Position numbers and translations under genes: made by a program | Shown: piece by piece, positions 1-64,000 of the stretch | Layout: every line of letters starts with the position of its first letter | Numbering within the stretch: the stretch's first letter is position 1 | The notes under the pieces: model-generated | Told to the model about the DNA's origin: nothing | What the model saw: only the letters and a program-made list of their open reading frames with translations | The model's database searches: none | DNA from: Desulfovibrio sp. | GTDB taxonomy: Bacteria > Desulfobacterota > Desulfovibrionia > Desulfovibrionales > Desulfovibrionaceae | Direction of reading: 5' to 3' | Assembly (NCBI RefSeq): GCF_035644575.1 | Contig: NZ_DASQOG010000210.1 | Coordinates: 10,363 to 74,362 of the forward strand | Length of the DNA: 64,000 nucleotides

Positions 1-530
1 GCTTCTTCCAGGTCGCTTGTTGGCAAAGAACCTTTCCCTCCACCACCAATAGACATGGAACGAAGCCAGATGGTTCCATCCTCATTGCCCAAGTGATCAA
101 AGGCGTATTTTAAGTCAGCCTTATTTTTCAAAACCAAATTTTCTGGAACAACTATTCCGGCAGCCTTAAACTTAAGCCAACTCTTATATTTATGGACACA
201 TGTATCAATTGTTTCGTTATCTGGAACAAGCATCCGCACGCCAATCGCTTCAATTTCGTCTCGAAAGCGTACGGCGACAGAAAGTTCAAAGTCATGCTGA
301 AAATGAATCATATCCGGCTTTTCTTTAATTAGGACTGAAAGCAACTTTTCTTTATAGCACTCTTCCTTAGCGTATGGCATCAAATATTTTTTATGTGCGT
401 TGCACATTACCAATTCTTCTGGCATTGCCCCCAAGCCAATAATTTCTTCACCGCCATTACCCATGAGTAAACTATTTATTACACCATTGGACTGAGCACT
501 TCCGGCACCAGTGATAATAATTTTTTTCAT
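1..530 (-). CDS. ATP-grasp (carbamoyl-phosphate synthase-like) protein, 5' part; runs off window start
   Basis: Hand translation from ATG at 530: MKKIIITGAGSAQSNG...IDTCVHKYKSWLKFKAAGIVVP...GGGGKG. This pattern is typical of ATP-grasp proteins in glycan loci. Not in the ORF track because it is truncated. Confidence 0.6.
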   Translation of the reverse strand, partial: MKKIIITGAGSAQSNGVINSLLMGNGGEEIIGLGAMPEELVMCNAHKKYLMPYAKEECYKEKLLSVLIKEKPDMIHFQHDFELSVAVRFRDEIEAIGVRMLVPDNETIDTCVHKYKSWLKFKAAGIVVPENLVLKNKADLKYAFDHLGNEDGTIWLRSMSIGGGGKGSLPTSDLEE

Positions 531-531
531 A

Positions 532-1476
532 TTACTTCTCTAACAATTCTGCATAGCCCATTCCAGCTAGACCATAATGGTTGCCGCAGTAAAACAAATA
601 AACTTTTCCATTACATTCAATTCTCTCAGCAAATGCAATCATTTCAGAATCCCATCCTGAAGGCGAAACATCTATTCCAATCAATTCATCTTTTCTCTCA
701 AATGAATGTCCGTCGGTGCTCTCACCGTATCCAAGGCGATATCCATTTGAAAGAGAACGAATCGAATAGATTGTTTTAAACAAGCCATCTTCTTGCCATA
801 CGGTGCATTTAGCAATTCCATGCTCATCGTCATTTTTGAAGGAAACAGAAGTACTCACCGGCACATTTGCCCAATTCACAGGGGAAAAAGACTCGCAATA
901 TTTCATGTCGTATAGAGGCATCAATTTAGATTCTTTTTTTACCCAGCCAGAACCAAAGTCAGCTGTATACCACATTTTATATTTAGAATTATCTTTCAAA
1001 ACAAAAGGAACACAACGGGTGCCACATTCACCTGAAATCCGATCTAACATTGGAACAGAATTTGTGATCTTTGTAAAAGTGTTCCCATTGTCATGACTTG
1101 CAGCCACCCCAGCAAAAATCAAATATGGCACTTTTACACATAATTGATATCCAGAATAGTAAAGATATAAAATATCACCATCTCTAAGCACAGAAGCCGT
1201 GACAACTCCATTATCGTCAAAACAACCAATATTCCCGATATCTACAAGGGGCTTTTGACTGTAAGACAAAATTTCAGAAGGATTATTTGCACTAACATCA
1301 ACATAACCGATCCTGCCAATATTCATATCATCACAAAATGTTACATAAACCCTAATAACATCTTTGCTTATCTGATATGGCAAAGGAACCATTGTATTCT
1401 TTTTGTACCAACTCAAATCAAAACTATTGGCATCACAAATTTTACCCTTCTTTAACCATTTCACAGGAGCCTCCAT
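532..1476 (-). CDS. Glycoside hydrolase-like beta-propeller protein (glycan-locus associated)
   Basis: 314-aa ORF with repeated blade motifs (YLYYSG, KMWYT, IYSIR...GYGES.DG, YLFYCGN). Confidence 0.55.
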   Translation of the reverse strand: MEAPVKWLKKGKICDANSFDLSWYKKNTMVPLPYQISKDVIRVYVTFCDDMNIGRIGYVDVSANNPSEILSYSQKPLVDIGNIGCFDDNGVVTASVLRDGDILYLYYSGYQLCVKVPYLIFAGVAASHDNGNTFTKITNSVPMLDRISGECGTRCVPFVLKDNSKYKMWYTADFGSGWVKKESKLMPLYDMKYCESFSPVNWANVPVSTSVSFKNDDEHGIAKCTVWQEDGLFKTIYSIRSLSNGYRLGYGESTDGHSFERKDELIGIDVSPSGWDSEMIAFAERIECNGKVYLFYCGNHYGLAGMGYAELLEK

Positions 1477-2944
1477 TAATTAATGATTCAAAAAAACCAG
1501 AGAGATCATTGTTATTATTAATGTAAGTGTACATATATGATTCGTAATAAACATTAATGTATTGCTCTCTAATTTTTTCGTTTGTAAGAATACTCAGCGC
1601 AGCCGCAACATAATCATCGCTATTATTGCAAACAAAAATTTTGGAAATTCCATCATCATCTATACAAATCTTTTTTAAATATTCATTCCCATTCAAAGCC
1701 TCCCAGTAAATATCACGCCAATACAAGTTAAACTCATCATCATACATCGATACAATCGGCACCTTATAATACGCCGCAATCTCTTCAACAGTACCTAATG
1801 ATAGGGGGAAGCAAGATAAAATAAGCGAACTAAATCTGATTGCCATCATTAGCTGAATCTGATCCATCCAGGGGATATATGAATTGCGATCTGAAAGTCC
1901 GTTGTCACAAAAAAATTGATCTATCTCGCGATCAAAATGATATCCAGTCCACAGGAAATGTGTGCTTTTATCCATTTTAAGGATTTTCGTAACACACTGG
2001 AGGAACTCAGGCTGCTTAATTTTTTCAGTACGCGCAGGAGTAAACAAATATTTTTTGGGATTTAAATTTATACCATCAATTACGCTAGTTTGAGGGAGTA
2101 CTTTCCATGTTTTTTCATTAAAGTTTTTCGAAAATATTGTTCCAGCTCCACCATATGTGACCACATCGTCCAAATACTCAAAATTTATGTTCGGCCGTAA
2201 ATATTGGGACAACCAAATTTGTTTTTCTGCCAAGCCAAAGGAGAATAAGAAAAACATATGAAAAGGCGGCAAGCACCAAATCGCACAAGAAATTTTCTCT
2301 TTTTGGACAAGATTTCTCAACGTAAAAAGATTATATGTTGAGGAATGAGCCTCTATATATTCATACCCACAAATTTTAAAGAGATCAGAGATTTTTATTT
2401 GACCCCGCACATCAAATGCTCCCAAACAAGTCATTCTAGGCTTGAAGCGCGCAAGAGATTTCCCAAGACCCAAGATTACCTCATATCCAGAATATGCCAC
2501 ATATGGCGAAACAAAACTTACACGACTGCCTGAGCTTTTCTGTAGGGGAAAGGCCTCGCGAAAGCGTTTGCCGGCATTAATGGCAGAATCAGAAAACGTT
2601 TTTAGAACGTCTTCAAAGTCTTTTTCAGTGCGCTTCGACAGAAAATATTCTTCGCACACGAAAAGTAATATTTGCGCATAATTAACATAATTTTTTTCAA
2701 ATAAAATTCTTATGGTGGGTAAAAGGGAATAATGTACACAATGCTCGCGGTCGGATGAACAAAACAAATTCACTGAGTTTCGCATGTGACCCGAGAGAGC
2801 ATAAAAAACCTTTAGTAAAAAAGGAAATCTTTCATAGTCAGTTATGCGACAATGCGGTAAACATATAGAGATGCCATGAATGAAACGATAGAATACCAGT
2901 TGGCGCATCATAAATTTGGCGAATTTTATAAAAACTTGCTTCAT
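1442..2944 (-). CDS. Putative GT-B glycosyltransferase, GT41 (OGT/HMW1C)-like C-terminus
   Basis: 500-aa ORF. TPARTEKI and LILSCFPLSLGTVEEIAAYYKVPIVSM resemble the GT41 motif DxxLDTFPYxGxTTxxEAxWMGVPVVT. Weak, by-eye match. Confidence 0.45.
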   Translation of the reverse strand: MKQVFIKFAKFMMRQLVFYRFIHGISICLPHCRITDYERFPFLLKVFYALSGHMRNSVNLFCSSDREHCVHYSLLPTIRILFEKNYVNYAQILLFVCEEYFLSKRTEKDFEDVLKTFSDSAINAGKRFREAFPLQKSSGSRVSFVSPYVAYSGYEVILGLGKSLARFKPRMTCLGAFDVRGQIKISDLFKICGYEYIEAHSSTYNLFTLRNLVQKEKISCAIWCLPPFHMFFLFSFGLAEKQIWLSQYLRPNINFEYLDDVVTYGGAGTIFSKNFNEKTWKVLPQTSVIDGINLNPKKYLFTPARTEKIKQPEFLQCVTKILKMDKSTHFLWTGYHFDREIDQFFCDNGLSDRNSYIPWMDQIQLMMAIRFSSLILSCFPLSLGTVEEIAAYYKVPIVSMYDDEFNLYWRDIYWEALNGNEYLKKICIDDDGISKIFVCNNSDDYVAAALSILTNEKIREQYINVYYESYMYTYINNNNDLSGFFESLINGGSCEMVKEG

Positions 2945-2973
2945 ACTTCCTCCAACTCTCCTAATATATTAAA

Positions 2974-4014
2974 TTATTTACTTGTAAAAATCGCAATTTT
3001 AAACCAAAAAAATTTTAAAAAGCGTTTTATTGCAAAAATTTTTTTAGCCGAAATAAATCTGGTAATCTCAACAACATAATCATGTTTATTTACTAAGATA
3101 CATAAATAATATTTGTCGATTCGCTTCCTAAAATAGACTAAAATGTAACTACACATTGATAAAATTTTTTTATTCTTTGTAACTGCAGCCTCTGCAAGTT
3201 CTATCATTTTCTCATCCTTACTCTGAGCAACAAGAGCTATTTCGTACTTGAGTGTATCTATAAAATACTTATCCATAATACCATGTTTCTTTATAGTGTT
3301 TGTAGCATGAGACCTATAGTTATATAAGCATTCATCTAAATACTTTAACTTTCCAAGTTTAGCTATTTGCATAACGAGATACCAATCCTCAAGAGGTGCC
3401 TCTTTTTTGAAGCCACCAATTTCAGTCAATGCTGATGTGCGAATCATAAAACCATTGGGAATATAATTTCCCAAAAGCAAAGAAGCATATGTGCCAAAAG
3501 CATTGGTCTTAAAATCAGCATGTTGATTGATCTTTTGCAGGAACTGACAAAATGTCGCATAGGATCGAGGCGTGCCTAAAGGCACAACCTGACCACACGA
3601 GTTCCATGCCACCCTACATGAACCTTCATCAACAAAGTAATTATCACCAACAACAAAATTATAATCTGGATTATTAGCTAAAAAGCTAGCAAATATTCTT
3701 ACAATAGATGGTTCAAGAAAATCATCGGATGCACAAAATTGAACATAATCACCGCGAACCTGTGAAAGAAGACTGTTTAACGTTGCAGTAATTCCAGAAT
3801 TTTTTTGCCCACAGACAACAAATCTATTAAATCTATGTCCGCTGTTCGCTTTAACTTTGTTGATTATTTGAAGTGTATTATCAATTGATCCATCATCAAT
3901 AACGATTAATTCTATATTCTGATATTCTTGGCGAAAAACAGAGCGTAGTGTTTCTTCAACGAATAATTCATGATTATGGGCTGGGATGATTACAGAAACT
4001 GATGGTAGTGACAT
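2974..4014 (-). CDS. Glycosyltransferase family 2
   Basis: VSVIIPAHN, VIDDGSID, ASDD (DXD) and EDW motifs. Confidence 0.9.
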   Translation of the reverse strand: MSLPSVSVIIPAHNHELFVEETLRSVFRQEYQNIELIVIDDGSIDNTLQIINKVKANSGHRFNRFVVCGQKNSGITATLNSLLSQVRGDYVQFCASDDFLEPSIVRIFASFLANNPDYNFVVGDNYFVDEGSCRVAWNSCGQVVPLGTPRSYATFCQFLQKINQHADFKTNAFGTYASLLLGNYIPNGFMIRTSALTEIGGFKKEAPLEDWYLVMQIAKLGKLKYLDECLYNYRSHATNTIKKHGIMDKYFIDTLKYEIALVAQSKDEKMIELAEAAVTKNKKILSMCSYILVYFRKRIDKYYLCILVNKHDYVVEITRFISAKKIFAIKRFLKFFWFKIAIFTSK

Positions 4015-4032
4015 CTCGCACCCGTGCCATAC

Positions 4033-4671
4033 TTAATTATTTAGCATGAAATAATGGTAAACACTATTGGCACAACGCCATGGTAAATGTTTTTGAAGTC
4101 GATCTAACGCAATAAAACCTGTATCTACAGCGATACTTCGAATTCCCAGGCTTTTTGCTGCGTCTATATCTTCACCTGTATCCCCGAAAAAAAAATCATC
4201 ACATGAAAAATCTACAGTATCCCGTATGATGCTATCTTTAGATCTTAATTGGTTGGTCACTAATACCAAAGAAAAATACTTCCGCCAATCTAACCAATTC
4301 AGCTGGGCGATAAGACGATCAGAAAACTGTCGAGCCGAGACTAAAATCAAATCGCTGTTACCGCTTAGCAACTCAAGCACATCCTTGATACCCTCAAACG
4401 GCGTGTCTAATTTAAGCAGCTCAAATTCTTCTATTTCATCAAGCCACCTATTCTTGAACATCTGCACTTCAGTGCTTGTAAATTTCATAAAGAATTGCAA
4501 TAACATTGATTGATTCATAAAATTTCTTTTATAATACCAATACGTATTAAAATCAGGAATTAAATTTTCATCGCCAGGCCTCATAGCCAAAACAATTTTT
4601 CGAAATAGAGTATATACTCTTTTCTTTGAATCGACCAAAGTTCCATCAAAATCAAAAAAGTATTTTTGCAC
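4033..4671 (-). CDS. HAD-family hydrolase
   Basis: FDFDGTLVDS motif I and FGDTGEDIDAA motif IV. Confidence 0.85.
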   Translation of the reverse strand: MQKYFFDFDGTLVDSKKRVYTLFRKIVLAMRPGDENLIPDFNTYWYYKRNFMNQSMLLQFFMKFTSTEVQMFKNRWLDEIEEFELLKLDTPFEGIKDVLELLSGNSDLILVSARQFSDRLIAQLNWLDWRKYFSLVLVTNQLRSKDSIIRDTVDFSCDDFFFGDTGEDIDAAKSLGIRSIAVDTGFIALDRLQKHLPWRCANSVYHYFMLNN

Positions 4672-4750
4672 ATTTATAACCGGCTTTGCTTCTTAAGCGC
4701 GATTGCTCATTTGGGGAATATGATACCACAGTATTGCATAAAAATACTTA

Positions 4751-5794
4751 TCATAGGCGGTAAACGTCATGCAAAAAAACACGCCCACCAAAACCTTCTT
4801 TTTGATGCAACAGACCAAAGTTAATGCATGAACCGTCTTGCTCTGTTGAAATTCCGAAACTAAACCATCTTTTTTGATTTGCCTGTGCTTCTATAACGCT
4901 GCTCATCAACAAGTCGAGAGCGCCAAGTTCTCGCCCCTCTTGGCTAGCACAAATGTACTGGGAGTGGGCGGCAGTCTTTGTCAAAAAAAGCAAAATTCCA
5001 GCAAGGATTATTCCGTCTTTTTGTGCTGTGACAAGCTTTATGCGTTCAGGAAATCGCTCATGCAACAGAGCTAACTCTGCGGCGGAATGCTTTGGCGTTG
5101 TATTATGCCTACGCAACGTCTTACTAAGCACTTGTATATATTGATTCCAATCTTCACTATCCAAAATTTCAATGCGATTTTTTTGGGCCTTGTTGATGCC
5201 ACGCTTTCTCATAGTTGTCATTGGCAACGGTGCACAATAACAAATACCTGTAGACATATGCCTCTCAATTATTTTTGCCCCTATCATAGATAGAGCATAG
5301 CTTTGTACCTCACATGGCACTTCGTGATAAGGGTAAGGAGTGGGCTTACAAACTAATTCTTGGAATTGATTCTTCTTTAAGTATTTTTTTAGCGCAACAT
5401 AAAAAGCTAAGATATCGGACGCATACACTTTGGGTCCATGAACGAGCCCGCCAAAGGTTAGCCCTTGATGCGAATACAGTGTGTTATCTCGCTCGTTGGC
5501 AGGAAACACACCAAGCAAAGCCCCATTACGCATCATAAGTAATGAGTGATCGCAAAACCTATCCGAATGATAGTCCATGAAATTACGATAAAAAAGAAGA
5601 TGCTCATTTACCGCATTAGCAACACAGGCATCCCATTGTTCATGGTCTCCCTTTGAATAACGAATGACCTCGACAGGAGCTACACCTGCCTGCTCAAGTT
5701 GCTCACTAAGCCCAGTTTGACACAATTCTGCAAAGGGCAGGACAGTGGGTGACAATTTATTTCCCCCAATAATTGCGAATTTGCATACACACAA
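4751..5794 (-). CDS. GNAT/FemAB-like acyltransferase; true start probably downstream of 5794
   Basis: [13 protein letters not shown]...SHQGLTFGG...FGISTE...KEGFGGR. This family is commonly found next to fdt genes. Confidence 0.7.
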
Positions 5795-7295
5795 ATTCTA
5801 TTTCTGCCTTTGTGTGCATTGCATCAAGGGGCAAGCTCAGCACTTCTGCTGCCTGCACCTCTGCCTCGGGAAATTTTAGCTCGCTATACTCCTTCGCATA
5901 ACACTTCTGCCGGTGCAATGCGGACGGATAGTGAATATTGGTGCCAATACCCTTTTGGGACAAATAGTTGGCCAACTCATCGCGCCTGCCGTTTTTTACA
6001 CGTACGGCAAATACATGCCAAACGGGTACTGTATCTGGCAAAGTACTGGGCAGCTCTATTTCGCCAACATCGCTTAATAAATCGAAATAAATTTTTGCTA
6101 GTTGGCGCCTTTTTTCATTCCATTCATCAAGATGAGAAAGCTTTTCGCTGAGCATGGCAGCCTGAATTTCGTCTAGCCGCGAATTGCCACCGAGCATTTC
6201 GTGATCATACTTAACTGTTGAACCGTAGTTAGCTAGTTTACTAATTTTATTTGCAAGATCTGTATCATTTGTTGTTACGCAACCACCGTCTCCGAATCCG
6301 CCTAGATTCTTTGTGGGGTAAAAACTAAAGGCTGCAGCAGTTCCAATGCTTCCGCATTTATTCCCCTTATATAATGCACCGTGTGCCTGACAGGCATCTT
6401 CAATTACCTTCAGGCCAAATTCTTTTGCAACGTTGCTAATGGCATCCATATTTGCGGGCAGTCCATACAGGTGCGTGAGCAAGATGGCCTTTGTTGCAGG
6501 CGTAACTGCGTCCTTAAGTTTACTGGCATCAATGTTGCCGCCAGGCCCACAGTCTACAAACACTGGCCTAGCTTTTACCCGGCTGACAGCCAAAGGAGTG
6601 GCTATAAACCCCGCTGCGCAAAGAAGAACCTCATCCCCTTGCCCAATGCCAAGGCCTTCCAAAATCATGACCAGAGCCTCGAGTCCATTGCCTACGGTTA
6701 TGGCATGCCGAACGCCGCAATATTCGGCAAAAGACTTTTCAAATTTCTTTTTTTCGCAGCCATTTATAAAAGAATTTGATCTAATTACCCTTAAAGCTGC
6801 GTGCTCTATTTCTTTTCCCACACTGTCATGATAGCGAGAAAAATCTATATATGGCACAGAATCTACTTCATCCAATGAGGCCAGCCATGATTGAAATTCG
6901 TCGTAGTCTCGAATGTAATCCGATTCATTATAGTTGGTCGATGCAAGAACCATAATGACGGTATCATCACTGAAATGCATCATTTCGCGCCAGTAGCCAG
7001 CAGGGATAAGCACAGCTTCATTAGGCGACGCCAATTCAAAACGGAATTTTCCGCCTGGGCCTTCAAGTATAAGAGTTACTGATCCATGAACAACCACAAA
7101 GCATTGCTGCAATTTCTTGTGTGCATGAAACCCCCGATGTGTTGAGGCTTCAGCACCGTAGATATAATAAACGCGCCTTATTGTGAACGGCAGATCCGTG
7201 CTGGATTCAATTACGCTCAGCGCGCCATTAGTGCCATCTTTTACAGTCTTGATAGATATTTTTTTTGGGTGCGCAGTCTGCATATTTCGCCTCAT
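5757..7295 (-). CDS. fdtA-fdtB: Fused sugar 3,4-ketoisomerase (FdtA/QdtA cupin) plus DegT/DnrJ aminotransferase (FdtB/QdtB)
   Basis: N-terminus has RRVYYIY...[11 protein letters not shown]...YIRDYDEF. C-terminus has [25 protein letters not shown] (PLP lysine) and [10 protein letters not shown]. One continuous 512-aa ORF. Confidence 0.85.
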
Positions 7296-7354
7296 ACATC
7301 CAACATGCTGATATTTTATAATAAAAAGTCAAAAAAACAGCTGCGACTTGACTG

Positions 7355-7877
7355 CTCATAATTGCAATCAAGAACGGCTCATTACTGTCCTTTTGCGACA
7401 ACGAAGGATTCTGCACTGACCAGTGAATGCCAATTTCAGGATCACCCCAGCGAATGCCCCGTCATCTTTCAGGAGTAATAGTCTGTTCATTCATAACCCA
7501 AATGCACAGTTTCACTGGTGACCACACCCCCCTGCACCGTCCCATGTTCTGTCCACACCTCCCACGGGTTTTGTTTTGCAAGTTCAACACCAGACTGCTA
7601 TTCAAATGACGGAAAACTCTGCCGCATATCAACGGCAACATCAAAAACGCTGCCATGTGGTTCTTACCAGCTTTCCTTTTGGCCTATTTCCTGAAAATGA
7701 GGCCCCGCATAATACCACATTTAGACGTGAAGTGGTGATCTTGCACAAATGGAAGCTTAATGCCCACAGAACCATATCGTTTTTGCTGTCAGATTTCTAC
7801 TAAATACCCGCGCACATTACCGCACATTTTGGGTTTGATCAGCATCACTCTCGAAATTGCGTTCGCACTATTTCCAC
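7355..7877 (-). pseudogene. rfbC: dTDP-4-dehydrorhamnose 3,5-epimerase remnant with multiple stops and frameshifts
   Basis: Fragments in shifting frames: VMLIKPKMCGNVRGYL, PFVQDHH..GIMRGL, GSVFDVAVDMRQSFPSFE*, RGIRWGDPEIGIHW..NPSLSQKD. The ends are approximate. Confidence 0.75.
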
Positions 7878-7879
7878 TG

Positions 7880-8479
7880 TTCGATCCCGTATCTGCGTAT
7901 TCTATGAGATATTGACCATATCCCGTTTTGATCATGTGTTTGGCCAAGGCACGCAGATCATCAGCACTGATATATCGCACTTGTGCCCCTGGCGGTTTTC
8001 AAGGGCCAACACAAAGAAGCGGCGCCTATCAATGAGCCGTGCGTCCCTGTATCAACTAAGCAATACCACACACCATCAGCTCTACATGCAGAATCGCCGG
8101 GTTGATGTAAGCGTTGTTTACTTCGGTGATTTCCAGTTCGCCTCTGGCGAAGGGCTCATCGCCTTGGCAATTTTCTGTAGATCTCCGTCATAAAAATAAA
8201 GGCCGGTGATCTCAGAATTAGACTTTGGGCTGGCTGGTTTTCCTTCTCCCACTACCCTAAATTGCTCATCAAATTCAACAATCGGTCTCATCCAGGGCAT
8301 GAACATGGCACCCCAATACTGTTTCCCACTGTTGCGCTGCATTGCCTCATATGCCAAGATTGGCAACACATGACTCAAAAACGCGTTTCGCCCAGCACAA
8401 AACAGACATTACAACCAGCAATTTGCTTTTCTACTAGCAAAAAACCCTGCGCCAGCCCTTCTGACTGGGGTTGCACAAT
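7880..8479 (-). pseudogene. rfbA: Glucose-1-phosphate thymidylyltransferase remnant, 5'-truncated at the IS end
   Basis: Fragments IVQPQSEGLAQGFLL, VEFDEQF..KPASPKSNS.ITGLYFYDGD, YISADDLRALA..GYGQYL. The first fragment abuts the IS left end at 8480. Confidence 0.85.
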
Positions 8480-8888
8480 TGACCCTCCCCCCGAAAAGTA
8501 AGCCAGCAAAAAAAATTAGTGTTTTTGACATCGGAGCACAAGAATGAAGAGTAGCAGATTCACCGAAGAACAGATTATTGGGATCTTGCGGCAAACCGAG
8601 GCTGGCGTTCGCGTTGTCGATCTATGTCGTCAGAATGGCATTTCAGATGCGACCTTTTACAAATGGAGCCGCGAGTTCGGTAGGATGAACATCTCTGACG
8701 CCACGCGGTTGCACCAGTTGGAGGAAAGAAACGCCCGCCTGAAAAGGCTTGTAGAAGAAAGCCTTTCTCTGCACACCCGCAAGCGCGTGAAGCGTCCAAG
8801 CCATGCCCATATTGTCCAGACTGGCCCTGCTGGCCGGGATGCAACCCATTGGGAACAAATAACTTACAAGTGGTATGGGGCAAGGTCA
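8480..8888 (+). mobile_element. IS3-family internally deleted miniature copy (409 bp, both ends retained)
   Basis: Left end TGACCCTCCCCCCGAAAAGT at 8480. orfA (MKSSRFTEEQIIGIL) is fused to a mid-orfB fragment. Right end ...GGGGCAAGGTCA at 8888. Confidence 0.85.
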
Positions 8889-9601
8889 GCCGCCCCCCGC
8901 TTCAGTTGACTTTTTCTCAAGTGCGGCCAAACGGCGGTTTACTGATTCAAGGCTGTGACGCAACCAGATCGACCGTATCCGGATGGGGAAACAAATATGC
9001 CTTGCTTGCGGAGCTCGTTACTGGCCCGTACTTGCCCATATGCAGGAAAATCAAGAGCAAAGGCAGTAACAGCTAGCTCCGTAGACTCTTCAACACGATT
9101 CTTCCACCACGCGCAGCCTGATACCGATAAAAAGTACCGCGTGAAAACCCTATAATCTTGTAGGCGTCCGAAATATTGCCAAATTCCGCAGCGAGATTGA
9201 GAAGCCCGGTCTTGTGCTTGATGACGTTTTGATTGAAACTTTCTACGGGAATTCTCCGTGGGCTTGTGCCCGGTTTGATGGTGCGTTTACATTTCCATCA
9301 AAACGGGGATTCCCCTTTCCTTCAGGGACCTGTCAGATCAAGTATAAACTAGCTCAAATGAGGCAGAGCAACAACTACGCTTGCCAGCTTTTAGGATGGC
9401 ACTTTGCAAAACCATCTGCCTTAAGAATGTCTTGAGAAAATCGCGTCCACAGCTTATATTTGAAATTATGTCGCCGCATCTTAACGCCTCTATGTAAGAG
9501 GAACACAACGATCCCTGCATTCTTGCGGGGCGTTGAATGCCCCTCATCAAGGCTGGCAGGCCGATACCAACCGCCAACTCTTGTGGAAGGATCACCTTCG
9601 C

Positions 9602-10357
9602 ATGAACAATCAATTTGAAGAATTTCTTCAGCATGGCTACATTTTAAATAATTTTTATCATTTTTCCAACAAAATCAAAGCGTGGCAATACTATCTTCCT
9701 TTTACAAAAGCGGCTAATTACATTGATCCAAACACACGAGCCCTTGATTGGGGATGTGGCAACGGTCACTTCTCATCTTTTCTTCTGCATAATAAGCAAA
9801 TGACTACTGCCTTTGGCTTTGGCGAAACATCTGCAATTCCCTTGCTCACAGACAACAAACTTTTCAACTTTGTTGCAGCCAATACCCATGAGCCTACAAA
9901 GCTACCTTTTGCAGACCAAACTTTTGATATTGTTTTCAGCATGGGGGTATTGGAACATGTTCATGAATCTGGTGGCGATCAGCTCTCGTCACTCAAAGAG
10001 ATACATCGCATACTTAAGCCGCATGGTTACTTCCTTTGCTTCCATTTTCCCTACAGTGGTAGTCTTGTAGAAATCATTCACAATGCAATCATGCCTTTCA
10101 AGCGCAAGGCCTATGTTCACACCAGGCGGTTCTCTCAGGAAGATGTTTTACGTCTTGCAAGTAATTCTTGCTTAGAAGTAAAAGAATGGGGGACATATAA
10201 TATATTGCCGAGAAATTTTACAGAGATCCTGCCTGTGAGCGTAACAAATAATCATTTTTTTGTTTCTGTCTTTAATGCAGTAGATACATTAATTTCGCAG
10301 CTTTTCCCATTTTGGTGCACACAAAGCTATTTCATAGCCCAAAAAATCAGTTCATAG
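9602..10357 (+). CDS. Class I SAM-dependent methyltransferase
   Basis: ALDWGCGNG, LPFADQTFDIVFSMGVLEHV and ILKPHG motifs. Start placed at ATG 9602. Confidence 0.85.
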   Translation: MNNQFEEFLQHGYILNNFYHFSNKIKAWQYYLPFTKAANYIDPNTRALDWGCGNGHFSSFLLHNKQMTTAFGFGETSAIPLLTDNKLFNFVAANTHEPTKLPFADQTFDIVFSMGVLEHVHESGGDQLSSLKEIHRILKPHGYFLCFHFPYSGSLVEIIHNAIMPFKRKAYVHTRRFSQEDVLRLASNSCLEVKEWGTYNILPRNFTEILPVSVTNNHFFVSVFNAVDTLISQLFPFWCTQSYFIAQKISS

Positions 10358-10481
10358 CAAACTTTATGGCTTAATCGCAGAATTAAATTGGGCATATGTA
10401 ATGCATAACACGTGCATAGACATACTGATCAATAATTGGGTTCACTTCTTCGGACCGGCCAACGTCAAAACTAAGATAGAC

Positions 10482-11655
10482 TGACCTTACCCCACTGCGT
10501 ATGCTACTTGTAAGTCACTGTTTTCCAATGGGTTACAGGTTATATTCTTTTCACGGAACTCTTCCGGAGTTAGCCAACCCAAGGAACTGTGCGGTCGCCG
10601 TTGGTGTATCCTGCCGCCAGGCTTCGACTGTTCTGCGGGCATCGTGCAGGGACAGAAACACGTTCTGATTTAAGCACTCATCCCGGAATTTTCCGTTAAA
10701 GCTTTCAATGTGCCCATTATCTGTGGGCTTCCCCGGACGAGTGAACTCTATCTGTACTCCATGCTCAAAAGCCCATGCGTCCAAGGCCTTACCGCTAAAT
10801 TCTGGGCCGTTATCAACCATGGAACGTTACGGCAACTGACTTTGAAGGCGTAGTCTTTCAAGAACGCGTACATCTCGAACTCCAGGCAACGACATATCCA
10901 CCTCGAGCGCGGGGCTTGAACGATCCCACAGATCAGCAATTGTCAAAATCCGGATGCGTCGCCCCCCATAAGGTCATCGCTTACAAAATCCATCGCCTGT
11001 TCATCTGGGCCATCAGGGTCAGCCTACGCAATACGGACAAAGCTGGGACGCTTCACGCGTTATGGGTACGCAACGAAAGTTTCTCTTTCTGGTAAATCCT
11101 TTCTGTCCGCTTGTGGTTCTGCACCAGCCCTTCCCGGCACCATAACTCATGCAGGCGCGGAGAACCGAAACTTCGTCGATCTTCTGCCCGTAAAAGAAGA
11201 TCACGGCCTTCAGATGGTGGCCGTCTGGCTGAACAGCGATTAAACTGATCACTCGGCAAGCCCGCCGCGCTGAGTAGCCAGACGCAGCCTGAAAGTGTTG
11301 CACGGCTTCCCTGTTGATTGCGGGCTTCAAAAGTTTTTGAGATCACGTCCTTCAGGACGACGATATCAAGCGCTTGTCCGCTTACAAGTCTTTTCAGCCG
11401 GGCGTTCTCTTCCTCCAACTGGCGCAACCGCATGGTGCCAGAGATGTTCACCCTATCGAACTTGTGGTTCCATTTGTAAAAGGTCGCATCCGAAATGCCA
11501 TTCTGACGGCATAGATCGACAACGCGAACGCCAGCCTCGGTTTGCCGCAATATCCCAATAACCTGTTCTTCGGTGAATCTACTTCGTTTCATCCTTGTGC
11601 TCCTATGTCAGGAACACTAATTTTTTTGCTGGCTTACTTTTCGGGGTGAGGGTCA
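10482..11655 (-). mobile_element. IS3-family element, near full length (1174 bp), frameshifted transposase
   Basis: Left end TGACCCTCACCCCGAAAAGT at 11655 and right end at 10482. orfA MKRSRFTEEQ; orfB DDE fragments VDNGPEF and NGHIESFNGKFRDECLN, broken across frames. Confidence 0.9.
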
Positions 11656-11656
11656 T

Positions 11657-14600
11657 TTACCCTACAGAGTTAAACAATAACGCAAGCCGTGCAGCGTTTG
11701 TTGGGTGTTGTGAATTGCGAGCAGCAAAACACCAAAATCCGGTTTGATGATGCGTCAGGGAATTGCGAACGCTTTCCATCGGAATAAATCCGAACTCTGT
11801 GATTTCTCTGTCCCCTGAGGATATGTCGGCGATTTCCATAAAAGACCGGGCATCCTGCTCCAGTCGGCAGACAATAAGCAATACCCGATTTGCCGCCGAC
11901 CATTCGATACCAAAACTCGCCGCAAGTGGCGTGACTAGAGACAAATCCAACTGAACCCCAAATTCCTCAAAAATTCCCCTCAAAAGACAGGTCTGCACGC
12001 CCCGGCCGCCATCAAGGTCTTCCTTCCGCATCTGCTCTTCAAAAGATATGCTCCATGCACCAGGATAGTACGCACTACCCAACGAGCGGCGAGCCTGTAG
12101 AAGCTGATTATCTTTTGTAACAAGCAAGGCGTGGACACAACCTATTGATGGCAAGGGAGATTCACTCTCAAACGATTCATAAAGTGACATTATCGCTTCG
12201 AGATGGGCAGCAAAATCAGGGGATTCCTTCCAGTCGTGACTTGGCGGACGCATGATTGGCGCTATGCCATGCTCCCTGCATATTCCATCAAAAAAGGCTT
12301 GCCGCTCATGCAGTGCTAAGTGGAGGCGGCGCGGCGTGGCCCAGGTAGAGCCACTGCACAGGATGGTGTCAACCTGACCTGCCACAAATGACAGCTTTTG
12401 TTCAAGTTCCGCTCCAACATCACGAGTCCGTTCGGCAGCTGTTAACCATTCGGGCAAGGAAGCAGCGGGCTGATCAAGAATCAGCTCCGGCAAAACCTTA
12501 TACCGCCGTAACTCCACATACTCGGAGGTAACTATCGAGCGGTCGACACCGCTCCCTTCAACAATCTTGCCAAGTTCCACAAGGCGCTGCTGCCCTGCAT
12601 TGCCAATACGGGTTGCTAGCGCTCGTCTTAAAGCCAATTGAAAACACTTTGCCCGTTGACTATCTGTAGAAACAGCATTCATCTGCCGCTCAAGCGCTGC
12701 GATCAGAGCCGTTTCACTAACGTCGTCCGTCTCAAAAGTAAGGGCATACAGGAGCGCGGCACGGGCACGACTGTTGTCCAGTATTCCCAAAATTTCATAT
12801 GCTTTTTGATGAATACGCCCATGTTGATGCCAAAGTGATCTGGCCACCAGCATCGTGACAAGCGGCAGGGACTGAAGCTGCCGCTGCATACCAACAATCG
12901 CAAGATAGCGCTCGACAATGGTCCAATCCGAGGCTCGTCCAAGAGAAAACCTGTCACAAAGAGCCAGCCCTTCTTCCAGTTCCTCAACAGTAAACGCTCC
13001 ATCCGTTGAGGGAGCAATACGCTGCTGCATATCAATTCCCAAAAGACGCTCGACCTCACCGATGGCATGACGCACTGTACGTAACAATACATGAGACGGT
13101 GGATGCAGCTCTTCAACCGGTTTCAACAGTTTTTGCAAGGCAACATATGCTCGTTGCTCAAAATCCCTGTCCTCAAGAGCTGCTTCAACAATGGCAGAGG
13201 ACAGATATTGCGCGATTCCAGGATCATCTTTTACAAGCTGCGCGTCATCTGCAAAGAATTCAAGAGCATTCTCAACTTCCTGCGGACGGTTGATTTTAGG
13301 AAGTGCCTCAATCAACCTGGCGCGCAAACTCACAGAGGAGATATAGCGCCGCAATGCACTAAGTATACAACCATCCTCGTCATCCATAGAAAACGATGCA
13401 GCACCACCAAACATGGCAGCGACAGAACTTAAAGCCAGCTGTGTGAGCTTGGGCGGGTGCAGACTGCTCAATTTCTCGCCATTGCTGGCGGGCAACCTGT
13501 TCCCCAGATACTCTCCATTGAGCACATTACGGATTTGACCAAGAAATACCTTCAATCGTGCCGTGATAACATATCCAGCGTTCCAGCTTTCCGAATGGCG
13601 CGTCATCTTATTATCTACCACAAATAGAAATTGTTCAAAATAACGATCTATGGTTGATACAGCATTTCTGTCATGCGCCATTTGCATCACAGTTTCAAAC
13701 AGCACCCTGCCAAAACCTTTAACAAGCAACATAAGAGTTGAATTTAACACATCTACATTGCTACACATTTCACTTGTCACTGCAATATTATGACTATCAA
13801 TAATATCATGACGTAGCCTGATCAAACCATCCTCTTCAACAACATAATTGGCATTATCAATAAGGACATTCAACAAATCAGAGTGCCCGTCTATTTTTTC
13901 TCTGGGCACATAAAAACATCCGCGCTCTATCTGGCACCTAGACAGATCTTTCATTATTCTTTCATTTGCTTCACCCTTCAGTCTGCGTTCAACATTTGTC
14001 AAACCTTCATTCGGTTCCAGGCAGTATTTACGCATTCTGTCGAGCAAAGCCGTTTCGGTATCAGGAAGGGAGGAGGTTTTGCCCTGTTCTTGCGCAGCAA
14101 GATACAGGCATATGTCTAGGAATACCGGGTTACGCAGAAAAGGCCGAGATACCAGATCACTCCCTTTAATATCAAGGACATCTGCCACAATTTTGCTTTT
14201 AAGATCCGTGAGTTCTATAATTCTGGCATCAGCCGGTGTTTCACTCGTGTCGGTGGGGGCAAATGCAGAACGAGCTGCCGACCAGGCACCAGGACGGGAC
14301 GTAAGGACAAGTTTGCAGGTGCCAAGAAGCCGCCGTAGTTTTTGCGCAGTTTCCTTGGGGTCGTCGGCATGTTCCAAACTGTCCGTGACAAAACAGATGA
14401 TATCCTTGAACCAATGCAGGCCCTCCTCTGCCAATGATATAACCTTGTCTTTTGATACCCAGTTCAACCCCAGACGCCTTTTGAGCGCCGAATCGATATC
14501 AAGAATATCCTCATCCGTAAGTAAAATTGGGAAAAAACACTTTGAATCTGGCAGATCAAGTGCTTCAACAAGAGCTCGCGCCACCGCGGTCGTTTTCCCT

Positions 14601-15331
14601 GTTCCGCCCGGCCCCACAAAGGCAACTGATCTCAATTCCGGTTTCGAAACAAGATCGCTGACCGCCTTGCTTATTTCGTCCCTGTCAAACCGCTGTTTAG
14701 GAACGAGCTGGCGCCCAACAATACGCTTAGCCCAAGCAAGGGTGCGCTCGCGCTCTTTTACGAGGCGTCTGATAAAATAGGCGCGAACGCTCTTCACGAT
14801 GGAGGCACAACAGCTATCAAGGACAGTTTCAATATATTCCCTGTCCTTGTCGTAGCTTGTGATCGATTTGAATATTTCCGGCTGATGAAGTTGGGTGGCG
14901 ATGGTTTCAGGATCGCGCCCACCTGAATGACCAGTATTCCGTATAACAAGACGACGCTCTAGCTCCTTCCACCCCTCCTCGCCAAAACGCAGCAGGACTA
15001 TCGGCACGTCGGTAATGCCTCTCTGGGGATAGAGGGCATCAAATATTTCCTCTACCACAATATCCGGATCACGGGGCTGACTGGCGGATGCTGTGGCGAT
15101 GACAACAACTGTTGGCCCAAGATTGGGTGCCACATCGCTGTCAACCGCCTGATAGAGTTGCTCCTTCCACATTTCTCGCCAGGGGTAACCAGGCCGGTGG
15201 CAATCTTCATCCAGAAACACCTTGAGATTGAAGGAAGTTTCCAGTCGAGTTTTTACGGCCTGTGCAAGGCCCGTATCAATACGCCTGTAGCATATCAGCA
15301 CATGACACTTTTCTTGTTCGTCAAATGGCAT
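11657..15331 (-). CDS. TIR domain - STAND/NACHT-like P-loop NTPase - helical repeats - NUDIX-like domain protein
   Basis: N-terminal VLICYRRID...KVFLD...VVVIAT...IVVEEIFDAL (TIR with candidate catalytic Glu). Walker A GPGGTGKT; Walker B ICFVTDSLE. C-terminal ALLVTKDNQLL..RRS....YPGAWSISFEEQ...RGIFEEFG (divergent Nudix box). RBS GAGGGG. Confidence 0.8.
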   Translation of the reverse strand: MPFDEQEKCHVLICYRRIDTGLAQAVKTRLETSFNLKVFLDEDCHRPGYPWREMWKEQLYQAVDSDVAPNLGPTVVVIATASASQPRDPDIVVEEIFDALYPQRGITDVPIVLLRFGEEGWKELERRLVIRNTGHSGGRDPETIATQLHQPEIFKSITSYDKDREYIETVLDSCCASIVKSVRAYFIRRLVKERERTLAWAKRIVGRQLVPKQRFDRDEISKAVSDLVSKPELRSVAFVGPGGTGKTTAVARALVEALDLPDSKCFFPILLTDEDILDIDSALKRRLGLNWVSKDKVISLAEEGLHWFKDIICFVTDSLEHADDPKETAQKLRRLLGTCKLVLTSRPGAWSAARSAFAPTDTSETPADARIIELTDLKSKIVADVLDIKGSDLVSRPFLRNPVFLDICLYLAAQEQGKTSSLPDTETALLDRMRKYCLEPNEGLTNVERRLKGEANERIMKDLSRCQIERGCFYVPREKIDGHSDLLNVLIDNANYVVEEDGLIRLRHDIIDSHNIAVTSEMCSNVDVLNSTLMLLVKGFGRVLFETVMQMAHDRNAVSTIDRYFEQFLFVVDNKMTRHSESWNAGYVITARLKVFLGQIRNVLNGEYLGNRLPASNGEKLSSLHPPKLTQLALSSVAAMFGGAASFSMDDEDGCILSALRRYISSVSLRARLIEALPKINRPQEVENALEFFADDAQLVKDDPGIAQYLSSAIVEAALEDRDFEQRAYVALQKLLKPVEELHPPSHVLLRTVRHAIGEVERLLGIDMQQRIAPSTDGAFTVEELEEGLALCDRFSLGRASDWTIVERYLAIVGMQRQLQSLPLVTMLVARSLWHQHGRIHQKAYEILGILDNSRARAALLYALTFETDDVSETALIAALERQMNAVSTDSQRAKCFQLALRRALATRIGNAGQQRLVELGKIVEGSGVDRSIVTSEYVELRRYKVLPELILDQPAASLPEWLTAAERTRDVGAELEQKLSFVAGQVDTILCSGSTWATPRRLHLALHERQAFFDGICREHGIAPIMRPPSHDWKESPDFAAHLEAIMSLYESFESESPLPSIGCVHALLVTKDNQLLQARRSLGSAYYPGAWSISFEEQMRKEDLDGGRGVQTCLLRGIFEEFGVQLDLSLVTPLAASFGIEWSAANRVLLIVCRLEQDARSFMEIADISSGDREITEFGFIPMESVRNSLTHHQTGFWCFAARNSQHPTNAARLALLFNSVG

Positions 15332-15356
15332 GGAATCGGCCCCTCTGTGACATCTA

Positions 15357-18065
15357 CTATTGCGCTTTTTCGATGTTGTAATGATAAATTGGCTTATTAT
15401 TGGGCGGACTTTCCGTGACCAGACAAACGGGGATACCCAGGGATTGCGCTTTCATCACGGTGTCGCCGGTACCGCCTAGCTGATCGCACCCCACGCCATC
15501 CCACAAGGCAACAAGTATAGTTGCCTGATCAAGCAGCATGCGGGCCTGCGCCTGATGGCCAGTTTCATCTTCTGCGGGCTGGGCCAGTACGAGATTCCCA
15601 GCATGCTGCTGCAGATCTGTCTGGTCAAAAATTTCCGCACTGCTGTTGACCTTCGGATCCTCAGTGGCAAAATCTGTTCCTAGAGGTCCTGCGCCAAAAG
15701 GAAAAACCAGCTGAGGTTTAGGCAAACCAAGTCCGTTCCAGCAAGCAACCGCCATTCTGTCTGCACCGGGCGCATAACCGACTACCAAGCGACAGCAGTT
15801 ATTTTCGAACACTGCTCGAATAAACACAGCCTGTATTTCACGCTTTAGGTCAGTAATGCTGCCCAGACGAGTCAGGTCCCGATGCCCAGCAAAGGCGACG
15901 GCTGGCCCTTCACCTCTCTTCCAGCTCCAGGTTGTTGAGATTTCCACCAACATTTTACGGTCAAAATCGAACAAGGCCTTGACCATCCGCAACAAAGTCG
16001 GCTTGGGAGGTTCCCAAAAGACAATACGTAGCCGACAAAGATTCTTTGTTCTGTCAAAGATTTGCCGCAATTGAGTCTTGATTACTGAAGCGGTGGCATC
16101 CTTAATATTCAGAAACTTATTGCCAAATCCTACAATAACCTCGGTGGTGGACTCCGTTACGGGGAGGGACTCAATAATTGTCGGGCCATCGCCCTGCTCC
16201 CCGGCTGCAAGCCATATGTATGCGCACTTGTACGCACCTGCCGAGGGGACAGCGTCTGGGAGTTGCGGTTCTTTTCCACCAGCGATGAGAGCCCGCAAAA
16301 AAATGGAATCGTAGTTTTGAATGTGTTCGTCGAGATTATTCCACTCTGTAATACAGGGATGGATCCGTCTCTGATTGTCTCTGAGCGATGCATCATACCG
16401 ACCAGCCGAAAACCAACCGTCAAGTGCCCGGTCTGTCATCCAGCGGTCATGCTCGACAATGGCTGCCTGAATAACGCGCTGTTCCAAAGATTGTGCGTTA
16501 TTCATGAATGCCTCAGGGTCAACGACCGGCAGAAGTTTACTCTTACGCCGCCACTGTACCCCCAAATCCTCAAGTTTTTGCTCCGCGTGACGGATCAGCC
16601 GACGGTTGGAAACGCGATAAGTTTCGTCAAAGGTGTTCCACTCCCCTTCGTTAAAGGAGAATTTTGGGTCATCAGGGTGCATAATCTGGCCAGCAATACG
16701 GTATCTCTTATGCATAGTACGCGCAAACAAATCGGGATCGTCTTCAAACGCCGTGCCGTAGGCGACGATCCTTTCAAGTGAACCAAAGGACCGGATCATG
16801 CCGACAGGATCAAAACCGGGGTCTGCCTCATTACCCAGGTTGCCGTTCCAAATACGCACAAAAATAGGGGCTGCATCGACCCTTCGCAGTTGCATGGCTG
16901 TTTCTAACGCTAGTGCCGCCTTAACGTTGACGGTATCGTCGCTAGTGGTGATAACATAGGCAGTGACGGGTGTTTTTTGCACTTCGGCCATGCAGGGATC
17001 AGACGCATAATCAGCACATTTTATATCCATGGTATGAAAATAAACTTGCGGTGCGGAATTTTCGGGCAGAGCCCCTGTGTTGCCTGCATCCAACAACAAT
17101 GCAGGGGCAAGACGGATAAATCGACTGCGAATTTCATCGCCCTTGCAATCGCAGATGTCTATCACCGGGGGTTTAAGGCCAACACGCCATGCAGTCAGCA
17201 AAAATTCTACTGCGATGGCTTCCCCCTGAGCACCATAACCAAACAACACAAGATGGGCGTTTTCCTGTTTTGCATCCAGCGCCGCGCGATCAAAGCGTGC
17301 CGTCTGGCAAAGCTCCTCGGCAACCATCTGCGGCAATGCAAAGGCAGATATTTCTTTCCATGTCCCCGTGCATGAGGTGCTTTCGTCCGATATCTCACGC
17401 ACGATCTCAGGGTCGCGGAGCAAAACTCGGATATCAGGCCCCGCCCCAGTCTTGGCCATATGTGTTCTGACATGCGCCTGCACAGCACGGGCGGCATCCA
17501 GACTCTCCATATCATTAGAAAACGCAATAAACACGCGGTGGGCATGACTCAGGCCGATCTTCACCATCAATTCATCAGAAGTGCCATTACCTTCAATTAA
17601 AAGGATATGGTCTGTACGCGCCTGATTGGCCCGTTGTGCATCTACCGTGCGGTCAACCGCTGTGACAGCATGCGCATATCTACGCGCAACAGCCTGGCCG
17701 ACTGGCCCGTAGCCAAAAACAATTACGCGCTTTGAAGAGTAAAAAAACCTTTGCCAACAAAGATGAACGAACTGCCGCAAAGGATGGCTCAAGGACCACA
17801 GCACGGCAGAGGCTCCAAAGATAGGGGCGGCAAAACGGGTTACTTGAAGCAGCCAGTGAACCCGACATTTTGATTCAAGTTCAAAATTGAGAACAAACAT
17901 CTGAAGCGACCGGTATCCAGCATCAAACAACAGATCGGCCAAGCTCGACCATGTGTCGGGTAAGCTTTCCAACCTATTCTCGGACATAAGAAAGCCCACC
18001 ATGCCTGCAAACCAGATAGTGACAAAAAAGATGGTTATAGCTATCGCCCGTGATTTTCTGGTCAT
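15357..18065 (-). CDS. 2TM/pore channel-like - two RCK(TrkA-N) - RyR repeat pair - SLOG domain protein (about 902 aa from ATG 18065)
   Basis: Two hydrophobic helices flank YRSLQMFVL. Rossmann motifs VIVFGYGPVG and LVLFGYGAQG. RyR motifs ARTMHKRY and EHDRW..GW...NQRRIHPCITEW. SLOG motifs AFAGHR, GYAPGAD and LVALWDG..GGT. RBS GGGGA upstream of 18065. Confidence 0.8.
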   Translation of the reverse strand: MTRKSRAIAITIFFVTIWFAGMVGFLMSENRLESLPDTWSSLADLLFDAGYRSLQMFVLNFELESKCRVHWLLQVTRFAAPIFGASAVLWSLSHPLRQFVHLCWQRFFYSSKRVIVFGYGPVGQAVARRYAHAVTAVDRTVDAQRANQARTDHILLIEGNGTSDELMVKIGLSHAHRVFIAFSNDMESLDAARAVQAHVRTHMAKTGAGPDIRVLLRDPEIVREISDESTSCTGTWKEISAFALPQMVAEELCQTARFDRAALDAKQENAHLVLFGYGAQGEAIAVEFLLTAWRVGLKPPVIDICDCKGDEIRSRFIRLAPALLLDAGNTGALPENSAPQVYFHTMDIKCADYASDPCMAEVQKTPVTAYVITTSDDTVNVKAALALETAMQLRRVDAAPIFVRIWNGNLGNEADPGFDPVGMIRSFGSLERIVAYGTAFEDDPDLFARTMHKRYRIAGQIMHPDDPKFSFNEGEWNTFDETYRVSNRRLIRHAEQKLEDLGVQWRRKSKLLPVVDPEAFMNNAQSLEQRVIQAAIVEHDRWMTDRALDGWFSAGRYDASLRDNQRRIHPCITEWNNLDEHIQNYDSIFLRALIAGGKEPQLPDAVPSAGAYKCAYIWLAAGEQGDGPTIIESLPVTESTTEVIVGFGNKFLNIKDATASVIKTQLRQIFDRTKNLCRLRIVFWEPPKPTLLRMVKALFDFDRKMLVEISTTWSWKRGEGPAVAFAGHRDLTRLGSITDLKREIQAVFIRAVFENNCCRLVVGYAPGADRMAVACWNGLGLPKPQLVFPFGAGPLGTDFATEDPKVNSSAEIFDQTDLQQHAGNLVLAQPAEDETGHQAQARMLLDQATILVALWDGVGCDQLGGTGDTVMKAQSLGIPVCLVTESPPNNKPIYHYNIEKAQ

Positions 18066-18776
18066 CCAATCCCCCAATAGGCAGTATTGACAGCCTTTCT
18101 GGCTTATTGCACCGTTATAAACTTGAGTTGAGGCACAGATATCTCGTCTACGCGACATAACTCCATCCAGAGTCGCCAGACAGATGCCGCTATCCTCCCA
18201 AGATAAGCCATGTCGTTGCGCATTCGGCGTATTTGAGGCAACAGATTGCTTTTGGCAGGCAGCACCTGAGCTATCTCGCAAGCCTGCCAAGCAAATAAAA
18301 TCATTGAATTAAACCTGTTGAAAACCACCTACTCTACATTTTATATTGGCAACGATATAAAATACAATAATTACTTATCATAGAGTGAAGGCGTCCCCCA
18401 TGTTCGTGCTGCCACAGGGGTGCGCGACTCTGGTTGCCAGAATATTTCCGCAGACCGTGTAGGAAGCGTCAGAACGCAAAATGGCGTTGACCAACCTCGC
18501 TTTCTTACCAAGCCCAACGCTAGTGGCAACTTTTTAGGGTTCTTACCTCCCACCACTAACGGAGCTTGCCCCAAAGCTAGTATCTGATAGAGACATGAAA
18601 GGCATGAGCGGGGTCAAAAATATTCGCTCAAGAACAAATCATTTTCAAGTTTCACGAAATTGAAACTCTCGTGGGCCAACCGATAGCATTTCCCAAACCT
18701 TCAGTAAAATTACTATTATCGAACAAGCGTATATCAATGTTATAAAGGACATGAACAGAGAACATGATTGCTAAGC

Positions 18777-19648
18777 TGACCCTCACCCCGAAACAGGGAA
18801 GCCGTGCATCACATTCAGGCTGCGCTTGGTTACTCAGAGCGGCGGGATTGCCGAGTGATTCAGTTTAATCGCTGTTCAGCCAGACGGGCACCATCTGAAG
18901 ACCGAGATCTTCTTTTACGGACTTGAGTGCTGGAACTGGCAAATGACCGGCGGCCTTTCGGTTCTCCGCGATTGCATGAATTATTACGCCGAAAATATCT
19001 GGTGCAGAACCACAAGCCGACAGAAAGGATTTACCAGAAAGAAAAACTTTCGTTGCGTACCCATAAACGCGTGAAGAGTCCCAGCTTTGCCCGTATTGCT
19101 TAGGCTGGCCCTGATGGCCCAGATGAACAGGCGATGGATTTTGTAAGCGATGACCTTATGGGTGGGCGACGCATCCGAATTTTGACAATTGCCGATCTAT
19201 AGGATGGCTCAAGTCTGACTCACGAAGTGGATATGTCGTTGCCTGGAGTTCAAGTTGTACGCGCTCTTGAAAGACTACGCCTTCAAAGTCAGTTGCCGTA
19301 GCGTACCAAGGTTGATAACGGCCCAGAATTGAGCGGTAACGCCATGAATACATGGGCTTTTAAGCACGGCATGCAGATAAAGCGCACTCGTCCGGGGAAG
19401 CCCACAGATAATGGGCACATTGAAAGCTTTAATGGAAAATTCCGGGATGAGTACTTAAAACAGAACGTATTTCTGTCCCTGCACAATGCCCGCAGAACAG
19501 TCGAAGCTTGGCGGCAGGATTATAGCCAGCGGCGGCCGCACTGCTCCTTGGGCTGGCTGACACCGGAAGGATTTCGCGAAAAGAATATAACCTGCAACCC
19601 ATTGGAAACCAGTGACTTACAAGTAGCATACGCAGTGGGGTAAGGTCA
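18777..19648 (+). mobile_element. IS3-family element lacking orfA (872 bp, both ends retained)
   Basis: Left end TGACCCTCACCCCGAAA is joined directly to the orfB start region (cagggaagccgtgc). DDE fragment NGHIESFNGKFRDE. Right end GGGGTAAGGTCA at 19648. Confidence 0.9.
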
Positions 19649-19686
19649 TTGTTCTCTAAAAAAACCATAAATAATTATTAAATGCA

Positions 19687-20202
19687 TCAATTATTGTGTT
19701 CGAGAATAAATTTGGAACAAATTTCAGCAGATTCTTGCACTGTTAGCCTATGCGTATTTACTTTGAGAGAGTAATTAGTGGGGACTTCGTAGCGATCATC
19801 AATGCCTGTATAATTCTTCAACTCACCTCGAGATACTTTTTTGTAGTTCCCTTTTGGATCCCTTCTTTGGCATTCCCTCAAAGGACATTCGACATAAATA
19901 ATTTCAAGTGAATCACCCAAAATGTGTTGTAACAGACGTCGCCCTTTATCATAAGGTGCAATCAACGCGAGCAATACCGTGATTCCTTGCTGGAGTGCAA
20001 TTTTTGCGACTTCTCCGCAACGCCGAATATTCTCTAACCTGTCAGCTTCAGAAAAACCCAAATCTTTATTCAAAGACGAACGTATTTCATCGCCGTCAAG
20101 AACTAAAATGGGGGGAAAATGGCTATTTTTTTTAAAAATCTCCAGTGCCAATGTAGTCTTTCCAGAGCCAGAAAGGCCAGTTAGCAGATATGCTTTAGCC
20201 AT
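19687..20202 (-). CDS. cysC: Adenylyl-sulfate kinase
   Basis: TGLSGSGKTT, LDGDEIR..LNKDLGFSEADRLENIRR, RDPKG.Y and YTGIDDRYEVP motifs. Confidence 0.92.
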   Translation of the reverse strand: MAKAYLLTGLSGSGKTTLALEIFKKNSHFPPILVLDGDEIRSSLNKDLGFSEADRLENIRRCGEVAKIALQQGITVLLALIAPYDKGRRLLQHILGDSLEIIYVECPLRECQRRDPKGNYKKVSRGELKNYTGIDDRYEVPTNYSLKVNTHRLTVQESAEICSKFILEHNN

Positions 20203-20228
20203 TTACTATTCCTGATTAAGTAATACTG

Positions 20229-21191
20229 TTAGTTTGAACCAACAAGTTCCGCACTGCAAGGGAGCGGAAAGTCACCTTCCAGTGGCATGTCCGGCAGATT
20301 CAATATCTGTTGGGCTACAGCGGGCATAATCGTGTCCGGCCATGGAATAATATCGTAAATTTCTCCAACTGCTGCTACTGGATATGTAGAAATATTTCCG
20401 CTGTCAGCAAGATGAAAAAGAACCATTCCTCCCCCACCGTCCTGCTGGCTGTGGCGGCGTGAGCTGCCTCCCAATATCCAGCCGTCTCTCACCCGCAAGC
20501 AACCTCTCAAAAAATGAGATGCTGTGACGTGCCAGCTTTCTGCTAGTTGCAAAACTCCGTTTTCTGCCTCACTCAATCTATAGAACATCCCTGTTGACGA
20601 TGAGCAGCAGTAGATATCCCCATTGTGCTGTGCAAGAGAATGGGGGCAATTCAGCCCAGAGCCTACAACTTTAGTGATGGTCTGCCTGTTGTGACGGCGC
20701 ATGTAAAAAAGCACACCCAGACCTTCACTTTGCCAAGTAGGACAAGTCTTTTTCCATATATTAAAGGGCTGATGAGAAAATGCAGAAGCCAACAGTCCGT
20801 CTTTCCACTCAATCATATCGTTAAGATGGATAGCATCCTGCACACGCGAACTCCAGCACTCCAACGGATCATAACTCATGATCAGCCTATCATCTGCATA
20901 GATGAGAACGCGTGAGTTGCCTGTATCTGCGACTCCAATTCCATTTTGACCAAAAGATTTTATGCTGTGTGCATAATTATCGTGAGGCCCAGGTAAACTA
21001 ACCTCACGCAAGCCATTTTCCCCTATAGATTTTATGCTGTTGTCTGTAGCAATCCAGAGCCCATCCTGAGCGGCGTGGATCCCACAAACACGCATCCGAT
21101 TGCCCGGGCAATACCAGAAAGGAGTTTTATTCTCGAGATCAAACCCTACAAGTGATACGCTGCTATTAACGCATCCTAGCAATATTTTCAT
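20229..21191 (-). CDS. Beta-propeller hypothetical protein (DUF4915/TIGR03032-like)
   Basis: 320 aa with HLND and NCPHSL motifs resembling the family found in glycosylation islands. By-eye match only. Confidence 0.45.
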   Translation of the reverse strand: MKILLGCVNSSVSLVGFDLENKTPFWYCPGNRMRVCGIHAAQDGLWIATDNSIKSIGENGLREVSLPGPHDNYAHSIKSFGQNGIGVADTGNSRVLIYADDRLIMSYDPLECWSSRVQDAIHLNDMIEWKDGLLASAFSHQPFNIWKKTCPTWQSEGLGVLFYMRRHNRQTITKVVGSGLNCPHSLAQHNGDIYCCSSSTGMFYRLSEAENGVLQLAESWHVTASHFLRGCLRVRDGWILGGSSRRHSQQDGGGGMVLFHLADSGNISTYPVAAVGEIYDIIPWPDTIMPAVAQQILNLPDMPLEGDFPLPCSAELVGSN

Positions 21192-21741
21192 TTAGCCTCC
21201 CGGAGTAGAGCGGACGAAAAAATAATTCATGCAAACTTTAGCAAAAGAGATTTTGCAGTTGAGTGCCCCAGAATACTTAGTGAATTTTTTAGGCAAATCT
21301 TCAACGACTTGAAACGTACACATTTTTTGTACCAGTTGGAAGTTTATAATCACGTCTCGATTCTACTGCAAGATTGTTAGAAATGGCCTCACCTCTGGAC
21401 CAGTCACCGGCAAAACTCGAGTGGATAGATTGACTATGCCGCCTCTCAGGGTAAGCCAGATGCATCCTCTCTGATTGAACTGCCGATATTTCTCCATCAG
21501 CTTTCTTCCGCAAAGGTCTTGTGTGGACACACCAGTCAGGCCAGCAGCTCGCAACCTGCGACCGCAATCACGTCCTTTTTTTCCGCAAATATTGCAGCCA
21601 GCAACGCTGACGGTCTTTGGCTCCCAGCTACCTCCCCCCACCGCTATTTCATTGTCATCCCTGCGTTGACGCGAATTGTCGAGCTTTTTTCAGACTGGCA
21701 TTGACATTCTTTTTCAATTTAATTAATTGAAGTTAACAGAA

Positions 21742-21760
21742 TTAGTTTAGACTAACTTTT
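21742..21760 (+). promoter_or_regulatory. DtxR/MntR-like operator upstream of the heme operon
   Basis: TTAGTTTAGACTAACTTTT matches 14/19 of the DtxR consensus TTAGGTTAGCCTAACCTAA. TTGACA at 21701. Confidence 0.55.
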
Positions 21761-21781
21761 ATTTGCAATCGAGGAACGTAG

Positions 21782-23200
21782 ATGCAGCCCCAGCCTAACC
21801 AGAAAATTTACGAAATGCCCGATCCGGGCAAGGTATCGGCGGCGTCAGGGCGCGCGCCCAAAGACCTCTCCGCTTTTTTTGCCAAAGAAGGCGTATGCGC
21901 CCTCTCGCACGCCTTTGACGCCAAAATCGCCATGCACCCCGGAACTGGCGGCAGCATGATTGAGCCGGAAAGCATGCAGAGTCATATGGATCTGCTTTTG
22001 GCCTCGCCCCTCAAGGGCAAAACAGTGGCCTACATCCATGTGCCCTTTTGCCAGACGCACTGCCTGTACTGTGGCTTTTACAACAAGGCCTATCACGAAA
22101 GTGACAGCCGCCTGTATGCCGATGCCCTGCTGGCGGAGCTGCAAATGTGGCGAGAGCGCAAGGCCGTACAGAGCACGCCAGTTCACGCCGTGTATTTTGG
22201 CGGCGGCACCCCCACCGCCCTTGAAGCGGAAGACCTTAAGCGCATTCTTGAAGGAGTGCGCGAGGCGTTGCCGCTGGCCAACGACTGCGAAATCACGGTT
22301 GAAGGCAGGCTCACCAATTTCGGGCCTCGCAAAATGGAAGCCTGCCTTGAAGGCGGCGCAAACCGCTTTTCGCTGGGCGTGCAGAGCTTCCATACCTCCA
22401 TCCGGCAGTCCATGGGGCGGCTGGGATCGCGCGAAGACATGGAGCGCGGCCTTGAGCAGCTTTTGAGCTACGATCAGGCCGCCGTCATTGTTGACCTTAT
22501 TTACGGTTTCCCCAATCAGACTCTGGAACTCTGGCGCGAAGACATTGCCGTTGCGCAATCTCTCAACCTTGACGGGGCGGACTGCTACCAGCTCAACGTA
22601 TACCGCCAGACCCCGCTCGGGCGCGGCATAGAACAGGGCAAAATCGCCCCCACGGCGGATATTCCCCTTCAGTCGGCCATGTACGCAGCAGCGGTGGAAG
22701 AAATGGAAGGGGCCTTCTACCGCCGTCTTTCCCTCAGCCATTGGGCGCGTACCTCGCGCGAGCGCAACCTTTACAATCTGTACGTCAAGGCTTCGGCCAA
22801 CTGCCTTGCTTTCGGCCCCGGTGCCGGGGGCAATCTGGGTGGGCACTTTTACATGAATAACAGCAACTACGCAGAATGGCAGCAGGATGTTCGTGACGGA
22901 CGCAAACCCTTGGCCTTTGTGCAAAGCCCCCAGCGCCACTACTTCCTCTACAGGTCGGTTGCCGAGTGTATGGAGCAGGGCTGGATGGATGTAAAAGGCC
23001 TTGAGCGTCGTTTTGCCCTGCCTCTTGGTCAAATATGGGAGCCAGTGCTTGCCCAGTGGCAACGCGCCCAACTGCTTGAATGGCATGATGGCCGGGTGGT
23101 GCTCACCCTGGCCGGACAATTCTGGCAGGTAAACCTCACACAACTTTTACTCAATTTTCTCAAGGCGATGCTGGAGGAAAAGAATGTCGCTGCTGCGTAA
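21782..23200 (+). CDS. hutW: Heme anaerobic degradation radical SAM methyltransferase (ChuW/HutW)
   Basis: YIHVPFCQTHCLYCGF (CxxxCxxC), GGGTPT and HWAR..RERNLYN; located next to hutX and a TonB-dependent receptor. Confidence 0.85.
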   Translation: MQPQPNQKIYEMPDPGKVSAASGRAPKDLSAFFAKEGVCALSHAFDAKIAMHPGTGGSMIEPESMQSHMDLLLASPLKGKTVAYIHVPFCQTHCLYCGFYNKAYHESDSRLYADALLAELQMWRERKAVQSTPVHAVYFGGGTPTALEAEDLKRILEGVREALPLANDCEITVEGRLTNFGPRKMEACLEGGANRFSLGVQSFHTSIRQSMGRLGSREDMERGLEQLLSYDQAAVIVDLIYGFPNQTLELWREDIAVAQSLNLDGADCYQLNVYRQTPLGRGIEQGKIAPTADIPLQSAMYAAAVEEMEGAFYRRLSLSHWARTSRERNLYNLYVKASANCLAFGPGAGGNLGGHFYMNNSNYAEWQQDVRDGRKPLAFVQSPQRHYFLYRSVAECMEQGWMDVKGLERRFALPLGQIWEPVLAQWQRAQLLEWHDGRVVLTLAGQFWQVNLTQLLLNFLKAMLEEKNVAAA

Positions 23201-25292
23201 ACTCAACGCCCAGGCCCTGCCCTTGGGCCTTGCCGGGCTGCTGCTCTGGGGAGCACCGGCCACGGCACAGACCCTTGAGACGGAAACCGTCAAGGTTTCT
23301 GCCTCAAGAGTGGAAAAGGAACTGCTCGACGTGCCCATGTCGGTCAGCGTTGTCACCAAGGAACAGATCAAGGAATCAACAGCGACAACTGTCGGCGGCC
23401 TTCTGGAAGACGTGCCCGGCGTGCAGGTCGTCAATTCGGGCGCGCAGGGGCTGAAGCGCATATCCCTGCGCGGTGAAAACCCCACCCGCGTGCTTATTCT
23501 CATCGATGGGCAAAAAATTGCCGAAAACAAGTCCATGGACGGCACGCCCCTGCTCGTTGACCCGGCGATCATTGAGCGCATTGAGGTCATCAAGGGGCCA
23601 GCTTCGGTGCTCTACGGCTCCGAAGCGCTGGGTGGCGTTGTAAACATCATCACCAAGAAGGGCGGCACCAAGCCCATACAAGGGCAGATAACCAGCAGCT
23701 ACAACGGCTCGACCAAGGGCTTTGACGAGAGCCTGTCCATCTACGGCGCGTACAAGGGGTTCAAATACCGCGCCACGGGGTTCAACACCTATCAGCACAA
23801 CCTTTCCACGCCTGAAGGCGAGGCCCCGCATTCAAAATTCAAGGAGCAGTCAGGTTCCGCATTCCTGAGCTACGACTTCAGCGACAAATTCACCATGGGC
23901 GGATCCTACGAGCAGTTTTACAGCGATGTCATGGCCGGAACCACGGAAGACAATTCGTTCTACGTTGATATCTCCCCCTGGGAGCGCAAAAAAGCCGCCG
24001 TCTTCATGGAGGCCAGGAACCTCACGTCCTTCCTGCCCAAGCTCCGGCTGGACGCCTTTTGGCAAGACACCCACAAAAAGATGCTCAACCATGTGGAGGC
24101 CAAGTCCGGCACGACCTCCGTGCTGATGAACAACTACGCGGACAACACCAACGAGCAATGGGGCGCGAGCATGCAGAGCGACTGGGCTCTGGGCGAAAGC
24201 AACTACCTCATTGCCGGCTATGAATTCAACCGCGACGGGCTGGATGCCGACACCAATACCTATTCCAACATGTCCATTCCCATAAACGCCTTCATGACCA
24301 GAAAAATCAATTCCCTCACGCACTACAAGTATGAAGGCTACATGGACACGCATGCCGTGTACGGCCTCATGGAGACCAAGCTGCCGTGGGACTTCACCCT
24401 CAACTACGGCGTGCGCCAAACCTGGGTGCGCTCAACCATGAACACAGCGCGCGGCGACAAAACCACCACATCCCAGATGATGGGGCCGCCTACCACCGCG
24501 TATTCCAATCCCAGTGCTGGCGGCGAGGGCAGCTCATGGGAATCGCAGCCGGTATTCAACCTTTCGCTCATGTGGCAGGGCATTGACGACATGACCTTGC
24601 GGGCCGGTTTTTCGCAGGGGTTCAGGGTGCCCAACCTGCAGGAGAAATATATCATCTCCAGCATGGGCGGCGGCACGGTTGAACCCAACGCATCGCTCAA
24701 ACCCGAGCACTCCAACAATTGGGAAGTGGGCGCTCGCTACGCGGCTCACGGGCTGGCCCTTGATGCGTCGCTTTTCTACACCGTGGCTACGGACTACATT
24801 GCCACCGAACAGATCGGCAACAATACCTACCGCTACCGCAACGTCAGCACGGCCAAAACCCACGGCATGGAACTGAGCGGCAGCTATGACCTGCCCTTCG
24901 GCTTCACCCCCTACGTTTCCGCCACATGGATGAAACGCCAGTATGACAACGGCGACTACACCACGTGGAAAACCGGCGTGCCGGAATGGACAGGCCGGGC
25001 AGGCGTGCGCTCGCTCCACTCCGTCACCGACGACGTGGACATCATCGGCGATGTTTACGCCCGCTTTGCCAGCCAGACCCAGACCGAAAGCGGCTCCAGC
25101 CGTATTGAATACAAAAACGATGCGTGGACAACGGCCAACGCCATGCTGGGCGTAAAATTCGGCAAAGAAAAGCAGTACATGGTTGTGGGCGAAGTGCTTA
25201 ACATTTTTAACCAAAAATACAGTCTTGAACCCAATGCCGCCATTTACGAACCAGGGGTTCACGCCAACATCAAGGTGAGTGTGGAATTTTAA
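23184..25292 (+). CDS. TonB-dependent outer-membrane receptor (probably heme)
   Basis: Signal peptide, plug motif IERIEVIKGPASVLYGSEALGGVVNIITK, and C-terminal Phe. Confidence 0.9.
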   Translation: MSLLRKLNAQALPLGLAGLLLWGAPATAQTLETETVKVSASRVEKELLDVPMSVSVVTKEQIKESTATTVGGLLEDVPGVQVVNSGAQGLKRISLRGENPTRVLILIDGQKIAENKSMDGTPLLVDPAIIERIEVIKGPASVLYGSEALGGVVNIITKKGGTKPIQGQITSSYNGSTKGFDESLSIYGAYKGFKYRATGFNTYQHNLSTPEGEAPHSKFKEQSGSAFLSYDFSDKFTMGGSYEQFYSDVMAGTTEDNSFYVDISPWERKKAAVFMEARNLTSFLPKLRLDAFWQDTHKKMLNHVEAKSGTTSVLMNNYADNTNEQWGASMQSDWALGESNYLIAGYEFNRDGLDADTNTYSNMSIPINAFMTRKINSLTHYKYEGYMDTHAVYGLMETKLPWDFTLNYGVRQTWVRSTMNTARGDKTTTSQMMGPPTTAYSNPSAGGEGSSWESQPVFNLSLMWQGIDDMTLRAGFSQGFRVPNLQEKYIISSMGGGTVEPNASLKPEHSNNWEVGARYAAHGLALDASLFYTVATDYIATEQIGNNTYRYRNVSTAKTHGMELSGSYDLPFGFTPYVSATWMKRQYDNGDYTTWKTGVPEWTGRAGVRSLHSVTDDVDIIGDVYARFASQTQTESGSSRIEYKNDAWTTANAMLGVKFGKEKQYMVVGEVLNIFNQKYSLEPNAAIYEPGVHANIKVSVEF

Positions 25293-25368
25293 ATCAGGTA
25301 TCTGCCCTTGTATTGATATTGAATTTCGTATTCATTTTCTATACAAGGGCAGATATTGGAGTTACATC

Positions 25369-25914
25369 ATGAGTGAACTGGTCCATCGATACTGGAGTGC
25401 CCACGAGCTCGTTGTCATTGGGGTTTTTGCAGCTGCGGCCAAGGTTTCCACGCTGCTGGTAGCTCTGGCCGGGGGTGGCATGAATCCGGTTTCGCTGCTG
25501 CTGAAAAACCTGATCTACACGACCCTGCTGGTGGTAATGCTCTACAGGGTGCGCAAGGCAGGAACCTTGCTGCTGTTCTCTCTGGTGAGCATGCTCGTGA
25601 GCGCCCTGCTGCTGGGGGCCAGCATCACCCTGCTGCCCGCGATCTTGCTGGGCGCTCTCATGGCCGAGGCCATTGTCGCCCTTTGCGGCGGTTACGGCCG
25701 GGCATGGGGGCCGGTGCTGGCGGTGGGCATGTTCGACATTGCGAGCAGGGTCTGTTCGCTGGGGATTTCCTGGTTGTTCATGCGTGAAAACCCTTCCCTG
25801 CTCATGGCGGCGGTGCCGGTGGTCATACTGGGTTATCTGGGGGCGGCGGCGGGCCTGTTTACCGGGTACAACGCTGTAAAGGAGCTGCGCCATGCGGGCA
25901 TTGTTCGACAGTAA
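25369..25914 (+). CDS. ECF transporter S component (MptD-like)
   Basis: Hydrophobic protein of about 181 aa directly upstream of ECF T and A genes. Start at ATG 25369. Confidence 0.7.
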   Translation: MSELVHRYWSAHELVVIGVFAAAAKVSTLLVALAGGGMNPVSLLLKNLIYTTLLVVMLYRVRKAGTLLLFSLVSMLVSALLLGASITLLPAILLGALMAEAIVALCGGYGRAWGPVLAVGMFDIASRVCSLGISWLFMRENPSLLMAAVPVVILGYLGAAAGLFTGYNAVKELRHAGIVRQ

Positions 25915-26671
25915 CGCGGCAGACCCCGCAGGCTGGCTGCCCAAGGTGGACGCGCGCGCAAAGCTGGCCCTGAGCGTGGTGGCGGCAATCGGCTCCCTGG
26001 TTGTTTCAAACATTCAGGGGCAGTTGCTGCTCTGCGGATTTTCCATGTGCTACGCGCTTTCTCTGCGCAGGCCCAAGGCGCTGCTCTGGGCATATGCTTT
26101 CTTTACCCTCATGTGCGGCATGGCAATGGGCTGCATGTGGATCATGGGGCAGTTCATGCCGTCGCTCAACAAAGCCGGATTTACAGGGCTTGTTGTTCCC
26201 TTTTTGCGCATGCTCACCATGCTGCACGTGGTTTTGCCCATGGCGCTCTCCACCCGTGTGCAGGATCTGCTCAACGCCTTGCGCGGCATGCGGCTGCCAT
26301 TCTGCATCTATCTGCCCGCGGCGGTTGTGGTGCGCTTTATCCCCACCTTTCTGGCCGATGTGCAGCAGGTCACGGAATCGCTGCGGCTTCGGGGCTACAG
26401 ACTTTCACCATGGGGTATTACCCGCCATCCGGTGCAGAGCATGCGCTTGCTGTTCACTCCCCTGCTGTTCCGCTCGCTGCGCACATCAGAAGACCTTGGC
26501 ATCGCGGCAGAACTCAAGGGACTGGGCTACGGCAAAACCATGACCCCCTATAAGACCTGCCATTGGGCCCTGCGCGACACCCTGCTGCTGATTGCGGCCT
26601 GTGCGGCGCTGGCGGCGGCTCTGGCGCTGCAAATGCATCTGGGCGGAACCAGCCTTGGAGGAATGCGCTGA
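25892..26671 (+). CDS. ECF transporter T component (CbiQ/EcfT)
   Basis: VDARAKL, RFIPTF..V.ESLRLRG and AAELKG motifs. Confidence 0.85.
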   Translation: MRALFDSNAADPAGWLPKVDARAKLALSVVAAIGSLVVSNIQGQLLLCGFSMCYALSLRRPKALLWAYAFFTLMCGMAMGCMWIMGQFMPSLNKAGFTGLVVPFLRMLTMLHVVLPMALSTRVQDLLNALRGMRLPFCIYLPAAVVVRFIPTFLADVQQVTESLRLRGYRLSPWGITRHPVQSMRLLFTPLLFRSLRTSEDLGIAAELKGLGYGKTMTPYKTCHWALRDTLLLIAACAALAAALALQMHLGGTSLGGMR

Positions 26672-28170
26672 TGCTGCGTTGTGAAAACGTCACCTACACC
26701 TATCCGCACCAGCAAAGCCCTGCCGTGCGCGACCTCAGCCTGAGCGTAAAGCCGGGTGAACTTGTGCTCTGCACCGGCGCAAGCGGATGCGGCAAATCCA
26801 CGCTTATCCGGCTGCTCAACGGCCTGTGCCCCCATTACTTCAGCGGTACGCTGCAAGGCCGGGTGCTGGTCAACGGCTCGCCAACCACGGAGCAGACCCC
26901 GCCCCAGCTTGCCCGGCAGGCCGGAACCCTGTTTCAGGATCCAGAGCAGCAGTTTTTTGCCCTCAATGTTGAAGACGAACTCTCGTTTGCCCTGGAATGG
27001 CAAGGCCTTGGCATTGAAAGCATGCGTCATGCCGTTGCCGGGGCCGTCAGGCAGTTTGGCCTGGAGGAAATTTGCCGGTCATCCATACATCAGCTCTCTG
27101 AAGGCCAAAAGCAGAAGGTCGGCCTTGCCTCCCTGTGGACCCAGCGCCCGCAGGCTCTTGTGCTGGACGAACCCACAGCCAACCTCGATCCGGAATCCAC
27201 GGCCGAACTGGCCCTCAAGCTGGCCCAGCTCAAGGAGCGCGGCATGGCGATTCTGGTGGTTGACCACAGGCTCTACTGGCTGGCCGATGTGGTGGACAGG
27301 GTTGTTGTGATGCGCGAGGGGCGCATTGAGGCGGAGGGGGACTTTGCCATGCTGCACGATGCGGAACTGCGGCGGCGCTTCGGCCTGCGCGAGGCCCGCG
27401 TTCCCGATGCGCGCCGCACCCTGCCCGGCTGCACCAGCGCGCACGGGCTGATACAGGCCCGCGACCTCACCTATGCGCACAAGGGACGCAAGCCCCTCTA
27501 CGAAGGCGTCAATTTTGACCTGCCCGGCGGCGTCACTGCCATCATCGGGCACAATGGCGCGGGCAAAACCACTTTGGCCCGGATTCTTGCTGGCCTCGAC
27601 CAGCAGCAGAACGGCCAAATCCTCATTCGCGACCAACCGTGCGATGCAAAACAGCGTATGCGCCATAGCGGCCTGGTGTTGCAGAATGCCGATCATCAAC
27701 TGCACATGCGCACCGTGGAGCAGGAGGTGCAGACCTGTCTGGAACTGGCAGGGCAAAAAGATCCCGACCATGTGCGCATGCTGCTTGAAGAATTCGGCCT
27801 GCTAAAACTGGCTGGGCGGCATCCTCAGTCGCTTTCCGGCGGGGAGAAACAGCGTCTGGTCGTTGCCTGCGCTCTGGCAAAACGCCCTTCCCTGCTCATT
27901 CTGGACGAACCCACCAGCGGCCTTGACGGGGCCAACATGAACAGGCTTGCAGCCGCCATTGAACGACAGGCCCATCAGGAACGCAGCGTGCTGCTCATCA
28001 CGCACGATCTGGAGCTGCTGGCGGGCATGGGGCGGCAGGCGCTGCGCTTGCCGCTGGTCAGCCCCCGGCACATCGAAACCCCGCAGACGGAGATTCCCGC
28101 CCACGAGCAGAGCGGCAAGATCACGGATATCACCGCCCAACACAAAAACTCCACCGCTCAGGCGGTGTAA
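26671..28170 (+). CDS. ECF transporter ATPase with two ABC domains
   Basis: GASGCGKST, LSEGQKQ, GHNGAGKTT and LSGGEKQ. The ATG at 26671 overlaps the upstream TGA. Confidence 0.9.
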   Translation: MLRCENVTYTYPHQQSPAVRDLSLSVKPGELVLCTGASGCGKSTLIRLLNGLCPHYFSGTLQGRVLVNGSPTTEQTPPQLARQAGTLFQDPEQQFFALNVEDELSFALEWQGLGIESMRHAVAGAVRQFGLEEICRSSIHQLSEGQKQKVGLASLWTQRPQALVLDEPTANLDPESTAELALKLAQLKERGMAILVVDHRLYWLADVVDRVVVMREGRIEAEGDFAMLHDAELRRRFGLREARVPDARRTLPGCTSAHGLIQARDLTYAHKGRKPLYEGVNFDLPGGVTAIIGHNGAGKTTLARILAGLDQQQNGQILIRDQPCDAKQRMRHSGLVLQNADHQLHMRTVEQEVQTCLELAGQKDPDHVRMLLEEFGLLKLAGRHPQSLSGGEKQRLVVACALAKRPSLLILDEPTSGLDGANMNRLAAAIERQAHQERSVLLITHDLELLAGMGRQALRLPLVSPRHIETPQTEIPAHEQSGKITDITAQHKNSTAQAV

Positions 28171-28181
28171 AGGAAGCTGCC

Positions 28182-28706
28182 ATGACAACGGCAAACGGCA
28201 ATACACTGGCAGACAAGGTAGCGGCCCTGCTGACCGAGAAAAAAATGGTCATGCTGGACACGCTGGCGCAGACCTGCGGCGTCAGCGAACTTCAGGCGGC
28301 AGAAGCTCTGCCCCAACCCATGCGGGCCTTTGCCGCAGCGGCGGACTTTGACGCCATATGGGCCGACATTACAGCCTGGGAATCCGCCACGTTCATCATG
28401 CGCCATGGCGGCAGCGTTGTGGAGATCAAGGGGCAGATTCCTGCGGGCAAGCACGGAGGCGGCTATTTCAACCTTGATCACGGCTGCCCTCTGGGCGGGC
28501 ACATTTGCAGCAGCAACATTGCCCGCATGGCTTTTTTGTCCCTGCCCTTCATGGGGCTGGAAAGTCACAGCATCCAGTTTTTTGATGCAGCGGGCGCGGT
28601 TGTGTTTTCCATCTATGTGGGGCGCGAAAACCGCGCGCTCATCCCCTCGGTCAAAGAACGCTTTCTGGCGCTGCGCGCGGCGCTGGGCAAGGAGAATGTG
28701 CAATGA
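28182..28706 (+). CDS. hutX: Heme utilization cytosolic carrier (HutX/ChuX)
   Basis: GGGYFNL...GGHI...SHSIQFF..G..VFSIYVGRE motifs. Confidence 0.85.
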   Translation: MTTANGNTLADKVAALLTEKKMVMLDTLAQTCGVSELQAAEALPQPMRAFAAAADFDAIWADITAWESATFIMRHGGSVVEIKGQIPAGKHGGGYFNLDHGCPLGGHICSSNIARMAFLSLPFMGLESHSIQFFDAAGAVVFSIYVGRENRALIPSVKERFLALRAALGKENVQ

Positions 28707-29212
28707 AAACTCTGGTGGTCTACTCCTCCCGCACTGGCAATACGGAAACAGTGGCCCGTGCCGTGGCTGAGGGCCTGCACAACTGCGATATTTACCCTGT
28801 AAAGGATGCCCCGAACCCCAGCGGCTATGACTTTGTGGCCGTGGGCTACTGGGTGGACAAAGGTATGCCCGATGCCGATGCCAAACGGTATCTTGAGAGC
28901 ATCGAAAACAGCACTGTGGCCCTGTTCGGCACCCTTGGGGCCTGGCCGGACTCGGAACACGCCGCAGATTGCAAAAAAAAGGGAGAAGACCTGCTCAACG
29001 AGCCGCAACGCGGCAACAGGGTACTTGGATCCTTCCTGTGTCAGGGCCGCGTTGACCCGGCGGTGGTGGCCATGATGCAGAAAATGGCCGACAACGCGCA
29101 CCCCATGACGGACGAACGCCGCGCCCGCCTTGAAGAAGCCGCCAGGCATCCCGATGAGGAAGACTGCCGACAGGCGCGGGAATACATCACGGCCCTTGCT
29201 GCCACGGTATAA
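28703..29212 (+). CDS. Flavodoxin family protein
   Basis: VVYSSRTGNTETVA, GYWVDKG and CQG motifs. Confidence 0.85.
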   Translation: MKTLVVYSSRTGNTETVARAVAEGLHNCDIYPVKDAPNPSGYDFVAVGYWVDKGMPDADAKRYLESIENSTVALFGTLGAWPDSEHAADCKKKGEDLLNEPQRGNRVLGSFLCQGRVDPAVVAMMQKMADNAHPMTDERRARLEEAARHPDEEDCRQAREYITALAATV

Positions 29213-29285
29213 CAGAACAGGCCCGCCTGCGGCGGTGCCGCAAAGCCCTGCCGCAGGCGACCTTGCCCGCATGGAGGCCAACATC

Positions 29286-30110
29286 ATGAAAAAACTCTCA
29301 GTCTTGCCCGGTCGTTGTTCAGGATCAACCATGGCTTCGCTGACGTTGCACGGCGGCCTTATCGCCCTTGCCCTGCTGCTGGGTGGGCAGGCCTCCTTGC
29401 CGCAGGAAAAGGTCTATCAGGTGTCGCTTGCGCAGATGGCAGCCAGCGTTCGCCCCGCTGCGGCCCCGGGCCTGCCGGATGGGGGCGCGGCAGCTCCGGC
29501 GAGGGCTATCACGCCGCAAGAGGTGATAAAGCCGCAGGAAAAGCAGCTTCAGCCGCCGCAGCCTGTGAACACCATGGCGCAGGCGTCTGAAAAAATTATT
29601 TCGCCAGTCAAAAAGAAGACCAGCACGAGCAAGCCCCCGCAACAGGCCATACAGCGGGATGTACAGCGGGCCGCATCGGTCAAACCTGTACATACCACCG
29701 CCGTGCAGACGCCGCAGCAAAACGCCGCAGAGGCTGCCCCCGGTGCAGGTGCTGAGGCGCAGGCCAGGGGCGTTGCAGGCGGCAAGGGAACCGCAGGGCA
29801 TGGAAAAAACGGCGCGGAATCAGGCGGCGCAGCCAGCCCAAGCGTGCTGCACAAATTGCTGGGGGCCATAGAACAGTATAAAAACTACCCCAAGCACGCA
29901 CGGCGCACCGGAGCCGAGGGCACAGCCATTCTGCTGGTGCAGGTGGGCAACGATGGCAAGGTCACTGGTTCCTCGCTGCACAAGGGCAGCGGCCACGGCG
30001 TGCTGGATTCGGCTACGGAGCAGTTGGGTACAAGGCTTGCAGGTCTGGATACCGGAGTTCGCGGCAGCAGCTTTAGCGTGCGGGTGCCGGTGGAATACTC
30101 GCTCCACTAG
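29286..30110 (+). CDS. tonB: Energy transducer TonB
   Basis: N-terminal TM helix (SLTLHGG), Pro/Ala/Gln-rich linker, C-terminal YPKHARRTGAEG..SSG..LD..A. Start uncertain. Confidence 0.8.
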   Translation: MKKLSVLPGRCSGSTMASLTLHGGLIALALLLGGQASLPQEKVYQVSLAQMAASVRPAAAPGLPDGGAAAPARAITPQEVIKPQEKQLQPPQPVNTMAQASEKIISPVKKKTSTSKPPQQAIQRDVQRAASVKPVHTTAVQTPQQNAAEAAPGAGAEAQARGVAGGKGTAGHGKNGAESGGAASPSVLHKLLGAIEQYKNYPKHARRTGAEGTAILLVQVGNDGKVTGSSLHKGSGHGVLDSATEQLGTRLAGLDTGVRGSSFSVRVPVEYSLH

Positions 30111-30213
30111 AGCGGGTTGACCGAGAGTGCCCCAGCATGCGCTGATGGTGCGAAAATCCGCCCTGCAGACGCTTGCAGGATGCCTGTACGGCGCACCGAT
30201 TTTGGGCTGCCGG

Positions 30214-30732
30214 TCAGTCTTTTACAAACTCTTTGCGATGCACGATTGCTGGCGGAGCCTTGGGGCTTGCCGCATGTTGCTTTGTGGCGTGCTCTTCGCG
30301 CAGGGCTTCGGTTTTTTGCTGCCAATGCTCCCACTCGCTCTGTGTATGGTGCATGTACAGCACAAACTGCCGCCAGCGCAGCATCACATCCTCAGGAATG
30401 ACGTGCTCCAGCTCACAGGCCACGCTTGCGGCTCTTTCCTCTGAAAGTTGCAGTACATTCTGAAAAAAGTCTTTCAGCACCATGTTGCGGTGCGCCAGTT
30501 CCTGCCCGGCACGAAGCCCTTTTTCGGTCAGATTTACAAGGCTGTATGGGGCGTAGGTCACGTAGCCGCGCTTTGCCAGCTCGCGCAGGGCGTTGGTTAC
30601 AGAGGGGCGGGCAACTCCGGCGGCATCGGCAATGTCGCTGGGCCTACAGGCCCCGGCGGCAAATTCCTGCCTGAAAATAATGGCGAGATAATTTTCCAGC
30701 GCTGGCGAAAGCTGCTTTTCGTCTTCGGGCAT
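30214..30732 (-). CDS. DtxR/MntR-family metal-dependent repressor
   Basis: ENYL..I...SDIA...V.RPSVT.AL and ACELEH metal-site motif. Confidence 0.9.
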   Translation of the reverse strand: MPEDEKQLSPALENYLAIIFRQEFAAGACRPSDIADAAGVARPSVTNALRELAKRGYVTYAPYSLVNLTEKGLRAGQELAHRNMVLKDFFQNVLQLSEERAASVACELEHVIPEDVMLRWRQFVLYMHHTQSEWEHWQQKTEALREEHATKQHAASPKAPPAIVHRKEFVKD

Positions 30733-30806
30733 TGGGGGCGGCTCCTTGATATACCTCTGTCTAACATTCTTTGAATGCTGTTAACTTGTAGGGTATATCA
30801 AAGAGA

Positions 30807-32150
30807 TCACAGGCTACCAAGCCATTTTTTTTGCCTGTACAGGTATAGCAGACACAGGGTTCCGGTTGCTTCGGCGCAGGCCATGGACACAAAGATGCCA
30901 GTGGCCCCACAATGCAACAGATAGGTCAGGGCATAGGCCAGGGGTACGCAGATGCCCCAGCGGGTCAGGGCTGTGATGCGGCTGGTAAGCCGCGTGGCCC
31001 CTGCGCCGTCCAGCACTGCCTGCAACAGCATGCCCACTACTTCCAGCGGCAGTTTTGCGCAGGCGACCAGCAGAAAAATCCCCGCCACCGTTACGGCGGC
31101 CTGGTCGTGGGTGAACCAGCGCGCAACGGCGTGTCGGCTCAAAAACAGTGCCGCTGCCGCCACAATGGCAATCAGAGCCACCTGCCGGGCATAGTGCAGG
31201 GCCATGTCGTAGCATTCAGCCTTGCGCCGTGCGCCCAGCAAATGCCCTGTCATGATGGCAAGGGTCATACCCATCGCCGCCACAGGAAAATACAGCATAC
31301 TGACAATCCGCATGCCGAGCGTCATGCCCGCCAGTGTTTCCGCAGCATTGCCGGGCATGTTTGCAACACAGGCCAGCAGGGCCATGCTGCCGCTCTGCCC
31401 TGCCAGGCTGCCCAAGGCGGCGGGGATGCCAATGCGCCACAACCTCGGCAGTGCGGCCCTGTTCCACCGCCAGCTTGCAAAGGATGACCGGCTGATGATT
31501 CCCCGCCGCACCGCCAGAGCAATATTGCAGGCAAAGCCCAGCGCAGACGAGGCAACGGTTGCCCACGCCACCCCTGCATAGCCCAATTGGGGCAGGTCCC
31601 AGCGGCCCAGCCCGTAGCCCACGCTGCCCACATAATTGACCAGCGCCACCAGACACAACGTGGCAAAAGGCAGCCATACCATTTTGTGCGCACGGAATGT
31701 GGAATTGAGAATTATCATGCTGTAATAAAACGGCAATTGCAGGGCATAGGCTTGGGCAAACAGGGTGGCGGCAGGGGCAAGCTCCGGAGAAGACAAACCA
31801 TGAAGAGGCACGAGCCGCAGCACCATAAGGGCCAGAGCGGCAACACTGCTTCCGGCAAGCAGCGATATGCAGAGGACCAGCCCGGCATATCGCCGAGCAC
31901 GCAAAAAAAGCCCAGCCCCCACAGCGCGGCTGACAGTAGCCATACATCCGCTGGCAACCATGGATGTGACAAGCATGAGAAAGGCGAAAACCTGAGAGAT
32001 GCCGCCAAGCACCGCGAGGATTTGGCCGTCGATCTGCCCGCATACCCAAAGATCGGTCATGGAAACCGCCAGATGGCACAGCATAAGGCCCATCTGAGGA
32101 ACGGTGAGCTTCAGGACTTCCCACGTTGTGACGGGCAATGATTGCGACAT
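30807..32150 (-). CDS. MATE family efflux transporter
   Basis: About 12 TM helices; LQAVLDGAG and IGIPAAL motifs. Start placed at ATG 32150. Confidence 0.85.
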   Translation of the reverse strand: MSQSLPVTTWEVLKLTVPQMGLMLCHLAVSMTDLWVCGQIDGQILAVLGGISQVFAFLMLVTSMVASGCMATVSRAVGAGLFLRARRYAGLVLCISLLAGSSVAALALMVLRLVPLHGLSSPELAPAATLFAQAYALQLPFYYSMIILNSTFRAHKMVWLPFATLCLVALVNYVGSVGYGLGRWDLPQLGYAGVAWATVASSALGFACNIALAVRRGIISRSSFASWRWNRAALPRLWRIGIPAALGSLAGQSGSMALLACVANMPGNAAETLAGMTLGMRIVSMLYFPVAAMGMTLAIMTGHLLGARRKAECYDMALHYARQVALIAIVAAAALFLSRHAVARWFTHDQAAVTVAGIFLLVACAKLPLEVVGMLLQAVLDGAGATRLTSRITALTRWGICVPLAYALTYLLHCGATGIFVSMACAEATGTLCLLYLYRQKKWLGSL

Positions 32151-32186
32151 GCCCCGACAGTGGCGCAAAAAGTTATTATAGTCAAA

Positions 32187-32205
32187 TAAAGTTAGGCAAG
32201 ATTAA
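32187..32205 (-). promoter_or_regulatory. Second DtxR-like operator, upstream of the MATE-dtxR operon
   Basis: The minus strand reads TTAATCTTGCCTAACTTTA and shares the half-site CTAACTTT with the box at 21742. Confidence 0.45.
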
Positions 32206-32493
32206 TTAATTGTGCGCCCCTCTACTTGTTGATTTGTGTGGGATACGAGCGAGTTTCCCATCAAGGGAGCACAGGGAAACTCATGGTATTGGTGCTGGCA
32301 GCGACGTGATTTCCAAGCTCATCAAGGCTTTTGCCATCCGCCTGCGCCTCATTGCCCCGGCGGCGTGCTAGCCCCATGCCGCAACATGCCCCTACAACCA
32401 TGCAACCCAATAATTGAGGGAAAGCACGCTGGCTCAAATTCCATTGTTGTTATTCGTTCCTATAGGCAAAAACTGGAATTGTCTGCCCATTAT

Positions 32494-32949
32494 TTATTGA
32501 AATCTTTTGTACTTGCACTGTGTTATTATGCCATCTTTATTAACTATGAAATTCATCACGGTATAATAATCAACATTAATATACATTGGGGAAAGATTGA
32601 ACGCAGGGGCATCAACGCCAATAGACTCATCTTGATTGTAGTAGTAGTAATATGCATATACCCGTTCACCGTCAGGAAGTTCTTTATACACCTCATCTGA
32701 CTTAAATTTTCCTCCATTATAGTCGCCACTTACACAATAATTTATATACTTCTGCACAACAAATGCGTACATGCCCTGGCGAGCATGCATGTTTTTGGGC
32801 ATCCAGAGCGTGAAGCCTTTTCCATTGTCATAGTTTTCTGGATACTCCCCAAACAGACCACTTTGGCTTCTGTCTGGCAGAGGGCCACAGGCGCAGAGCA
32901 GGGCAAACAGACAAAACAGGGCAATGTTTTTGTACATGGAGTTTCTCAT
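32494..32949 (-). CDS. Lipoprotein, paralog 1 of 4 (151 aa)
   Basis: Lipobox LLCA-C21; ELPDG.RVYAY...NFIVNKDGII (BamE/BLIP-like pattern). Confidence 0.8.
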   Translation of the reverse strand: MRNSMYKNIALFCLFALLCACGPLPDRSQSGLFGEYPENYDNGKGFTLWMPKNMHARQGMYAFVVQKYINYCVSGDYNGGKFKSDEVYKELPDGERVYAYYYYYNQDESIGVDAPAFNLSPMYINVDYYTVMNFIVNKDGIITQCKYKRFQ

Positions 32950-33276
32950 TTATCAGATAACTGCCTGAAAGTAGCAAACCGTTCAGAGCAATGCTTTGGG
33001 GCCATTATTACCAACATGCCTCTGCCCCGCTCACGTTTTGCACAACTGCAAAGAGGCCTGCCCGCGCGCACAAAAGCTGCTCCGCAGCCTTTGGCGTCTA
33101 GGACTTTGCGAATCGTCGTTACTGCCTGTCATTACGCATCGCGCCCACCCCATGCGCACATTTGGTCCGTTTCAGACTGCCCAGCAAAAAAGATTGCGGG
33201 AATGCATGCTAGCTTAAATTTCACCGATGCTATTCGCTCCAACAGATGATTATTCGCAAATAACTTTCTGCATTTT

Positions 33277-33732
33277 TTAATAAAAATGCAAGTATTTGCA
33301 GCGTGTTATTATGCCGTCCTTATTAACTATAAAATTCATAACAACATAATAATCAACATTAATATGCATTGGTGTAAGATTGAACGCTGGCGCATCAACG
33401 CCAATAGATTCATCTTGATTGTAGTAATAGTAGTATGCATATACACGGCCACCGTCAGGGAGTTCTTTGTAAACATCGTCAGAATTATATTTCCCTCCAT
33501 CAAAGTCGCCATTAGCGCAGTGGTCCATATGTTTTTGCACGACAAAAGCATACATTCCTTGCTCTGCATGCATGTTTTTTGGCATCCAAAGCGTAAAACC
33601 CTTTCCGTTATCATAATTTTCTGGATACCGGCCAAAAAGGCCGCTCTGGTTTCTCGATGGCGATGGGCCACAGGCACAGAGCAGTGTGAACAAGCAGAAG
33701 AGTGCAATGTTTTTGTACATGGAAGTTCTCAT
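33277..33732 (-). CDS. Lipoprotein, paralog 2 of 4 (151 aa)
   Basis: Same family as paralog 1, colinear with no indels. Confidence 0.8.
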   Translation of the reverse strand: MRTSMYKNIALFCLFTLLCACGPSPSRNQSGLFGRYPENYDNGKGFTLWMPKNMHAEQGMYAFVVQKHMDHCANGDFDGGKYNSDDVYKELPDGGRVYAYYYYYNQDESIGVDAPAFNLTPMHINVDYYVVMNFIVNKDGIITRCKYLHFY

Positions 33733-33767
33733 TCAGGTGATTATTCGCAAATAACTTGCTGCATCTT

Positions 33768-34223
33768 TTAATGAAAATGCAAGTATTTGCAGCGTGTTAT
33801 TATGCCATCCTTATTAACTATAAAGTTCATTACAGTATAATAATCGACTTTAAATCTAATTGCTTTTGTATTGAATGTTGGGTTATCAATTCCAGCACTC
33901 TCCTCTTGATTGTAGTAGTAGTAATATGCATATACACGGCCACCGTCAGGAAGCTCTTTATAAACTTCATCTGACTTAAACTTTCCCCCATTATAGTCTC
34001 CATTGGCACAATAGTTCATATATTTCCGCACAACAAATTCATACATGCCTTGGCGGGCGTGCATATTCTTTGGCATCCAAAGCCAGGAGCCTTTTCCATC
34101 AGCATAATCTTCCGGATAGCGCCCAAACAAACCGCTTTGGCTTCTGTCTGGCAGAGGGCCACAGGCGCAGAGCAGGGCAAACAGGCAAAACAGGGCAATA
34201 TTTTTGTACATGGAATTTCTCAT
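33768..34223 (-). CDS. Lipoprotein, paralog 3 of 4 (151 aa)
   Basis: Same family; divergent segment EESAGIDNPTFNTKAIRFK. Confidence 0.8.
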   Translation of the reverse strand: MRNSMYKNIALFCLFALLCACGPLPDRSQSGLFGRYPEDYADGKGSWLWMPKNMHARQGMYEFVVRKYMNYCANGDYNGGKFKSDEVYKELPDGGRVYAYYYYYNQEESAGIDNPTFNTKAIRFKVDYYTVMNFIVNKDGIITRCKYLHFH

Positions 34224-34550
34224 TTATCAGATAACTGCCTGAAAGTGGCAAACCGTTCAGAGCAATGCTTTGGGGCCATTATTACCAACATGCCTCTGCC
34301 CCGCTCACGTTTTGCACAACTGCAAAGAGGCCTGCCCGTGCGCACAAAAGTTTGCTCCGCCGCCGTTGACATCTGGAGCTTTGCAGATCGTCGTTGCTGC
34401 CTGTCATTACGCATCGCGCCCACCCCATGCGCACACATCCGCTGAGCCTCAGTCAGTTCTGCAAAAAATTGAAAAAAGCACTCCAGCTAAAATTGCACTG
34501 CTGCAATCCGCTTCGGCAGGCAATTGTTGACAATTTCCTGGCCAACTTTT

Positions 34551-35006
34551 TTAATTAAATCTCATGTATTTACAATTTGTAATTATGCCGTCTTTATTAA
34601 CTATAAAGTTCATTACAGTATAATATTTAACATTAATATACATTGGGGAAAGATTGAACGCAGGGGCATCAACGCCAATAGACTCATCTTGATTGTAATA
34701 GTAGTAATAAGCATACACACGGGAACCGTCTGGAAGTTCTTTATAAACCTCTTTTGATTCAAACTTTCCGCCATTATAATCCCCGTTTACGCAGTAGTTG
34801 ATATATTTCTGCACAACAAATGCGTACATACCTTGGCGGGCATGCATATTATCTGGCATCCAGAGAGTGAAGCCGTCCGTATCAACAAAATTTTCAGGAT
34901 ACCGGCCAAACAGGCCGCTCTGGTTTCTTGATGGCGAAGGGCCACAGGCACAGAGCAGTGTGAACAGGCAGAGGAGTGCAATGTTTTTGTACATGGAAAT
35001 TCTCAC
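34551..35006 (-). CDS. Lipoprotein, paralog 4 of 4 (151 aa)
   Basis: Same family as paralogs 1-3, colinear. Confidence 0.8.
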   Translation of the reverse strand: MRISMYKNIALLCLFTLLCACGPSPSRNQSGLFGRYPENFVDTDGFTLWMPDNMHARQGMYAFVVQKYINYCVNGDYNGGKFESKEVYKELPDGSRVYAYYYYYNQDESIGVDAPAFNLSPMYINVKYYTVMNFIVNKDGIITNCKYMRFN

Positions 35007-36084
35007 TTTTCAGTATTGAAACAACATACTGTGGACAACTCTAGTGCATCACTTTTTGTTTGTGGGTGGGGATGAAAACATATCTATCATTCAAGGCGGT
35101 TTGGCCCCCCCAGGGGTGGTGCCAATATCTCGTCAGACCTGTTACGATGCTGTTTCTTTGTTTTCTGGCACAGACAGCCCCACCGCTGCCCTTGGCTTTG
35201 TCCTTCTTTTTATCGCCACCTGCCAAGCCCCAAAATATCCGCTAAAAAACCGCTCGGGCTAGTCGCTACTTCATGCAGCGAATTGAGTCTGCTGATGGAG
35301 AATAGAAAAATCCTATGGCTCAAACACTGCCCAGGAACGCACATAGCCTTTCTGGACATAGCATTGATGAGTTCTTGCAGCACCGTATTATGGTGCCCAG
35401 CGTAAAACACTGCCCCTCATGAACCTGCGTGATTGTCCGCCCAGATACGAGGGAAGCAACGCGGCTCCTTCCCCACTGATTGTTTCAATGGGGCGCGCAA
35501 GGGCCTGTTTCCTTAAGCGCTGGCCTGGATTGGCCTTGCGACTCTTCGGGCGGGTTTAGAAGCATCTTGCGGCGCTGGTTACCATCCAGTTTTCGCAGAC
35601 GCGGATCGTGTAACTTGATAACGCGATCAGGAAAAAAGGCGGCATGGACGCGGCAACATGCACATTATGCATAAGCAACAAAATCACCGTGAGGCATGCA
35701 GCTATTTTTTGCATCGCGAGGATATACTAGTACCCGATAATAGATGCAACTATATATAAATATTAGTTGATTGGTTGGTTTACTATAGATAGTTGAAACC
35801 AAATACGAACCAGTACAAATAAAAAAATTAATGAAAATTGACTATTCAAAATCACATAAGAGATATTTACACACACAAACTGCATAAATATCCAATTATA
35901 ACATAATGTTAATGAATTTTTTGCTTTTTTGACTTCGACTTCTGCTCTGAAATTCTGACTTGCAACGGAAGCGGACAATCTTTGTCGGCAAATCTTAATG
36001 TTGCGGGGAAAAATGCGGACTAACGCGCTAGAATCATACATTGATATAGAAACAATTATTATATATCAAAAGCAAAAAATCAGG

Positions 36085-36339
36085 ATGGATAATATGCTTA
36101 TAATAAGAGCTGCAACAATACTTTTTGGCGCTGTTTTGGGATTTTACGCCGTACAGTTTATCCGCAAGTACAGGTTAAACCTAAAAACAATTTCTGAACT
36201 AAAGCGAATAAACCTCTGTCTTGACTTGGAAATTGAAGATTTGAGAGCAGAGTTAAAGAAGTATAAAAAGGGCAAATCTGAAATCGGCATTGAAGAAGTA
36301 AGTGATACGCACGGCAGCAATGAAAAACATGAGGACTAG
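36085..36339 (+). CDS. Small hypothetical protein with one TM helix and a coiled coil
   Basis: Hydrophobic N-terminus followed by heptad-like LEIEDLRAELKK; AT-rich. Start uncertain. Confidence 0.35.
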   Translation: MDNMLIIRAATILFGAVLGFYAVQFIRKYRLNLKTISELKRINLCLDLEIEDLRAELKKYKKGKSEIGIEEVSDTHGSNEKHED

Positions 36340-36406
36340 ATTCTGGCCGAGCGCTTGTAACCAATCTCCATTGTCCTGACATGCTGCGCAATGAGTAAGG
36401 ATTACA

Positions 36407-36883
36407 ATGACAAAATTTATAGTAAGGTCACTTTGCCTTCATGACGTTCATTCACTGCTCGAAGGCAAGATTTCGTTAAAGCAGATAGACTGTGCCGAAT
36501 ATCTACTTCCACGTATTGTTCTTCAAGCGGCACTTGATGCCCATACACAGGGAACTGAATGGTTTTGGTGCGCGCCGAGGCTTTTTATAGATGCCACTAC
36601 AGGGCAAACCTTGGGAACCGCATCGTTTCTGGCCACAAACGATCCTGCTGTTTTTGAGATCGGTTATGGCACAGCAACAGAATTTCAGGGAATGGGGATT
36701 GCCTCACGCGGACTTGCATTGATGCTGGCAGAGGCGCAGGCCCACGATTCCGCAATGCGCTATATTGCCAAAACAGCCACTAACAACCGGGCCTCGCAGT
36801 GCGTACTTGAAAAGAACGGCTTTACGCCCTGCGGCAAAACCATAGATGTGGAAGACGGCGAGCTTGTTCTCTGGAGCAGATAG
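36407..36883 (+). CDS. GNAT (RimJ/RimL-like) acetyltransferase
   Basis: EIGYG..EFQGMGIAS and N.ASQ.VLEKNGF motifs. Confidence 0.85.
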   Translation: MTKFIVRSLCLHDVHSLLEGKISLKQIDCAEYLLPRIVLQAALDAHTQGTEWFWCAPRLFIDATTGQTLGTASFLATNDPAVFEIGYGTATEFQGMGIASRGLALMLAEAQAHDSAMRYIAKTATNNRASQCVLEKNGFTPCGKTIDVEDGELVLWSR

Positions 36884-37120
36884 CTGCGCCGTCACCTCCA
36901 ATCAGAAACACAGCAGCACTTTCGGTGTGTCGGGCGGCACTGCCCTATCAAGACAAACACAGACAGGCAATCCGGCAGCACGGTTAGTCAGAAAAACGAT
37001 ATTGTTCTTTTTTACACAAAGGTCTACTCTCAAGCATCAGGAGCTGAATCCGCAAAGACGGCTTCGCCCCCCCCCACGGTTGAAATTCTGTTTCCTTAAC
37101 ATCAACTAAGGAGTAGCACC

Positions 37121-37603
37121 GTGCGCCGTATCCTGCCTCTTTTTCTTGTCCTTTTACTTGTCGCCTTCAACGCATACGCTGCGGCACCCGCCAAACAGCT
37201 TCCTGGCGATCTTACCCTGGCCGAAGCGCAGACAGTGCTCAACACCGCGCTGGCTTTCTCTGTAAAACAGGGCATTCCCATGAACATTGCCGTGGTCGAT
37301 GCCGGGGGCAACCTCAAAGCCTTTGTCCGTGAGGACGGAGCCTTTATTGGCAGCATCGATATTTCGCAAAAAAAGGCCATAACGGCCCGCTATTTCAACA
37401 TGTCCACCGCCCAGCTTGGCGCTGCCTCCCAGCCGGGCAAGGAACTTTATGGCATTGAAGTCACCAACAGGGGTCTTGTGATCTTTGGCGGCGGCGAATT
37501 GCTGATCCGCAACGGCGTCATTGTTGGGGCCATCGGCGTGAGCGGCGGCAGCGTGGCTGAAGACACCGCCGTTTCCAAGGCTGGCGCAGCAGCGCTCAAG
37601 TAA
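37121..37603 (+). CDS. Heme-binding protein, GlcG/HbpS family, with signal peptide
   Basis: IAVVDAGGNL..F.REDGA..S.DI..KKA.TA and GAIGVSGG motifs. Confidence 0.85.
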   Translation: MRRILPLFLVLLLVAFNAYAAAPAKQLPGDLTLAEAQTVLNTALAFSVKQGIPMNIAVVDAGGNLKAFVREDGAFIGSIDISQKKAITARYFNMSTAQLGAASQPGKELYGIEVTNRGLVIFGGGELLIRNGVIVGAIGVSGGSVAEDTAVSKAGAAALK

Positions 37604-37839
37604 GCCAACACAGAGGCAACACGCCCTATAACCTGAATATTCAGGAGGTTGCCGCACAGAACCCCTGCACGGCCCCCCCCAAAAAAACAACCCCCATCAG
37701 GCAAAAACAGGTACTCCTTCCGGTATACTCTGCCCGCCTGATGGGGGTTTTACTATTGTACGTCTCGCTGTTTGCCAGCGCGTTTGTGCGAGCTGAAAAT
37801 ACTTGCCAGCCCGACAAGAGAATGATGAAGAGTCAGCCC

Positions 37840-38694
37840 CTAAACTTCGTGCACCGCCGCGCAGTCCTTCTTGCCCAACCCCGCAGCCGCGCCACGCCCA
37901 AAGCGGGCAAAAACCAGATCCAGCAGGGGCACATCCACATTCATGCCATGGGCCATGCCGCAGCCAAGGCGCAGATCCTTGAGGGCGAGATCCAGCGCGA
38001 ACCTTGGGGGATCATACTCCCCTTGGGCCATGGATTTTCCCCTGGCATCAAGCTGAAAACTGTGCGCGCCAGTTTCTCCAAGCAGTTGCAGCAGTAGATT
38101 TTTTTCCACACCTGCGGCCTCGCCTATGCGCAGCCCCTCGCTCAAAACAGCAAGATTTGCCATACCCACAAGATTGCTGACCAGCTTGACCGCGCAGGCA
38201 GCTTCCACCGTGCCCACATTGTTGAACACGCCAAGAACGGGCCAGACTTCGGCCAGCCCGGCAATGGCCTGCTGGTCGCCACCCACAAAGAGCGGAGCTT
38301 CGCCGCGTTCCGCATGGGCAGGCGTTTTGCCAAGGGTGCATTGAATGTAGGCAATGCCCTGCCTGTCTGCGGCCTCGGCAAGGGCTACGGCTGTCTGGGA
38401 ATCGATTGTCGAGAGTTCCACATGCACGGAACCGGGCTGCATGTGCGCGTACAGGCCATCCGAACCGAGCGCTTTTTCCGTCAGATGTTCCGGCAGGGCC
38501 AGACATGTGAAAACCACCTTGCAGGAGGCCATGTCCGCCATGCTCATGGCGGGTACTCCGCTCGTTCCGGCGGCAAGGGTTTTATCCCTCCCTTCGGCGC
38601 TGCGGTTGTACACGTGCACGGTCTTGCCCGCGCGGATAAGATTGCGCGCCAGCGGCCCGCCCATCGCGCCTACGCCGATAAAACCAAATTCCAT
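37840..38694 (-). CDS. NAD(P)-dependent beta-hydroxyacid dehydrogenase family protein
   Basis: GFIGVGAMG and catalytic KLVSN motifs. Confidence 0.85.
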   Translation of the reverse strand: MEFGFIGVGAMGGPLARNLIRAGKTVHVYNRSAEGRDKTLAAGTSGVPAMSMADMASCKVVFTCLALPEHLTEKALGSDGLYAHMQPGSVHVELSTIDSQTAVALAEAADRQGIAYIQCTLGKTPAHAERGEAPLFVGGDQQAIAGLAEVWPVLGVFNNVGTVEAACAVKLVSNLVGMANLAVLSEGLRIGEAAGVEKNLLLQLLGETGAHSFQLDARGKSMAQGEYDPPRFALDLALKDLRLGCGMAHGMNVDVPLLDLVFARFGRGAAAGLGKKDCAAVHEV

Positions 38695-38708
38695 ATCTCG
38701 TGCCCCCG

Positions 38709-39266
38709 CTATTTACCCTGCGCTGCGGCTTCGCAAGCGTCAATGCCGCCCTTGCCCAGCAGGCGCATCAAAAAATCATGCCTCTCCACCACAAGGTTGC
38801 GGCCCTGCTGTTGTGCCCGGCGCACCTGCGCGGCGTAGAGTTCCAGCGTTCTGTCCGAAAGCGTTTCAAGCTCGCAGCGCAGGTAACGGCGAAACATTCC
38901 CTGACCATTGCTTTTTATGACGTGCGGATAGCGCGCCTGCGCCTCATGCAGAAAAACCTCTTCGGCATCGGCGATTTCATCCAGCAGCGGGCTTGTGCTC
39001 AGGGGCGGCAGTCGGTCGTCCATGCGGGCGTATTTTTCAACCATAAGATTGCGGCTGTTCACTTCCGCCTGCCGCAAATCGGCAAGGTACGAGTCCAGCA
39101 CGGCGTCTTCGTGCGCGGAATGGGCCATTTTACGCATGGCGCGAAAGGTGTCTGGCCGGGTCTGGCATTCTGAAACGCCGCCCTCGTTGTTGGTGGCCAG
39201 AAACATGGCAAGCTCGCGCTCAATGATCTCGGCAAGCGCTGCTTCCCGATCAAAATTTTCCTGCAT
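38709..39266 (-). CDS. DUF4125 family protein
   Basis: IIERE..MF..TNNEGG...CQ..P.TF..MR...Y..DL..A....RNL..EKYARM pattern. Confidence 0.8.
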   Translation of the reverse strand: MQENFDREAALAEIIERELAMFLATNNEGGVSECQTRPDTFRAMRKMAHSAHEDAVLDSYLADLRQAEVNSRNLMVEKYARMDDRLPPLSTSPLLDEIADAEEVFLHEAQARYPHVIKSNGQGMFRRYLRCELETLSDRTLELYAAQVRRAQQQGRNLVVERHDFLMRLLGKGGIDACEAAAQGK

Positions 39267-39284
39267 AGCCTAGACTCCTTCTGC

Positions 39285-40136
39285 TCAGACCGTGGGGGCC
39301 GCAGCCGCTCTGGCCTGATGGCAGATCTCAAGATTTTTTTTGTAGCCCTGCGCTTCTGCGCCCATACCAAGACCAAGGCGGTCATACATGCTCACGGAGT
39401 CCTGCAAGGTCGCGGCGGCCTCGTCCCATTGCCCGGCAGAAGCCAGCGCCACGCCAAGATTGCCCAGAGAAAAGGCTGTTTCCTCGTGCTCGCCCAGCAG
39501 TTCCCGCCGCAAAGCCACGGCCTGACGGTGCAGGGCGATGCCCTCGGCGAGTTGGCCGCGTTCTTCGCAGATGCGCCCAAGGTTATTGAGGCAAACGCCC
39601 AGTTGCGGCACGCAAAAGCCCTGCTTTTCCCATATTTCCTTGGCGCTGAGCATGAGGGATTCCGCCCGGTCAAAATCGCGCTTGCGATAATAGGCGGAAG
39701 AAAGACGCAACTGCGCTTCCGCCACCTGTGGGGAATCCGACCCACAGGCCTCAATGGTAAGGCGCAGGGCTTCGCGCCCAAGATCAAGGCTTTCTTCAAC
39801 CTTTTCAAGCCCAAGCAGTGCATGGGCAAGGTTCTGCATGGCCCCGAGGGTCATGGGCGCAGTGGGGCCCATGGTGGCGCGCAGCAGGGCAAGGCTTTCC
39901 TGCAGAGCCAAAACGGCGGCATCCGGGCGTTGCAGGGTAAAATTGGCGCGGCCCATGCCGTCCAGAGCCAGCGCGCGGCAGAGGTCATCGCCGGGATAGC
40001 GCGCAACAAGCGCTTCAAGCGCTTCGATGCACTTTTGCGGCTGGCCCTGCTTCATCAGATCAAGGGCGGGGCGCAGTTCATCAAGCCATTGGCGTTGTGC
40101 GGCCATCGGCAACTCCTCGTGGAATAGATCACTCAA
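39285..40136 (-). CDS. Tetratricopeptide repeat protein
   Basis: Repeated TPR units (LNNLGRI..ERG...E, LGNLGVAL). Confidence 0.85.
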   Translation of the reverse strand: MSDLFHEELPMAAQRQWLDELRPALDLMKQGQPQKCIEALEALVARYPGDDLCRALALDGMGRANFTLQRPDAAVLALQESLALLRATMGPTAPMTLGAMQNLAHALLGLEKVEESLDLGREALRLTIEACGSDSPQVAEAQLRLSSAYYRKRDFDRAESLMLSAKEIWEKQGFCVPQLGVCLNNLGRICEERGQLAEGIALHRQAVALRRELLGEHEETAFSLGNLGVALASAGQWDEAAATLQDSVSMYDRLGLGMGAEAQGYKKNLEICHQARAAAAPTV

Positions 40137-40192
40137 TCAGAGTAAAAAAGGCATCCTAACATAGCCAGAGGGCAAAAAGGCATGGGGCAGGA

Positions 40193-41128
40193 TCAGCCTT
40201 GCAGCATATCCATATGCAGCAGGGCTGGCTCTTCCACATGCCGCAGAATCTGCGGGCCATGCTCCCAGAGCCAGTTGCCGGATGCGCGGCTCAAATCCAC
40301 AGCGCGCAGATGCGCCGCCGCCATGCCGCAAAATTCTTCCACCGCCGCAACAATCTGCGCTCCGTGCTCCTGATTGGCCGGGGTCTGCGCCACAAGGCTC
40401 AACGCCCGCGCCAGTTGCGGGCCGAGCACGGGCAAGGTTGCGGCCAGCTTTCCCGCCCATTTGTAAAAGGGCATGTAACGGCGGTTGCACAAAAAGACGA
40501 AGGAAAGCGCCGCCTCGGCAAAGCGCGCCGTTGCCAGCATGGCCGCCACAGAATCATTACGCTTGAGGCTGCGGGGCAGATTGTATTGCCCGGCCTGAGC
40601 CATGATCATGCAGCGGGCCGCAATCTTTTTGAGCAGCACATCACGCGGATAACACGCCAGCAGGGCCTCGCGCCGCCGTGTAAATTCACCGCCCCGGTCT
40701 TCAAACACCTGACCGTTGGTGCAGGCTGCAAGCTGATGTTCGGGGATGGCAAGCCACTGCTGCCAGGTGGCGGGCACATCATCCAGCCCGGTAAAAAAGG
40801 CGTAAAAATCTTCGATGGGCAGCGGCCCCACCCTGCCCTGCCTGCGTTCAGGCGCAAGCCTGCTTGCAAAGCCCTGAAACTCGCGGGGCAAGCAGGCAAA
40901 GGCAGCCTCTATGCGCGGCAGTTCTGCTCGCAGAACCTGGCGCGGCAGCCAGAGGCAAAAGGCCGGGCCAAAATCGTGATCCTGGGATTCCGCATCGTCG
41001 CAGCCAAAGCATTCCGAGCCTTCCCCCACCAGACCAGCGGCGGCCACGTCCATAATGTCGGGAATCTCCGCCCGCAAGGCGGGAAGGCAGGCCGCATAAA
41101 ATTCACGCGCAAGGTTCAGACCCTTCAT
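40193..41128 (-). CDS. DUF4037 protein with a nucleotidyltransferase-like N-terminus
   Basis: AGLVGEGSECFGCDD..S.DHDFGP (GS-x11-DxD), GQYN..R and YMPFYKW motifs. Confidence 0.8.
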   Translation of the reverse strand: MKGLNLAREFYAACLPALRAEIPDIMDVAAAGLVGEGSECFGCDDAESQDHDFGPAFCLWLPRQVLRAELPRIEAAFACLPREFQGFASRLAPERRQGRVGPLPIEDFYAFFTGLDDVPATWQQWLAIPEHQLAACTNGQVFEDRGGEFTRRREALLACYPRDVLLKKIAARCMIMAQAGQYNLPRSLKRNDSVAAMLATARFAEAALSFVFLCNRRYMPFYKWAGKLAATLPVLGPQLARALSLVAQTPANQEHGAQIVAAVEEFCGMAAAHLRAVDLSRASGNWLWEHGPQILRHVEEPALLHMDMLQG

Positions 41129-41241
41129 GCATACTCCAGAATATTCAGTCGCGCTGCAATGGCGCAGATTGCAACAGCCACCACTGCGAAAACCTGCGGC
41201 AAACCATGCCGCCAGATGTATTGATCTGGCAGGCGCGGCCG

Positions 41242-42639
41242 CTAACCATGCTTGATGGCTTCAATTTCCTTAACTTTGCGAAAGATGGTGCTGCGGTCCA
41301 TCTGGAACTGACGCGAAAGCTCGCTGATGGAGCCATAGCGCTGCATGCCTTTTTCAATGACCGCAGTTTCCACTTCCTTCATGATGCTTTTGAGCGAGCG
41401 GCCTTCAATGGAGGGCAAGGCGTAATGCCCTTCGCCGGATTCGCACGGCGGCAAGGGGCGGATGCCCGCCAGATCGCGCACGCCCACAAGCCCGTGCTTG
41501 CACGTTACCACCAGCCCCTGCACGAGGTTTTCCAGTTCGCGCACATTGCCCGGCCATGTGTGGTTTTGCAGCACCTGCTTGGCCTCGTCAGAGAGGTTCA
41601 CGGCCTTGCGGTACTTCTTGCCGTAAAAAGTAAAAAAGCTCTGCGCCAGCGGCAAAATGTCCACACGGCGCGAGCGCAGGGGCGGGATGTTCAGCACCGC
41701 CACCTTGAGTCGGTAATAAAGGTCCGAGCGGAACGTGCCTTTGGCTACCTCGCGCTCCAGTTCCTTGTTGGTGGCGGCCACAACGCGCACATCCACCTTT
41801 TTGGGCACTGTGGCGCCCACGCGCAGCACTTCCCAGTCCTGCAGCACTCGCAGCAGGCGCGACTGCATGGTCATGGGCAGCTCGCCGATTTCATCAAGAA
41901 AGAGCGTGCCGCCCGAGGCCGCCTCCACAAGCCCGGCCTTGCCGTGCTTGCTTGCGCCGGAAAAACTGCCGGGAACATAGCCGAACAGTTCCGTTTCGAT
42001 CAGGTTTTCAGGGATGCTGCCGCAGTCCACCTTGATAAAAGGGGCATCGGCCCGCAGGCTGTTGCGGTGGATATGCCGGGCCACAACGTCCTTGCCCACG
42101 CCGGTTTCACCCAGCAGCAACACGGTTGCGTCCGTTTCCGCAATGGCGGAGGCTTCGGCGTACAGACGCTGCATGACAGGGCTTTGCACCACGCGCGGGT
42201 ACTGGTTGCCCGTGGCGCCTTCACTGCTGAGATTCTGAAAAGTTTCAAGCAGTTCGCGCTGCGCGGTGATTTCCTCGCGCAGTTCGGTCAGGGCCGTGAT
42301 GTCGCGGATAACCGTCACCACGTAGGCGACATTGCCCGAGGCGTCCTTTACAGGATGCCCGTCAAGCAGCAGGGTGCGCCCGTTGTAGAGATTCTGTACA
42401 CTTGAGACCTTTTGCCCTGTTTCCACAATGCGCGGATTAAGCACAACGTCAAAAATGCCGTTCTGCACCATGTCCTGAATGCGGCTCCCCATCATCTTTT
42501 CACGGGAAATACCGGTCAGTTCCGCATGGCGCTTGTTCACGAGCGTAACGATGCCCTCCCGGTCAGTAACGCAGATGGCGTCCCGGAAGGTATCGCAAAG
42601 TTGTTCTACATAGTCTGCTAGCATGTGGGGATTGTACAT
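41242..42639 (-). CDS. PAS-domain sigma-54 enhancer-binding transcriptional activator
   Basis: GETGVGKD, ETELFGY..GSFSGA (GAFTGA variant), LFLDEIG, WPGNVREL and a C-terminal HTH. Confidence 0.9.
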   Translation of the reverse strand: MYNPHMLADYVEQLCDTFRDAICVTDREGIVTLVNKRHAELTGISREKMMGSRIQDMVQNGIFDVVLNPRIVETGQKVSSVQNLYNGRTLLLDGHPVKDASGNVAYVVTVIRDITALTELREEITAQRELLETFQNLSSEGATGNQYPRVVQSPVMQRLYAEASAIAETDATVLLLGETGVGKDVVARHIHRNSLRADAPFIKVDCGSIPENLIETELFGYVPGSFSGASKHGKAGLVEAASGGTLFLDEIGELPMTMQSRLLRVLQDWEVLRVGATVPKKVDVRVVAATNKELEREVAKGTFRSDLYYRLKVAVLNIPPLRSRRVDILPLAQSFFTFYGKKYRKAVNLSDEAKQVLQNHTWPGNVRELENLVQGLVVTCKHGLVGVRDLAGIRPLPPCESGEGHYALPSIEGRSLKSIMKEVETAVIEKGMQRYGSISELSRQFQMDRSTIFRKVKEIEAIKHG

Positions 42640-42743
42640 GCATTATCTCCCAGGGCGCAAGTATGCTCCCACGCCCGGTTTAGGGGCATGGGAGCAAATG
42701 AAAGGCGCTGCCGTCCGGCAAAAGCCGACAGCGTGTTCCATTG

Positions 42744-44123
42744 TTAGAACCCTTCGGCGCTGGTGGCTTCTACCATTGCGGTCTTAGGGGTTTGGGTAAC
42801 AGTATTGCTGGCCTGGGCATTGCGGCGGGCGCGGGCCATGCGGCTGAGCCACAGGGTGGAAAGCGCGCTGAGCACGCCGATGCCGGCCAGATAACCGCAG
42901 AGGTACCAGGGCGCGCCGTCGGCCATGCCGGTGAGCATGGTGGCAACCATGGGGGTCATACCGGAGGCGAAGATGGCGGTGAACTGATAAACAAAGGAGA
43001 TGCCGGAGTAACGCACCGAGGCGTCGAAGCTTTCAGAAAACACGCTGGACATGGTGCCGAACACGGCGGCGTGCAGGATGCCGAAGGGCAGCGCCAAGGA
43101 GAGCACGACGAACAGGTAGTTGCCGGAGAAATTATGCAGCACCCAGAAGGCCGGGAAGCTGGAAATGCCAAGCAGCACAGCGCACACGCCGTAAATTTTG
43201 GCCTTGCCGTGCTTGTCGGCCATATGGCCCCAGAAGGGGATGAAGCAGGACATGACGAGGGAGGAAATCATCACGGCGGTCAGGGCTGCGGAGCGGCTAA
43301 TGCCGTGCTGCTGGGTAAGATAGGTGAGCGAATACACGCCAAAGACGTTGAAGGACACGCCGTCGATGAAGCGTGCGCCCATGCAGGCCAGCATCATCTT
43401 GGGATAACGCTTGAAGGCATCCAGCAGGGGATACTTGGCTTCAGGCATCTTCTCCTTGGCTTCAGAAAAGTCCTTGGTTTCCTGAACGGTGCTGCGCATG
43501 TAGCCGCCAACGGCAAGCAGCACGGCAGAAAGCAGGAAGGCCACGCGCCAGCCCCAGTTAAGGAAGGCTTCGTCAGAAAGGGTAACGGAGAAAAAGCCCA
43601 CGATGCCCGAGGCAAGCAGCAGGCCAAGCGACATGCCGATCTGCGGCAAGCTGGCGTAAAAGGCGCGCTTGTCTGCCGGTGCGGATTCGTAAGACATGAG
43701 CACCGCGCCGCCCCACTCGCCGCCAAGGCCAATGCCCTGGGCAAGACGGCAGACGATCAGCAGGATAGGCGCCCAGATGCCAATGGTGTGGTAGGTGGGG
43801 ATAAGGCCGATGCAGACCGTGGCGATACCCATGATTTCCAGGGTCAGGATGAGCATTTTTTTACGGCCAAGCTTGTCGCCGAAGTGACCAAAAATCACGC
43901 CGCCCAAAGGCCGCGCCACAAAGCCGACCGCAAATGTGGCAAAAGCAAGCATAGTGCCTATACGCGCGTCAAAATCGGGGAAGTACAGCTTGTTGAAGAA
44001 AAGCCCGGCCACAACGCCGTACAGGAAGAAGTCGTACCATTCGATGACGGCGCCGATGATGGACGAAGCCACAACGCGGCGCAGATTCTTCTTCTGGTCG
44101 TGAGTCATTTGTTCGCTATGCAT
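42744..44123 (-). CDS. MFS transporter (MHS/ShiA-like)
   Basis: GAVIEWYDFFLYG, GHFGDKLGRK and GGEWGGA motifs. Confidence 0.92.
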   Translation of the reverse strand: MHSEQMTHDQKKNLRRVVASSIIGAVIEWYDFFLYGVVAGLFFNKLYFPDFDARIGTMLAFATFAVGFVARPLGGVIFGHFGDKLGRKKMLILTLEIMGIATVCIGLIPTYHTIGIWAPILLIVCRLAQGIGLGGEWGGAVLMSYESAPADKRAFYASLPQIGMSLGLLLASGIVGFFSVTLSDEAFLNWGWRVAFLLSAVLLAVGGYMRSTVQETKDFSEAKEKMPEAKYPLLDAFKRYPKMMLACMGARFIDGVSFNVFGVYSLTYLTQQHGISRSAALTAVMISSLVMSCFIPFWGHMADKHGKAKIYGVCAVLLGISSFPAFWVLHNFSGNYLFVVLSLALPFGILHAAVFGTMSSVFSESFDASVRYSGISFVYQFTAIFASGMTPMVATMLTGMADGAPWYLCGYLAGIGVLSALSTLWLSRMARARRNAQASNTVTQTPKTAMVEATSAEGF

Positions 44124-44304
44124 GGTTTTCCTTTGATCCTTTTGCCTGGATGTTCATACTGGCCTTTGCGCCAAAGCGCTAGCGCCCGGGGGGAACATTC
44201 CCTGAGCCACTTCGTATATTCATTACCTGGACACGAAACCGATTCCGCTCCCGGTCAAAGCTCGCTGGGCAGATGCGCAGCCTCACGGCTTGCGCCTGCA
44301 GTCA

Positions 44305-45135
44305 TTAAAGATTGAGCAGTCGCGCCGCGTTGTTGTACATGACGTTTTCAAGCGTTTCCGGCGTAAAGGGGAGCCGCTTGTACAGCTCGATCTGCTCCTG
44401 AAAATCCATAAAGGGCGCGGCGCTGGCAAAGAGCACCTTGTCGCCGATGAGAGTATTGGCGGCCTTGATGTAACCCTCGGAGAAAGGCTGTTCCTCGTAT
44501 TCCGCAAGGTCGATGTACACGTTGCGGTTGCGGTGCACGGTCATGATGACCTCGCTCACCCAGGGGTAGCAGCCGTGGCTGATAACAATCTTGAGCTTGG
44601 GAAAATCGGCGGCGATGCGGTCGATATGCCGGGGGTGGGCATCGTCCATCACAGCGCCGTCCACCCGTGTGGCGGGGCCGGTTGTGATGACGATGGGCAC
44701 GTCAAGTTCGCAGCATTTGGCGTAGATGGGATAATACTTGGCATGGCTGGCAGGGATGCGCGCAAGGTACGGGTCAATGGCCGCGCCACGCATGCCTTTG
44801 TTCACCATGTTTGTAAGCTCGGCTGTGGCGTCCATGCCCTTGTGGGGATCAAGGCCAGCAAAACCGATGAACTTGTCCGGGTACTGGCGCATGAGCTCAA
44901 GAATGCCGGGATTGGCAGATCCAAGACCATAGGTGGTTTCAGCGTCACGCCCTGTCACAACCCCTTTGACCACGCCCTGCTTTTCCATGTCGGCAACGAT
45001 CTTTTCAATGGGCTCTGGCTTGGCCCGGTCAGCGTATTTGAAAAGTTCAAACATACCGCCGAACACTTTGTTGGAAAGCATTCCCTTAACGGCGTCAGGG
45101 GTGCTGGGGCGAAAACGGAAATCAATGATGTTCAT
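44305..45135 (-). CDS. Amidohydrolase family 2 protein
   Basis: IIDFRFRP, Y.IYAKC.ELDVPI, FPKLKIVISHG.YPW and VLFAS motifs. Start placed at ATG 45135. Confidence 0.8.
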   Translation of the reverse strand: MNIIDFRFRPSTPDAVKGMLSNKVFGGMFELFKYADRAKPEPIEKIVADMEKQGVVKGVVTGRDAETTYGLGSANPGILELMRQYPDKFIGFAGLDPHKGMDATAELTNMVNKGMRGAAIDPYLARIPASHAKYYPIYAKCCELDVPIVITTGPATRVDGAVMDDAHPRHIDRIAADFPKLKIVISHGCYPWVSEVIMTVHRNRNVYIDLAEYEEQPFSEGYIKAANTLIGDKVLFASAAPFMDFQEQIELYKRLPFTPETLENVMYNNAARLLNL

Positions 45136-45187
45136 GAAACATTCCTTTAGGAATAAAAATTGTGCCTCGCGGCTATGCATCCCTAAA

Positions 45188-45203
45188 GGCAAGAAGCGTG
45201 CCT
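45188..45203 (-). promoter_or_regulatory. Sigma-54 -24/-12 promoter of the amidohydrolase-MFS operon
   Basis: Minus strand AGGCACGCTTCTTGCC (GG-N10-GC). Confidence 0.6.
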
Positions 45204-45484
45204 ATTGTGAAATTGAGTGCAAAAACAGGGGAGCTAATAGTGTTAACAATTGATATTATTAAAAAATATGTATAATATCAATGTTTTATAAAAAATACTG
45301 CGGGAAAATATATTTCTGACAACCTGTGCCTGTTGACTGCTCTCACAAATAGAGCTGCACACTGCCCTCACCTTGATTGCAAATGGCAAAAAGAGACGTA
45401 AATAATTTTATAACACACTTAAATAATTATATATTTTAATCAGGAATAGGAATTGTTTATCAAAGCCTCTCACGCATATCCACT

Positions 45485-45502
45485 TGTTGCAAAATTGCAA
45501 CA
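45485..45502. promoter_or_regulatory. Palindromic candidate enhancer (UAS)
   Basis: TGTTGCAAAATTGCAACA; a near-identical motif occurs at 49531. Confidence 0.55.
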
Positions 45503-45695
45503 AGCCAAAAAACAATATTTTATCATTACAAATAAGCATGTTATCTAAAGATTAAATCGCCAACCTGTGCAAAAAAACACACACGCAATAGCTGGCTGTG
45601 CATTTTTACACAACCACAAATATTCACCTAAAAACAGAGCGCCAGAGCCTTGCAGCCCTGGCGCGTGATTCCATAAAAACACAATAAATTCAGCA

Positions 45696-46592
45696 CTAAG
45701 AAGCAATCTTTCTCAAGCGCTCCATCTTTTCTTCATCAAGCTTTGCGCCTTCCAGTTCATACTGGCGGCCAAGGTAGCCATACTTGGGTTGCCCCATGCG
45801 GTGGTAGCCCAACAGCTCGTACTGGATATTGGGCCGCCGGGGGATCGACTCGCGGATAGCAAGGATATCGTCCTCTGTGTCATTGAATCCGGGTACCACC
45901 GGGGTGCGCGCAAGTATGGGCAATTGGGGAAAATCCTCGCAGACTCGTGCAAAATTGCGCAAAATCAGCATATTATCCACGCCCGTATGTTTTTTGTGCT
46001 GCACAGGATCAAGGCTCTTTATATCAAAAATCAGCTTGTTCAGGTGCTTGCAAGCCTCATGCAGATGCTCGTAGGGATAGCAGCCGCAGGTTTCGATGGT
46101 GGTATTGATGTGGTGCTTGCGGGCCTCGCGCAGCAGGGCATTGGCAAATTCGTGCTGCATGAGGGCTTCGCCGCCAGAGAGGGTCATGCCGCCGCCGGAG
46201 CGGTGATAAAACACGCCGTCTTCTTCAACTTTATCAAGTACCTGCCGCACAGACATGGTCTCGCCGTATACGCTCTGCGCGCCTGAGGGGCAGGCCTGAA
46301 CACAGGCAAAACATTCGCTGCACTTGCTGCGGTCGTGCACGATCAGGCCATCCACAAGGCTGAGCGCGCCAGATGTACAGGAGTTGAGGCAACGCCCGCA
46401 AACCTGGGCAGTAAGACAGCGCGAGGGATTGAAGGCATGCTCGGGATGAAGATTCTGCGATTCGGGGTTGCTGCACCAGCGGCAACGCAGAGGGCAACCC
46501 TTGAGGAAAACCAGGGTGCGGATACCTTCGCCATCGTGCACGCTGAACTTCTGTATATTAAAAACAACACCTTGTGCTTGTGCGTCAGTCAT
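45696..46592 (-). CDS. Glycyl-radical enzyme activating enzyme (HpsH/IslB-like)
   Basis: LKGCPLRCRWCSNPE, ferredoxin-like auxiliary Cys clusters and SGGE motif. Confidence 0.92.
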   Translation of the reverse strand: MTDAQAQGVVFNIQKFSVHDGEGIRTLVFLKGCPLRCRWCSNPESQNLHPEHAFNPSRCLTAQVCGRCLNSCTSGALSLVDGLIVHDRSKCSECFACVQACPSGAQSVYGETMSVRQVLDKVEEDGVFYHRSGGGMTLSGGEALMQHEFANALLREARKHHINTTIETCGCYPYEHLHEACKHLNKLIFDIKSLDPVQHKKHTGVDNMLILRNFARVCEDFPQLPILARTPVVPGFNDTEDDILAIRESIPRRPNIQYELLGYHRMGQPKYGYLGRQYELEGAKLDEEKMERLRKIAS

Positions 46593-46893
46593 GGGGTCAT
46601 CCTTGGTGTGCGGCCAGCCCTGGCGCGCCGTTGGAGGAAATTCAAAGGGGGAAGGGATTGCTCCCCTCCCCCCGGAGCGTTGGCACGGTCAACGCGGTCA
46701 GAAATCAGGAACAGATGGCGGGCTTGCGCTCTGTTAAACGGCTGATTTCCGCGCTGAAAATTTGCGGGAGGGGGCTGCCCCCTCCCCAGACGGTCTGTTC
46801 TTTTAAGGGTTTTGGAGAGTATCGTTGCGAGGGGCCCTTGGTATCCGGCAAGAAACTTGACGCAGTCCGGCAAAAGCCCCTCGCGACGATATG

Positions 46894-49368
46894 TTAGAAC
46901 TGGGCGTGTTCGGTACGGTCGATGATGTCGTTCTGCAAGTCGCGGGAAAGATCGCAGAAGTACGCGCTGTACCCTGCAATACGCACCAGCAGGCTGCGGT
47001 AGTTGTCGGGTTCTTTCTGGGCGTTGAGCAGGGTCTGCCTGTTCACGATGTTGAACTGCAGGTGCCACAGCTTGAGGTCGCACCATGTGCGGATAAGGTT
47101 CACGATCTTCTCGGTGCCTTCATCGCCGGAAACGCACTTGGGCGACAGCTTGATGTTCAGCAGGCGGGAAGCGCGGTTGGTCATGCCGTAGTTCTTGGAA
47201 TGGTAGTTGGAAAGCAGCACTGCGGTGGGGCCATTCTTGTCCGCGCCGTGCGAAGCGGAAGAACCGTCGGAAAGCGCAGTCCAGGCATGGCGGCCATTGG
47301 GCGTGGCGGAAACCACCTTGCCAAAGGGCACATGCGAGGTGATGGGCACGTAGCGCACGTCCACATGCACGCCGCGATCGCGGGAGCTCTTTTCGGCTTC
47401 CACCTGGGTCACGCGGTCAACGTCCTTGGCAATGCTGTCCACGTAGGGATCATTGTTGCCGTAGCAGGGGGCGTTGCGCAGCATTTCGCGCACGGGTTCG
47501 GCGCCCTTGAAGTCGGCCTTGCAGGCTTCCACCACTTCTTTCATGCTCAGGCGCTTTTCTTCAAACACCAGCTTTTTGATGGCGGCAAGGGAGTCCACCA
47601 CAGTGCCGTAGCCCAGGAATTCAAAGTAGGAGTAATCCACACCGCCGGGGATCTTTTCGCAGTGCAGATCCATGAGGTTTTCCATGCACAGGTTGTGCAA
47701 CACGGAAGAAAGCGGCGCGGCAAAGTGCTGCGGGCGCAGCTTGTCCACCACATGCTGCTGCTGGAAGGCCTTGCGCAGCAGGTTGAGGTGCTGGGCCTTG
47801 TATGCTTCGTAAAAGTCTTCCCAGCTCTTGAAGGAAGTCGCTTCGCCCGTTTCAAGGCCCACAACTTCATCGCCGTAGTGCTGCATGCGGCCATTGTACA
47901 TGGTCATTTCAAGGGCGGTGGCAAAGTTCACGTACACGCAACCGGAGGTATAGGTATCGCGGTTGGGCATGCGGGTTTCGGTGCAGCCGGAAACGGCGTA
48001 GTCCAGAGCTTCGTTGACCGGGCAGCCCTTGATGGTGTTGAGGAACACCACTTCTTCATCGTTGATGAGCTTGGGGAAGCCGGAGCCGTCCTTGATGGTC
48101 AGGGCCACTTCGCGCAGGAAGCGTTCGGGCGAACGGGAGTGGATGCGCGCGGCAAGGTCGGGGTAGTTGAGCGGGAATTCGCGCTTGGATTCAAGGAACA
48201 GGTAGGTCAGGTCATTGGTGGCGTCTTCGCCATCGGGGGTCTGGCCGCCGATGGTCACGGCTTCCCAGTGAGCGTAACCTTCCTGGAACTCAACGCCCGT
48301 GGGGTTGATGTACAGGTCGATGAACTGGGCCATGTCCACCCACATGCATTCGAGCAGTTCCTTGGCTTCTTCGCGGGTGATGATGCCTTCTTCAATATCT
48401 TTTTTGTACAGGGGGTACAGATACTGGTCCATGCGGCCATTGGAGATGATGGCGCTGGCCTTCTGTTCAATGCGCGAGAACATCTGCACAAACCACTGGC
48501 ACTGCATGGCTTCGCGGAAGCTGCGGGCAGGATGTGCAGGCACGTGATCGCAGGTTTCGGCGATCTGGAGCAGCTCGGCCTTGCGCTTGGGGTCGCCTTC
48601 CTTGGCGGCAAGTTCGCGGGCCAGATCGGCGTGGCGCTTGGCCCAGATCATGATGGAGTCGCACACGAGGATCATGGCTTCGAGGAAGGGCTTCTTGTCC
48701 CACAGATCAACCGAGTTGCTCAGATCAAGGGTGGCAAGCTTTTCGCGGGCTTCTTTCTGAATATCAAGGAAGCCGCGCTTGATGACCTTTTCGTAGTCCG
48801 GCACCCACTGAAGGGCCGAACGGTAGGACGAGGTTTCGCTCACCACGAACTTGGACTTGAGGCCGCGTTCGTCCACATAGGTGACGTTGCGGATTTCGGC
48901 GGGCAGAGTCTTGTTGAGGTGTTCATGGTAGGTCTTGCCTTCCCAGTAGGGGGCGATCTCTTCCATAACAACCTTGATGTCTTCCTGCGAGATCTGGAAG
49001 GGGCTCTTGTCGCGGTGCTCCAGGTCGGCCAGCACTTCGCGGTAAAAGTCGCCGTCGATTTCAGGATACAGAATGCCGTAACGGCCAAACTTGCCCACGC
49101 GGCCAGCAATAAGCTGGTTGGGGGTAATGTAGACGGTGATTTTTTCGGCCACGTTTTTCAGGGCCTTGGCCCAGCGCAGGGTCAGCAGTTCACCTTCGGT
49201 TTCGCGCATGGATTCGGTGAAATACTTGGCGCGCTCAACGTCCACATGGGGAAGGCTGAACTGGTTCTGTTCCAGAATGCCGTAAACGCGCTCGCGGCCT
49301 TTACGGTCAACGCTTTTATTGACAACGCGTTCTTCCTGGGGGGACATGCAGCAACCGCACTGACTCAT
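46894..49368 (-). CDS. hpsG: Glycyl radical C-S lyase, HpsG (DHPS sulfolyase)/IslA clade
   Basis: [25 protein letters not shown] (Cys-Glu), RYVPITSH and RIAGY. Recalled IslA has SSIQW and YVPFTSH, so this gene looks more like HpsG. The symbol is tentative. Confidence 0.65.
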
Positions 49369-49438
49369 GATGAAACTCCTGAATGGTGATTATGTTCAAG
49401 CGAGATGCTTGTGATATTCATCTCAATGACCATCTATG

Positions 49439-49454
49439 AGCATCATCCGTGCCA
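49439..49454 (-). promoter_or_regulatory. Sigma-54 promoter of the first GRE
   Basis: Minus strand TGGCACGGATGATGCT. Confidence 0.75.
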
Positions 49455-49530
49455 TTATATTTAACATCATGTAATATTTATATTTTTTAAAAATTTCCAA
49501 AAAGTTTCTGAAGCAGCCACGCATTCTTAT

Positions 49531-49620
49531 TGTTGTAAATTTGCAACATATTTTTCATAACATACTTAATTTAAAGCATAATTTAAAAAAGTGTTTTTTT
49601 GCAACAGTGCAAAAAAACAC
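49531..49620. promoter_or_regulatory. Candidate enhancer sites upstream of the first GRE
   Basis: TGTTGTAAATTTGCAACA at 49531-49548, plus a perfect 13-bp inverted repeat GTGTTTTTTTGCA-N4-TGCAAAAAAACAC at 49591-49620. Confidence 0.55.
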
Positions 49621-49798
49621 TTTTTCACAAGCAGGCAGTTCAAAAGCCCCCGCAGCATCAGGATTACGCCATTCTCAACGCCCGGATGCACCACCGTTTC
49701 CCGACAAGCAGACGGTCAGGCTTCCTGGTTACGAAAATGCCTGACCGTCCTGCAAGCAAACAGCGTGCGCACCTGCGCGGCGTGCCAATCTCCTGCTT

Positions 49799-50938
49799 TT
49801 ACAGCATTTCGATAAATGCCTCGATGCGAACCTTGAGCTGTTCCGTATCCGTTTCAGAATAATCTGTTTCAATTTGCAGGAAGGGCAACTGCAAGGACTC
49901 CTGCACAAACTTTTTGAGGGAGGACGATTCCACCGCATAGGTCTGGCAGCCCTGCCAGGTCAGATCAACCACCGCATCCACCGCAAAATCTGCCGCCAGT
50001 TCACCGATGGCCTCGTAACGGCGCGGATTGGGCGACATGACGGCACAGGGAACATCCAGATAACGGCGGGCCATTTCGGTCAGCGGGTCGCCCTGCTCGT
50101 CCATCATTACGCGGGTTTTCTTGTAACCGGAGCAGTTATCAAGGCAAACCACGCTGCCGCCGCATTCTTCGATCAGACGCACAACCTTGTGCGACCCCAT
50201 GCCCACAGGAACGCCCGTAAGCAGTATGCGCGGCGCGGTTGCGGCAACGCCTGTCTGGCCCGCATCGGCCATTTTACCAAGCTCGTCCGCCAGCTCCCGC
50301 ATCATGGAGATGCCTTTTTCCTTGTCGGGGAAGAAGGACGTTTTGAACCCGATTTCAAGCAGTTCCATACCCGTAATGGGCGAGGGCTTGCGCTTTGCAA
50401 GATCCATAACGGCCTTGAGGGCCAGGCGTTCGCGGTTCATGAGCTTGATGGCGTCGCGCAACTTCTGCTCGGTGATGGATACGTCAAATTCTTTTTCCAG
50501 ATAGGCGATGAGCAGTTCAAACTGGTGCCGCCAGTAGGCAAGGGCATCATCATTCTGCACCTGGGGCAGTTGCAACAGAAAAACGGGCTTATAAGCTGCA
50601 AGTAGCTCGTACATTTTCTTTTTGCCATCACAGGTGGTGTCGGCCACCACCACATCAGCGGCGCTCAGGTAAGGGCAGCTGTCTTTAAGCGCAAAGCCGA
50701 AACTGCTCTTGATAAGCGGACAAAGGGCGCGGGGCAGCATTTCTTCTGCTGCGGGGATGGAATCATTGCGGGTGCCGCACAAAGAAACCGGGATGGCCCC
50801 TGCGGCAACCGCTATTTCAGAGGGGCTGTACAGGCAGTACTGCCCCACAACCTTTTTACCTTCCCTCTTGGCCTCCTGCACTGCCAGAGCGTTTTTTTCA
50901 AAAGCGGTAATAATGCTGTCAAAGCTGGCACACTTCAT
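49799..50938 (-). CDS. Double-cubane cluster protein / 2-hydroxyacyl-CoA dehydratase-family reductase
   Basis: QYCLYSP, SLCG, LCPLIKSS, CPY, TTCDGKKK, CLDNCSG, VPCAVM and WQGCQTY Cys pattern. Confidence 0.8.
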   Translation of the reverse strand: MKCASFDSIITAFEKNALAVQEAKREGKKVVGQYCLYSPSEIAVAAGAIPVSLCGTRNDSIPAAEEMLPRALCPLIKSSFGFALKDSCPYLSAADVVVADTTCDGKKKMYELLAAYKPVFLLQLPQVQNDDALAYWRHQFELLIAYLEKEFDVSITEQKLRDAIKLMNRERLALKAVMDLAKRKPSPITGMELLEIGFKTSFFPDKEKGISMMRELADELGKMADAGQTGVAATAPRILLTGVPVGMGSHKVVRLIEECGGSVVCLDNCSGYKKTRVMMDEQGDPLTEMARRYLDVPCAVMSPNPRRYEAIGELAADFAVDAVVDLTWQGCQTYAVESSSLKKFVQESLQLPFLQIETDYSETDTEQLKVRIEAFIEML

Positions 50939-50972
50939 GATGCTTTCCTTCCTTGCGAGGTTATTGAGGTTA

Positions 50973-51863
50973 TTACTGTGTATTGAGAGCGCGGTCTTTT
51001 TTCGCGCACAAATCTACGGCAATCAGGGCCGCCCCCAGCGCGCCCACGGTCTGCGGGTCGTGGGGCACCTGAACGGGCAGGCCAAGTTCGTCTGAAAGAA
51101 TGGCGGCAAAGGCGGGGCTGGTTGCCAGACCGCCGGTGAAAACGCATTCCCCCTGCATGGGGATGCGCCGGGCAAGGGCGCACATTCTGCGGGCAATGGC
51201 GCGGAAGACCCCTGCTGCAATATCTTGCGGCGGTGTGCTGCGGGCCAGCAGACCCACAATTTCTGTTTCCGCAAACACGGCGCACATGCTTGAGATGGCC
51301 ACAGGCTTGCCAGTTGCGGCTGCCTTGCCCAGCTCGTCCAGCGGCATGTTCAAAATGCCCGAGAGCACCTGCAAAAAACGCCCGGTGCCTGCCGCGCACT
51401 TGTCGTTCATCAAAAAATCGCGCACTGCGCCCGGCTTGCTGGCGGATTTGACCGAAACCAGATTGCCCGTGCCGCTGGCCGCATCCAGATTGGCCGCCTC
51501 CGCTTCTCGCGGAATATCCAGACTTATCACCTTGCTGTCCTGCCCGCCGATATCGAGCACAAACCCTGCGCGGGGGAAAAGATGCGCAGCGCCCCGGGCG
51601 TGGCAACTGATCTCCGTAACCGTTTTGTCGGCAAAAGGCAGGGCAATGCGCCCGTAACCCGTAGCAGTGACATGCCTCAGATCGTTGCGCGCCATTGCGG
51701 CTGCCTCGCAGGCATTGTTGAGCGCAAATTCGCCCGCCTCGGCGGTATTCCAGCCTGTGGGCAGCACTGCCCGCCCGGCAATCTGCGAGCCGCCGTTGGG
51801 CAGCACCTCAAGCACAACGGCCTTTGCAGCTACAGAACCCACATCAATTCCAGCTACATACAT
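50973..51863 (-). CDS. ATP-dependent activase/reductase (BadF/HgdC ASKHA family)
   Basis: GIDVGS, ATGYGR, EISCHARG, LDIGGQDSK, MNDKCAAGTG and ISSMCAVFAE. Start placed at ATG 51863. Confidence 0.9.
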   Translation of the reverse strand: MYVAGIDVGSVAAKAVVLEVLPNGGSQIAGRAVLPTGWNTAEAGEFALNNACEAAAMARNDLRHVTATGYGRIALPFADKTVTEISCHARGAAHLFPRAGFVLDIGGQDSKVISLDIPREAEAANLDAASGTGNLVSVKSASKPGAVRDFLMNDKCAAGTGRFLQVLSGILNMPLDELGKAAATGKPVAISSMCAVFAETEIVGLLARSTPPQDIAAGVFRAIARRMCALARRIPMQGECVFTGGLATSPAFAAILSDELGLPVQVPHDPQTVGALGAALIAVDLCAKKDRALNTQ

Positions 51864-52529
51864 AGCGCATACTCCTGATCGTACCCTTTGTTGCGGTACA
51901 AAAACGCAAAACAAAACCCGCCACACAGCACAAGGCTGTGGAGCGGGCAATATGCCAAAAGCGCCAGCAGCGATGCGCTGCAAGGCGGTCAATAGAATGA
52001 AAAGCTTCGGCAACTAAACTGCTGGGGGAAACGCGGGGAGATATGGAAAAGGAGCAGAAGTACAGCAGGCAATGAAAAAGCCCCCGCTTCCCATCTAGAC
52101 TGTGGAATGGGGAAACAGGCTGGCGCTGACACGCCACCGCGAATGAGGGCCTCCAACCTGGAGGCGTTGATGCTGTCATGACCCGCCGCCCTTAAAGACA
52201 GGCAAGACACGACAAACCCTATAAAAAACCACAGGATACCTTGCTGTTGTAGATGCCGCCGACATGATTCGGCCCAAAGTTGTGTATCAAGTTAGCGTAA
52301 GGGCATCAGCTTGTCGATAGGGATGCACACGGCATTGAGTAATTGCACCACTGTCTGCTTTAGATTGCTGCAATCAAGGTATTCAGTGGGCCTCAGGCCG
52401 TAAGGGCAGCGCCGCGCTGGTGAAAAATCCGATTCGCACACAAGAAGAATTCTCTGAAGTTTTTTACACCACACATGTGAGCAAAACGCATCAGCAGGGG
52501 GCAAGACATCGTGAGATTATCTTTATATT

Positions 52530-53078
52530 TTAGTTAATTAAATTCCATTCATCTTCCAGCATCGCCATCAAAATATCATCCGCATACTTGCCATTAAACA
52601 TAATCGCATCGCGCCGGATGCCTTCTGTCTTGAATCCTGATTTTTCATACACACGCTGCGCCTGGGTATTATATGAAAATACATTCAGTTCAAGACGATG
52701 CATTTTTAATTCATCAAACACAAAACTACAAATTGACTGAACTGCCCACGTTCCAATTCCTCTTCCTCTATATGCATTTTGAAGAATAGCAATCCGAAAA
52801 TGGGCACTGCGAAGAACAGGATCAATCTCGCTCACAACGCATTCGCCAATAATACTATCCCCCGATATGATTAAGAATAAATACCTGTCTGCAGCGTCGA
52901 TGGATTTACTGAAAAAAGAAGTTACTTCTACTTTTGTGAAGCTCTCTTTACACCCTGTCATTCTTATAAGTTCTCTGTCCAGGGGATTGTAATTCTGTTC
53001 ATAGTAAGGTTCAGAATCTTCAATACGGGCAGACCGCAATAAAAACCCGTCTCTTTCCCATGCGATATTGGTAGTCAT
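52530..53078 (-). CDS. GNAT (RimJ/RimL-like) acetyltransferase
   Basis: YRGRGIGT, HRLEL.V..YN..A..VYEKSGF..EG motifs. Confidence 0.9.
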   Translation of the reverse strand: MTTNIAWERDGFLLRSARIEDSEPYYEQNYNPLDRELIRMTGCKESFTKVEVTSFFSKSIDAADRYLFLIISGDSIIGECVVSEIDPVLRSAHFRIAILQNAYRGRGIGTWAVQSICSFVFDELKMHRLELNVFSYNTQAQRVYEKSGFKTEGIRRDAIMFNGKYADDILMAMLEDEWNLIN

Positions 53079-53466
53079 TTTAGTCCGTTAACCTTGTAAA
53101 TCTCGCATTCAAATTGGTCATGCAAAAAATCCGGACAGAAAATTCCAGCCAGGCTTAGAGCATGGCAACACACTGATTACGTTAAAATAAACTTTCTGCC
53201 TGAGGCCGCCCCAGCACGATCAAACTTGGACAAAGTGCTTTCTCAATGCATTTTCCCGCCACGACAAATTACGTACTGGGAAGGACACACGGCTCTTATC
53301 TGGCCGCACGCTGGCCGTACCTTAAACATTATGCCGTGCTTTCAATAAAAAAATGCCTGTTTTTGCCCTGCGCTTCCTTGCTGTTTACCGCAGTATAAGC
53401 CTTGAACTTGCTTTCAGCACCAATAAAAATAAAGTTTATTGTAATTACAGATTGTATTATCTTAGT

Positions 53467-54969
53467 CTAATAATAAGAATCATCAATCTTCAGCATTTTT
53501 ATCCTGTAGCGCAATCCAGCTGGCGTAAGGTGCATCATCCGCGCAGCCTTGGCTACATTCCCGCCAGTAATTCGCAGCACATTATTAATGCATGAGGATT
53601 CATATGCATTCATGCATTCTTTAAGCGAAACAGATGCACCTCTTTGAATCATGCTATAGTCGTAATACGCTTCTTTATGGTTATTTTCGATAATTGAAGC
53701 TGCTTCCGTCAATTGCGCTACTGGTACGCCTGCTGGTTCATTACGGTCTTTTTTGTAGAACTCAAGAAAATGCTTCGGAAGCGAGTTGAGATCAATGGAA
53801 CGCTCTTCGTTCATCATTGCCAGGCTGCCCTCAATCACATGCTCCAGCTCCCTGACGTTACCAGGCCAGTGGTATTCCATGAACATGTGCATGGCCTCGC
53901 TGGAAATGCTGACAGGATTGCCGCCCTCCGCGTTAGCCACAACAGCTTTAACAAGATGAGGGATATCCTCCCGCCGCTCGCGCAATGGCGGTACTGCCAA
54001 GCTTACCACCGCAAGTCGGTAAAAAAAGTCCCTTCGCAGCACGCCGCTCTGCACCGCCTCAAGCGGATGCTGATTGAGAATGCTGATAATCCGTACATCT
54101 ACAGGTATTTCGTCATGCGATCCAAGTCGTCTGACGCGCTTTTCCTGTAAAACGCGCAGCAACTTGGCTTGCAGGCCAAGCGGCATGGAGTTGAGCTCGT
54201 CCAGCAGGATGGTGCCGTGGTTGGCTTCTTCAAAAAGACCGGGCTTATCTGAAGCATCGGTATAGGTGCCCTTGGTGGTGCCAAACAGGATGCTTTCAAG
54301 CAGGGTTTCTGGAATGGCAGCGCAGTTTACGGGCACAAAGGGAAAGGCCACCCGGTTGCTTGCAGCGTGTATGGCCTGAGCAAAAACCTCTTTACCTGTG
54401 CCGCTTTCCCCCCAGATCATGATGGGCGAGCTTGAGTTGGCTGCTGCGCGCGCGGCCTCAATCACCGCCACAAGAGCCTGATCCTTACCAACAAGATCGT
54501 TGAATGAATACAACGTCTGCGGCTTGGTACAGCCCCGCCCTTCACTTTTGCGTATGCCAAGTTTACCGAGGATGTCTTCCCCAAGCCAGCTTGTAAACGC
54601 AATAACGCCATCTTTAACACCGCTGTCAAACAGTGCAAAGAAATCCGTGACCGTACGGGTCATAAAATTGTTTGTAGTCTTATAGGTATACACCCGCCTT
54701 AAGATGGGCTTTCCCTTTTGAAGGCACTCGATTGTCGGTATGCACTTGATGTCGTGTGGAACATACAGATTGGTAATATGCTTACCAATAACCTGATCAA
54801 ATCCATCAATCCGCTGCTGAATCGGATTCATGTACCTGCATATTCCTTCTGCATCAACAACAGCAACGCCAATACCCATACCATCCCAAATAGCAAGCAT
54901 GGACGGATTGAGCACGCTTTCACGGCTTACGCTGGCGAATCTGCGTCGCAAGGTGGAATCATGTGCCAT
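53467..54969 (-). CDS. PAS-domain sigma-54 activator (RocR-like), divergent from the second GRE
   Basis: GESGTGKE, ESILFGTTKGTYTDA, LLDELN and WPGNVREL motifs. Confidence 0.9.
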   Translation of the reverse strand: MAHDSTLRRRFASVSRESVLNPSMLAIWDGMGIGVAVVDAEGICRYMNPIQQRIDGFDQVIGKHITNLYVPHDIKCIPTIECLQKGKPILRRVYTYKTTNNFMTRTVTDFFALFDSGVKDGVIAFTSWLGEDILGKLGIRKSEGRGCTKPQTLYSFNDLVGKDQALVAVIEAARAAANSSSPIMIWGESGTGKEVFAQAIHAASNRVAFPFVPVNCAAIPETLLESILFGTTKGTYTDASDKPGLFEEANHGTILLDELNSMPLGLQAKLLRVLQEKRVRRLGSHDEIPVDVRIISILNQHPLEAVQSGVLRRDFFYRLAVVSLAVPPLRERREDIPHLVKAVVANAEGGNPVSISSEAMHMFMEYHWPGNVRELEHVIEGSLAMMNEERSIDLNSLPKHFLEFYKKDRNEPAGVPVAQLTEAASIIENNHKEAYYDYSMIQRGASVSLKECMNAYESSCINNVLRITGGNVAKAARMMHLTPAGLRYRIKMLKIDDSYY

Positions 54970-55166
54970 TTTTCACATCCTTTTAGCCAAACAACCCTTT
55001 TGAGGGAGGCACCCGATATCATTTTGAGTTTCGAGTATCTGTTTTTTTAAAAAAAGACAAATTTCTTTCTTTTTATGAAATTTTCTTACGCTGTTCTGCG
55101 CGGCAACCCTGCCCAGAACTCGGTATGAGTCCGCTTTTTAGCGCTTTTGGCAATAAAACCAGAGCG

Positions 55167-55182
55167 TGGCACAGCTTGTGCT
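55167..55182 (+). promoter_or_regulatory. Sigma-54 promoter of the second GRE
   Basis: TGGCACAGCTTGTGCT. Confidence 0.7.
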
Positions 55183-55265
55183 TATCCCCACATAAACGCG
55201 TTGTTTTCTTACAAGCAAAAAACCTGCCTTTGCGTATGCAGGGCAAAACTAGTTAGGAGTATACA

Positions 55266-57713
55266 ATGCCTGTTGTTCCCTTTCAAAGCGGTGAAACAGC
55301 CGAGCCCAAGGGTTATGCGATCAACTGGAGCACTGCGGCAAGCCGCCTGACCGACCTTAAGGAATTTCTTCTCAATGCCCCGCAGGTCATGGACCCGGAA
55401 CGGCTGCAATTTCTTGATGAGGTTTATCAGGAGTTCAACGGCGAGCACACCTTCTACAAGCGGGCCAAGTTGCTCGAACGCGTGTTGCTCAAGAAGAAGA
55501 TATTCCTGGACGGAAACCCTATTGTGGGCACGCTGACGGGCACTCGCGCCGGTGTTTACGCTTATCCTGAATGGAACGTGGCCTGGATCAAGGAAGAAAT
55601 GCAGATGGCCAAAATGGCCTCGCTCGGCGAAATGAAGATCCCGCAGGAAACTCAGGAGCTGCTTGAAAAAACGTATAAATCTTGGCGCGGTCACACCTGC
55701 ATCGATATAAACAACAAGCTGTTCAAGGATAAGTACGGATTCAACCCAGCGCCGTACTCCAAAGCTGGAGTGTACTATGACAACGTGAGCGTCGCCAGCG
55801 GGTCAGGCATTGCCGATTACCCCCTGGCGCTGAACAAGGGCATGCGCTGGGTCATTGATGACCTGAAGCAGCGCCTGCTTGACTGCCCCACCACGCTTGA
55901 GCGCACCAACCAGACAGAGCTGTACCGCTCCATGATTGTTGCCTGCGAAGCGGTCATCGCCCATTCCCACAGATATGCCGATCTGGCCGAGCAAACGGCG
56001 CAAACTGAGACGGATGCCGCCAACAAGGCAGAGCTGCTCGAAATCGCCGAGATTTGCCGCCGAGTCCCTGAATTTCCGGCCCGCAACTTCCGTGAAGCCA
56101 TACAGTCCTTCTGGTTCATCCATCTTTGCATTGAAACGGAGCAGATGGCCTGCGCCTGCTCACCCGGCCGCTACGGCCAGTACATGTACCCCTTCTACAA
56201 AAAGGACATTGAAGAAGGCAACATGAGCCGCGAGCAGGTGCTCGCTCTGCTCAAATTCCAGTGGATAAAGCACCTGGAACTGGCCGAATATCAGGGCGGC
56301 TCCTACGCCATGACCCTCTCTGGTCACACGGGCCAGAGCATTACCATTGGCGGGTTTGACAAGGACGGCAACGATGCCAGCACGGAGCTTGAAGAACTGC
56401 TGCTGGAAACGCAGATCCAGATGAAAAACATCCAGCCGACCCTGACCCTGCTCTACCACCCCAAGCTTAAAGATTCTTACATGCACAAGGTGGTGGAATG
56501 CATTCGTGGTGGATCCGGCCAACCGCAGATTTTGAACAACAATGTTGTTATTCAACGCACCATGAACCGCTTTGGTCAATACAAAGGCGGCATCACCCTG
56601 GAAGATGCGCGCAACGTGGGCAACTACGGCTGCGTTTCTACAGGTGTTTGCGGCAAGGGCAGCTTTATTACCCAGGAAGATCAGCCATGCCTTGCCAAGG
56701 TTGTGGAACTTCTGCTCAACAATGGCAAAGATCCGCAAACCAAAAAGCAGTTGGGCGTCGAAACTGGTGACCCCGTCGAATTCAAGAGCTTTGAGGAAGT
56801 TTACGATGCCTACAAGGCGCAACTCAAGCAGGTGTTCACTGTTTCGCGCCACCATTCTGATCTGAGCCAGATGGCGCGGCTTGAAGTGGTGCCGAGCATC
56901 TTCCGTTCCGTCATGTATGATGGCTGCATCGACAAGGGAATGTGCGAAGAAGAAGGCGGCACCCGCTACCCGCAGGTCAACCCCATCATGACCGCAGGCA
57001 TTGACGCGGCCAACTCGCTTCTCGCCATTCGGCATCTGGTGTTTGAAACCAAGTCCGTAACCATGGAAAAACTGCTGGAGGCTATTAAAGCCAACTTTGA
57101 AGGATATGAAGACATCCGGAAAATGTGCTTTAATGCGCCCAAACACGGGAATGACTATCCCGATGTGGAAGCCTTCGTGCAGCGCTTCTATCGCGACGTG
57201 GACACCATCCACGGCTCCATCGGCCCGGATTGCTTTGGCTACCGCACCCCGCTGGATGCCTATTCGCTTTCCTACCACAACTACTTTGGCGCGCTCATGG
57301 GCGCTCTGCCGAATGGCCGCAAAGCCGGTGTCGCTCTCACAGACGGCAGCGTTTCGGCCACACCGGGCACGGACCATGAAGGCATCACGGCACTTATCAA
57401 GGCTGGCGCGCAGGCTATCGACACCGTGCGGTATGGCGCAAACCACTTCAACGTCAAGCTCACGCCTGCTGCCCTGGCTGGCCCCGCAGGCGAAAGGCTG
57501 CTTGTTTCACTCATAAAGACCTATTGCGACTTTGATGGTTCGCACATCCAGTTCAACTGCGTTTCCTCCGAAACGCTCAAAGACGCGCAGAAAAAGCCGG
57601 AGGATTACCGCAATCTGGTGGTTCGCGTGGCGGGCTTCAGCGCGTATTTCACCCGGCTGGACAAAGGCGTTCAGAACGAAATCGTCAAGCGCACGGAATA
57701 TAATAACTTTTAA
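55266..57713 (+). CDS. Glycyl radical enzyme of unassigned specificity
   Basis: C-terminal LVVRVAGFSAYF glycyl loop; Cys loop NYGCVSTG with no Glu after the Cys. Confidence 0.88.
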   Translation: MPVVPFQSGETAEPKGYAINWSTAASRLTDLKEFLLNAPQVMDPERLQFLDEVYQEFNGEHTFYKRAKLLERVLLKKKIFLDGNPIVGTLTGTRAGVYAYPEWNVAWIKEEMQMAKMASLGEMKIPQETQELLEKTYKSWRGHTCIDINNKLFKDKYGFNPAPYSKAGVYYDNVSVASGSGIADYPLALNKGMRWVIDDLKQRLLDCPTTLERTNQTELYRSMIVACEAVIAHSHRYADLAEQTAQTETDAANKAELLEIAEICRRVPEFPARNFREAIQSFWFIHLCIETEQMACACSPGRYGQYMYPFYKKDIEEGNMSREQVLALLKFQWIKHLELAEYQGGSYAMTLSGHTGQSITIGGFDKDGNDASTELEELLLETQIQMKNIQPTLTLLYHPKLKDSYMHKVVECIRGGSGQPQILNNNVVIQRTMNRFGQYKGGITLEDARNVGNYGCVSTGVCGKGSFITQEDQPCLAKVVELLLNNGKDPQTKKQLGVETGDPVEFKSFEEVYDAYKAQLKQVFTVSRHHSDLSQMARLEVVPSIFRSVMYDGCIDKGMCEEEGGTRYPQVNPIMTAGIDAANSLLAIRHLVFETKSVTMEKLLEAIKANFEGYEDIRKMCFNAPKHGNDYPDVEAFVQRFYRDVDTIHGSIGPDCFGYRTPLDAYSLSYHNYFGALMGALPNGRKAGVALTDGSVSATPGTDHEGITALIKAGAQAIDTVRYGANHFNVKLTPAALAGPAGERLLVSLIKTYCDFDGSHIQFNCVSSETLKDAQKKPEDYRNLVVRVAGFSAYFTRLDKGVQNEIVKRTEYNNF

Positions 57714-57788
57714 TCTCTCCTCCATACGAGGCCGGGGGGATATTGCCGCCCCCCCGGCCTCCCGCTGCGTGGAGGTTCAGGTGCAGCC

Positions 57789-58685
57789 ATGAGCCAAGGA
57801 ATGATTTATAACATCCAGCGTATGTCCATTCAGGACGGGCCGGGGATACGCACCACCGTTTTCCTCAAAGGTTGCCCGCTGCGATGTTTATGGTGCAGCA
57901 ATCCTGAATCGCAGCAGGTTGCCCCGCAGCTTCTGGTTTTCAGCGACCTTTGCACAGGGTGCGGTGCCTGCCTGGCCGCCTGCCCCTGTGGGGCGGCAGA
58001 GCGCCTGGAAGACGGCAAATGTGGAAAAATCGCCGAAAAATGCACATCGTGCGCTGCCTGTGCGGCAGTTTGCCCTAGCAAGGCCAGAGAAATCAGCGGC
58101 AAGACAATGACGGTTGACGAGGTGATGGAGATTGTCCACAGGGATTCAGCTTTTTATGCGAATTCCGGCGGTGGAGTCACCTTTGGCGGCGGAGAACCAA
58201 CCATGGGCGGGGATTTTTTCATTGATCTGTTGCAAGCCGCCCACGATGACGCACTGCATACCGCAGTGGACACCTGCGGGTTCTGCCCTGAAGACCGCTT
58301 TGAAAAAACCCTGAAGCTTGCCGACCTGCTGCTGTTTGACTGCAAACACATGGATCCGGTGCAGCACAAAGAGCTTACAGGGCAGGACAACGCTCTTATT
58401 CTGAAAAATCTGCACTCTGCACTTCTCTCGGGTATCGAGGTGCGCATCCGTATGCCACTCATGCCAGGCTTAAATGACAGCGATGAGAATTTTGCAGCCA
58501 TGTCCAGCTTTTTGGGCAAATTCGGGCAACAGCATATAGAAGTCATGCCTTGCCACATGTTTGGCACCAGCAAATACAGGGCATTAAACAAGCCATTGCC
58601 GCCTGTGAGCCAATATACAGCGGATTCGCTCGAAAAAACGCTGCTCAGGATGAAAAGGCATGGCTTGAAATATACTATCATATAG
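57789..58685 (+). CDS. Glycyl-radical enzyme activating enzyme
   Basis: LKGCPLRCLWCSNPE plus two CxxCxxCxxxCP clusters. Confidence 0.92.
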   Translation: MSQGMIYNIQRMSIQDGPGIRTTVFLKGCPLRCLWCSNPESQQVAPQLLVFSDLCTGCGACLAACPCGAAERLEDGKCGKIAEKCTSCAACAAVCPSKAREISGKTMTVDEVMEIVHRDSAFYANSGGGVTFGGGEPTMGGDFFIDLLQAAHDDALHTAVDTCGFCPEDRFEKTLKLADLLLFDCKHMDPVQHKELTGQDNALILKNLHSALLSGIEVRIRMPLMPGLNDSDENFAAMSSFLGKFGQQHIEVMPCHMFGTSKYRALNKPLPPVSQYTADSLEKTLLRMKRHGLKYTII

Positions 58686-58693
58686 GAGGTAGA

Positions 58694-58981
58694 ATGTTCT
58701 CAGTGGCGATTGATGAAGCAATGCTGCAAAAGCTCAGCGACATGCTTCAGGACGAAGACGAAGGAACCTGCGTCAGGCTCAGGGAATATAAAGTCGGCGG
58801 AGGCTGACACTCAAAAATCGTACTCGGTCTGGGTATGGATGAGCCAGATGAAGATGAAGACGAACAGATTTCTGTAGGCAATGTGCCGTTTACGGCAGAA
58901 AAAGATTTTCTGCTCAAATACGGCAGGGCCTTCACACTTTCTTATGTTGAAGGTCAAGGGGTAGTCGTGGCTCCAGCATAA
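58694..58981 (+). CDS. HesB/ErpA-like Fe-S carrier selenoprotein (UGA at codon 38 read as Sec; 95 aa)
   Basis: RBS GGAGG and ATG 58694. The in-frame TGA at 58805 aligns with Cys38 of the paralog. The frame continues with paralog-like sequence to TAA at 58981. Confidence 0.85.
58808..58840 (+). promoter_or_regulatory. Bacterial SECIS element
   Basis: Hairpin GUACUC-GGUCU-GGGUAU. The loop starts after 18 nt following the UGA, the same loop and spacing as the E. coli fdhF SECIS. Confidence 0.8.
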
Positions 58982-59061
58982 TAATGCTCTGGGGCATCCT
59001 CCCGTGCCGATGCGCAAATCTTTCGTATAAGAAATAAAATCCGACACTGCGGAGGTTTCAC

Positions 59062-59355
59062 ATGTTTACAGTTACAATCGATGATGCAATGTTGCAAAAA
59101 CTGCGCACAATGCTGGAAGAAGAAGACGACGGCACTTGTGTACGGCTTCGGGAATACAAGGTTGGCGGCGGATGTCATTCCAAAATCACTCTTGGTCTTG
59201 GAATGGATGCACCAGACGCTGAAGAGGACGAGCAGACCCAAGTTCACGGCGTTCCTTTTGTGGCAGAAAAAGACTTTCTGCTGAAGCACGGCAACGCATT
59301 TTCCCTTTCTTTCAGCGAGGATAAGGGCGTGGTTGTTACGGCAACAGCGGAATAG
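59062..59355 (+). CDS. HesB/ErpA-like Fe-S carrier, Cys paralog
   Basis: CVRLREYKVGGGCHSKITLGLGMD; colinear with the upstream gene. Confidence 0.85.
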   Translation: MFTVTIDDAMLQKLRTMLEEEDDGTCVRLREYKVGGGCHSKITLGLGMDAPDAEEDEQTQVHGVPFVAEKDFLLKHGNAFSLSFSEDKGVVVTATAE

Positions 59356-59374
59356 CACTCCCGCCAATACGCCA

Positions 59375-59424
59375 TTTACGCCAAAAGCCCCGCTCCGTTT
59401 CTGGAGCGGGGCTTTTGGCGTAAA
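59375..59424. terminator. Bidirectional intrinsic terminator
   Basis: Perfect 22-bp inverted repeat with a 6-nt loop between convergent genes. Confidence 0.85.
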
Positions 59425-59480
59425 TTCGCCCGCACATCGATTGCATATTCCTGGAGAGCTGCACTCCCCTGGAAGTGCAA

Positions 59481-60386
59481 TCAATTCATTATTGATTGCC
59501 TGCCATTACTGGATGGTTTGTGTGACGAGGCAATCAAAAAAACAACGCTAATCAAAATACAAGATAATCCCAGCAGAGTTTGTTGGGTGCACGGTTCGTT
59601 AAGCACCATAAAACCAAGCACGGCAGCACCTATCGGTTCGGCCAGCCCCAAGGTGGAAGTCACAGCCGCAGAAGTGGTTTTCATGCCATACAGCACCAGG
59701 GTAAATGAGAGGCTGGTTGTCAAGGTGGCAAGATTTGCGGCGACCAAAACCCCGCGCTGCGTCAGGAGCCATCCAAGCGGCTGCATACAGAGCAGCGGCG
59801 CAAGACTCAGCCCCCCGAGCAGAAAGATGACCGTCATGATCTGCGATGGATCATGCCGTTGCAGCATCGGCTTGATGGTCACAAGGAACACAGCATAGCT
59901 GCATGCCGCAAGCACGGCCAATGCCAGCCCCGGTATACTGAACTGCACTTCGCTGCCTGTGCCCAGCGTCAGCACCGCAAGGCCGCACAAGGCCAAGACC
60001 GTGCCAACATACCAGGCTCTGGCAGGTTTCTCTTTCAAAAAAAACCACCCGAGAATTCCCACGACTATGGGGCAACCACCAATAGCAACCATTGTGCCTA
60101 CAGCCACGCCAATTTGCTTGCAGGCTTCAAAAAAAAAGAGCTGATAGCCAGTCAGCCCTGCGGCAGAAATAACGATATGCAATTTCGGCCAGCCAGCAGG
60201 CCGGGGGATGTTGCGTGAAATCAGCCCCCACAGCAAAAGCACCAGCCCCCCACCCAGAAGACGAATGGCGCCGACGGCGAGGGGCGTAACGCCATCCGGC
60301 GCAAGGGCCTGTGCCGTGCCGGAAGTGCTTGCGCAGAACGCGCCGCACAAAATAGCCAATGGAGCTTTAAGAGAATATAAAGACAT
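59481..60386 (-). CDS. EamA/DMT family transporter
   Basis: About 10 TM helices; GVAVGTM and LGLAEPIGAA motifs. Confidence 0.88.
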   Translation of the reverse strand: MSLYSLKAPLAILCGAFCASTSGTAQALAPDGVTPLAVGAIRLLGGGLVLLLWGLISRNIPRPAGWPKLHIVISAAGLTGYQLFFFEACKQIGVAVGTMVAIGGCPIVVGILGWFFLKEKPARAWYVGTVLALCGLAVLTLGTGSEVQFSIPGLALAVLAACSYAVFLVTIKPMLQRHDPSQIMTVIFLLGGLSLAPLLCMQPLGWLLTQRGVLVAANLATLTTSLSFTLVLYGMKTTSAAVTSTLGLAEPIGAAVLGFMVLNEPCTQQTLLGLSCILISVVFLIASSHKPSSNGRQSIMN

Positions 60387-60409
60387 TATCCTGTCTCCAT
60401 ATTTAAAGT

Positions 60410-60445
60410 AACGTACCCCTTGTCTGATTCGGCAAGGGGTACGTT
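60410..60445 (-). terminator. Hairpin downstream of the APC permease
   Basis: AACGTACCCCTTG / CAAGGGGTACGTT inverted repeat. Confidence 0.6.
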
Positions 60446-60499
60446 TTGCTTTTTTGATGGGACTATCCGACAGGTTTGATCCTGTGGCAGGCGTCAGGC

Positions 60500-61966
60500 C
60501 TAAGAGTTGAAGTACACAGCAATATCTTTACTGCCAAGAATATTTTCCCTGACTTCCACTTCCGGGAGCGAAACCCAGTTTTTCTTGCTGGTACTGTAGA
60601 AAATGAATCCGAGCACTATCCAGATGCCAAGGCAGGCAAAAGGTGCTCCGCCGATGAGGGCCGGAGAGCCTGGGATAAGCAGAAGCACAATGCACAGTAC
60701 GGCGGTGATGGTTCCGATAGCGCAGCAAAGCAGCTTGAAGGCCTTGTTGGGAACATTAACACCACCATTGATGACGCGGCGGGCGGCCAGGCAGGTAAAG
60801 AGATAGCCGATGCCCGTACCAACGGAACTCATATCAACCGTCCAGGCGATGGCCGAACGACCAGCGAATGGTGTCAGCAGCGTGATGATGACAATAAAGA
60901 GCACTGCATTGTATGGCGTGTGGTACTTGGGATGGATTTTGCCAAACCATTCGGGAAGGATCCGGCTGCGGGACATGCTGAGCAGCAAACGGCTGGCCGC
61001 GATAAAGAACCCGTTGATGCCTGTAAGGACGGCACCAAACACGGCGCATGCAAGAACAACGCTGCCGAATCGGCCAAAGGCCATGGTTGCCACTTCGCCA
61101 GCGCCCCAGGCAGCGCCGCCGGTTGCGCGCTGCGCATCCAGTTTTGCCAGCATTTCCGGATAGGATATCGCCATACCCACTGCAAGCATCACCATGGCGT
61201 ACAGAATAACACCCACAATGATTGCAATAATCATGATGTTTCTTGCACGGGCGGGGTCAAAGGAGAACTCTTCTGCCGCCTGAGGAACGGTGTCAAAGCC
61301 GACGAAAAGGAAGGGGGAGATGGCAAAAATCAGGAGTACGCAAGACAGAGGCGTGCCATTCTCTGAAAAACCGGGAGTAAGATTGCTCAACTGGCTCGAA
61401 TCCAGAGCAACCACGCCAGCAAACAGCGCGACAATGCCAATTGTCAGCATAAAAGCCAAAACAAGCTGAATTTTGCCTGCTATGCCAATGCCCCGGTAGT
61501 TGATCCAGCCAAAAATCAGGGTTCCGGCCGTCATCAACAGCACTTCCCCTGTGTATACCTGCCATCCGGCTATGGCATACAGCGGGCCGAATTCAAAAAT
61601 ACCTGGGAACAGAAACCGAAAGATCACCGACAGCGCGGCGATATCAATGGCCACAATGGCTATGTAACCGATGACAAGCGCCCATCCGCAGACAAAGGCG
61701 GCTGTGGGGCCAAAACCTATATAAGCATAAGCAAAAGCGCCGCCTGCCACAGGCGCGTACTTGATCATATAGCTAAGGCACACTGCAACAAAACAAATAA
61801 GAAACGCACCGATCATGAAGCCGTAAAGTGTTCCAAGCGGCCCAGCCTTGGGCAAAAACATATCCCCCGGTAACACAAAGCAACCCCAGCCGACAATGGA
61901 GCCCAGCGCCAATGCGCAAACCTGCATTGGCGATAGTGTTTTTTCAAGCTTAACCTGTTCCGACAT
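60500..61966 (-). CDS. APC-family amino acid permease
   Basis: GSIVGWG, GGAFAY, FVGFD..PQAAEE and IHPKY.TP motifs. Confidence 0.9.
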   Translation of the reverse strand: MSEQVKLEKTLSPMQVCALALGSIVGWGCFVLPGDMFLPKAGPLGTLYGFMIGAFLICFVAVCLSYMIKYAPVAGGAFAYAYIGFGPTAAFVCGWALVIGYIAIVAIDIAALSVIFRFLFPGIFEFGPLYAIAGWQVYTGEVLLMTAGTLIFGWINYRGIGIAGKIQLVLAFMLTIGIVALFAGVVALDSSQLSNLTPGFSENGTPLSCVLLIFAISPFLFVGFDTVPQAAEEFSFDPARARNIMIIAIIVGVILYAMVMLAVGMAISYPEMLAKLDAQRATGGAAWGAGEVATMAFGRFGSVVLACAVFGAVLTGINGFFIAASRLLLSMSRSRILPEWFGKIHPKYHTPYNAVLFIVIITLLTPFAGRSAIAWTVDMSSVGTGIGYLFTCLAARRVINGGVNVPNKAFKLLCCAIGTITAVLCIVLLLIPGSPALIGGAPFACLGIWIVLGFIFYSTSKKNWVSLPEVEVRENILGSKDIAVYFNS

Positions 61967-62129
61967 AATAGTACTCCCAGCACTAAAGAGTGGGCCAGAG
62001 AAACTGCTTCGACAATTGCATCGTGCACCCCGGGGGACGTCGAAACAGAATTCACTGGCTGTTGCACCTGTCCACTGGTTATTCCCTCATGTAGCTGCCG
62101 GCTGGGAATAACTGTCTTCGTGACTGTTG

Positions 62130-62145
62130 AGCAAAGGCTGTGCCA
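62130..62145 (-). promoter_or_regulatory. Sigma-54 promoter of the APC permease
   Basis: Minus strand TGGCACAGCCTTTGCT (full consensus). Confidence 0.8.
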
Positions 62146-62348
62146 AATAGTGAAAAAAATCTCCAGCCCTGTCTGACTACCGCAATATACAGGTAAATTA
62201 AGCTATTAGTATAAAAAATCATTAGCTTTGATAAATTATTTTTCTTATTTCGATGAATTTTTTCCTTTTTGCGAACATTTTTTTCTCATTTTGAAATACT
62301 ACAATTTATTGGCGGCTTTCAACGACTTGCAAAAGCCACTAAACGCCC

Positions 62349-62364
62349 TGGCACTGTATTTGCT
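62349..62364 (+). promoter_or_regulatory. Sigma-54 promoter of DUF4125-TauE
   Basis: TGGCACTGTATTTGCT (full consensus). Confidence 0.8.
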
Positions 62365-62441
62365 TAAGGACTTCATGTGAATTTGGTTACAAATTTTGAA
62401 ACTGCGATACATTACAACCTTTTTCAAGACATGGAGCAAAA

Positions 62442-62990
62442 ATGACTAACAGCAACGACGCATCCGTCATCAATGAAATAATCGCTTTAGAGCTGAAAAT
62501 GTTCCAGACAGTTACTAATGAAGGTGGCAAGGCGGACTGCCAAAATCAGCCCGAAGCTTTCCGCACCATGCGTCAGATTGTATATGAAGTTCTTTCGCCA
62601 CAGGTTCTTGCAGCATGGCTGAGCGACCTGAGAGATGCTGAACGCGCAGGCCGAAACGTAATGACTGAAAAATACGCGTTGATGTGCGGGAGCATTGAAA
62701 TGCCCGAAATTTCCCAAACCATAAAGAATATAATTTCTTGCGAACTGGCATGGCTTCAGACAGCGGTGGAGGAACATCCCGATTATTTTGACGGCACCGA
62801 TGAAGATTTTTGTCGGTATCTGCTGTGTGAACTGCTGATGTATTCTGAAACAACGCTGCATGCATATGCGCAATGCATCACCGATGCTCAGGCCGCAGGG
62901 CGGAACCTTGTTATGGAAAGACTGGAAAATGTAAAAAAGCTGTTGTGTTCCACTGCTGCACACGCCCATCAATACACCGACGCAGATTGA
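62442..62990 (+). CDS. DUF4125 family protein (second copy)
   Basis: EII..E..MFQ.V.NEGG...CQ..PE.F..MR pattern; homologous to 38709-39266. Confidence 0.8.
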   Translation: MTNSNDASVINEIIALELKMFQTVTNEGGKADCQNQPEAFRTMRQIVYEVLSPQVLAAWLSDLRDAERAGRNVMTEKYALMCGSIEMPEISQTIKNIISCELAWLQTAVEEHPDYFDGTDEDFCRYLLCELLMYSETTLHAYAQCITDAQAAGRNLVMERLENVKKLLCSTAAHAHQYTDAD

Positions 62991-63025
62991 TTTAGACCAT
63001 TTCAAACAAAAGGAATAAAAATGTT

Positions 63026-63757
63026 ATGGAGTTAGAAGTAATTGTGGTGGTCTGCGCGTGGTTCATGGGAGGATTTATTTCTGGAGTCAGCGGAATAGGC
63101 GGAGCCATGTTTGCAGTTCCGATAGCGGCCATGTTCATTCCCATACAGCAGGTCATTGTCCTCAGCTGCATTCTCAACCTTGCCATGGACGGCACGCTGA
63201 CTGCTCTGCATTTTCGCTTTTGCCGGGTCGGTGCGCTGGGCCCGCTCCTGGCTGGGACAATACCAGGGTCGGTGGCAGGCCTGTTCATTTTGCAGATGGT
63301 TCCAGGACAAATCTTGCAGGGAAGTGTTGGCGTGCTGTTGCTGATATTTCTGCTCTGGCAACAGTTTTTTCGTATTCGTGAGAAGGGAACAGAATCATGG
63401 CTGGTTGGCGGGCTTGCAGGCTGTGCAGCCGGAGTATTTGGAACAGCAATCTCTTTTGACGGGCCGCCTGTGGGCGCATACGGCTTATACGCAGGCTGGC
63501 AGCCGAGGGTGTTTCTGGGAACTCTGGGTGTGTTTTTCATGCTCAGAGGAACACTGACCTGCGCATTACAGGCGTATTCCGGTTTCTATTCGCCAGAAGT
63601 GATCCAATATGCGCTATATGGCTTTCCGGCTACCATGCTGGGAACATTCTGCGCATTCCCTGTTGCCAAATGGATTAACCCTGATGCATTTCGCAACATA
63701 CTTAAGGCAGTCATAGCAGCAGCCGCAATTGCCTGCGTTTACCGCGCATTAATCTAA
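63026..63757 (+). CDS. Sulfite exporter TauE/SafE family
   Basis: GFISGVSGIGG and G..GTAISFDGPP motifs; about 8 TM helices. Confidence 0.8.
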   Translation: MELEVIVVVCAWFMGGFISGVSGIGGAMFAVPIAAMFIPIQQVIVLSCILNLAMDGTLTALHFRFCRVGALGPLLAGTIPGSVAGLFILQMVPGQILQGSVGVLLLIFLLWQQFFRIREKGTESWLVGGLAGCAAGVFGTAISFDGPPVGAYGLYAGWQPRVFLGTLGVFFMLRGTLTCALQAYSGFYSPEVIQYALYGFPATMLGTFCAFPVAKWINPDAFRNILKAVIAAAAIACVYRALI

Positions 63758-63842
63758 CAAGGCAAACCTTGCGGGCAGCCGCAGGCAGATATCTGATGCC
63801 GTTGCGGGGCTTGGTGCAATATGATGCGGAAAAATCAACGAA

Positions 63843-63870
63843 AAAGGGCCTGCATTTCTGCAAGCCCTTT
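63843..63870. terminator. Hairpin between tauE and the tRNA
   Basis: AAAGGGC.TGCA-TTTC-TGCA.GCCCTTT. Confidence 0.6.
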
Positions 63871-63879
63871 GATTTAACT

Positions 63880-63966
63880 TGGTACCGGGAGCGAGACTTG
63901 AACTCGCAAGACCTTGCGGTCGGCGGATTTTGAGTCCGCTGCGTCTACCAATTCCACCATCCCGGC
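63880..63966 (-). tRNA. tRNA-Leu(CAA)
   Basis: GCCGGGATGGTGGAATTGGTAGACG...CTCAAAA...GGTTCAAG-like T loop (AGTTCAAGT)...CCCGGTACCA; long variable arm and encoded CCA. Confidence 0.95.
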
Positions 63967-64000
63967 AGACTAATCAAGACACATGGGCAGTGCCGCATAT

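What the first reader, a model, noticed from the sequence alone, without database searches (positions are those of the whole stretch)
11657..18065. Candidate new nucleotide-signalling defence system: TIR-STAND-NUDIX sensor paired with a SLOG/RyR-gated channel
Seen in sequence: two co-oriented genes 25 bp apart, each with an RBS, bracketed by IS3 copies inside a surface-glycan locus. Gene 1 is 2TM/pore-RCK-RCK-RyR-RyR-SLOG; gene 2 is TIR-STAND-helical-NUDIX. Established knowledge: in type I Thoeris, a TIR (ThsB) makes a cyclic ADPR isomer that binds the SLOG domain of ThsA; type II Thoeris uses a membrane effector; Avs STAND NTPases oligomerise N-terminal effectors after sensing phage proteins. 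Inference: the STAND senses infection, the TIR makes an ADPR-type messenger, the SLOG binds it and opens the channel (depolarisation/abortive infection), and the NUDIX resets the signal. I do not recognise this pairing as a named system.
Basis: partly seen in the sequence, partly recalled or inferred. Interest (0 to 1): 0.93.

Follow-up and report, generated by a model that had tools for sequence, protein, structure and literature searches.

The report
TIR sensor paired with RyR/SLOG channel
Two adjacent genes on a mobile cassette most likely form a Thoeris-type anti-phage system: a giant TIR-STAND-Nudix sensor signals to a potassium-channel-like membrane protein that carries a ryanodine-receptor-type domain with the residues phage proteins use to bind cyclic ADP-ribose signals.

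Summary
Two intact minus-strand genes lie 25 bp apart between degraded IS3 copies in a glycan locus, and they travel together as a cassette. The same 6.5 kb recurs at 89% identity elsewhere with unrelated flanks, and both genes are under purifying selection.

Gene 1 has a 2TM pore-like module, tandem RCK domains (GsuK/TrkA/MthK fold), a RyR repeat, an unknown α/β domain, and a DprA/YspA-type SLOG. Gene 2 is TIR–NACHT–HEAT–divergent Nudix.

Among 17 informative loci of SLOG-fused gene 1 relatives, 8 have an adjacent TIR protein of varied architecture. Four more have an adjacent STAND/repeat giant. Gene 2 relatives do not follow gene 1, but one sits beside ThsB-TIR, TIR and SLOG genes.

A 2026 preprint shows that phage RyR-domain proteins bind or cleave 2'/3'cADPR through an H/W/H/D tetrad. 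That tetrad is invariant in gene 1.

The concept is not new. Thoeris types III, IX and X already pair TIRs with SLOG or ion-channel effectors. This architecture appears undescribed, so I rate it a new variant of a known kind. Function is inferred, not shown.

The parts
15357..18065 (-). Gene 1 (902 aa): the putative effector. Order of modules: 2TM pore-like module, tandem RCK, RyR, alpha/beta domain, SLOG.
   Evidence: ORF. 24 homologues. AF2 model with pLDDT 83 and pTM 0.82. dN/dS 0.245 against L002.
17742..18065 (-). N-terminal membrane module, residues 1-108: TM1 (7-27), amphipathic pore-helix-like helix (39-58) with a conserved YRSLQxFxLNF[ED] loop, and inner helix (71-92) with invariant R77.
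   Evidence: Hydropathy. Helices in the model. Foldseek alignments run through full-length GsuK and MthK. No TVGYG filter.
17331..17738 (-). RCK1 / TrkA_N Rossmann domain, residues ~110-245.
   Evidence: Pfam TrkA_N E 8.9e-12. TrkA in PDB by profile, 1.2e-8. Foldseek TrkA gating ring 4e-8.
16776..17273 (-). Second RCK-like Rossmann domain, residues ~265-430.
   Evidence: Two matched stretches to TrkA. Foldseek alignments of ~400-500 columns to the tandem-RCK proteins TrkA, GsuK and CASTOR.
16266..16730 (-). RyR region, residues 446-600. The canonical RyR (R12-type) repeat is at ~526-590, with invariant H539, W542, H569 and D586. Residues 446-505 form a divergent repeat-like hairpin.
   Evidence: Profile against PDB RyR repeats, 2.9e-10. 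Single-sequence phmmer 1e-5, aligning H/W/H/D. Conservation counts. Phage RyR-domain hits in BFVD. Ligand residues from PMC13232231.
15927..16250 (-). Unassigned alpha/beta domain, residues ~606-713.
   Evidence: Confident in both AF2 models. No sequence or fold match.
15408..15914 (-). C-terminal SLOG-like (DprA/YspA-type) Rossmannoid domain, residues ~718-886. Motifs: G727-H-R, G763-x-A-x-G-A-D769, G864-G-T.
   Evidence: Absent from the short forms. Pfam DNA_processg_A in 6/17, YAcAr in 4/17, plus cpYpsA and YpsA. The homologous domain is fused to SLATT/DUF4231 in L012 and L016. BFVD Foldseek hits DprA-like at E 1.3e-4 and TMt 0.72, and YspA SLOG proteins. PDB Foldseek was negative.
11657..15331 (-). 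Gene 2 (1224 aa): TIR-NACHT-HEAT-Nudix STAND protein, the putative sensor and signal synthase.
   Evidence: ORF. About 12 full-length relatives in the exhaustive HMMER search. dN/dS 0.148.
14927..15307 (-). TIR domain, residues ~9-135. The candidate catalytic Glu is E95 (codon 15047-15049), not E94.
   Evidence: Pfam TIR_2 E 4e-3 for the window protein, and 23/35 relatives with best 2e-14. hhalign against neighbour TIRs gives probability 88%, E 3e-6. E95 is invariant and E94 is not.
13652..14689 (-). STAND NTPase (NACHT-type), residues ~215-560. Walker A is G240-x-GG-x-GKT (K246); Walker B is D317-x-L-E320.
   Evidence: NACHT in 19/35 and nSTAND5 in 12/35 relatives. Invariant motifs.
12242..13651 (-). 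Helical HEAT-repeat region, residues ~561-1030.
   Evidence: HEAT_2 in 13/35 relatives, best 6e-14. Weak HEAT_2 hit at 834-880 in the window protein.
11660..12166 (-). Divergent Nudix domain, residues ~1056-1224. The box reads G1091-x6-E1098-E1099-(long insert)-R1118-G-I-F-E1122-E1123-F-G-V.
   Evidence: More than 60 small proteins share only this domain. 10/43 of them hit Pfam NUDIX, best 7e-8. Invariant residues.
10482..11658 (-). Degraded IS3-family copy abutting the gene 2 stop codon.
   Evidence: HTH_Tnp_1 OrfA. OrfB fragment. 87% inverted copy of 18792-19648.
18792..19648 (+). Degraded IS3-family copy (OrfB part) upstream of gene 1.
   Evidence: blastn self-comparison. rve-like ORF at 19329-19643.

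Best explanation
The two genes form a Thoeris-like, TIR-based abortive-infection cassette carried between IS3 remnants.

Gene 2 is the sensor and signal synthase. It is a NACHT-type STAND NTPase. Its HEAT repeats, and possibly its C-terminal Nudix domain, would detect infection. Oligomerisation would then activate the N-terminal TIR (catalytic Glu E95) to convert NAD+ into an ADP-ribose-derived messenger.

Gene 1 is the effector. It is a GsuK/MthK-like, presumably tetrameric membrane protein. Its tandem-RCK gating ring is extended by a RyR (R12-type) domain and a SLOG domain. Messenger binding to RyR and/or SLOG would open the pore. The resulting loss of membrane potential would stop phage replication.

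Shown here: gene order and integrity, domain identities, travel of the pair as a unit, purifying selection, and the recurrent adjacency of SLOG-fused gene 1 relatives to TIR proteins.

Inferred: anti-phage function, the nature of the messenger, which domain receives it, ion conduction, and the role of Nudix.
For: The pair is a unit. It is co-oriented with a 25 bp gap. It recurs at 89% nucleotide identity with unrelated flanks. dN/dS is 0.25 and 0.15.

Gene 1 fold. AF2 gives pLDDT 83. Foldseek finds the TrkA ring at 4e-8, and also full-length GsuK and MthK, CASTOR and Slo.

RyR. The family profile matches R12 repeats at 2.9e-10. H539, W542, H569 and D586 are invariant or 23/24. They align with the R12 residues at +0/+3/+25/+42, which equal RyDEP H75/W78/H100/D117, the residues that bind and cleave 2'/3'cADPR (PMC13232231).

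SLOG. Pfam hits fall only in SLOG-clan families. BFVD hits are DprA-like and YspA SLOG proteins. The same domain is fused to SLATT elsewhere.

Gene 2 domains. Family-level TIR_2, NACHT and HEAT hits and NUDIX hits, with the catalytic Glu and Walker motifs invariant.

Context of 18 SLOG-fused gene 1 loci:
- Adjacent TIR proteins in 8: window/L002, L005, L006, L009, L011, L025, L026, L028.
- Adjacent nSTAND1/TPR/WD40 giants in 4: L013, L024, L027, L032.
- One locus (L029) is too short to judge.
- Several loci lie beside prok_STING proteins or further TIR-STAND genes, which is defence-island context.

Gene 2 context. A relative sits directly after ThsB_TIR, TIR_2 and an LD_cluster3 SLOG gene.

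Precedent. Thoeris types III, IX and X use SLOG or ion-channel effectors.
Against: - No experiment exists. PADLOC has no model for either protein.
- The gene 2 family does not co-occur with the gene 1 family except in the 90% relative. P0028 stands alone.
- Five SLOG-fused homologues have no TIR or STAND neighbour.
- Three partners begin with a DUF4062-like domain that is not TIR by hhalign.
- TIRs on STAND proteins are usually regarded as NAD+-depleting effectors rather than signal makers; Yirmiya et al. excluded them for that reason.
- The pore loop lacks a canonical selectivity filter, and the inner helix carries an invariant Arg.
- SLOG was not recovered by Foldseek against PDB with the C-terminal model, nor by profile comparison with single DprA or LD_cluster3 sequences.
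- A distant ~600-aa TM-RCK-RCK-RyR branch sits in housekeeping-like synteny.
Confidence: 0.6

Rival explanations
1. Gene 2 is a self-contained Avs/bNACHT-like defence protein, and its TIR simply burns NAD+ once the STAND oligomerises. Under this reading gene 1 is not gated by a dedicated messenger. It would either read the resulting metabolic change (NAD+/NADH/ADPR/ATP) through its RCK, RyR or SLOG domains as a second-line executioner, or it would be an independent neighbour on the same island.
For: - N-terminal TIR, NTPase and repeats is the Avs/NLR layout.
- A relative (P0028) occurs alone.
- Some family members swap TIR for a trypsin-like protease, as effector domains do.
- RCK/TrkA_N domains bind NAD(H), ATP or ADP; GsuK structures with NAD and ADP are among the best fold matches.
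- The literature treats Avs TIRs as NADases.
Against: - The two genes move as one cassette with a 25 bp gap.
- SLOG-fused gene 1 relatives are adjacent to TIR proteins of very different architectures, including a 143-aa TIR with no STAND. That pattern fits a diffusible TIR product better than a shared metabolic side effect.
- The RyR tetrad that recognises cADPR isomers is invariant.
Confidence: 0.2
2. Gene 1 does not execute cell death but regulates or terminates signalling. Its RyR domain keeps the H/D glycosidase dyad, and with the SLOG domain it would degrade or sequester the TIR product as a host-side buffer or timer. The Nudix of gene 2 would do the same for the pyrophosphate bond. The membrane module would then serve for localisation rather than conduction.
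For: - The RyDEP catalytic dyad equivalents H539 and D586 are invariant.
- The Nudix catalytic glutamates are invariant.
- The pore loop is non-canonical.
Against: - The full channel-plus-gating-ring fold is conserved with high model confidence.
- In short-form loci the family is paired with classic killing effectors, patatin and SLOG-SLATT.
- Most tested RyDEP homologues bind ligand without cleaving it despite conserved residues.
Confidence: 0.08
3. The pair has no role in defence. Gene 1 is a nucleotide-regulated cation channel used in ordinary physiology, and the TIR-STAND neighbour is coincidental cargo of the IS3-flanked island.
For: - A distant ~600-aa TM-RCK-RCK-RyR branch sits in conserved synteny with SelO-like and secreted-protein genes.
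- Five SLOG-fused homologues lack TIR neighbours.
- No hit to any PADLOC model.
Against: - 12 of 17 informative loci have a TIR or STAND giant adjacent, often with overlapping stop and start codons.
- TIR signalling systems occur in only ~8% of genomes (abstract), so this adjacency is far above chance.
- The cassette is mobile and has atypical GC.
Confidence: 0.07

Closest known systems
Thoeris defence systems, especially type III (several TIRs plus the SLOG effector ThsD), type IX (TIR-and-SLOG effector) and type X (TIR plus the ion-channel effector ThsK); Yirmiya et al., bioRxiv 10.64898/2025.12.03.692087
   Same: A TIR gene sits next to an effector gene that carries a nucleotide-sensing domain (SLOG) and/or forms a membrane channel. 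The partner TIRs vary while the effector is conserved. The loci lie in defence-island or mobile contexts.
   Different: - The TIR is the N-terminal domain of a 1224-aa NACHT-HEAT-Nudix STAND protein, a class that survey deliberately excluded, not a small ThsB.
- The effector combines a tandem-RCK channel fold with RyR and SLOG domains. The words TrkA, RyR and Nudix do not occur in that paper or its tables.
- Homology to ThsK could not be tested because its sequence was not retrievable.
Type I Thoeris ThsA (SIR2-SLOG)
   Same: A SLOG-superfamily domain as the presumed receptor of a TIR-made cADPR isomer.
   Different: - There is no SIR2 domain, and the output is a membrane module.
- The SLOG here is closest to the DprA/YspA/YAcAr families.
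- It matched no ThsA structure.
[quoted passage not shown]
   Same: The Pfam PF02026 repeat, with the same H/W/H/D ligand-binding and catalytic tetrad at the same spacing.
   Different: - Here the domain is host-encoded.
- It is built into a channel-like protein next to a TIR gene, so it is a candidate receptor rather than an anti-defence sponge or glycosidase.
- Binding has not been tested.
Tandem-RCK prokaryotic K+ channels (GsuK, MthK) and TrkA/CASTOR gating rings
   Same: The 2TM-pore-plus-RCK fold and tandem Rossmann RCK domains. GsuK is regulated by NAD+/ADP.
   Different: - The pore loop is LNF[E/D] instead of TVGYG.
- The inner helix carries an invariant Arg.
- About 470 extra C-terminal residues hold the RyR, alpha/beta and SLOG domains.
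Avs/AVAST and bacterial NLR-related (bNACHT) proteins
   Same: An N-terminal effector-type domain (TIR, or trypsin in some relatives), a NACHT-type NTPase and C-terminal repeats.
   Different: - No hit to any PADLOC Avs or bNACHT model.
- There is a C-terminal Nudix domain.
- The gene is tightly coupled to a second gene.

Membership tests
Thoeris (TIR-signalling defence, generic definition) | A TIR-domain protein with the catalytic glutamate | tested here: met
   TIR_2 in 23/35 family members, best 2e-14. hhalign probability 88%. E95 is invariant in 12 full-length relatives.
Thoeris (TIR-signalling defence, generic definition) | An adjacent effector gene with a signal-sensing domain, recurring next to TIR genes | tested here: met
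   8 of 17 informative loci of SLOG-fused gene 1 relatives have an adjacent TIR gene.
Thoeris (TIR-signalling defence, generic definition) | The TIR produces a phage-dependent ADPR-derived messenger that activates the effector, and the system protects against phage | not testable with these tools
   Needs phage challenge and LC-MS.
Thoeris (TIR-signalling defence, generic definition) | The TIR protein is a small stand-alone ThsB-type protein | tested here: not met
   The TIR is fused to NACHT-HEAT-Nudix in a 1224-aa protein. Some orthologous loci do have a 143-aa TIR.
Type I Thoeris ThsA | SIR2 NADase domain fused to SLOG | tested here: not met
   No SIR2 hit in Pfam, NCBIfam or PADLOC.
Type X Thoeris (ThsB + ThsK ion channel) | [quoted passage not shown] | tested here: met
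   Met at the level of architecture only.
Type X Thoeris (ThsB + ThsK ion channel) | Sequence or fold homology of the effector to ThsK | not tested
   ThsK sequences are given only as IMG ids. Plasmid relatives of the type X TIR all carried macro-domain (type II) effectors.
SLOG superfamily (SMF/DprA-LOG) | Rossmannoid domain with SLOG-family sequence profile and fold | tested here: met
   - Scan of the C-terminal domain alone: DNA_processg_A in 6/17 (best 8.7e-4), YAcAr in 4/17, cpYpsA and YpsA. All are SLOG-clan families and all fall below the gathering thresholds.
- BFVD Foldseek: DprA-like at E 1.3e-4 and TMt 0.72, plus at least 8 YspA SLOG proteins at probability 1.0.
- The same domain is fused to SLATT.
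- Caveats: PDB Foldseek and single-sequence hhalign were negative, and the query region aligned in BFVD is not reported.
RyR domain (PF02026) / RyDEP family | RyR repeat with the H/W/H/D ligand-binding tetrad | tested here: met
   Profile against PDB 2.9e-10. Alignment of H539/W542/H569/D586 to R12. Invariance. The Pfam hit on the single sequence is below threshold.
RyR domain (PF02026) / RyDEP family | Binds or cleaves 2'cADPR/3'cADPR | not testable with these tools
   Biochemistry is needed.
RCK-gated K+ channels (GsuK/MthK type) | 2TM pore module followed by RCK domain(s) | tested here: met
   Foldseek matches full-length GsuK, MthK and Slo; TrkA_N hit.
RCK-gated K+ channels (GsuK/MthK type) | K+ selectivity filter T-V-G-Y-G | tested here: not met
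   The conserved loop is LNF[E/D].
Avs / bNACHT anti-phage STAND proteins | Match to a known Avs or bNACHT family model | tested here: not met
   PADLOC gives only a mad8 hit at E 0.05. The general tripartite STAND layout is present.
Nudix hydrolases | Nudix box GX5EX7REUXEEXGU | tested here: inconclusive
   - 10/43 relatives of the domain hit PF00293, best 7e-8.
- The window protein itself does not hit.
- The box has RG for RE and a 12-residue insertion, but E1098, E1099, R1118, E1122 and E1123 are invariant.

The most novel reading that the evidence does not exclude
The RyR (R12-type) domain of gene 1 is the receptor through which a TIR-made cyclic-ADPR-family messenger gates an ion channel. 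This would be a bacterial counterpart, and possible evolutionary antecedent, of the long-debated cADPR-to-ryanodine-receptor link in animals. The fused Nudix of the TIR-STAND protein may convert the TIR product into a second-step messenger, such as a pRib-AMP-like molecule, rather than merely resetting the signal.
Probability: 0.25. Interest if true: 0.92.

Novelty: new variant of a known kind. Interest (0 to 1): 0.75.

Why it matters
If confirmed, three things would follow.

1. Thoeris-type signalling would extend to STAND/NLR-like TIR proteins. Current surveys set these aside as plain NADases.

2. A new effector class would be added: a tandem-RCK channel carrying RyR and SLOG domains.

3. 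There would be a host protein in which a RyR R12-type domain, with the residues that bind 2'/3'cADPR, is wired to a channel. Whether cADPR acts directly on ryanodine receptors is an old open question. A small bacterial system with the same domain attached to a pore would make the principle directly testable by binding assays, flux assays and cryo-EM.

The TIR-Nudix fusion also offers a simple model for how TIR products are processed or terminated. That question is also open in plant immunity.

Tried and rejected
- PADLOC and NCBIfam scans of both proteins gave nothing useful.
- A PDB sequence-profile search with the gene 2 family gave no TIR or Nudix hit. The same search with the SLOG-like domain gave only chance-level hits.
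- Foldseek against PDB with the separately folded C-terminal 303 residues found no hit at E ≤ 1e-3. The weak SAVED-CHAT and CD38 matches have poor TM-scores and were not used.
- hhalign of the SLOG-like alignment against single sequences of an LD_cluster3 protein and E. coli Smf/DprA was not significant. The Smf alignment did fall on the expected motifs.
- The third homologous-protein search, using a 12-sequence profile, returned only the three proteins already known.
- The idea that the DUF4062-like N-termini of three partner proteins are cryptic TIRs was rejected by hhalign, probability 2%.
- I tried to recover type X ThsK channels through plasmid relatives of the type X TIR. All six loci inspected carried macro-domain (type II) effectors or none.
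- tblastn of the RyR repeat against phage genomes did not recover RyDEP itself.
- The promoter and terminator scan was no better than shuffled sequence.
Full report
**1. What is in the sequence**

Two long ORFs lie on the minus strand. Gene 1 is at 15357..18065 (902 aa from the ATG). Its ORF could extend to a TTG at 18290. Gene 2 is at 11657..15331 (1224 aa). The gene 1 stop and the gene 2 start are 25 bp apart, and each start is preceded by a purine-rich stretch.

The surrounding DNA is a sugar-modification locus. It holds a GT2 glycosyltransferase, an FdtA/DegT aminotransferase, a FemAB-like gene, a methyltransferase and an APS kinase. Its GC content is 33-45%. The cassette has ~50-52% GC, and most of the rest of the window (about 22-32 kb and 37-52 kb) has 57-64%.

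The cassette is bracketed by degraded IS3 copies. 10482-11315 is an 87% inverted copy of 18792-19648, and 11383-11658 is a 90% copy of 8477-8753. The left copy ends one base from the gene 2 stop codon.

The same two genes recur in another metagenome contig (L002). Identity is 89.5% over 6455 bases, but the flanks are unrelated. Between the two copies, dN/dS is 0.245 for gene 1 and 0.148 for gene 2. The pair is therefore a mobile, selected unit and not a chance juxtaposition.

**2. Gene 1**

On the single sequence only TrkA_N passes Pfam's threshold (E 8.9e-12). RyR is sub-threshold. There are 24 homologues, and their alignment shows two forms:
- Long forms of ~900-960 aa.
- Short forms of ~790 aa that lack the last ~190 residues.

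The family profile matches ryanodine-receptor R12 repeats (2.9e-10) and TrkA (1.2e-8) among solved structures.

An AlphaFold2 model built on the alignment is confident, with pLDDT 83 and pTM 0.82. Its best PDB matches are:
- the TrkA gating ring (4e-8);
- the full-length tandem-RCK channel GsuK;
- CASTOR/DMI1 gating rings;
- full-length MthK;
- Slo channels.

The N-terminus has one strongly hydrophobic helix, an amphipathic helix with a conserved YRSLQxFxLNF[E/D] loop, and a moderately hydrophobic helix with an invariant Arg. This is a channel-like topology, but it has no K+ selectivity filter. Conduction is therefore inferred and not shown.

**3. The RyR repeat**

A May 2026 preprint (PMC13232231) reports the following:
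- Phage RyR-domain proteins (RyDEP, PF02026) bind or cleave the Thoeris messengers 2'cADPR and 3'cADPR.
- They do so through H75, W78, H100 and D117. H75 and D117 form the catalytic dyad.
- These residues are conserved in R12 domains.

In gene 1, H539, W542 and D586 are invariant, and H569 is present in 23 of 24 homologues. A phmmer alignment to an R12 repeat (6uhi, E 1e-5) places them on the R12 residues at +0/+3/+25/+42, which is the RyDEP spacing. Family members without a 5-residue loop insertion have exactly that spacing.

Foldseek against viral models also returns at least seven phage RyR-domain proteins at probability 1.0.

Only one repeat is recognisable by sequence.

**4. The C-terminal domain**

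I aligned the C-terminal domains of the long forms with the N-terminal domains of two neighbouring proteins (L012, 569 aa; L016, 610 aa). The shared motifs are GHR, GxAxGxD and GGT.

Scanning the 17 members individually gives only SLOG-clan families as recurrent Pfam hits. These are DNA_processg_A in 6 (best 8.7e-4), YAcAr in 4, cpYpsA and YpsA. All fall below the gathering thresholds. The two neighbour proteins fuse this domain to DUF4231/SLATT_3, the '2TM effector domain associating with SMODS and SLOG'.

The structural evidence is mixed:
- Foldseek of the full model against BFVD has a phage DprA-like protein as top hit (E 1.3e-4, TM 0.72 on the target, 23% identity). It also returns at least eight YspA/cpYpsA SLOG proteins at probability 1.0.
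- Foldseek of the separately folded C-terminal 303 residues (pLDDT 82) against PDB found nothing at E ≤ 1e-3.
- hhalign against single Smf and LD_cluster3 sequences was not significant.

I accept SLOG superfamily membership with moderate confidence. Residues ~606-713 form a confident α/β domain with no match.

**5. Gene 2**

On the single sequence TIR_2 (4e-3) and STAND models (1.5e-3 and weaker) are sub-threshold, and Nudix is absent. The word-indexed search found only two relatives.

The exhaustive HMMER search found 476 hits at E ≤ 1e-3. They fall into three groups:
- ~12 full-length relatives;
- ~40 proteins sharing the NTPase and helical part with other N-termini;
- more than 60 small proteins sharing only residues ~1056-1190.

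Pfam scans of these sets give TIR_2 in 23/35 (best 2e-14), NACHT in 19/35, nSTAND5 in 12/35, HEAT_2 in 13/35 and Trypsin_2 in 2/35. NUDIX appears in 10/43 of the C-terminal-domain relatives, best 7e-8.

hhalign of the N-terminus against TIR domains of neighbour proteins gives probability 88%, E 3e-6.

Residues invariant in 12 full-length relatives:
- TIR: Y15, R16, F39, D41 and E95.
- NTPase: the Walker A (G240..K246) and Walker B (D317, E320) motifs.
- Nudix: E1098, E1099, R1118, G1119, E1122 and E1123.

The catalytic Glu candidate is E95, not E94, because E94 is Gln in P0028. The Nudix box is atypical, with RG in place of RE and a 12-residue insertion. Its acidic residues are kept.

**6. Do the genes co-occur?**

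At the level of the two specific families they do not. A profile of gene 2 finds it only in the window, L002 and L001 among all fetched loci. Gene 2 relatives occur in these contexts:
- P0028 (37% identical) stands alone.
- P0030 lies next to a divergent TIR_2 gene and a patatin gene.
- P0031 lies directly after ThsB_TIR, TIR_2 and LD_cluster3 SLOG genes (E 5e-62). This is a type-III-Thoeris-like array.
- P0032 follows an unknown 403-aa gene.

At the level of architecture the association is strong. Counting window and L002 as one lineage, there are 18 distinct loci of SLOG-fused gene 1 relatives.

| Neighbour of the gene 1 relative | Loci |
|---|---|
| Adjacent TIR protein (8 loci) | window/L002 (TIR-NACHT-HEAT-Nudix); L005, Rhizobium sp. 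SL86 (TIR-TPR, 4-bp overlap, plus two more TIR-nSTAND1 giants); L006/7 (143-aa TIR-like, 4-bp overlap); L009, Mesorhizobium (CAP12/PCTIR TIR, divergent); L011, Thioclava (TIR-WD40, convergent); L025 (TIR-NACHT-HEAT); L026 (TIR-nSTAND1-TPR); L028 (TIR, cut by the contig end) |
| Adjacent STAND/repeat giant without a recognisable TIR (4 loci) | L013, L024 and L032 (DUF4062-like-nSTAND1-TPR/WD40); L027 (TPR, cut) |
| No such neighbour (5 loci) | L014, L015, L021, L022, L023 |
| Contig too short to judge (1 locus) | L029 |

The DUF4062-like N-termini are not TIR by hhalign. L011 and L013 also carry prok_STING proteins next door.

Short forms without SLOG are followed by a patatin gene and the SLOG-SLATT gene.

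A distant ~600-aa TM-RCK-RCK-RyR branch is mostly in housekeeping-like synteny. The conflict association therefore belongs to the SLOG-bearing branch and some others, not to the whole superfamily.

**7. Mechanism**

The best reading is a Thoeris-like system. The STAND protein senses infection and its TIR makes an ADPR-derived messenger. The messenger binds the RyR and/or SLOG domain of the channel-like protein and opens it, causing abortive infection.

The steps shown and the steps inferred are listed under the best explanation. The main rival, which I put at about 0.2, is that the STAND-TIR is a plain NADase as in Avs. Under that reading the channel reads the metabolic collapse through its nucleotide-binding domains, or it is independent.

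The Nudix domain could do any of three things:
- act as the STAND's ligand sensor, given its C-terminal position;
- process the TIR product into a second messenger.

Nothing here discriminates between these roles.

**8. Comparison with what is known**

Yirmiya et al. (bioRxiv 10.64898/2025.12.03.692087) list 29 putative Thoeris types. They include type III (several TIRs plus a SLOG effector), type IX (TIR-and-SLOG effector) and type X (TIR plus ion channel). Type X was verified in B. subtilis, and its messenger is unknown. Untested or negative candidates include 'SLOG Patatin' and 'SLOG and 4TM'.

That survey removed TIRs in Avs/STAND proteins. Its text and tables never mention TrkA, RyR or Nudix. 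The RyDEP preprint does not discuss host channel proteins. Earlier comparative-genomic papers that I could read do not mention RyR or TrkA in this context.

PADLOC has no model for either protein. I could not obtain ThsK sequences to test homology.

**9. Verdict**

This is a new variant of a known kind of system.

Noticed in passing
window 32494-35006 (minus strand): Four tandem paralogous 151-aa ORFs. Each has a lipoprotein-type signal (LLCACG) and a 'YAYYYYYNQ[DE]ES' motif. None has a Pfam hit. They lie in a low-GC island.
   Followed up: partly
window 8477-11658 and 18792-19648; L002: Three degraded IS3 copies lie around the cassette. The cassette (about 11656-18738) occurs at 89% identity in another metagenome with unrelated flanks, so it moves as a unit.
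   Followed up: yes
L004/L008/L012 (8001-13281), L016, L003: Short forms of the gene 1 family lack the SLOG domain. They sit in an operon with a patatin phospholipase and a 569-610-aa protein whose N-terminal domain is homologous to the gene 1 SLOG-like domain and is fused to DUF4231/SLATT. This looks like a split version of the system with extra killing effectors.
   Followed up: partly
[not shown]
   Followed up: no
L033-L099 (about 38 loci): A distant ~600-aa TM-RCK-RCK-RyR family (22-25% identity, no SLOG) is mostly in conserved synteny with a ~680-aa secreted protein and a ~480-aa SelO-like gene. This is probably a housekeeping branch. A few members (L034, L061, L068-70, L096, L020) do have TIR neighbours.
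   Followed up: partly
gene 2 relatives P0029-P0176: Two STAND relatives carry a trypsin-like protease instead of TIR. More than 60 small proteins (200-450 aa) share only the divergent Nudix-like C-terminal domain, which defines an uncharacterised Nudix subfamily.
   Followed up: partly
window 15927-16250 (gene 1 residues ~606-713): A confidently modelled alpha/beta domain between the RyR and SLOG domains has no sequence or fold match.
   Followed up: partly
L013, L024, L032 (N-termini of the partner STAND proteins): Three partner proteins start with a DUF4062-like domain ('R-x-F-x-S-S-P…E-R') instead of TIR. It shows no profile similarity to TIR, and its role next to the same effector is unexplained.
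   Followed up: partly
window 1-64000: Base composition is strongly mosaic. Blocks of 33-46% GC (1-11 kb, 32-37 kb, and near 45, 52-53 and 62 kb) alternate with 57-64% GC core, which suggests several acquired islands. The window matches only metagenome runs from soil, biofilm, lake water and wastewater.
   Followed up: no

Follow-up and report, generated by a model that had tools for sequence, protein, structure and literature searches.

A two-gene module between IS3 remnants

The window, a 64,000-nucleotide stretch of a Desulfovibrio sp. contig, carries on its minus strand a gene for a 902-residue protein with a 2TM membrane part, tandem RCK modules, an RyR domain, an unclassified domain and a carboxy-terminal SLOG domain (Table 1). 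Its ATG start is preceded by GGGGGA, its TAG stop codon occupies positions 15,357–15,359, and the initial residues MTRKSRA are common to this protein and an 85%-identical homologue. The reading frame is not a chance ORF because it has 24 homologues with E-values down to 0. The AF2 model of the protein has a pLDDT of 83 and a pTM of 0.82. The architecture matched no PADLOC model, and no description of it turned up in the literature searched.

A second gene begins 25 nucleotides downstream on the same strand and has its own ribosome-binding site, GAGGGG. It encodes a 1224-residue partner protein composed of a TIR domain, a STAND-type P-loop NTPase core, a helical region and a Nudix domain. A search for terminator-like sites gave none within the 25-nucleotide gap or next to it, the nearest being inside the partner gene, and the two genes are very probably co-transcribed. 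The same gene pair is present in a metagenomic locus (L025) that is 85–90% identical. The pair is bracketed by two inverted IS3-family remnants whose repeats, I1 and I3–I7, are 84–95% complementary between the arms. An ORF at positions 19,329–19,643 in the right arm is a carboxy-terminal transposase fragment.

The partner TIR domain matches Pfam TIR_2 with E = 4e-4, under the curated cut-off, and a locally built TIR HMM with E = 1e-20. The NTPase core gives weak Pfam matches to nSTAND5, NACHT and NB-ARC, and its GPGGTGKT motif and D317 region are invariant among three homologues. The Nudix domain scores 15.9 bits against a Pfam NUDIX cut-off of 21.1 (E = 0.013) and has a weak match in the PDB to IPP isomerase, which has the Nudix fold. 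Compared with the consensus GX5EX7REUXEEXGU, its box (G1091-x6-E-E ... R-G-I-x-E-E-F-G-V) has a longer loop and RG in place of RE. The Glu at the TIR catalytic position, Walker A and B, and the Nudix box are all kept down to 37% identity.

Table 1. Features of the two-gene module and its flanks (window positions; aa, residues of the encoded protein)
Feature	Positions	Strand	Basis
902-aa protein gene (2TM / tandem-RCK / RyR / unclassified domain / SLOG)	15357..18065, stop codon included	-	ORF, start context, homologues, AF2
TM1, aa 7-27, ending in conserved G..GF motif	17985..18047	-	AF2 helix 3-28; hydropathy; alignment
Amphipathic pore-helix-like helix, aa 39-58, contains YRSLQMFVLNF	17892..17951	-	AF2 helix 39-58; hydropathy
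TM2, aa 71-92	17790..17855	-	AF2 helix 71-92; hydropathy; alignment
RCK/TrkA_N Rossmann module 1, aa 110-243, GYGPVG	17337..17738	-	Pfam TrkA_N; Foldseek TrkA/GsuK
Rossmann module 2, aa 269-427, GYGAQG	16785..17261	-	AF2 secondary structure; conserved GxGxxG; Foldseek
Helical unit 1, aa 446-505, H..Y ... W..L.ET.R.SNRRL..H..KLEDLG	16551..16730	-	Invariant residues; RyR-like by eye only
RyR domain (unit 2), aa 523-598	16272..16499	-	Family profile vs PDB; Pfam RyR
Unclassified alpha/beta domain, aa 606-715	15921..16250	-	AF2 model
SLOG domain, YpsA-like, aa 720-885, motifs GHRD, GYAPGAD, GH.AQ, D, GGT	15411..15908	-	AF2; Foldseek
Partner gene, 1224-aa TIR / STAND P-loop NTPase / helical region / Nudix	11657..15331	-	ORF list, Pfam, motifs
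Partner TIR domain, aa 10-120, Glu at catalytic position (E94/E95)	14972..15304	-	Pfam TIR_2; local TIR HMM; alignment
Partner STAND-type NTPase core, aa 218-360, Walker A GPGGTGKT 240-247, Walker B region around D317	14252..14680	-	Motifs; weak Pfam
Partner Nudix domain, aa about 1062-1190, box G1091...E1098 E1099...R1118-G-I-x-E1122-E1123-F-G-V	11762..12148	-	Pfam; conservation
IS3-family remnant, left arm of inverted pair bracketing the module	10482..11315	.	Inverted repeats; transposase fragments
IS3-family remnant, right arm of inverted pair	18792..19648	.	Inverted repeats; transposase fragment

Domains of the 902-residue protein

A sequence-only reading had described the protein as a GsuK/MthK-like scaffold carrying RyR repeats and a SLOG domain, and Foldseek matches of the whole model and of the SLOG domain bear out this inventory and scaffold at the level of the fold. 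The nearest structures to the whole model are the TrkA gating ring, GsuK, CASTOR, MthK and Slo, with TrkA and GsuK at E about 1e-7. Alignments to tandem-RCK proteins span about 380–540 columns, and with full-length GsuK and MthK they extend far enough to cover the membrane part.

AF2 helices, hydropathy and the homologue alignment (A7) confirm the membrane segments seen in that reading: TM1, a pore-like helix containing YRSLQMFVLNF, and TM2, with no TVGYG. The mean Kyte–Doolittle hydropathy is 2.26 for TM1, only 0.52 for the middle helix, which is amphipathic and of the re-entrant type, and a moderate 1.22 for TM2. Invariant residues are G21, G24 and F25 in TM1, Y51 and Q55 in the middle helix (F57 is nearly so), and L73, R77 and A80 in TM2. 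No TVGYG-like selectivity filter is present in the protein; ELESKCRVH follows YRSLQMFVLNF, and the loop at the filter position is variable, with charged insertions of 25–35 residues in some homologues. Pfam Ion_trans_2 had no match in the protein, a profile of the TM part had no significant match to any solved channel in the PDB, and hhalign of the TM part with an approximate MthK sequence gave E = 0.033. The helix order and hydropathy fit a 2TM pore domain, and the membrane part as modelled is 2TM, filterless and K+-channel-like.

The cytoplasmic region starts with two Rossmann/RCK modules, and here too the sequence-only reading holds. Pfam TrkA_N matches residues 114–197 with E = 9e-12 (45.8 bits against a cut-off of 23.8). 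Both modules retain GxGxxG, and the acidic residue after β2 is mostly retained, as in the nucleotide-binding TrkA and GsuK. No TrkA_C lobes were detected with Pfam.

The RCK modules are followed by two units that had been read as a tandem RyR pair; the second is an RyR domain, and the first is conserved without being demonstrably RyR. Eukaryotic RyR carries its repeats in tandem pairs (Repeat12 and Repeat34). A family profile of unit 2 matches the RyR1 repeat (E = 4e-14) and the bacterial RyR structure 3nrt (E = 3e-6) in the PDB. The single sequence scores 19.5 bits against Pfam RyR (PF02026; E = 1e-3), below the cut-off of 27.4, and a precomputed PF02026 match is present in several homologues. 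Unit 1 had no match in the PDB, RyR included, and its hhalign comparison with unit 2 was insignificant (E = 0.06, probability 0.9%). It accompanies unit 2 in the relatives without exception. The following α/β domain, overlooked in the first reading, had no Pfam or PDB match and is kept in SLOG-less homologues. RyR is repeatedly combined with SLOG-like modules in other architectures too, one of which includes a guanylate cyclase in Verrucomicrobia, and SLOG-less RyR-bearing relatives also have TIR neighbours.

The carboxy-terminal SLOG domain predicted from sequence at about positions 15,400–15,905 is substantiated by the AF2 model (pLDDT 90 for this domain) and by Foldseek, in which YpsA (2nx2) is the best match (E = 2e-7, TM 0.60). 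Further structural neighbours are DprA, ShosA, TM1055, LOG, TRPM2 MHR1/2 and the ThsA SLOG domain with 3'cADPR (E = 7e-3). SLOG family models in Pfam had no match in the window's own protein. Among 16 family members, matches were to DNA_processg_A (six, best 2e-3), YAcAr (three), and cpYpsA, YpsA and Nuc_deoxyrib_tr (one each); all are below the curated cut-offs, and the only family matched outside the SLOG clan is the related nucleoside deoxyribosyltransferase family. Residues H9, R10, D50, H118 and D137 (domain numbering) are invariant, and GGT replaces the LOG motif PGGxGTxxE, with no conserved Glu. The GHRD, GAD and GGT loops are conserved, as would fit the binding of a nucleotide or an ADP-ribose-derived ligand.

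Gene neighbourhoods and proposed function

Neighbourhood counts were based on 17 non-redundant informative SLOG-bearing loci. A large STAND NTPase adjoins the homologue in 10 of the 17, a TIR or DUF4062 gene likewise in 10/17, and one or both kinds of neighbour in 14, the DUF4062 locus being grouped with the TIR loci by assumption only. The pairing recurs across Alphaproteobacteria. In related loci the partner is a TIR- or DUF4062-nSTAND1-TPR/WD40 protein (nSTAND1 E = 1e-62 to 1e-74), and the STAND and TIR neighbours belong to different families. T4SS, phage and IS genes also adjoin homologues. SLOG-less homologues have a separate SLOG-DUF4231/SLATT gene nearby in L006, L008, L012 and L016, and a stand-alone SLOG gene in L023 and L056.

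Because its gene shares an operon with that of a sensor ATPase containing a TIR domain, the 902-residue protein probably damages the membrane as the effector of a Thoeris-like anti-phage system not described before. A nucleotide-gated effector role fits this TIR-STAND-Nudix operon context, which the sequence-only reading did not use. The fuller proposal, which is the preferred explanation and is held with roughly balanced confidence, is that the two genes form an anti-phage module that moves horizontally and that the protein is its membrane effector. In this scheme, the helical region of the STAND protein would sense a phage cue and the protein would oligomerise, allowing its TIR domain to turn NAD+ into an ADP-ribose-derived signal. 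The SLOG domain of the membrane protein would bind the signal, and the RyR, middle and RCK domains, assembled into a gating ring like those of GsuK and MthK, would relay the change and open a tetrameric pore lined by TM2. Because the pore has no selectivity filter, it would dissipate ion gradients, leading to growth stop or death before the phage cycle is complete. The Nudix domain most likely would hydrolyse the signal or ADP-ribose and thereby set a threshold or end signalling, a role that would mirror NUDT9-H of early-branching TRPM2 channels. Counting against the proposal are the missing PADLOC match, the sub-cut-off Pfam scores of the partner TIR and Nudix domains, the moderate hydropathy of TM2, and the results of the PDB and hhalign comparisons of the membrane part, as well as four observations taken up below: the solo partner relative, the SLOG-bearing loci with housekeeping neighbours, the PhoX/SelO synteny and the invariant SLOG residues.

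The two proteins might instead have separate functions, an unlikely arrangement in which the TIR-STAND-Nudix protein would be a self-contained, Avs-like NAD+ depleter and the channel-like protein would be an independent defence protein or would use its RCK sites, in place of a signal read by SLOG, to detect falling NAD(H) or ATP. The only other partner relative, P0292 (37% identity), is solo, with no channel gene adjoining; therefore, a TIR-STAND-Nudix protein can be self-sufficient, as in Avs. The motifs that both Rossmann modules share with TrkA and GsuK, and TIR genes that are convergent with the homologue, not co-oriented, in L004 and L011, also speak for separate roles, and defence genes cluster in islands without interacting. 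The tight gene spacing, which includes 4-bp overlaps between paired genes in L001, L002 and L023 as well as the 25-nucleotide gap here, argues the other way, as does the recurrence of the pairing with differing STAND and TIR families. The SLOG genes beside SLOG-less homologues are also hard to explain unless the SLOG domain has a functional role.

It is improbable that the protein serves housekeeping ion homeostasis, as a ligand-regulated K+/cation pathway or regulator of the widespread 2TM-RCK-RyR family whose SLOG domain monitors an ordinary nucleotide, with the TIR and STAND genes as coincidental island cargo. The scaffold family is indeed large (9494 matches at E ≤ 1e-3, 1013 at E ≤ 1e-30), and many shorter 2TM-RCK-RyR relatives keep PhoX and SelO as syntenic neighbours, as does a 610–640-residue clade; this setting does not resemble defence. 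Three SLOG-bearing loci (L014, L015, L031) have only transporter or metabolic housekeeping neighbours. The SLOG-bearing subfamily is rare and patchy (about 13 clusters at 50% identity), however, and the absent filter with a variable loop in its place, the IS flanks and the TIR/STAND neighbours in 14/17 loci all weigh against a housekeeping role. The invariant His, Arg and Asp residues of the SLOG domain could serve catalysis instead of sensing. The domain would then be a LOG- or YpsA-like enzyme for N-glycosidic cleavage or the processing of ADP-ribose derivatives, and the 2TM part would anchor a nucleotide-processing or signal-generating factor and form no pore. Enzymes do occur among SLOG families (PMC9503650), LOG enzymes are among the Foldseek neighbours, and pore homology was not established by sequence comparison. 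This enzyme alternative is nevertheless very unlikely: the best structural matches are the non-LOG proteins YpsA and DprA, the LOG motif is reduced to GGT, the fold match spans full-length GsuK and MthK, and the conserved polar residues Y51, Q55, Q74 and R77 in the pore-helix-like helix and TM2 argue against a mere anchor.

If the module works as proposed for a membrane effector, it would broaden TIR-based immune signalling by a new effector class, a filterless pore gated by an RCK ring with a SLOG readout, and a new sender class, a STAND/Avs-type NTPase with TIR as the signal generator and a built-in Nudix domain. It would also provide the first testable functional context for bacterial RyR domains.

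Comparison with known systems

GsuK, MthK and TrkA are the best fold matches of the 902-residue protein, with which they have in common a 2TM part followed by cytoplasmic TrkA_N Rossmann modules that keep GxGxxG; GsuK and TrkA also carry these modules in tandem on one chain. The 902-residue protein differs in its variable loop in place of TVGYG, its lack of TrkA_C lobes, a membrane part without significant sequence similarity, and about 470 more carboxy-terminal residues that hold the RyR, unclassified and SLOG domains.

In type I Thoeris (ThsB TIR plus ThsA SIR2-SLOG), the SLOG domain senses 3'cADPR made by the TIR protein, according to a preprint (10.64898/2025.12.03.692087), and a TIR gene beside the gene for a SLOG-domain effector is common to that system and this locus. 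The effector here is a channel-like membrane protein, whereas ThsA is a SIR2 protein, and the TIR domain here is fused to a STAND NTPase and a Nudix domain, whereas ThsB is a small TIR protein. The SLOG domain is closer to YpsA/DprA than to ThsA (Foldseek, E = 2e-7 versus 7e-3). The same preprint (Yirmiya et al. 2025; bioRxiv 10.64898/2025.12.03.692087) lists membrane effectors and an ion channel as validated Thoeris effectors. The logic is the same in type X, where a TIR gene is paired with the gene for a predicted 'ion channel' effector, ThsK. In Vibrio sp. JCM 19052 the likely ThsK, recognised solely because a ThsB-type TIR gene lies on either side of its gene, has 208 residues, is weakly Ion_trans_2-like with a filter-like TLTYGGF motif, lacks RCK, RyR and SLOG domains, and is unrelated to the 902-residue protein. 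The 902-residue protein belongs to none of the described Thoeris effector families (ThsA, ThsC to ThsL), as judged from the missing PADLOC match, the unrelated type X channel and the absence of the 2TM-RCK-RyR-SLOG architecture from the preprint's effector annotations in all of Table S2 and in term searches of part of Table S1. The preprint also states that TIRs in Avs/STAND proteins were left out (10.64898/2025.12.03.692087); systematic Thoeris surveys made this exclusion deliberately, so that a TIR-STAND sender would have escaped them.

Like Avs/STAND proteins of the TIR type, the partner has its TIR domain at the N terminus, then a P-loop STAND core and a long helical stretch towards the C terminus; unlike them, it ends with a Nudix domain and is paired with a SLOG-bearing membrane protein. 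This pairing suggests that the partner TIR domain is a signal generator, instead of or besides an NAD+ depleter. The SLOG-SLATT, 'SLOG and 4TM' and 'SLOG Patatin' candidates likewise link a SLOG sensor, by fusion or as a neighbouring gene, with a membrane or lipase effector in conflict systems that signal through nucleotides, and SLOG-SLATT-type genes adjoin SLOG-less homologues; the membrane module there is SLATT or 4TM, whereas here it is 2TM-RCK-RyR.

SLOG, a channel and Nudix are also combined in ADP-ribose-gated TRPM2, and the SLOG domain here resembles TRPM2 MHR1/2 in structure; if the proposal is true, the module would be a prokaryotic counterpart of TRPM2. TRPM2 has a 6TM TRP pore, an N-terminal SLOG domain and Nudix (NUDT9-H) on the same chain, whereas the protein here is 2TM-RCK with Nudix on the partner, and the likeness is an analogy and does not amount to whole-protein homology. 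A bolder reading, to be taken as a long shot, is that a cADPR- or ADPR-type signal gates this protein as a channel in bacteria, with RyR joining SLOG in sensing or transducing a TIR-made nucleotide, and that the eukaryotic links of cADPR to RyR and of ADP-ribose to TRPM2 share an antecedent in prokaryotic immune operons of this kind, with TIR, Nudix, SLOG, RyR and a channel scaffold together. The recurrence of RyR with SLOG-like modules and the TIR neighbours of SLOG-less RyR relatives are compatible with this reading.

Architecture of the channel-like protein

The channel-like gene is a real gene, and the sequence-only reading described most of it well. Its likely start is the ATG at 18065, because the homologue P0002 (85% identical) begins with the same MTRKSRA; a longer start at TTG 18290 was rejected in favor of this ATG on the basis of the ribosome-binding site and the N-termini of the homologues. 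Searching 5.8 billion clustered proteins yielded 24 homologues with 30-85% identity, annotated only as "hypothetical" or "NAD-binding protein"; those with a named source are all from Alphaproteobacteria (Rhizobium, Thioclava, Pseudooceanicola, Hyphomicrobiales). The alignment of the channel-like protein with its homologues contains 48 invariant columns distributed over the full length, and an AlphaFold2 model computed on the homologue alignment was confident (mean pLDDT 83, pTM 0.82). PADLOC and NCBIfam gave no meaningful family for the channel-like gene or the partner gene. The public sequencing runs that contain the window stretch are soil, biofilm, lake and wastewater metagenomes, with no RNA runs among them.

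Coordinates of the two genes, the protein domains and the flanking insertion sequence remnants (window positions in nucleotides; aa, residues of the channel-like protein)
Feature	Position	Strand	Details
Channel-like gene	15357-18065	-	ORF of 902 codons; ATG with GGGGGA upstream; stop TAG
Rossmann module 1	aa 110-243		GxGxxG kept; Pfam TrkA_N, E=9e-12
Rossmann module 2	aa 269-427		GxGxxG kept
Middle domain	aa 606-715		alpha/beta
SLOG domain	aa 720-885		last domain; SLOG fold, pLDDT 90 when modelled alone
Partner gene	11657-15331	-	starts 25 nt past the channel-like stop; own GAGGGG
IS3-family remnant, left arm	10482-11315		about 0.85 kb; inverted relative to right arm
IS3-family remnant, right arm	18792-19648		about 0.85 kb

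The closest folds to the whole model by Foldseek are the TrkA gating ring, GsuK, CASTOR/DMI1, MthK and Slo (E 4e-8 to 1e-4). The domain inventory first read from the sequence stood except at two points: it claimed a tandem RyR pair where one RyR domain is demonstrable, and it overlooked the middle domain, which has no relative in Pfam or the PDB. Residues 523-598 are a RyR domain, the segment profile matching the RyR1 repeat (E=4e-14) and 3nrt, a bacterial "putative ryanodine receptor" (E=3e-6). The supposed first member of the pair, a helical unit at residues 446-505, is strongly conserved and always occurs together with the RyR unit in relatives; it had no RyR match and matched nothing in the PDB by sequence search, and its similarity to residues 523-598 in an internal repeat test was non-significant. 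The same two-unit RyR module occurs in another architecture in Verrucomicrobial proteins (L018:5563-8103; similar 863-871-aa proteins in L019, L094, L100, L102 and L103). The L018 protein joins the module to a SLOG-like region and an adenylate/guanylate cyclase domain and has no membrane or RCK part. SLOG-profile matches in the L094- and L100-type proteins are short and weak only, and a TIR gene adjoins the L103 protein.

The C-terminal domain had been read as SLOG, and the model bears this out: the nearest fold by Foldseek is YpsA (E=2e-7, TM 0.60), and further neighbors are DprA, ShosA, TM1055/LOG, TRPM2 MHR1/2 and the ThsA SLOG domain with bound 3'cADPR. The classification is by fold comparison only. 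A sequence search of the domain against the PDB returned nothing, and the Pfam matches of the family members' SLOG domains are weak and confined to families of the SLOG clan or to the nucleoside deoxyribosyltransferase family related to it. The conserved loops (GHRD after strand 1, GYAPGAD, GH.AQ, D and GGT) resemble the YpsA pattern.

The membrane part begins with a strongly hydrophobic N-terminal helix (residues 7-27, mean hydropathy 2.26), followed by an amphipathic helix with a conserved Y-R-S-L-Q-M-F motif (residues 39-58, hydropathy 0.52) and, after a loop, a moderately hydrophobic helix (residues 71-92, hydropathy 1.22) that leads into a basic amphipathic helix. Given the basic N-terminus and the cytoplasmic continuation, these helices fit a predicted TM1, re-entrant helix and TM2. 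A TVGYG-like filter is absent from the membrane part, and the loop at the would-be filter position is variable among homologues. In one clade (P0005, P0006, P0009 and P0010), 25-35 additional residues with a high content of Lys, Glu, Pro and Ala are inserted at the exact filter position, after the re-entrant helix and before TM2 (columns ~128-160 of the homologue alignment A1). The membrane part is putatively homologous to the pores of K+ channels, given the order of its helices and the long alignments that Foldseek makes between the model and full-length GsuK and MthK. Ion_trans_2 did not match the channel-like protein, the TM profile had no match in the PDB, and hhalign of the membrane profile with MthK aligned only G..GF at the end of TM1, which was non-significant (E=0.033) and does not count here as a sign of homology. 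We infer that the channel-like protein forms a pore.

The partner gene and its surroundings

The 25-nt gap between the two genes has no terminator-like site in or beside it, the nearest lying inside the partner gene, and the pair probably forms an operon. The 1224-aa partner consists of an N-terminal TIR domain (Pfam E=4e-4; E=1e-20 with a TIR HMM built from neighbors), a STAND-type P-loop core with GPGGTGKT, a long helical region and a C-terminal Nudix domain. The database contains just two further clusters of this protein, and the partner and its two homologues (3/3) keep the TIR catalytic-position Glu, the Walker motifs and the Nudix box R-G-I-x-E-E-F-G-V. The homologue with 90% identity also adjoins a channel-like gene. 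The other, P0292 (L110:8001-11744, 37% identical), is solo among housekeeping genes with no channel-like neighbor. Two small stand-alone Nudix genes lie ~5 kb upstream of the P0292 gene.

The two IS3 arms are 84-95% complementary and flank the two-gene module in the manner of a composite transposon. The G+C of the gene pair is ~50% versus 58-62% in window parts further along, such as 22-32 kb, and the pair looks like mobile cargo. A third related IS3 fragment is at 8509-8841. The low-G+C (35-45%) run at 532-7295 (-) holds probable polysaccharide/O-antigen-type biosynthesis genes, named from their translations alone (a glycosyltransferase, a HAD-like protein and a fused cupin/aminotransferase), and beyond it a methyltransferase-like gene (9533-10357) lies with IS fragments. 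Just past the right arm, 19687-21191 (-) encodes an adenylyl-sulfate kinase (TIGR00455, E=6e-48) and a 320-aa protein with no assigned function.

Neighborhoods of related loci

Loci for comparison were drawn from genomes, metagenomes and plasmids, and after gene calling were scanned with the family profile, a SLOG profile and our own TIR HMM, and otherwise with Pfam. Counts refer to the 17 non-redundant SLOG-bearing loci with informative flanks. A large STAND NTPase, mostly nSTAND1 with TPR, WD40 or Ank repeats, adjoins the homologue in 10 of the 17; a TIR or DUF4062 gene does so in 10/17, and one or both kinds of neighbor are present in 14/17. The TIR/DUF4062 genes overlap the homologue by 4 bp in L001 and L002 and lie within 80 bp in L028 and L036. 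The overlapping L002 gene (L002:9573-10004, at the start of the homologue) encodes a 143-aa TIR protein that by eye lacks the TIR catalytic-position Glu and may be inactive or miscalled. Patatin is a recurrent neighbor (L009 and L006/8/12). Directly upstream of three SLOG-bearing homologues are prok_STING proteins of 367-380 aa (L004:6558-7700, L011:6483-7625 and L013:6594-7697), in which the STING domain is C-terminal and the unclassified N-terminal domain has a weak Nuc_deoxyrib_tr match; no CD-NTase was seen beside these genes.

Where a homologue lacks SLOG, a separate SLOG gene tends to lie nearby. In L006, L008 and L012 (about 10300-13280; Hyphomicrobiales), patatin is followed by a 569-aa SLOG-DUF4231/SLATT-like protein, and at L016:2243-4075 a homologue that stops after the middle domain precedes a separate SLOG-SLATT_3 gene. 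Stand-alone SLOG genes lie near SLOG-less homologues at L023:2769-3398, on a Sinorhizobium plasmid, and at L056:3625-4386; the only homologues in the plasmid collection are SLOG-less Sinorhizobium ones. Such domain fission is an argument for a joint function of SLOG and scaffold.

By exhaustive profile searching, the wider family numbers 9494 relatives with E<=1e-3, of which 1013 reach E<=1e-30. Most are 580-640 aa and combine the 2TM part with a pair of RCK modules and the RyR module; only ~13 clusters (50% identity) extend into the SLOG domain. One large 2TM-RCK-RyR clade, whose complete members have 610-640 aa, shares a conserved neighborhood with PhoX and SelO (L049-L055, L059, L062, L066, L067, L073, L081, L082, L084, L086): a convergent PhoX alkaline phosphatase gene with overlapping stop codons, then SelO and a DUF3298 protein. 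The arrangement points to a non-defense role for that branch. Other short relatives adjoin TIR-WD40 or nSTAND1-WD40 genes. The scaffold is thus old and versatile, its SLOG-bearing branch being the one associated with conflict.

Proposed mechanism and comparison with known systems

What the analysis shows is the protein architecture, a probable operon and a pairing that recurs across loci; the proposed mechanism reaches beyond these. The STAND protein would detect infection and oligomerize, and its TIR domain would then produce an NAD-derived signal. Binding of this signal by the SLOG domain would lead the RCK assembly to gate a tetrameric pore that has no filter, and the resulting depolarization would abort infection; the Nudix domain would trim or remove the signal. 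A Thoeris preprint (10.64898/2025.12.03.692087) reports that 3'cADPR is sensed by SLOG in the type I system and that validated effectors in types II, V, VI, VII and X are membrane proteins and an ion channel. These precedents support the logic of the proposal. Nucleotide gating, as in the sequence-only reading, is plausible and is strengthened by the genomic context; the whole chain from TIR-made signal through SLOG and filterless pore to aborted infection has about an even chance of being correct.

The main alternative is that the partner is a self-contained Avs-like NAD+ depleter and that the channel-like protein is independent or reads NAD(H)/ATP via its Rossmann sites. The solo P0292 favors a self-contained partner, and overall this alternative is unlikely. 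Housekeeping genes are the only neighbors at 3 of the 17 SLOG-bearing loci (L014, L015 and L031), and a housekeeping role for the channel-like protein is improbable. An enzymatic role with no pore is less probable again; the re-entrant helix and TM2 carry polar residues that are invariant or nearly so (Y51, Q55, Q74 and R77), which suggests that the membrane part is more than an anchor.

A signal-gated, filterless pore would resemble the ligand-gated RCK channels in its workings, but the K+ filter that defines them is missing, and the channel-like protein is therefore not to be classed as a K+ channel. It would likewise work in a similar way to the Thoeris effectors, yet it lies outside the described effector families and matched no PADLOC model. 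Identity with type X Thoeris, a published system of a TIR and an "ion channel", was rejected: a TIR from the preprint led to a Vibrio locus in which the likely channel is a small unrelated Ion_trans_2-like protein. This likely effector (L024:3369-3995, Vibrio sp. JCM 19052), picked only by its position between two ThsB-type TIR genes, is a 208-aa Ion_trans_2-like membrane protein with a TLTYGGF filter-like motif and, unlike the channel-like protein, has no RCK, RyR or SLOG domain. According to the same preprint (10.64898/2025.12.03.692087), TIRs in Avs/STAND proteins were discarded before the effector search, and the present configuration is therefore missing from that survey. A literature search combining SLOG, RyR, TrkA and STAND found no description of the architecture, with an earlier mention possible in the SLOG classification of Burroughs et al. 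2015. SLOG, channel and Nudix also come together in TRPM2, as an analogy only. TIR signaling, a SLOG sensor and a membrane effector make up a known logic; the effector scaffold and the STAND-Nudix sender are new.

Follow-up and report, generated by a model that had tools for sequence, protein, structure and literature searches.

A predicted selenocysteine-containing IscA-fold protein in an operon specific to one clade of glycyl radical enzymes in Desulfovibrionaceae

A small gene of Desulfovibrio sp. very likely decodes an in-frame UGA as selenocysteine (Sec), as judged from conservation of the UGA column, covariation in an adjoining SECIS hairpin and the presence of the Sec machinery in the genome. 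The gene lies at 58694 to 58981 of the window, by which we mean the whole 64,000-nucleotide stretch of DNA that was analyzed (assembly GCF_035644575.1, contig NZ_DASQOG010000210.1, positions 10,363 to 74,362), and its read-through product is a 95-residue protein predicted to adopt the IscA fold. It belongs to an operon in which a glycyl radical enzyme (GRE) is followed by its activase, the Sec gene, and a paralog with Cys at the Sec position; this operon, which is conserved across Desulfovibrionaceae, belongs specifically to one GRE clade. We are confident, slightly less so than for the decoding by itself, in the combination of a single Sec-decoding gene, an IscA fold and a clade-specific GRE operon. 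The link to the GRE clade is the most useful new fact and offers a concrete handle on that enzyme. The features of the locus, in window coordinates, are as follows.

55266 to 57713, plus strand: GRE of an uncharacterized clade, with the Cys loop Y-G-C-V-S (under all NCBIfam equivalog cut-offs; PflB alignment).
57789 to 58685, plus strand: GRE activase, immediately upstream of the Sec gene (TIGR02494, 358 bits).
58684 to 58689, plus strand: Shine-Dalgarno sequence AGGAGG of the Sec gene (read from the sequence).
58694 to 58981, plus strand: predicted Sec gene, encoding a 95-residue ErpA-related (NF033940) IscA-fold protein with Sec38 (translation with TGA as U, NF033940 score, AF2 model, purifying selection).
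58805 to 58807, plus strand: UGA at codon 38, the predicted Sec codon (opposite Cys38 of the paralog and the first conserved Cys of HI1723 in alignments).
58819 to 58837, plus strand: predicted SECIS hairpin with a 7-bp stem and the apical loop GGUCU at 58826 to 58830 (covariation in orthologs, RNAalifold, fdhF offset).
59062 to 59355, plus strand: Cys paralog of 97 residues with Cys38, NF033940 (family score, 73% identity to the Sec copy).
59379 to 59420, unstranded: candidate bidirectional terminator, a perfect GC-rich hairpin of 17 bp flanked by A and T runs (sequence).

The Sec gene begins with an ATG at 58694, 4 nt downstream of an AGGAGG that overlaps the activase stop codon, and ends at two consecutive terminator codons (TAA TAA, 58979 to 58984). 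With TGA translated as U, the product reads MFSV...KVGGG-U-HSKIVLGLGMDE...VVVAPA over 95 residues, and its full sequence is MFSVAIDEAMLQKLSDMLQDEDEGTCVRLREYKVGGG-U-HSKIVLGLGMDEPDEDEDEQISVGNVPFTAEKDFLLKYGRAFTLSYVEGQGVVVAPA. The first-pass annotation of this DNA had claimed that homology to the neighboring paralog runs on past the TGA at 58805 and that this TGA aligns with Cys38 of the paralog. Both points hold: the frame is open to the TAA, the paralog (...KVGGG-C-HSKITLGLGMDA...) is 73% identical to the Sec copy over residues 1 to 93, and its Cys falls exactly at the TGA position. An acidic run, DEPDEDEDE (residues 49 to 57, 58838 to 58864), lies directly 3′ of the hairpin and is kept in Sec and Cys forms.

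A six-frame search of 151 Desulfovibrionaceae genomes found relatives in 23, and a scan of GTDB contigs added D. desulfuricans SFAD67, D. piger, Pseudodesulfovibrio, Desulfobaculum and several MAGs. After removal of duplicates, the distinct orthologs with the TGA at a single alignment column number 24 and represent at least 12 genera. The 52 codons downstream of the TGA contain no indels in the 19 closest orthologs, and comparison with the window copy as reference, near-identical strains being excluded, gives pN of 0.17 to 0.31 and pS of 0.65 to 0.98 (saturated), which is purifying selection like that on the 37 upstream codons. Standard ORF finding and public gene calls yield exactly the 37- and 48-residue fragments expected if the TGA were a true stop, in a decayed gene or between two short ORFs. 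However, a TGA fixed at one column and followed by intact, selected codons excludes both a decaying pseudogene and two independent ORFs, there is no ribosome-binding site ahead of Met48, and the SECIS is conserved with covariation, all of which leaves a true stop extremely improbable.

The hairpin consists of seven contiguous pairs, from C58819-G58837 through C58825-G58831. Counted from the U of the UGA, its GGUC begins at nucleotide 22, with 18 nt between the A of the UGA and the first loop G. A GGUCU-loop hairpin at the 18-nt offset of E. coli fdhF had been claimed for this site, and reading both sequences confirms it: the element here and that of fdhF (K-12, NC_000913.3) have in common a UGACAC start, a GGUCU apical loop, and GGUC at nucleotides 22 to 25 from the U. 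The description as an "fdhF-type SECIS" is thus apt for the loop and the distance but not for the bulged U, which the fdhF element has and which is absent from the seven contiguous pairs of both the window copy and the consensus. The loop is here closed by a C-G pair and has five unpaired bases, and the lower stem is not conserved.

Support for the hairpin is comparative. Folding the region as a single sequence yields z-scores of −1.1 and −0.26; neither is significant, so this result was not used as evidence. An Rfam scan of 58000 to 59600 at E ≤ 10 returned no SECIS-type family, only chance matches on the terminator hairpin. In the alignment of 24 orthologs, standard pairs fill 98.2% of the stem cells and three pairs have changed on both sides. 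None of 500 shuffles of this alignment pairs or covaries as well as the real one, a shift of the 3′ arm by one to three columns lowers pairing to 18 to 44%, and RNAalifold independently picks the same 7-bp helix. The window copy itself carries a compensatory change, with GUA at Val43 and GGU at Gly47 against the usual GUG and GGC, by which a G-C pair has become A-U.

Because the LGLG peptide is common to Sec and Cys forms, the Cys paralogs serve as a natural control for coding constraint. The Leu codon in the hairpin is CTC in 20 of 21 Sec forms, the Gly codon is GGT in 19 of 21, and the second Leu codon is CTG in 19 of 21, whereas the eight Cys forms use four, three and three different codons, respectively. 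Stem cells are paired in 144 of 147 cases in Sec forms versus 42 of 56 (75%) in the eight Cys forms, most of which have the loop-closing pair broken. The hairpin in the Cys copy of the window, with five of seven stem pairs left and a loop that still reads GGUCU, is a fading, degraded remnant. In the Sec copy, the hairpin at 58819 to 58837 would recruit SelB through the GGUCU loop 22 nt from the UGA, leading to insertion of Sec38. The closest strain, D. desulfuricans SFAD67 (L051:6001-6288), has AGU for GGU at the first loop codon (Gly45Ser) and hence the loop AGUCU; the first loop G is thus not needed in that strain.

The first-pass annotation had named the Sec machinery as one thing to check, and the window genome, which is 99.99% complete, contains all of it: selA (579 bits), selB (316 bits, or 340 with the C-terminal part), selD (313 bits, itself with an in-frame TGA) and tRNA-Sec (74.5 bits; anticodon TCA according to ARAGORN). 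At least four other genes in this genome contain a TGA, namely two of FdhA type (C229:19795-20550, L062; and C153, L061), selD (C152, L010) and a classical HesB-like gene. On contig C229, the fdhF-like gene, UGACACGGCCCAUCAGUUGCAGGUCUGCAAC, has the same UGACAC...GGUCUG layout, with GGUCU at the same distance, and its SECIS matches that of E. coli fdhF almost letter for letter. Together with the column conservation and the SECIS covariation, the machinery bears out the claim that the in-frame UGA is a Sec codon in a gene of the HesB/IscA superfamily. There is only a minute chance that near-cognate suppression or the like puts another residue, for instance Trp or Cys, at the UGA: three public entries (P0014, P0077 and P0088) do show Trp at the Sec codon (GGGWHAK and similar), but these evidently come from gene calling with TGA read as W, in the style of table 4, and the homologous residue is Cys, the Sec machinery is complete, and a hairpin of SelB type follows at the canonical spacing.

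The first-pass annotation supposed that the gene is mis-annotated as a pseudogene; what public protein sets show is Cys forms listed under the NCBI family name and Sec forms present only as fragments or misreadings. Besides the Trp entries, these are 37-residue N-terminal pieces, C-terminal pieces of ~48 to 56 residues, and one 85-residue piece that starts from an upstream TTG. Because the Sec forms are broken up in this way, selenoproteome counts are too low for gut Desulfovibrio (D. desulfuricans, D. piger). The NF033940-type family is small, with 133 representatives among 1.84 billion clusters (E ≤ 1e-3), and many of these are fragments or spurious matches to long acidic-repeat proteins, the latter caused by the DEPDEDEDE run. 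In a sample of 401 genomes across the phylum, the family is found in five; two of the five are outside Desulfovibrionaceae, and both of these have Sec forms. One Sec-type copy (L035, G129:C14:8845-9030), in a genome that has no GRE of the clade, is broken in its C-terminal half and is probably a decaying remnant.

The Sec form scores 129.3 bits and the Cys form 144.3 bits with NF033940 ("ErpA-related iron-sulfur cluster insertion protein"; cut-off 65). An AF2 model built from a 22-sequence alignment (pLDDT 91) has the IscA/SufA/ErpA fold. Foldseek matches to this model include 1s98, 1r94, 2d2a and 1x0g, with TM scores of 0.65 to 0.72 to 1s98 and 1r94, and the best match is B. subtilis YneR/PdhI in a modelled pyruvate dehydrogenase complex (9a4q_B, 21% identity). 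A sequence search of the PDB with the small protein returned only HI1723 (E = 9e-4). Sec38 is placed in a Gly-rich turn between strands 26-34 and 41-49 and aligns with the first ligand Cys of the ErpA-like HI1723; to judge from the secondary structure of the model, Cys26 and Sec38 would lie at opposite ends of one strand. The protein thus shares with the A-type carriers IscA, SufA and ErpA both the fold and the Gly-rich loop that bears the first ligand Cys. It differs from them in using Sec, in scoring below the threshold of Pfam Fe-S_biosyn (PF01521; 18.2 bits against 26.3), and in lacking the two C-terminal Cys ligands, since no member seen has the C-x-C of A-type carriers. Nor is Cys26 conserved: relatives have Y, V, A or F in its place. 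Among ~40 full-length cluster representatives, the loop Cys or Sec alone is general, so one of the three A-type-carrier cysteines is kept. The genomic setting also differs, as A-type carriers are encoded in isc or suf operons and this protein in a GRE operon.

The gene had been called "HesB-like," which is right for the HesB/IscA superfamily but not for the known HesB-like family. With NF038090, the HesB-type selenoprotein model (cut-off 85 bits), the Sec form gives no match at E ≤ 0.01 and the Cys twin reaches 22.5 bits. As the first-pass annotation stated for deltaproteobacteria, HesB-like selenoproteins are indeed known from Desulfovibrio: 11 members, including ones from D. vulgaris and "D. 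desulfuricans," were reported by Zhang et al. 2006 (PMC1794560), and a 2026 review lists the family as TIGR01911 with the motif UxGP (PMC13188914). All 11 sequences of the 2006 supplement have G-U-[SG]-G-P and Cys/Gly/Ser-rich tails, and none is of the REYKVGGG-U-H type (PMC1794560). The two families (the known one being TIGR01911/NF038090) are alike in superfamily, in size, in a Sec loop position that aligns with the first HesB/IscA Cys, in their occurrence in Desulfovibrio and in forming Sec/Cys tandem pairs. They differ in that the known family has G-U-x-G-P and a Cys/Gly/Ser-rich C-terminal tail, whereas the protein described here has GGG-U-H-S/A-K (U-H-S-K in the window), ends in ...VVVAPA with no such tail, belongs to another NCBIfam family, NF033940, has a different SECIS, and is strictly linked to a GRE.

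The same genome contains a classical HesB-like Sec copy as well (C189:359-655, TAG-U-GGPRL...GGCSSCSSGCGSNA, with a Cys-rich tail). This copy is part of a Sec/Cys tandem pair of its own (C189:3-655; L070 and L071), has the SECIS loop UGGAU ~29 nt after its UGA, and scores 84.6 bits with NF038090, just under the cut-off of 85. By sequence, then, the Sec family at the GRE locus is a relative of the known HesB-like selenoproteins but separate from them. With it the HesB/IscA superfamily gains a second family that uses Sec, one that is not found in the supplement of PMC1794560 or in Table 1 of PMC13188914. The terms "NF033940" and "ErpA" are absent from the 2026 review (PMC13188914). A literature search returned nothing relevant on "ErpA-related" proteins or on a glycyl-radical link to HesB or to Desulfovibrio selenoproteins, and only incidental co-mentions of selenocysteine with ErpA.

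The order GRE, activase, Sec copy and (where present) Cys copy recurs in almost every related locus; a few loci have the order GRE, copies, activase, or three to four tandem copies. Neighbors of the operon include a sigma-54 activator, an EamA transporter, an amino-acid permease, DUF4125 and TauE. The hairpin at 59379 to 59420 lies between the convergent Cys-copy and EamA genes and, to judge from its sequence, is probably a bidirectional terminator that closes the operon; its chance Rfam matches include Thr_leader, at 32 bits against a cut-off of 55.

Across the 151 genomes, GRE matches are bimodal in their identity to the window GRE, and the small gene follows this division. All 24 complete GRE genes with 47 to 100% identity, from 20 genomes, have an ErpA-related gene within ~1.5 kb; a partial GRE match in genome G135, cut by the contig end, has none. 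Some 75 other GRE genes, with at most 41% identity, are without an ErpA-related gene except for one Cys copy in genome G108, which is convergent to a GRE of 30% identity and lies ~8.5 kb from the main cluster. Within the window genome, the pair is found at one of four activases and at one of two matched GRE genes.

The GRE itself is 79 to 84% identical across eight other genera and ~30% identical to any solved GRE. Against solved structures it scores 412 bits with CutC, 402 with glycerol dehydratase, 401 with HypD and 340 with IslA. An assignment to IslA/HpsG was rejected, as 340 bits to 7kq3 and ~346 to 5ymr are no better than the scores with other GREs. In an alignment with PflB, the Cys loop is PFL-like and reads Y-G-C-V-S where PflB has A-C-C-V-S, and the enzyme is thus without the C418 of PFL and without the eliminase Glu.

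The occurrence of the small gene with one GRE clade, together with the three of four activases that have no pair, argues that the small protein serves this GRE clade and not activases generally. We give about an even chance to a role in which it works on or with the GRE catalytic subunit as a dedicated partner acting through its loop selenol. This functional reading rests on the gene neighborhood and the missing ligands. The Sec or Cys protein would be a dedicated small partner of its GRE system, on the model of the small subunits of other GREs or of degenerate IscA-fold proteins that dock on an enzyme, and the selenol or thiol of the loop would be its sole conserved reactive group. Small subunits particular to one GRE clade are known: HpdC of 4-hydroxyphenylacetate decarboxylase and BssB/C of benzylsuccinate synthase bind a [4Fe-4S] cluster with four ligands. 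Like the Sec/Cys pair, these small proteins have their genes next to a single GRE clade, in some cases as several copies; their folds are unrelated to that of the IscA-fold protein, for which a subunit role is putative.

A less likely role, which we rank second, is the one suggested by the first-pass annotation, that of a Sec-containing A-type Fe-S carrier, which would load or repair the [4Fe-4S] clusters of the adjacent activase. The IscA/ErpA fold, the Sec at the first cluster-ligand position, the usual position of the gene directly after the activase gene, and the NCBI family name "iron-sulfur cluster insertion protein" are all in keeping with such a carrier. Clade specificity and the missing ligands make a canonical carrier role unlikely, however: the C-terminal C-x-C is absent in all members seen, Cys26 varies among relatives, the Fe-S_biosyn score is below threshold, three of the four activases of the genome have no such partner, and in some loci (L036 and L039) the GRE is followed by the copies while the flank contains no activase. 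The proposal of an Fe-S carrier for the activase is therefore weak, and we infer that the small protein is something other than a canonical Fe-S carrier with three cysteines.

IscA-fold proteins without the full Cys set can act by docking on a client enzyme, as does the degenerate A-type-carrier domain of NfuA. PdhI/YneR of B. subtilis, which likewise has an IscA fold without the full Cys set and acts by docking, inserts a loop residue into the active-site entrance of pyruvate dehydrogenase E1 (PMC10090944). We consider it improbable, and rank third, that the small protein is a regulator or plug of the PdhI/YneR kind, which would dock on either the GRE or the activase so as to block or gate its active site. 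Its best structural match is YneR in the modelled pyruvate dehydrogenase complex, but the identity of that match is only 21%, and a pure steric block needs no invariant Sec or Cys, let alone the costly selenocysteine. PdhI/YneR and the NfuA domain, unlike the small protein, have no invariant Cys or Sec, and docking of the small protein is putative.

Returning to a dedicated partner of the GRE, we speculate, as a long shot, that the Sec/Cys38 loop may enter the enzyme in trans as the missing second chalcogen, serving as a radical or H-atom relay or as an acceptor of an acyl or leaving group. If true, this would be a two-component glycyl radical enzyme whose selenol is carried by a subunit of its own. 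An IscA fold with one invariant selenol and no canonical cluster binding points to chemistry not yet described for GRE systems, and reconstitution of the GRE should include the small protein.

The pairing of Sec and Cys copies has a history of its own. Phylogenetically, Cys copies cluster with the Sec copy from the same lineage, a grouping strongly supported at four points of the tree, and at least six switches between Sec and Cys are forced. This suggests either repeated duplication with change from Sec to Cys or gene conversion between neighboring copies. The Cys twin is probably a selenium-independent backup, a role that fits because both the Sec and the Cys forms are kept. In the Sec/Cys isoenzyme pairs of Methanococcus, one function is served by a Sec gene and by its paralog with Cys (PMC11097638), which is likewise consistent with a backup for selenium shortage, the difference being that the pair described here is in tandem within one operon. 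Two loci (L039, G034:C32; and L036, G071:C119) carry three to four tandem ErpA-related copies that alternate between Sec and Cys after the GRE. Two of their Sec copies have a two-codon insertion (C-U-x-K-N-L-Q), and the hairpin is shifted accordingly.
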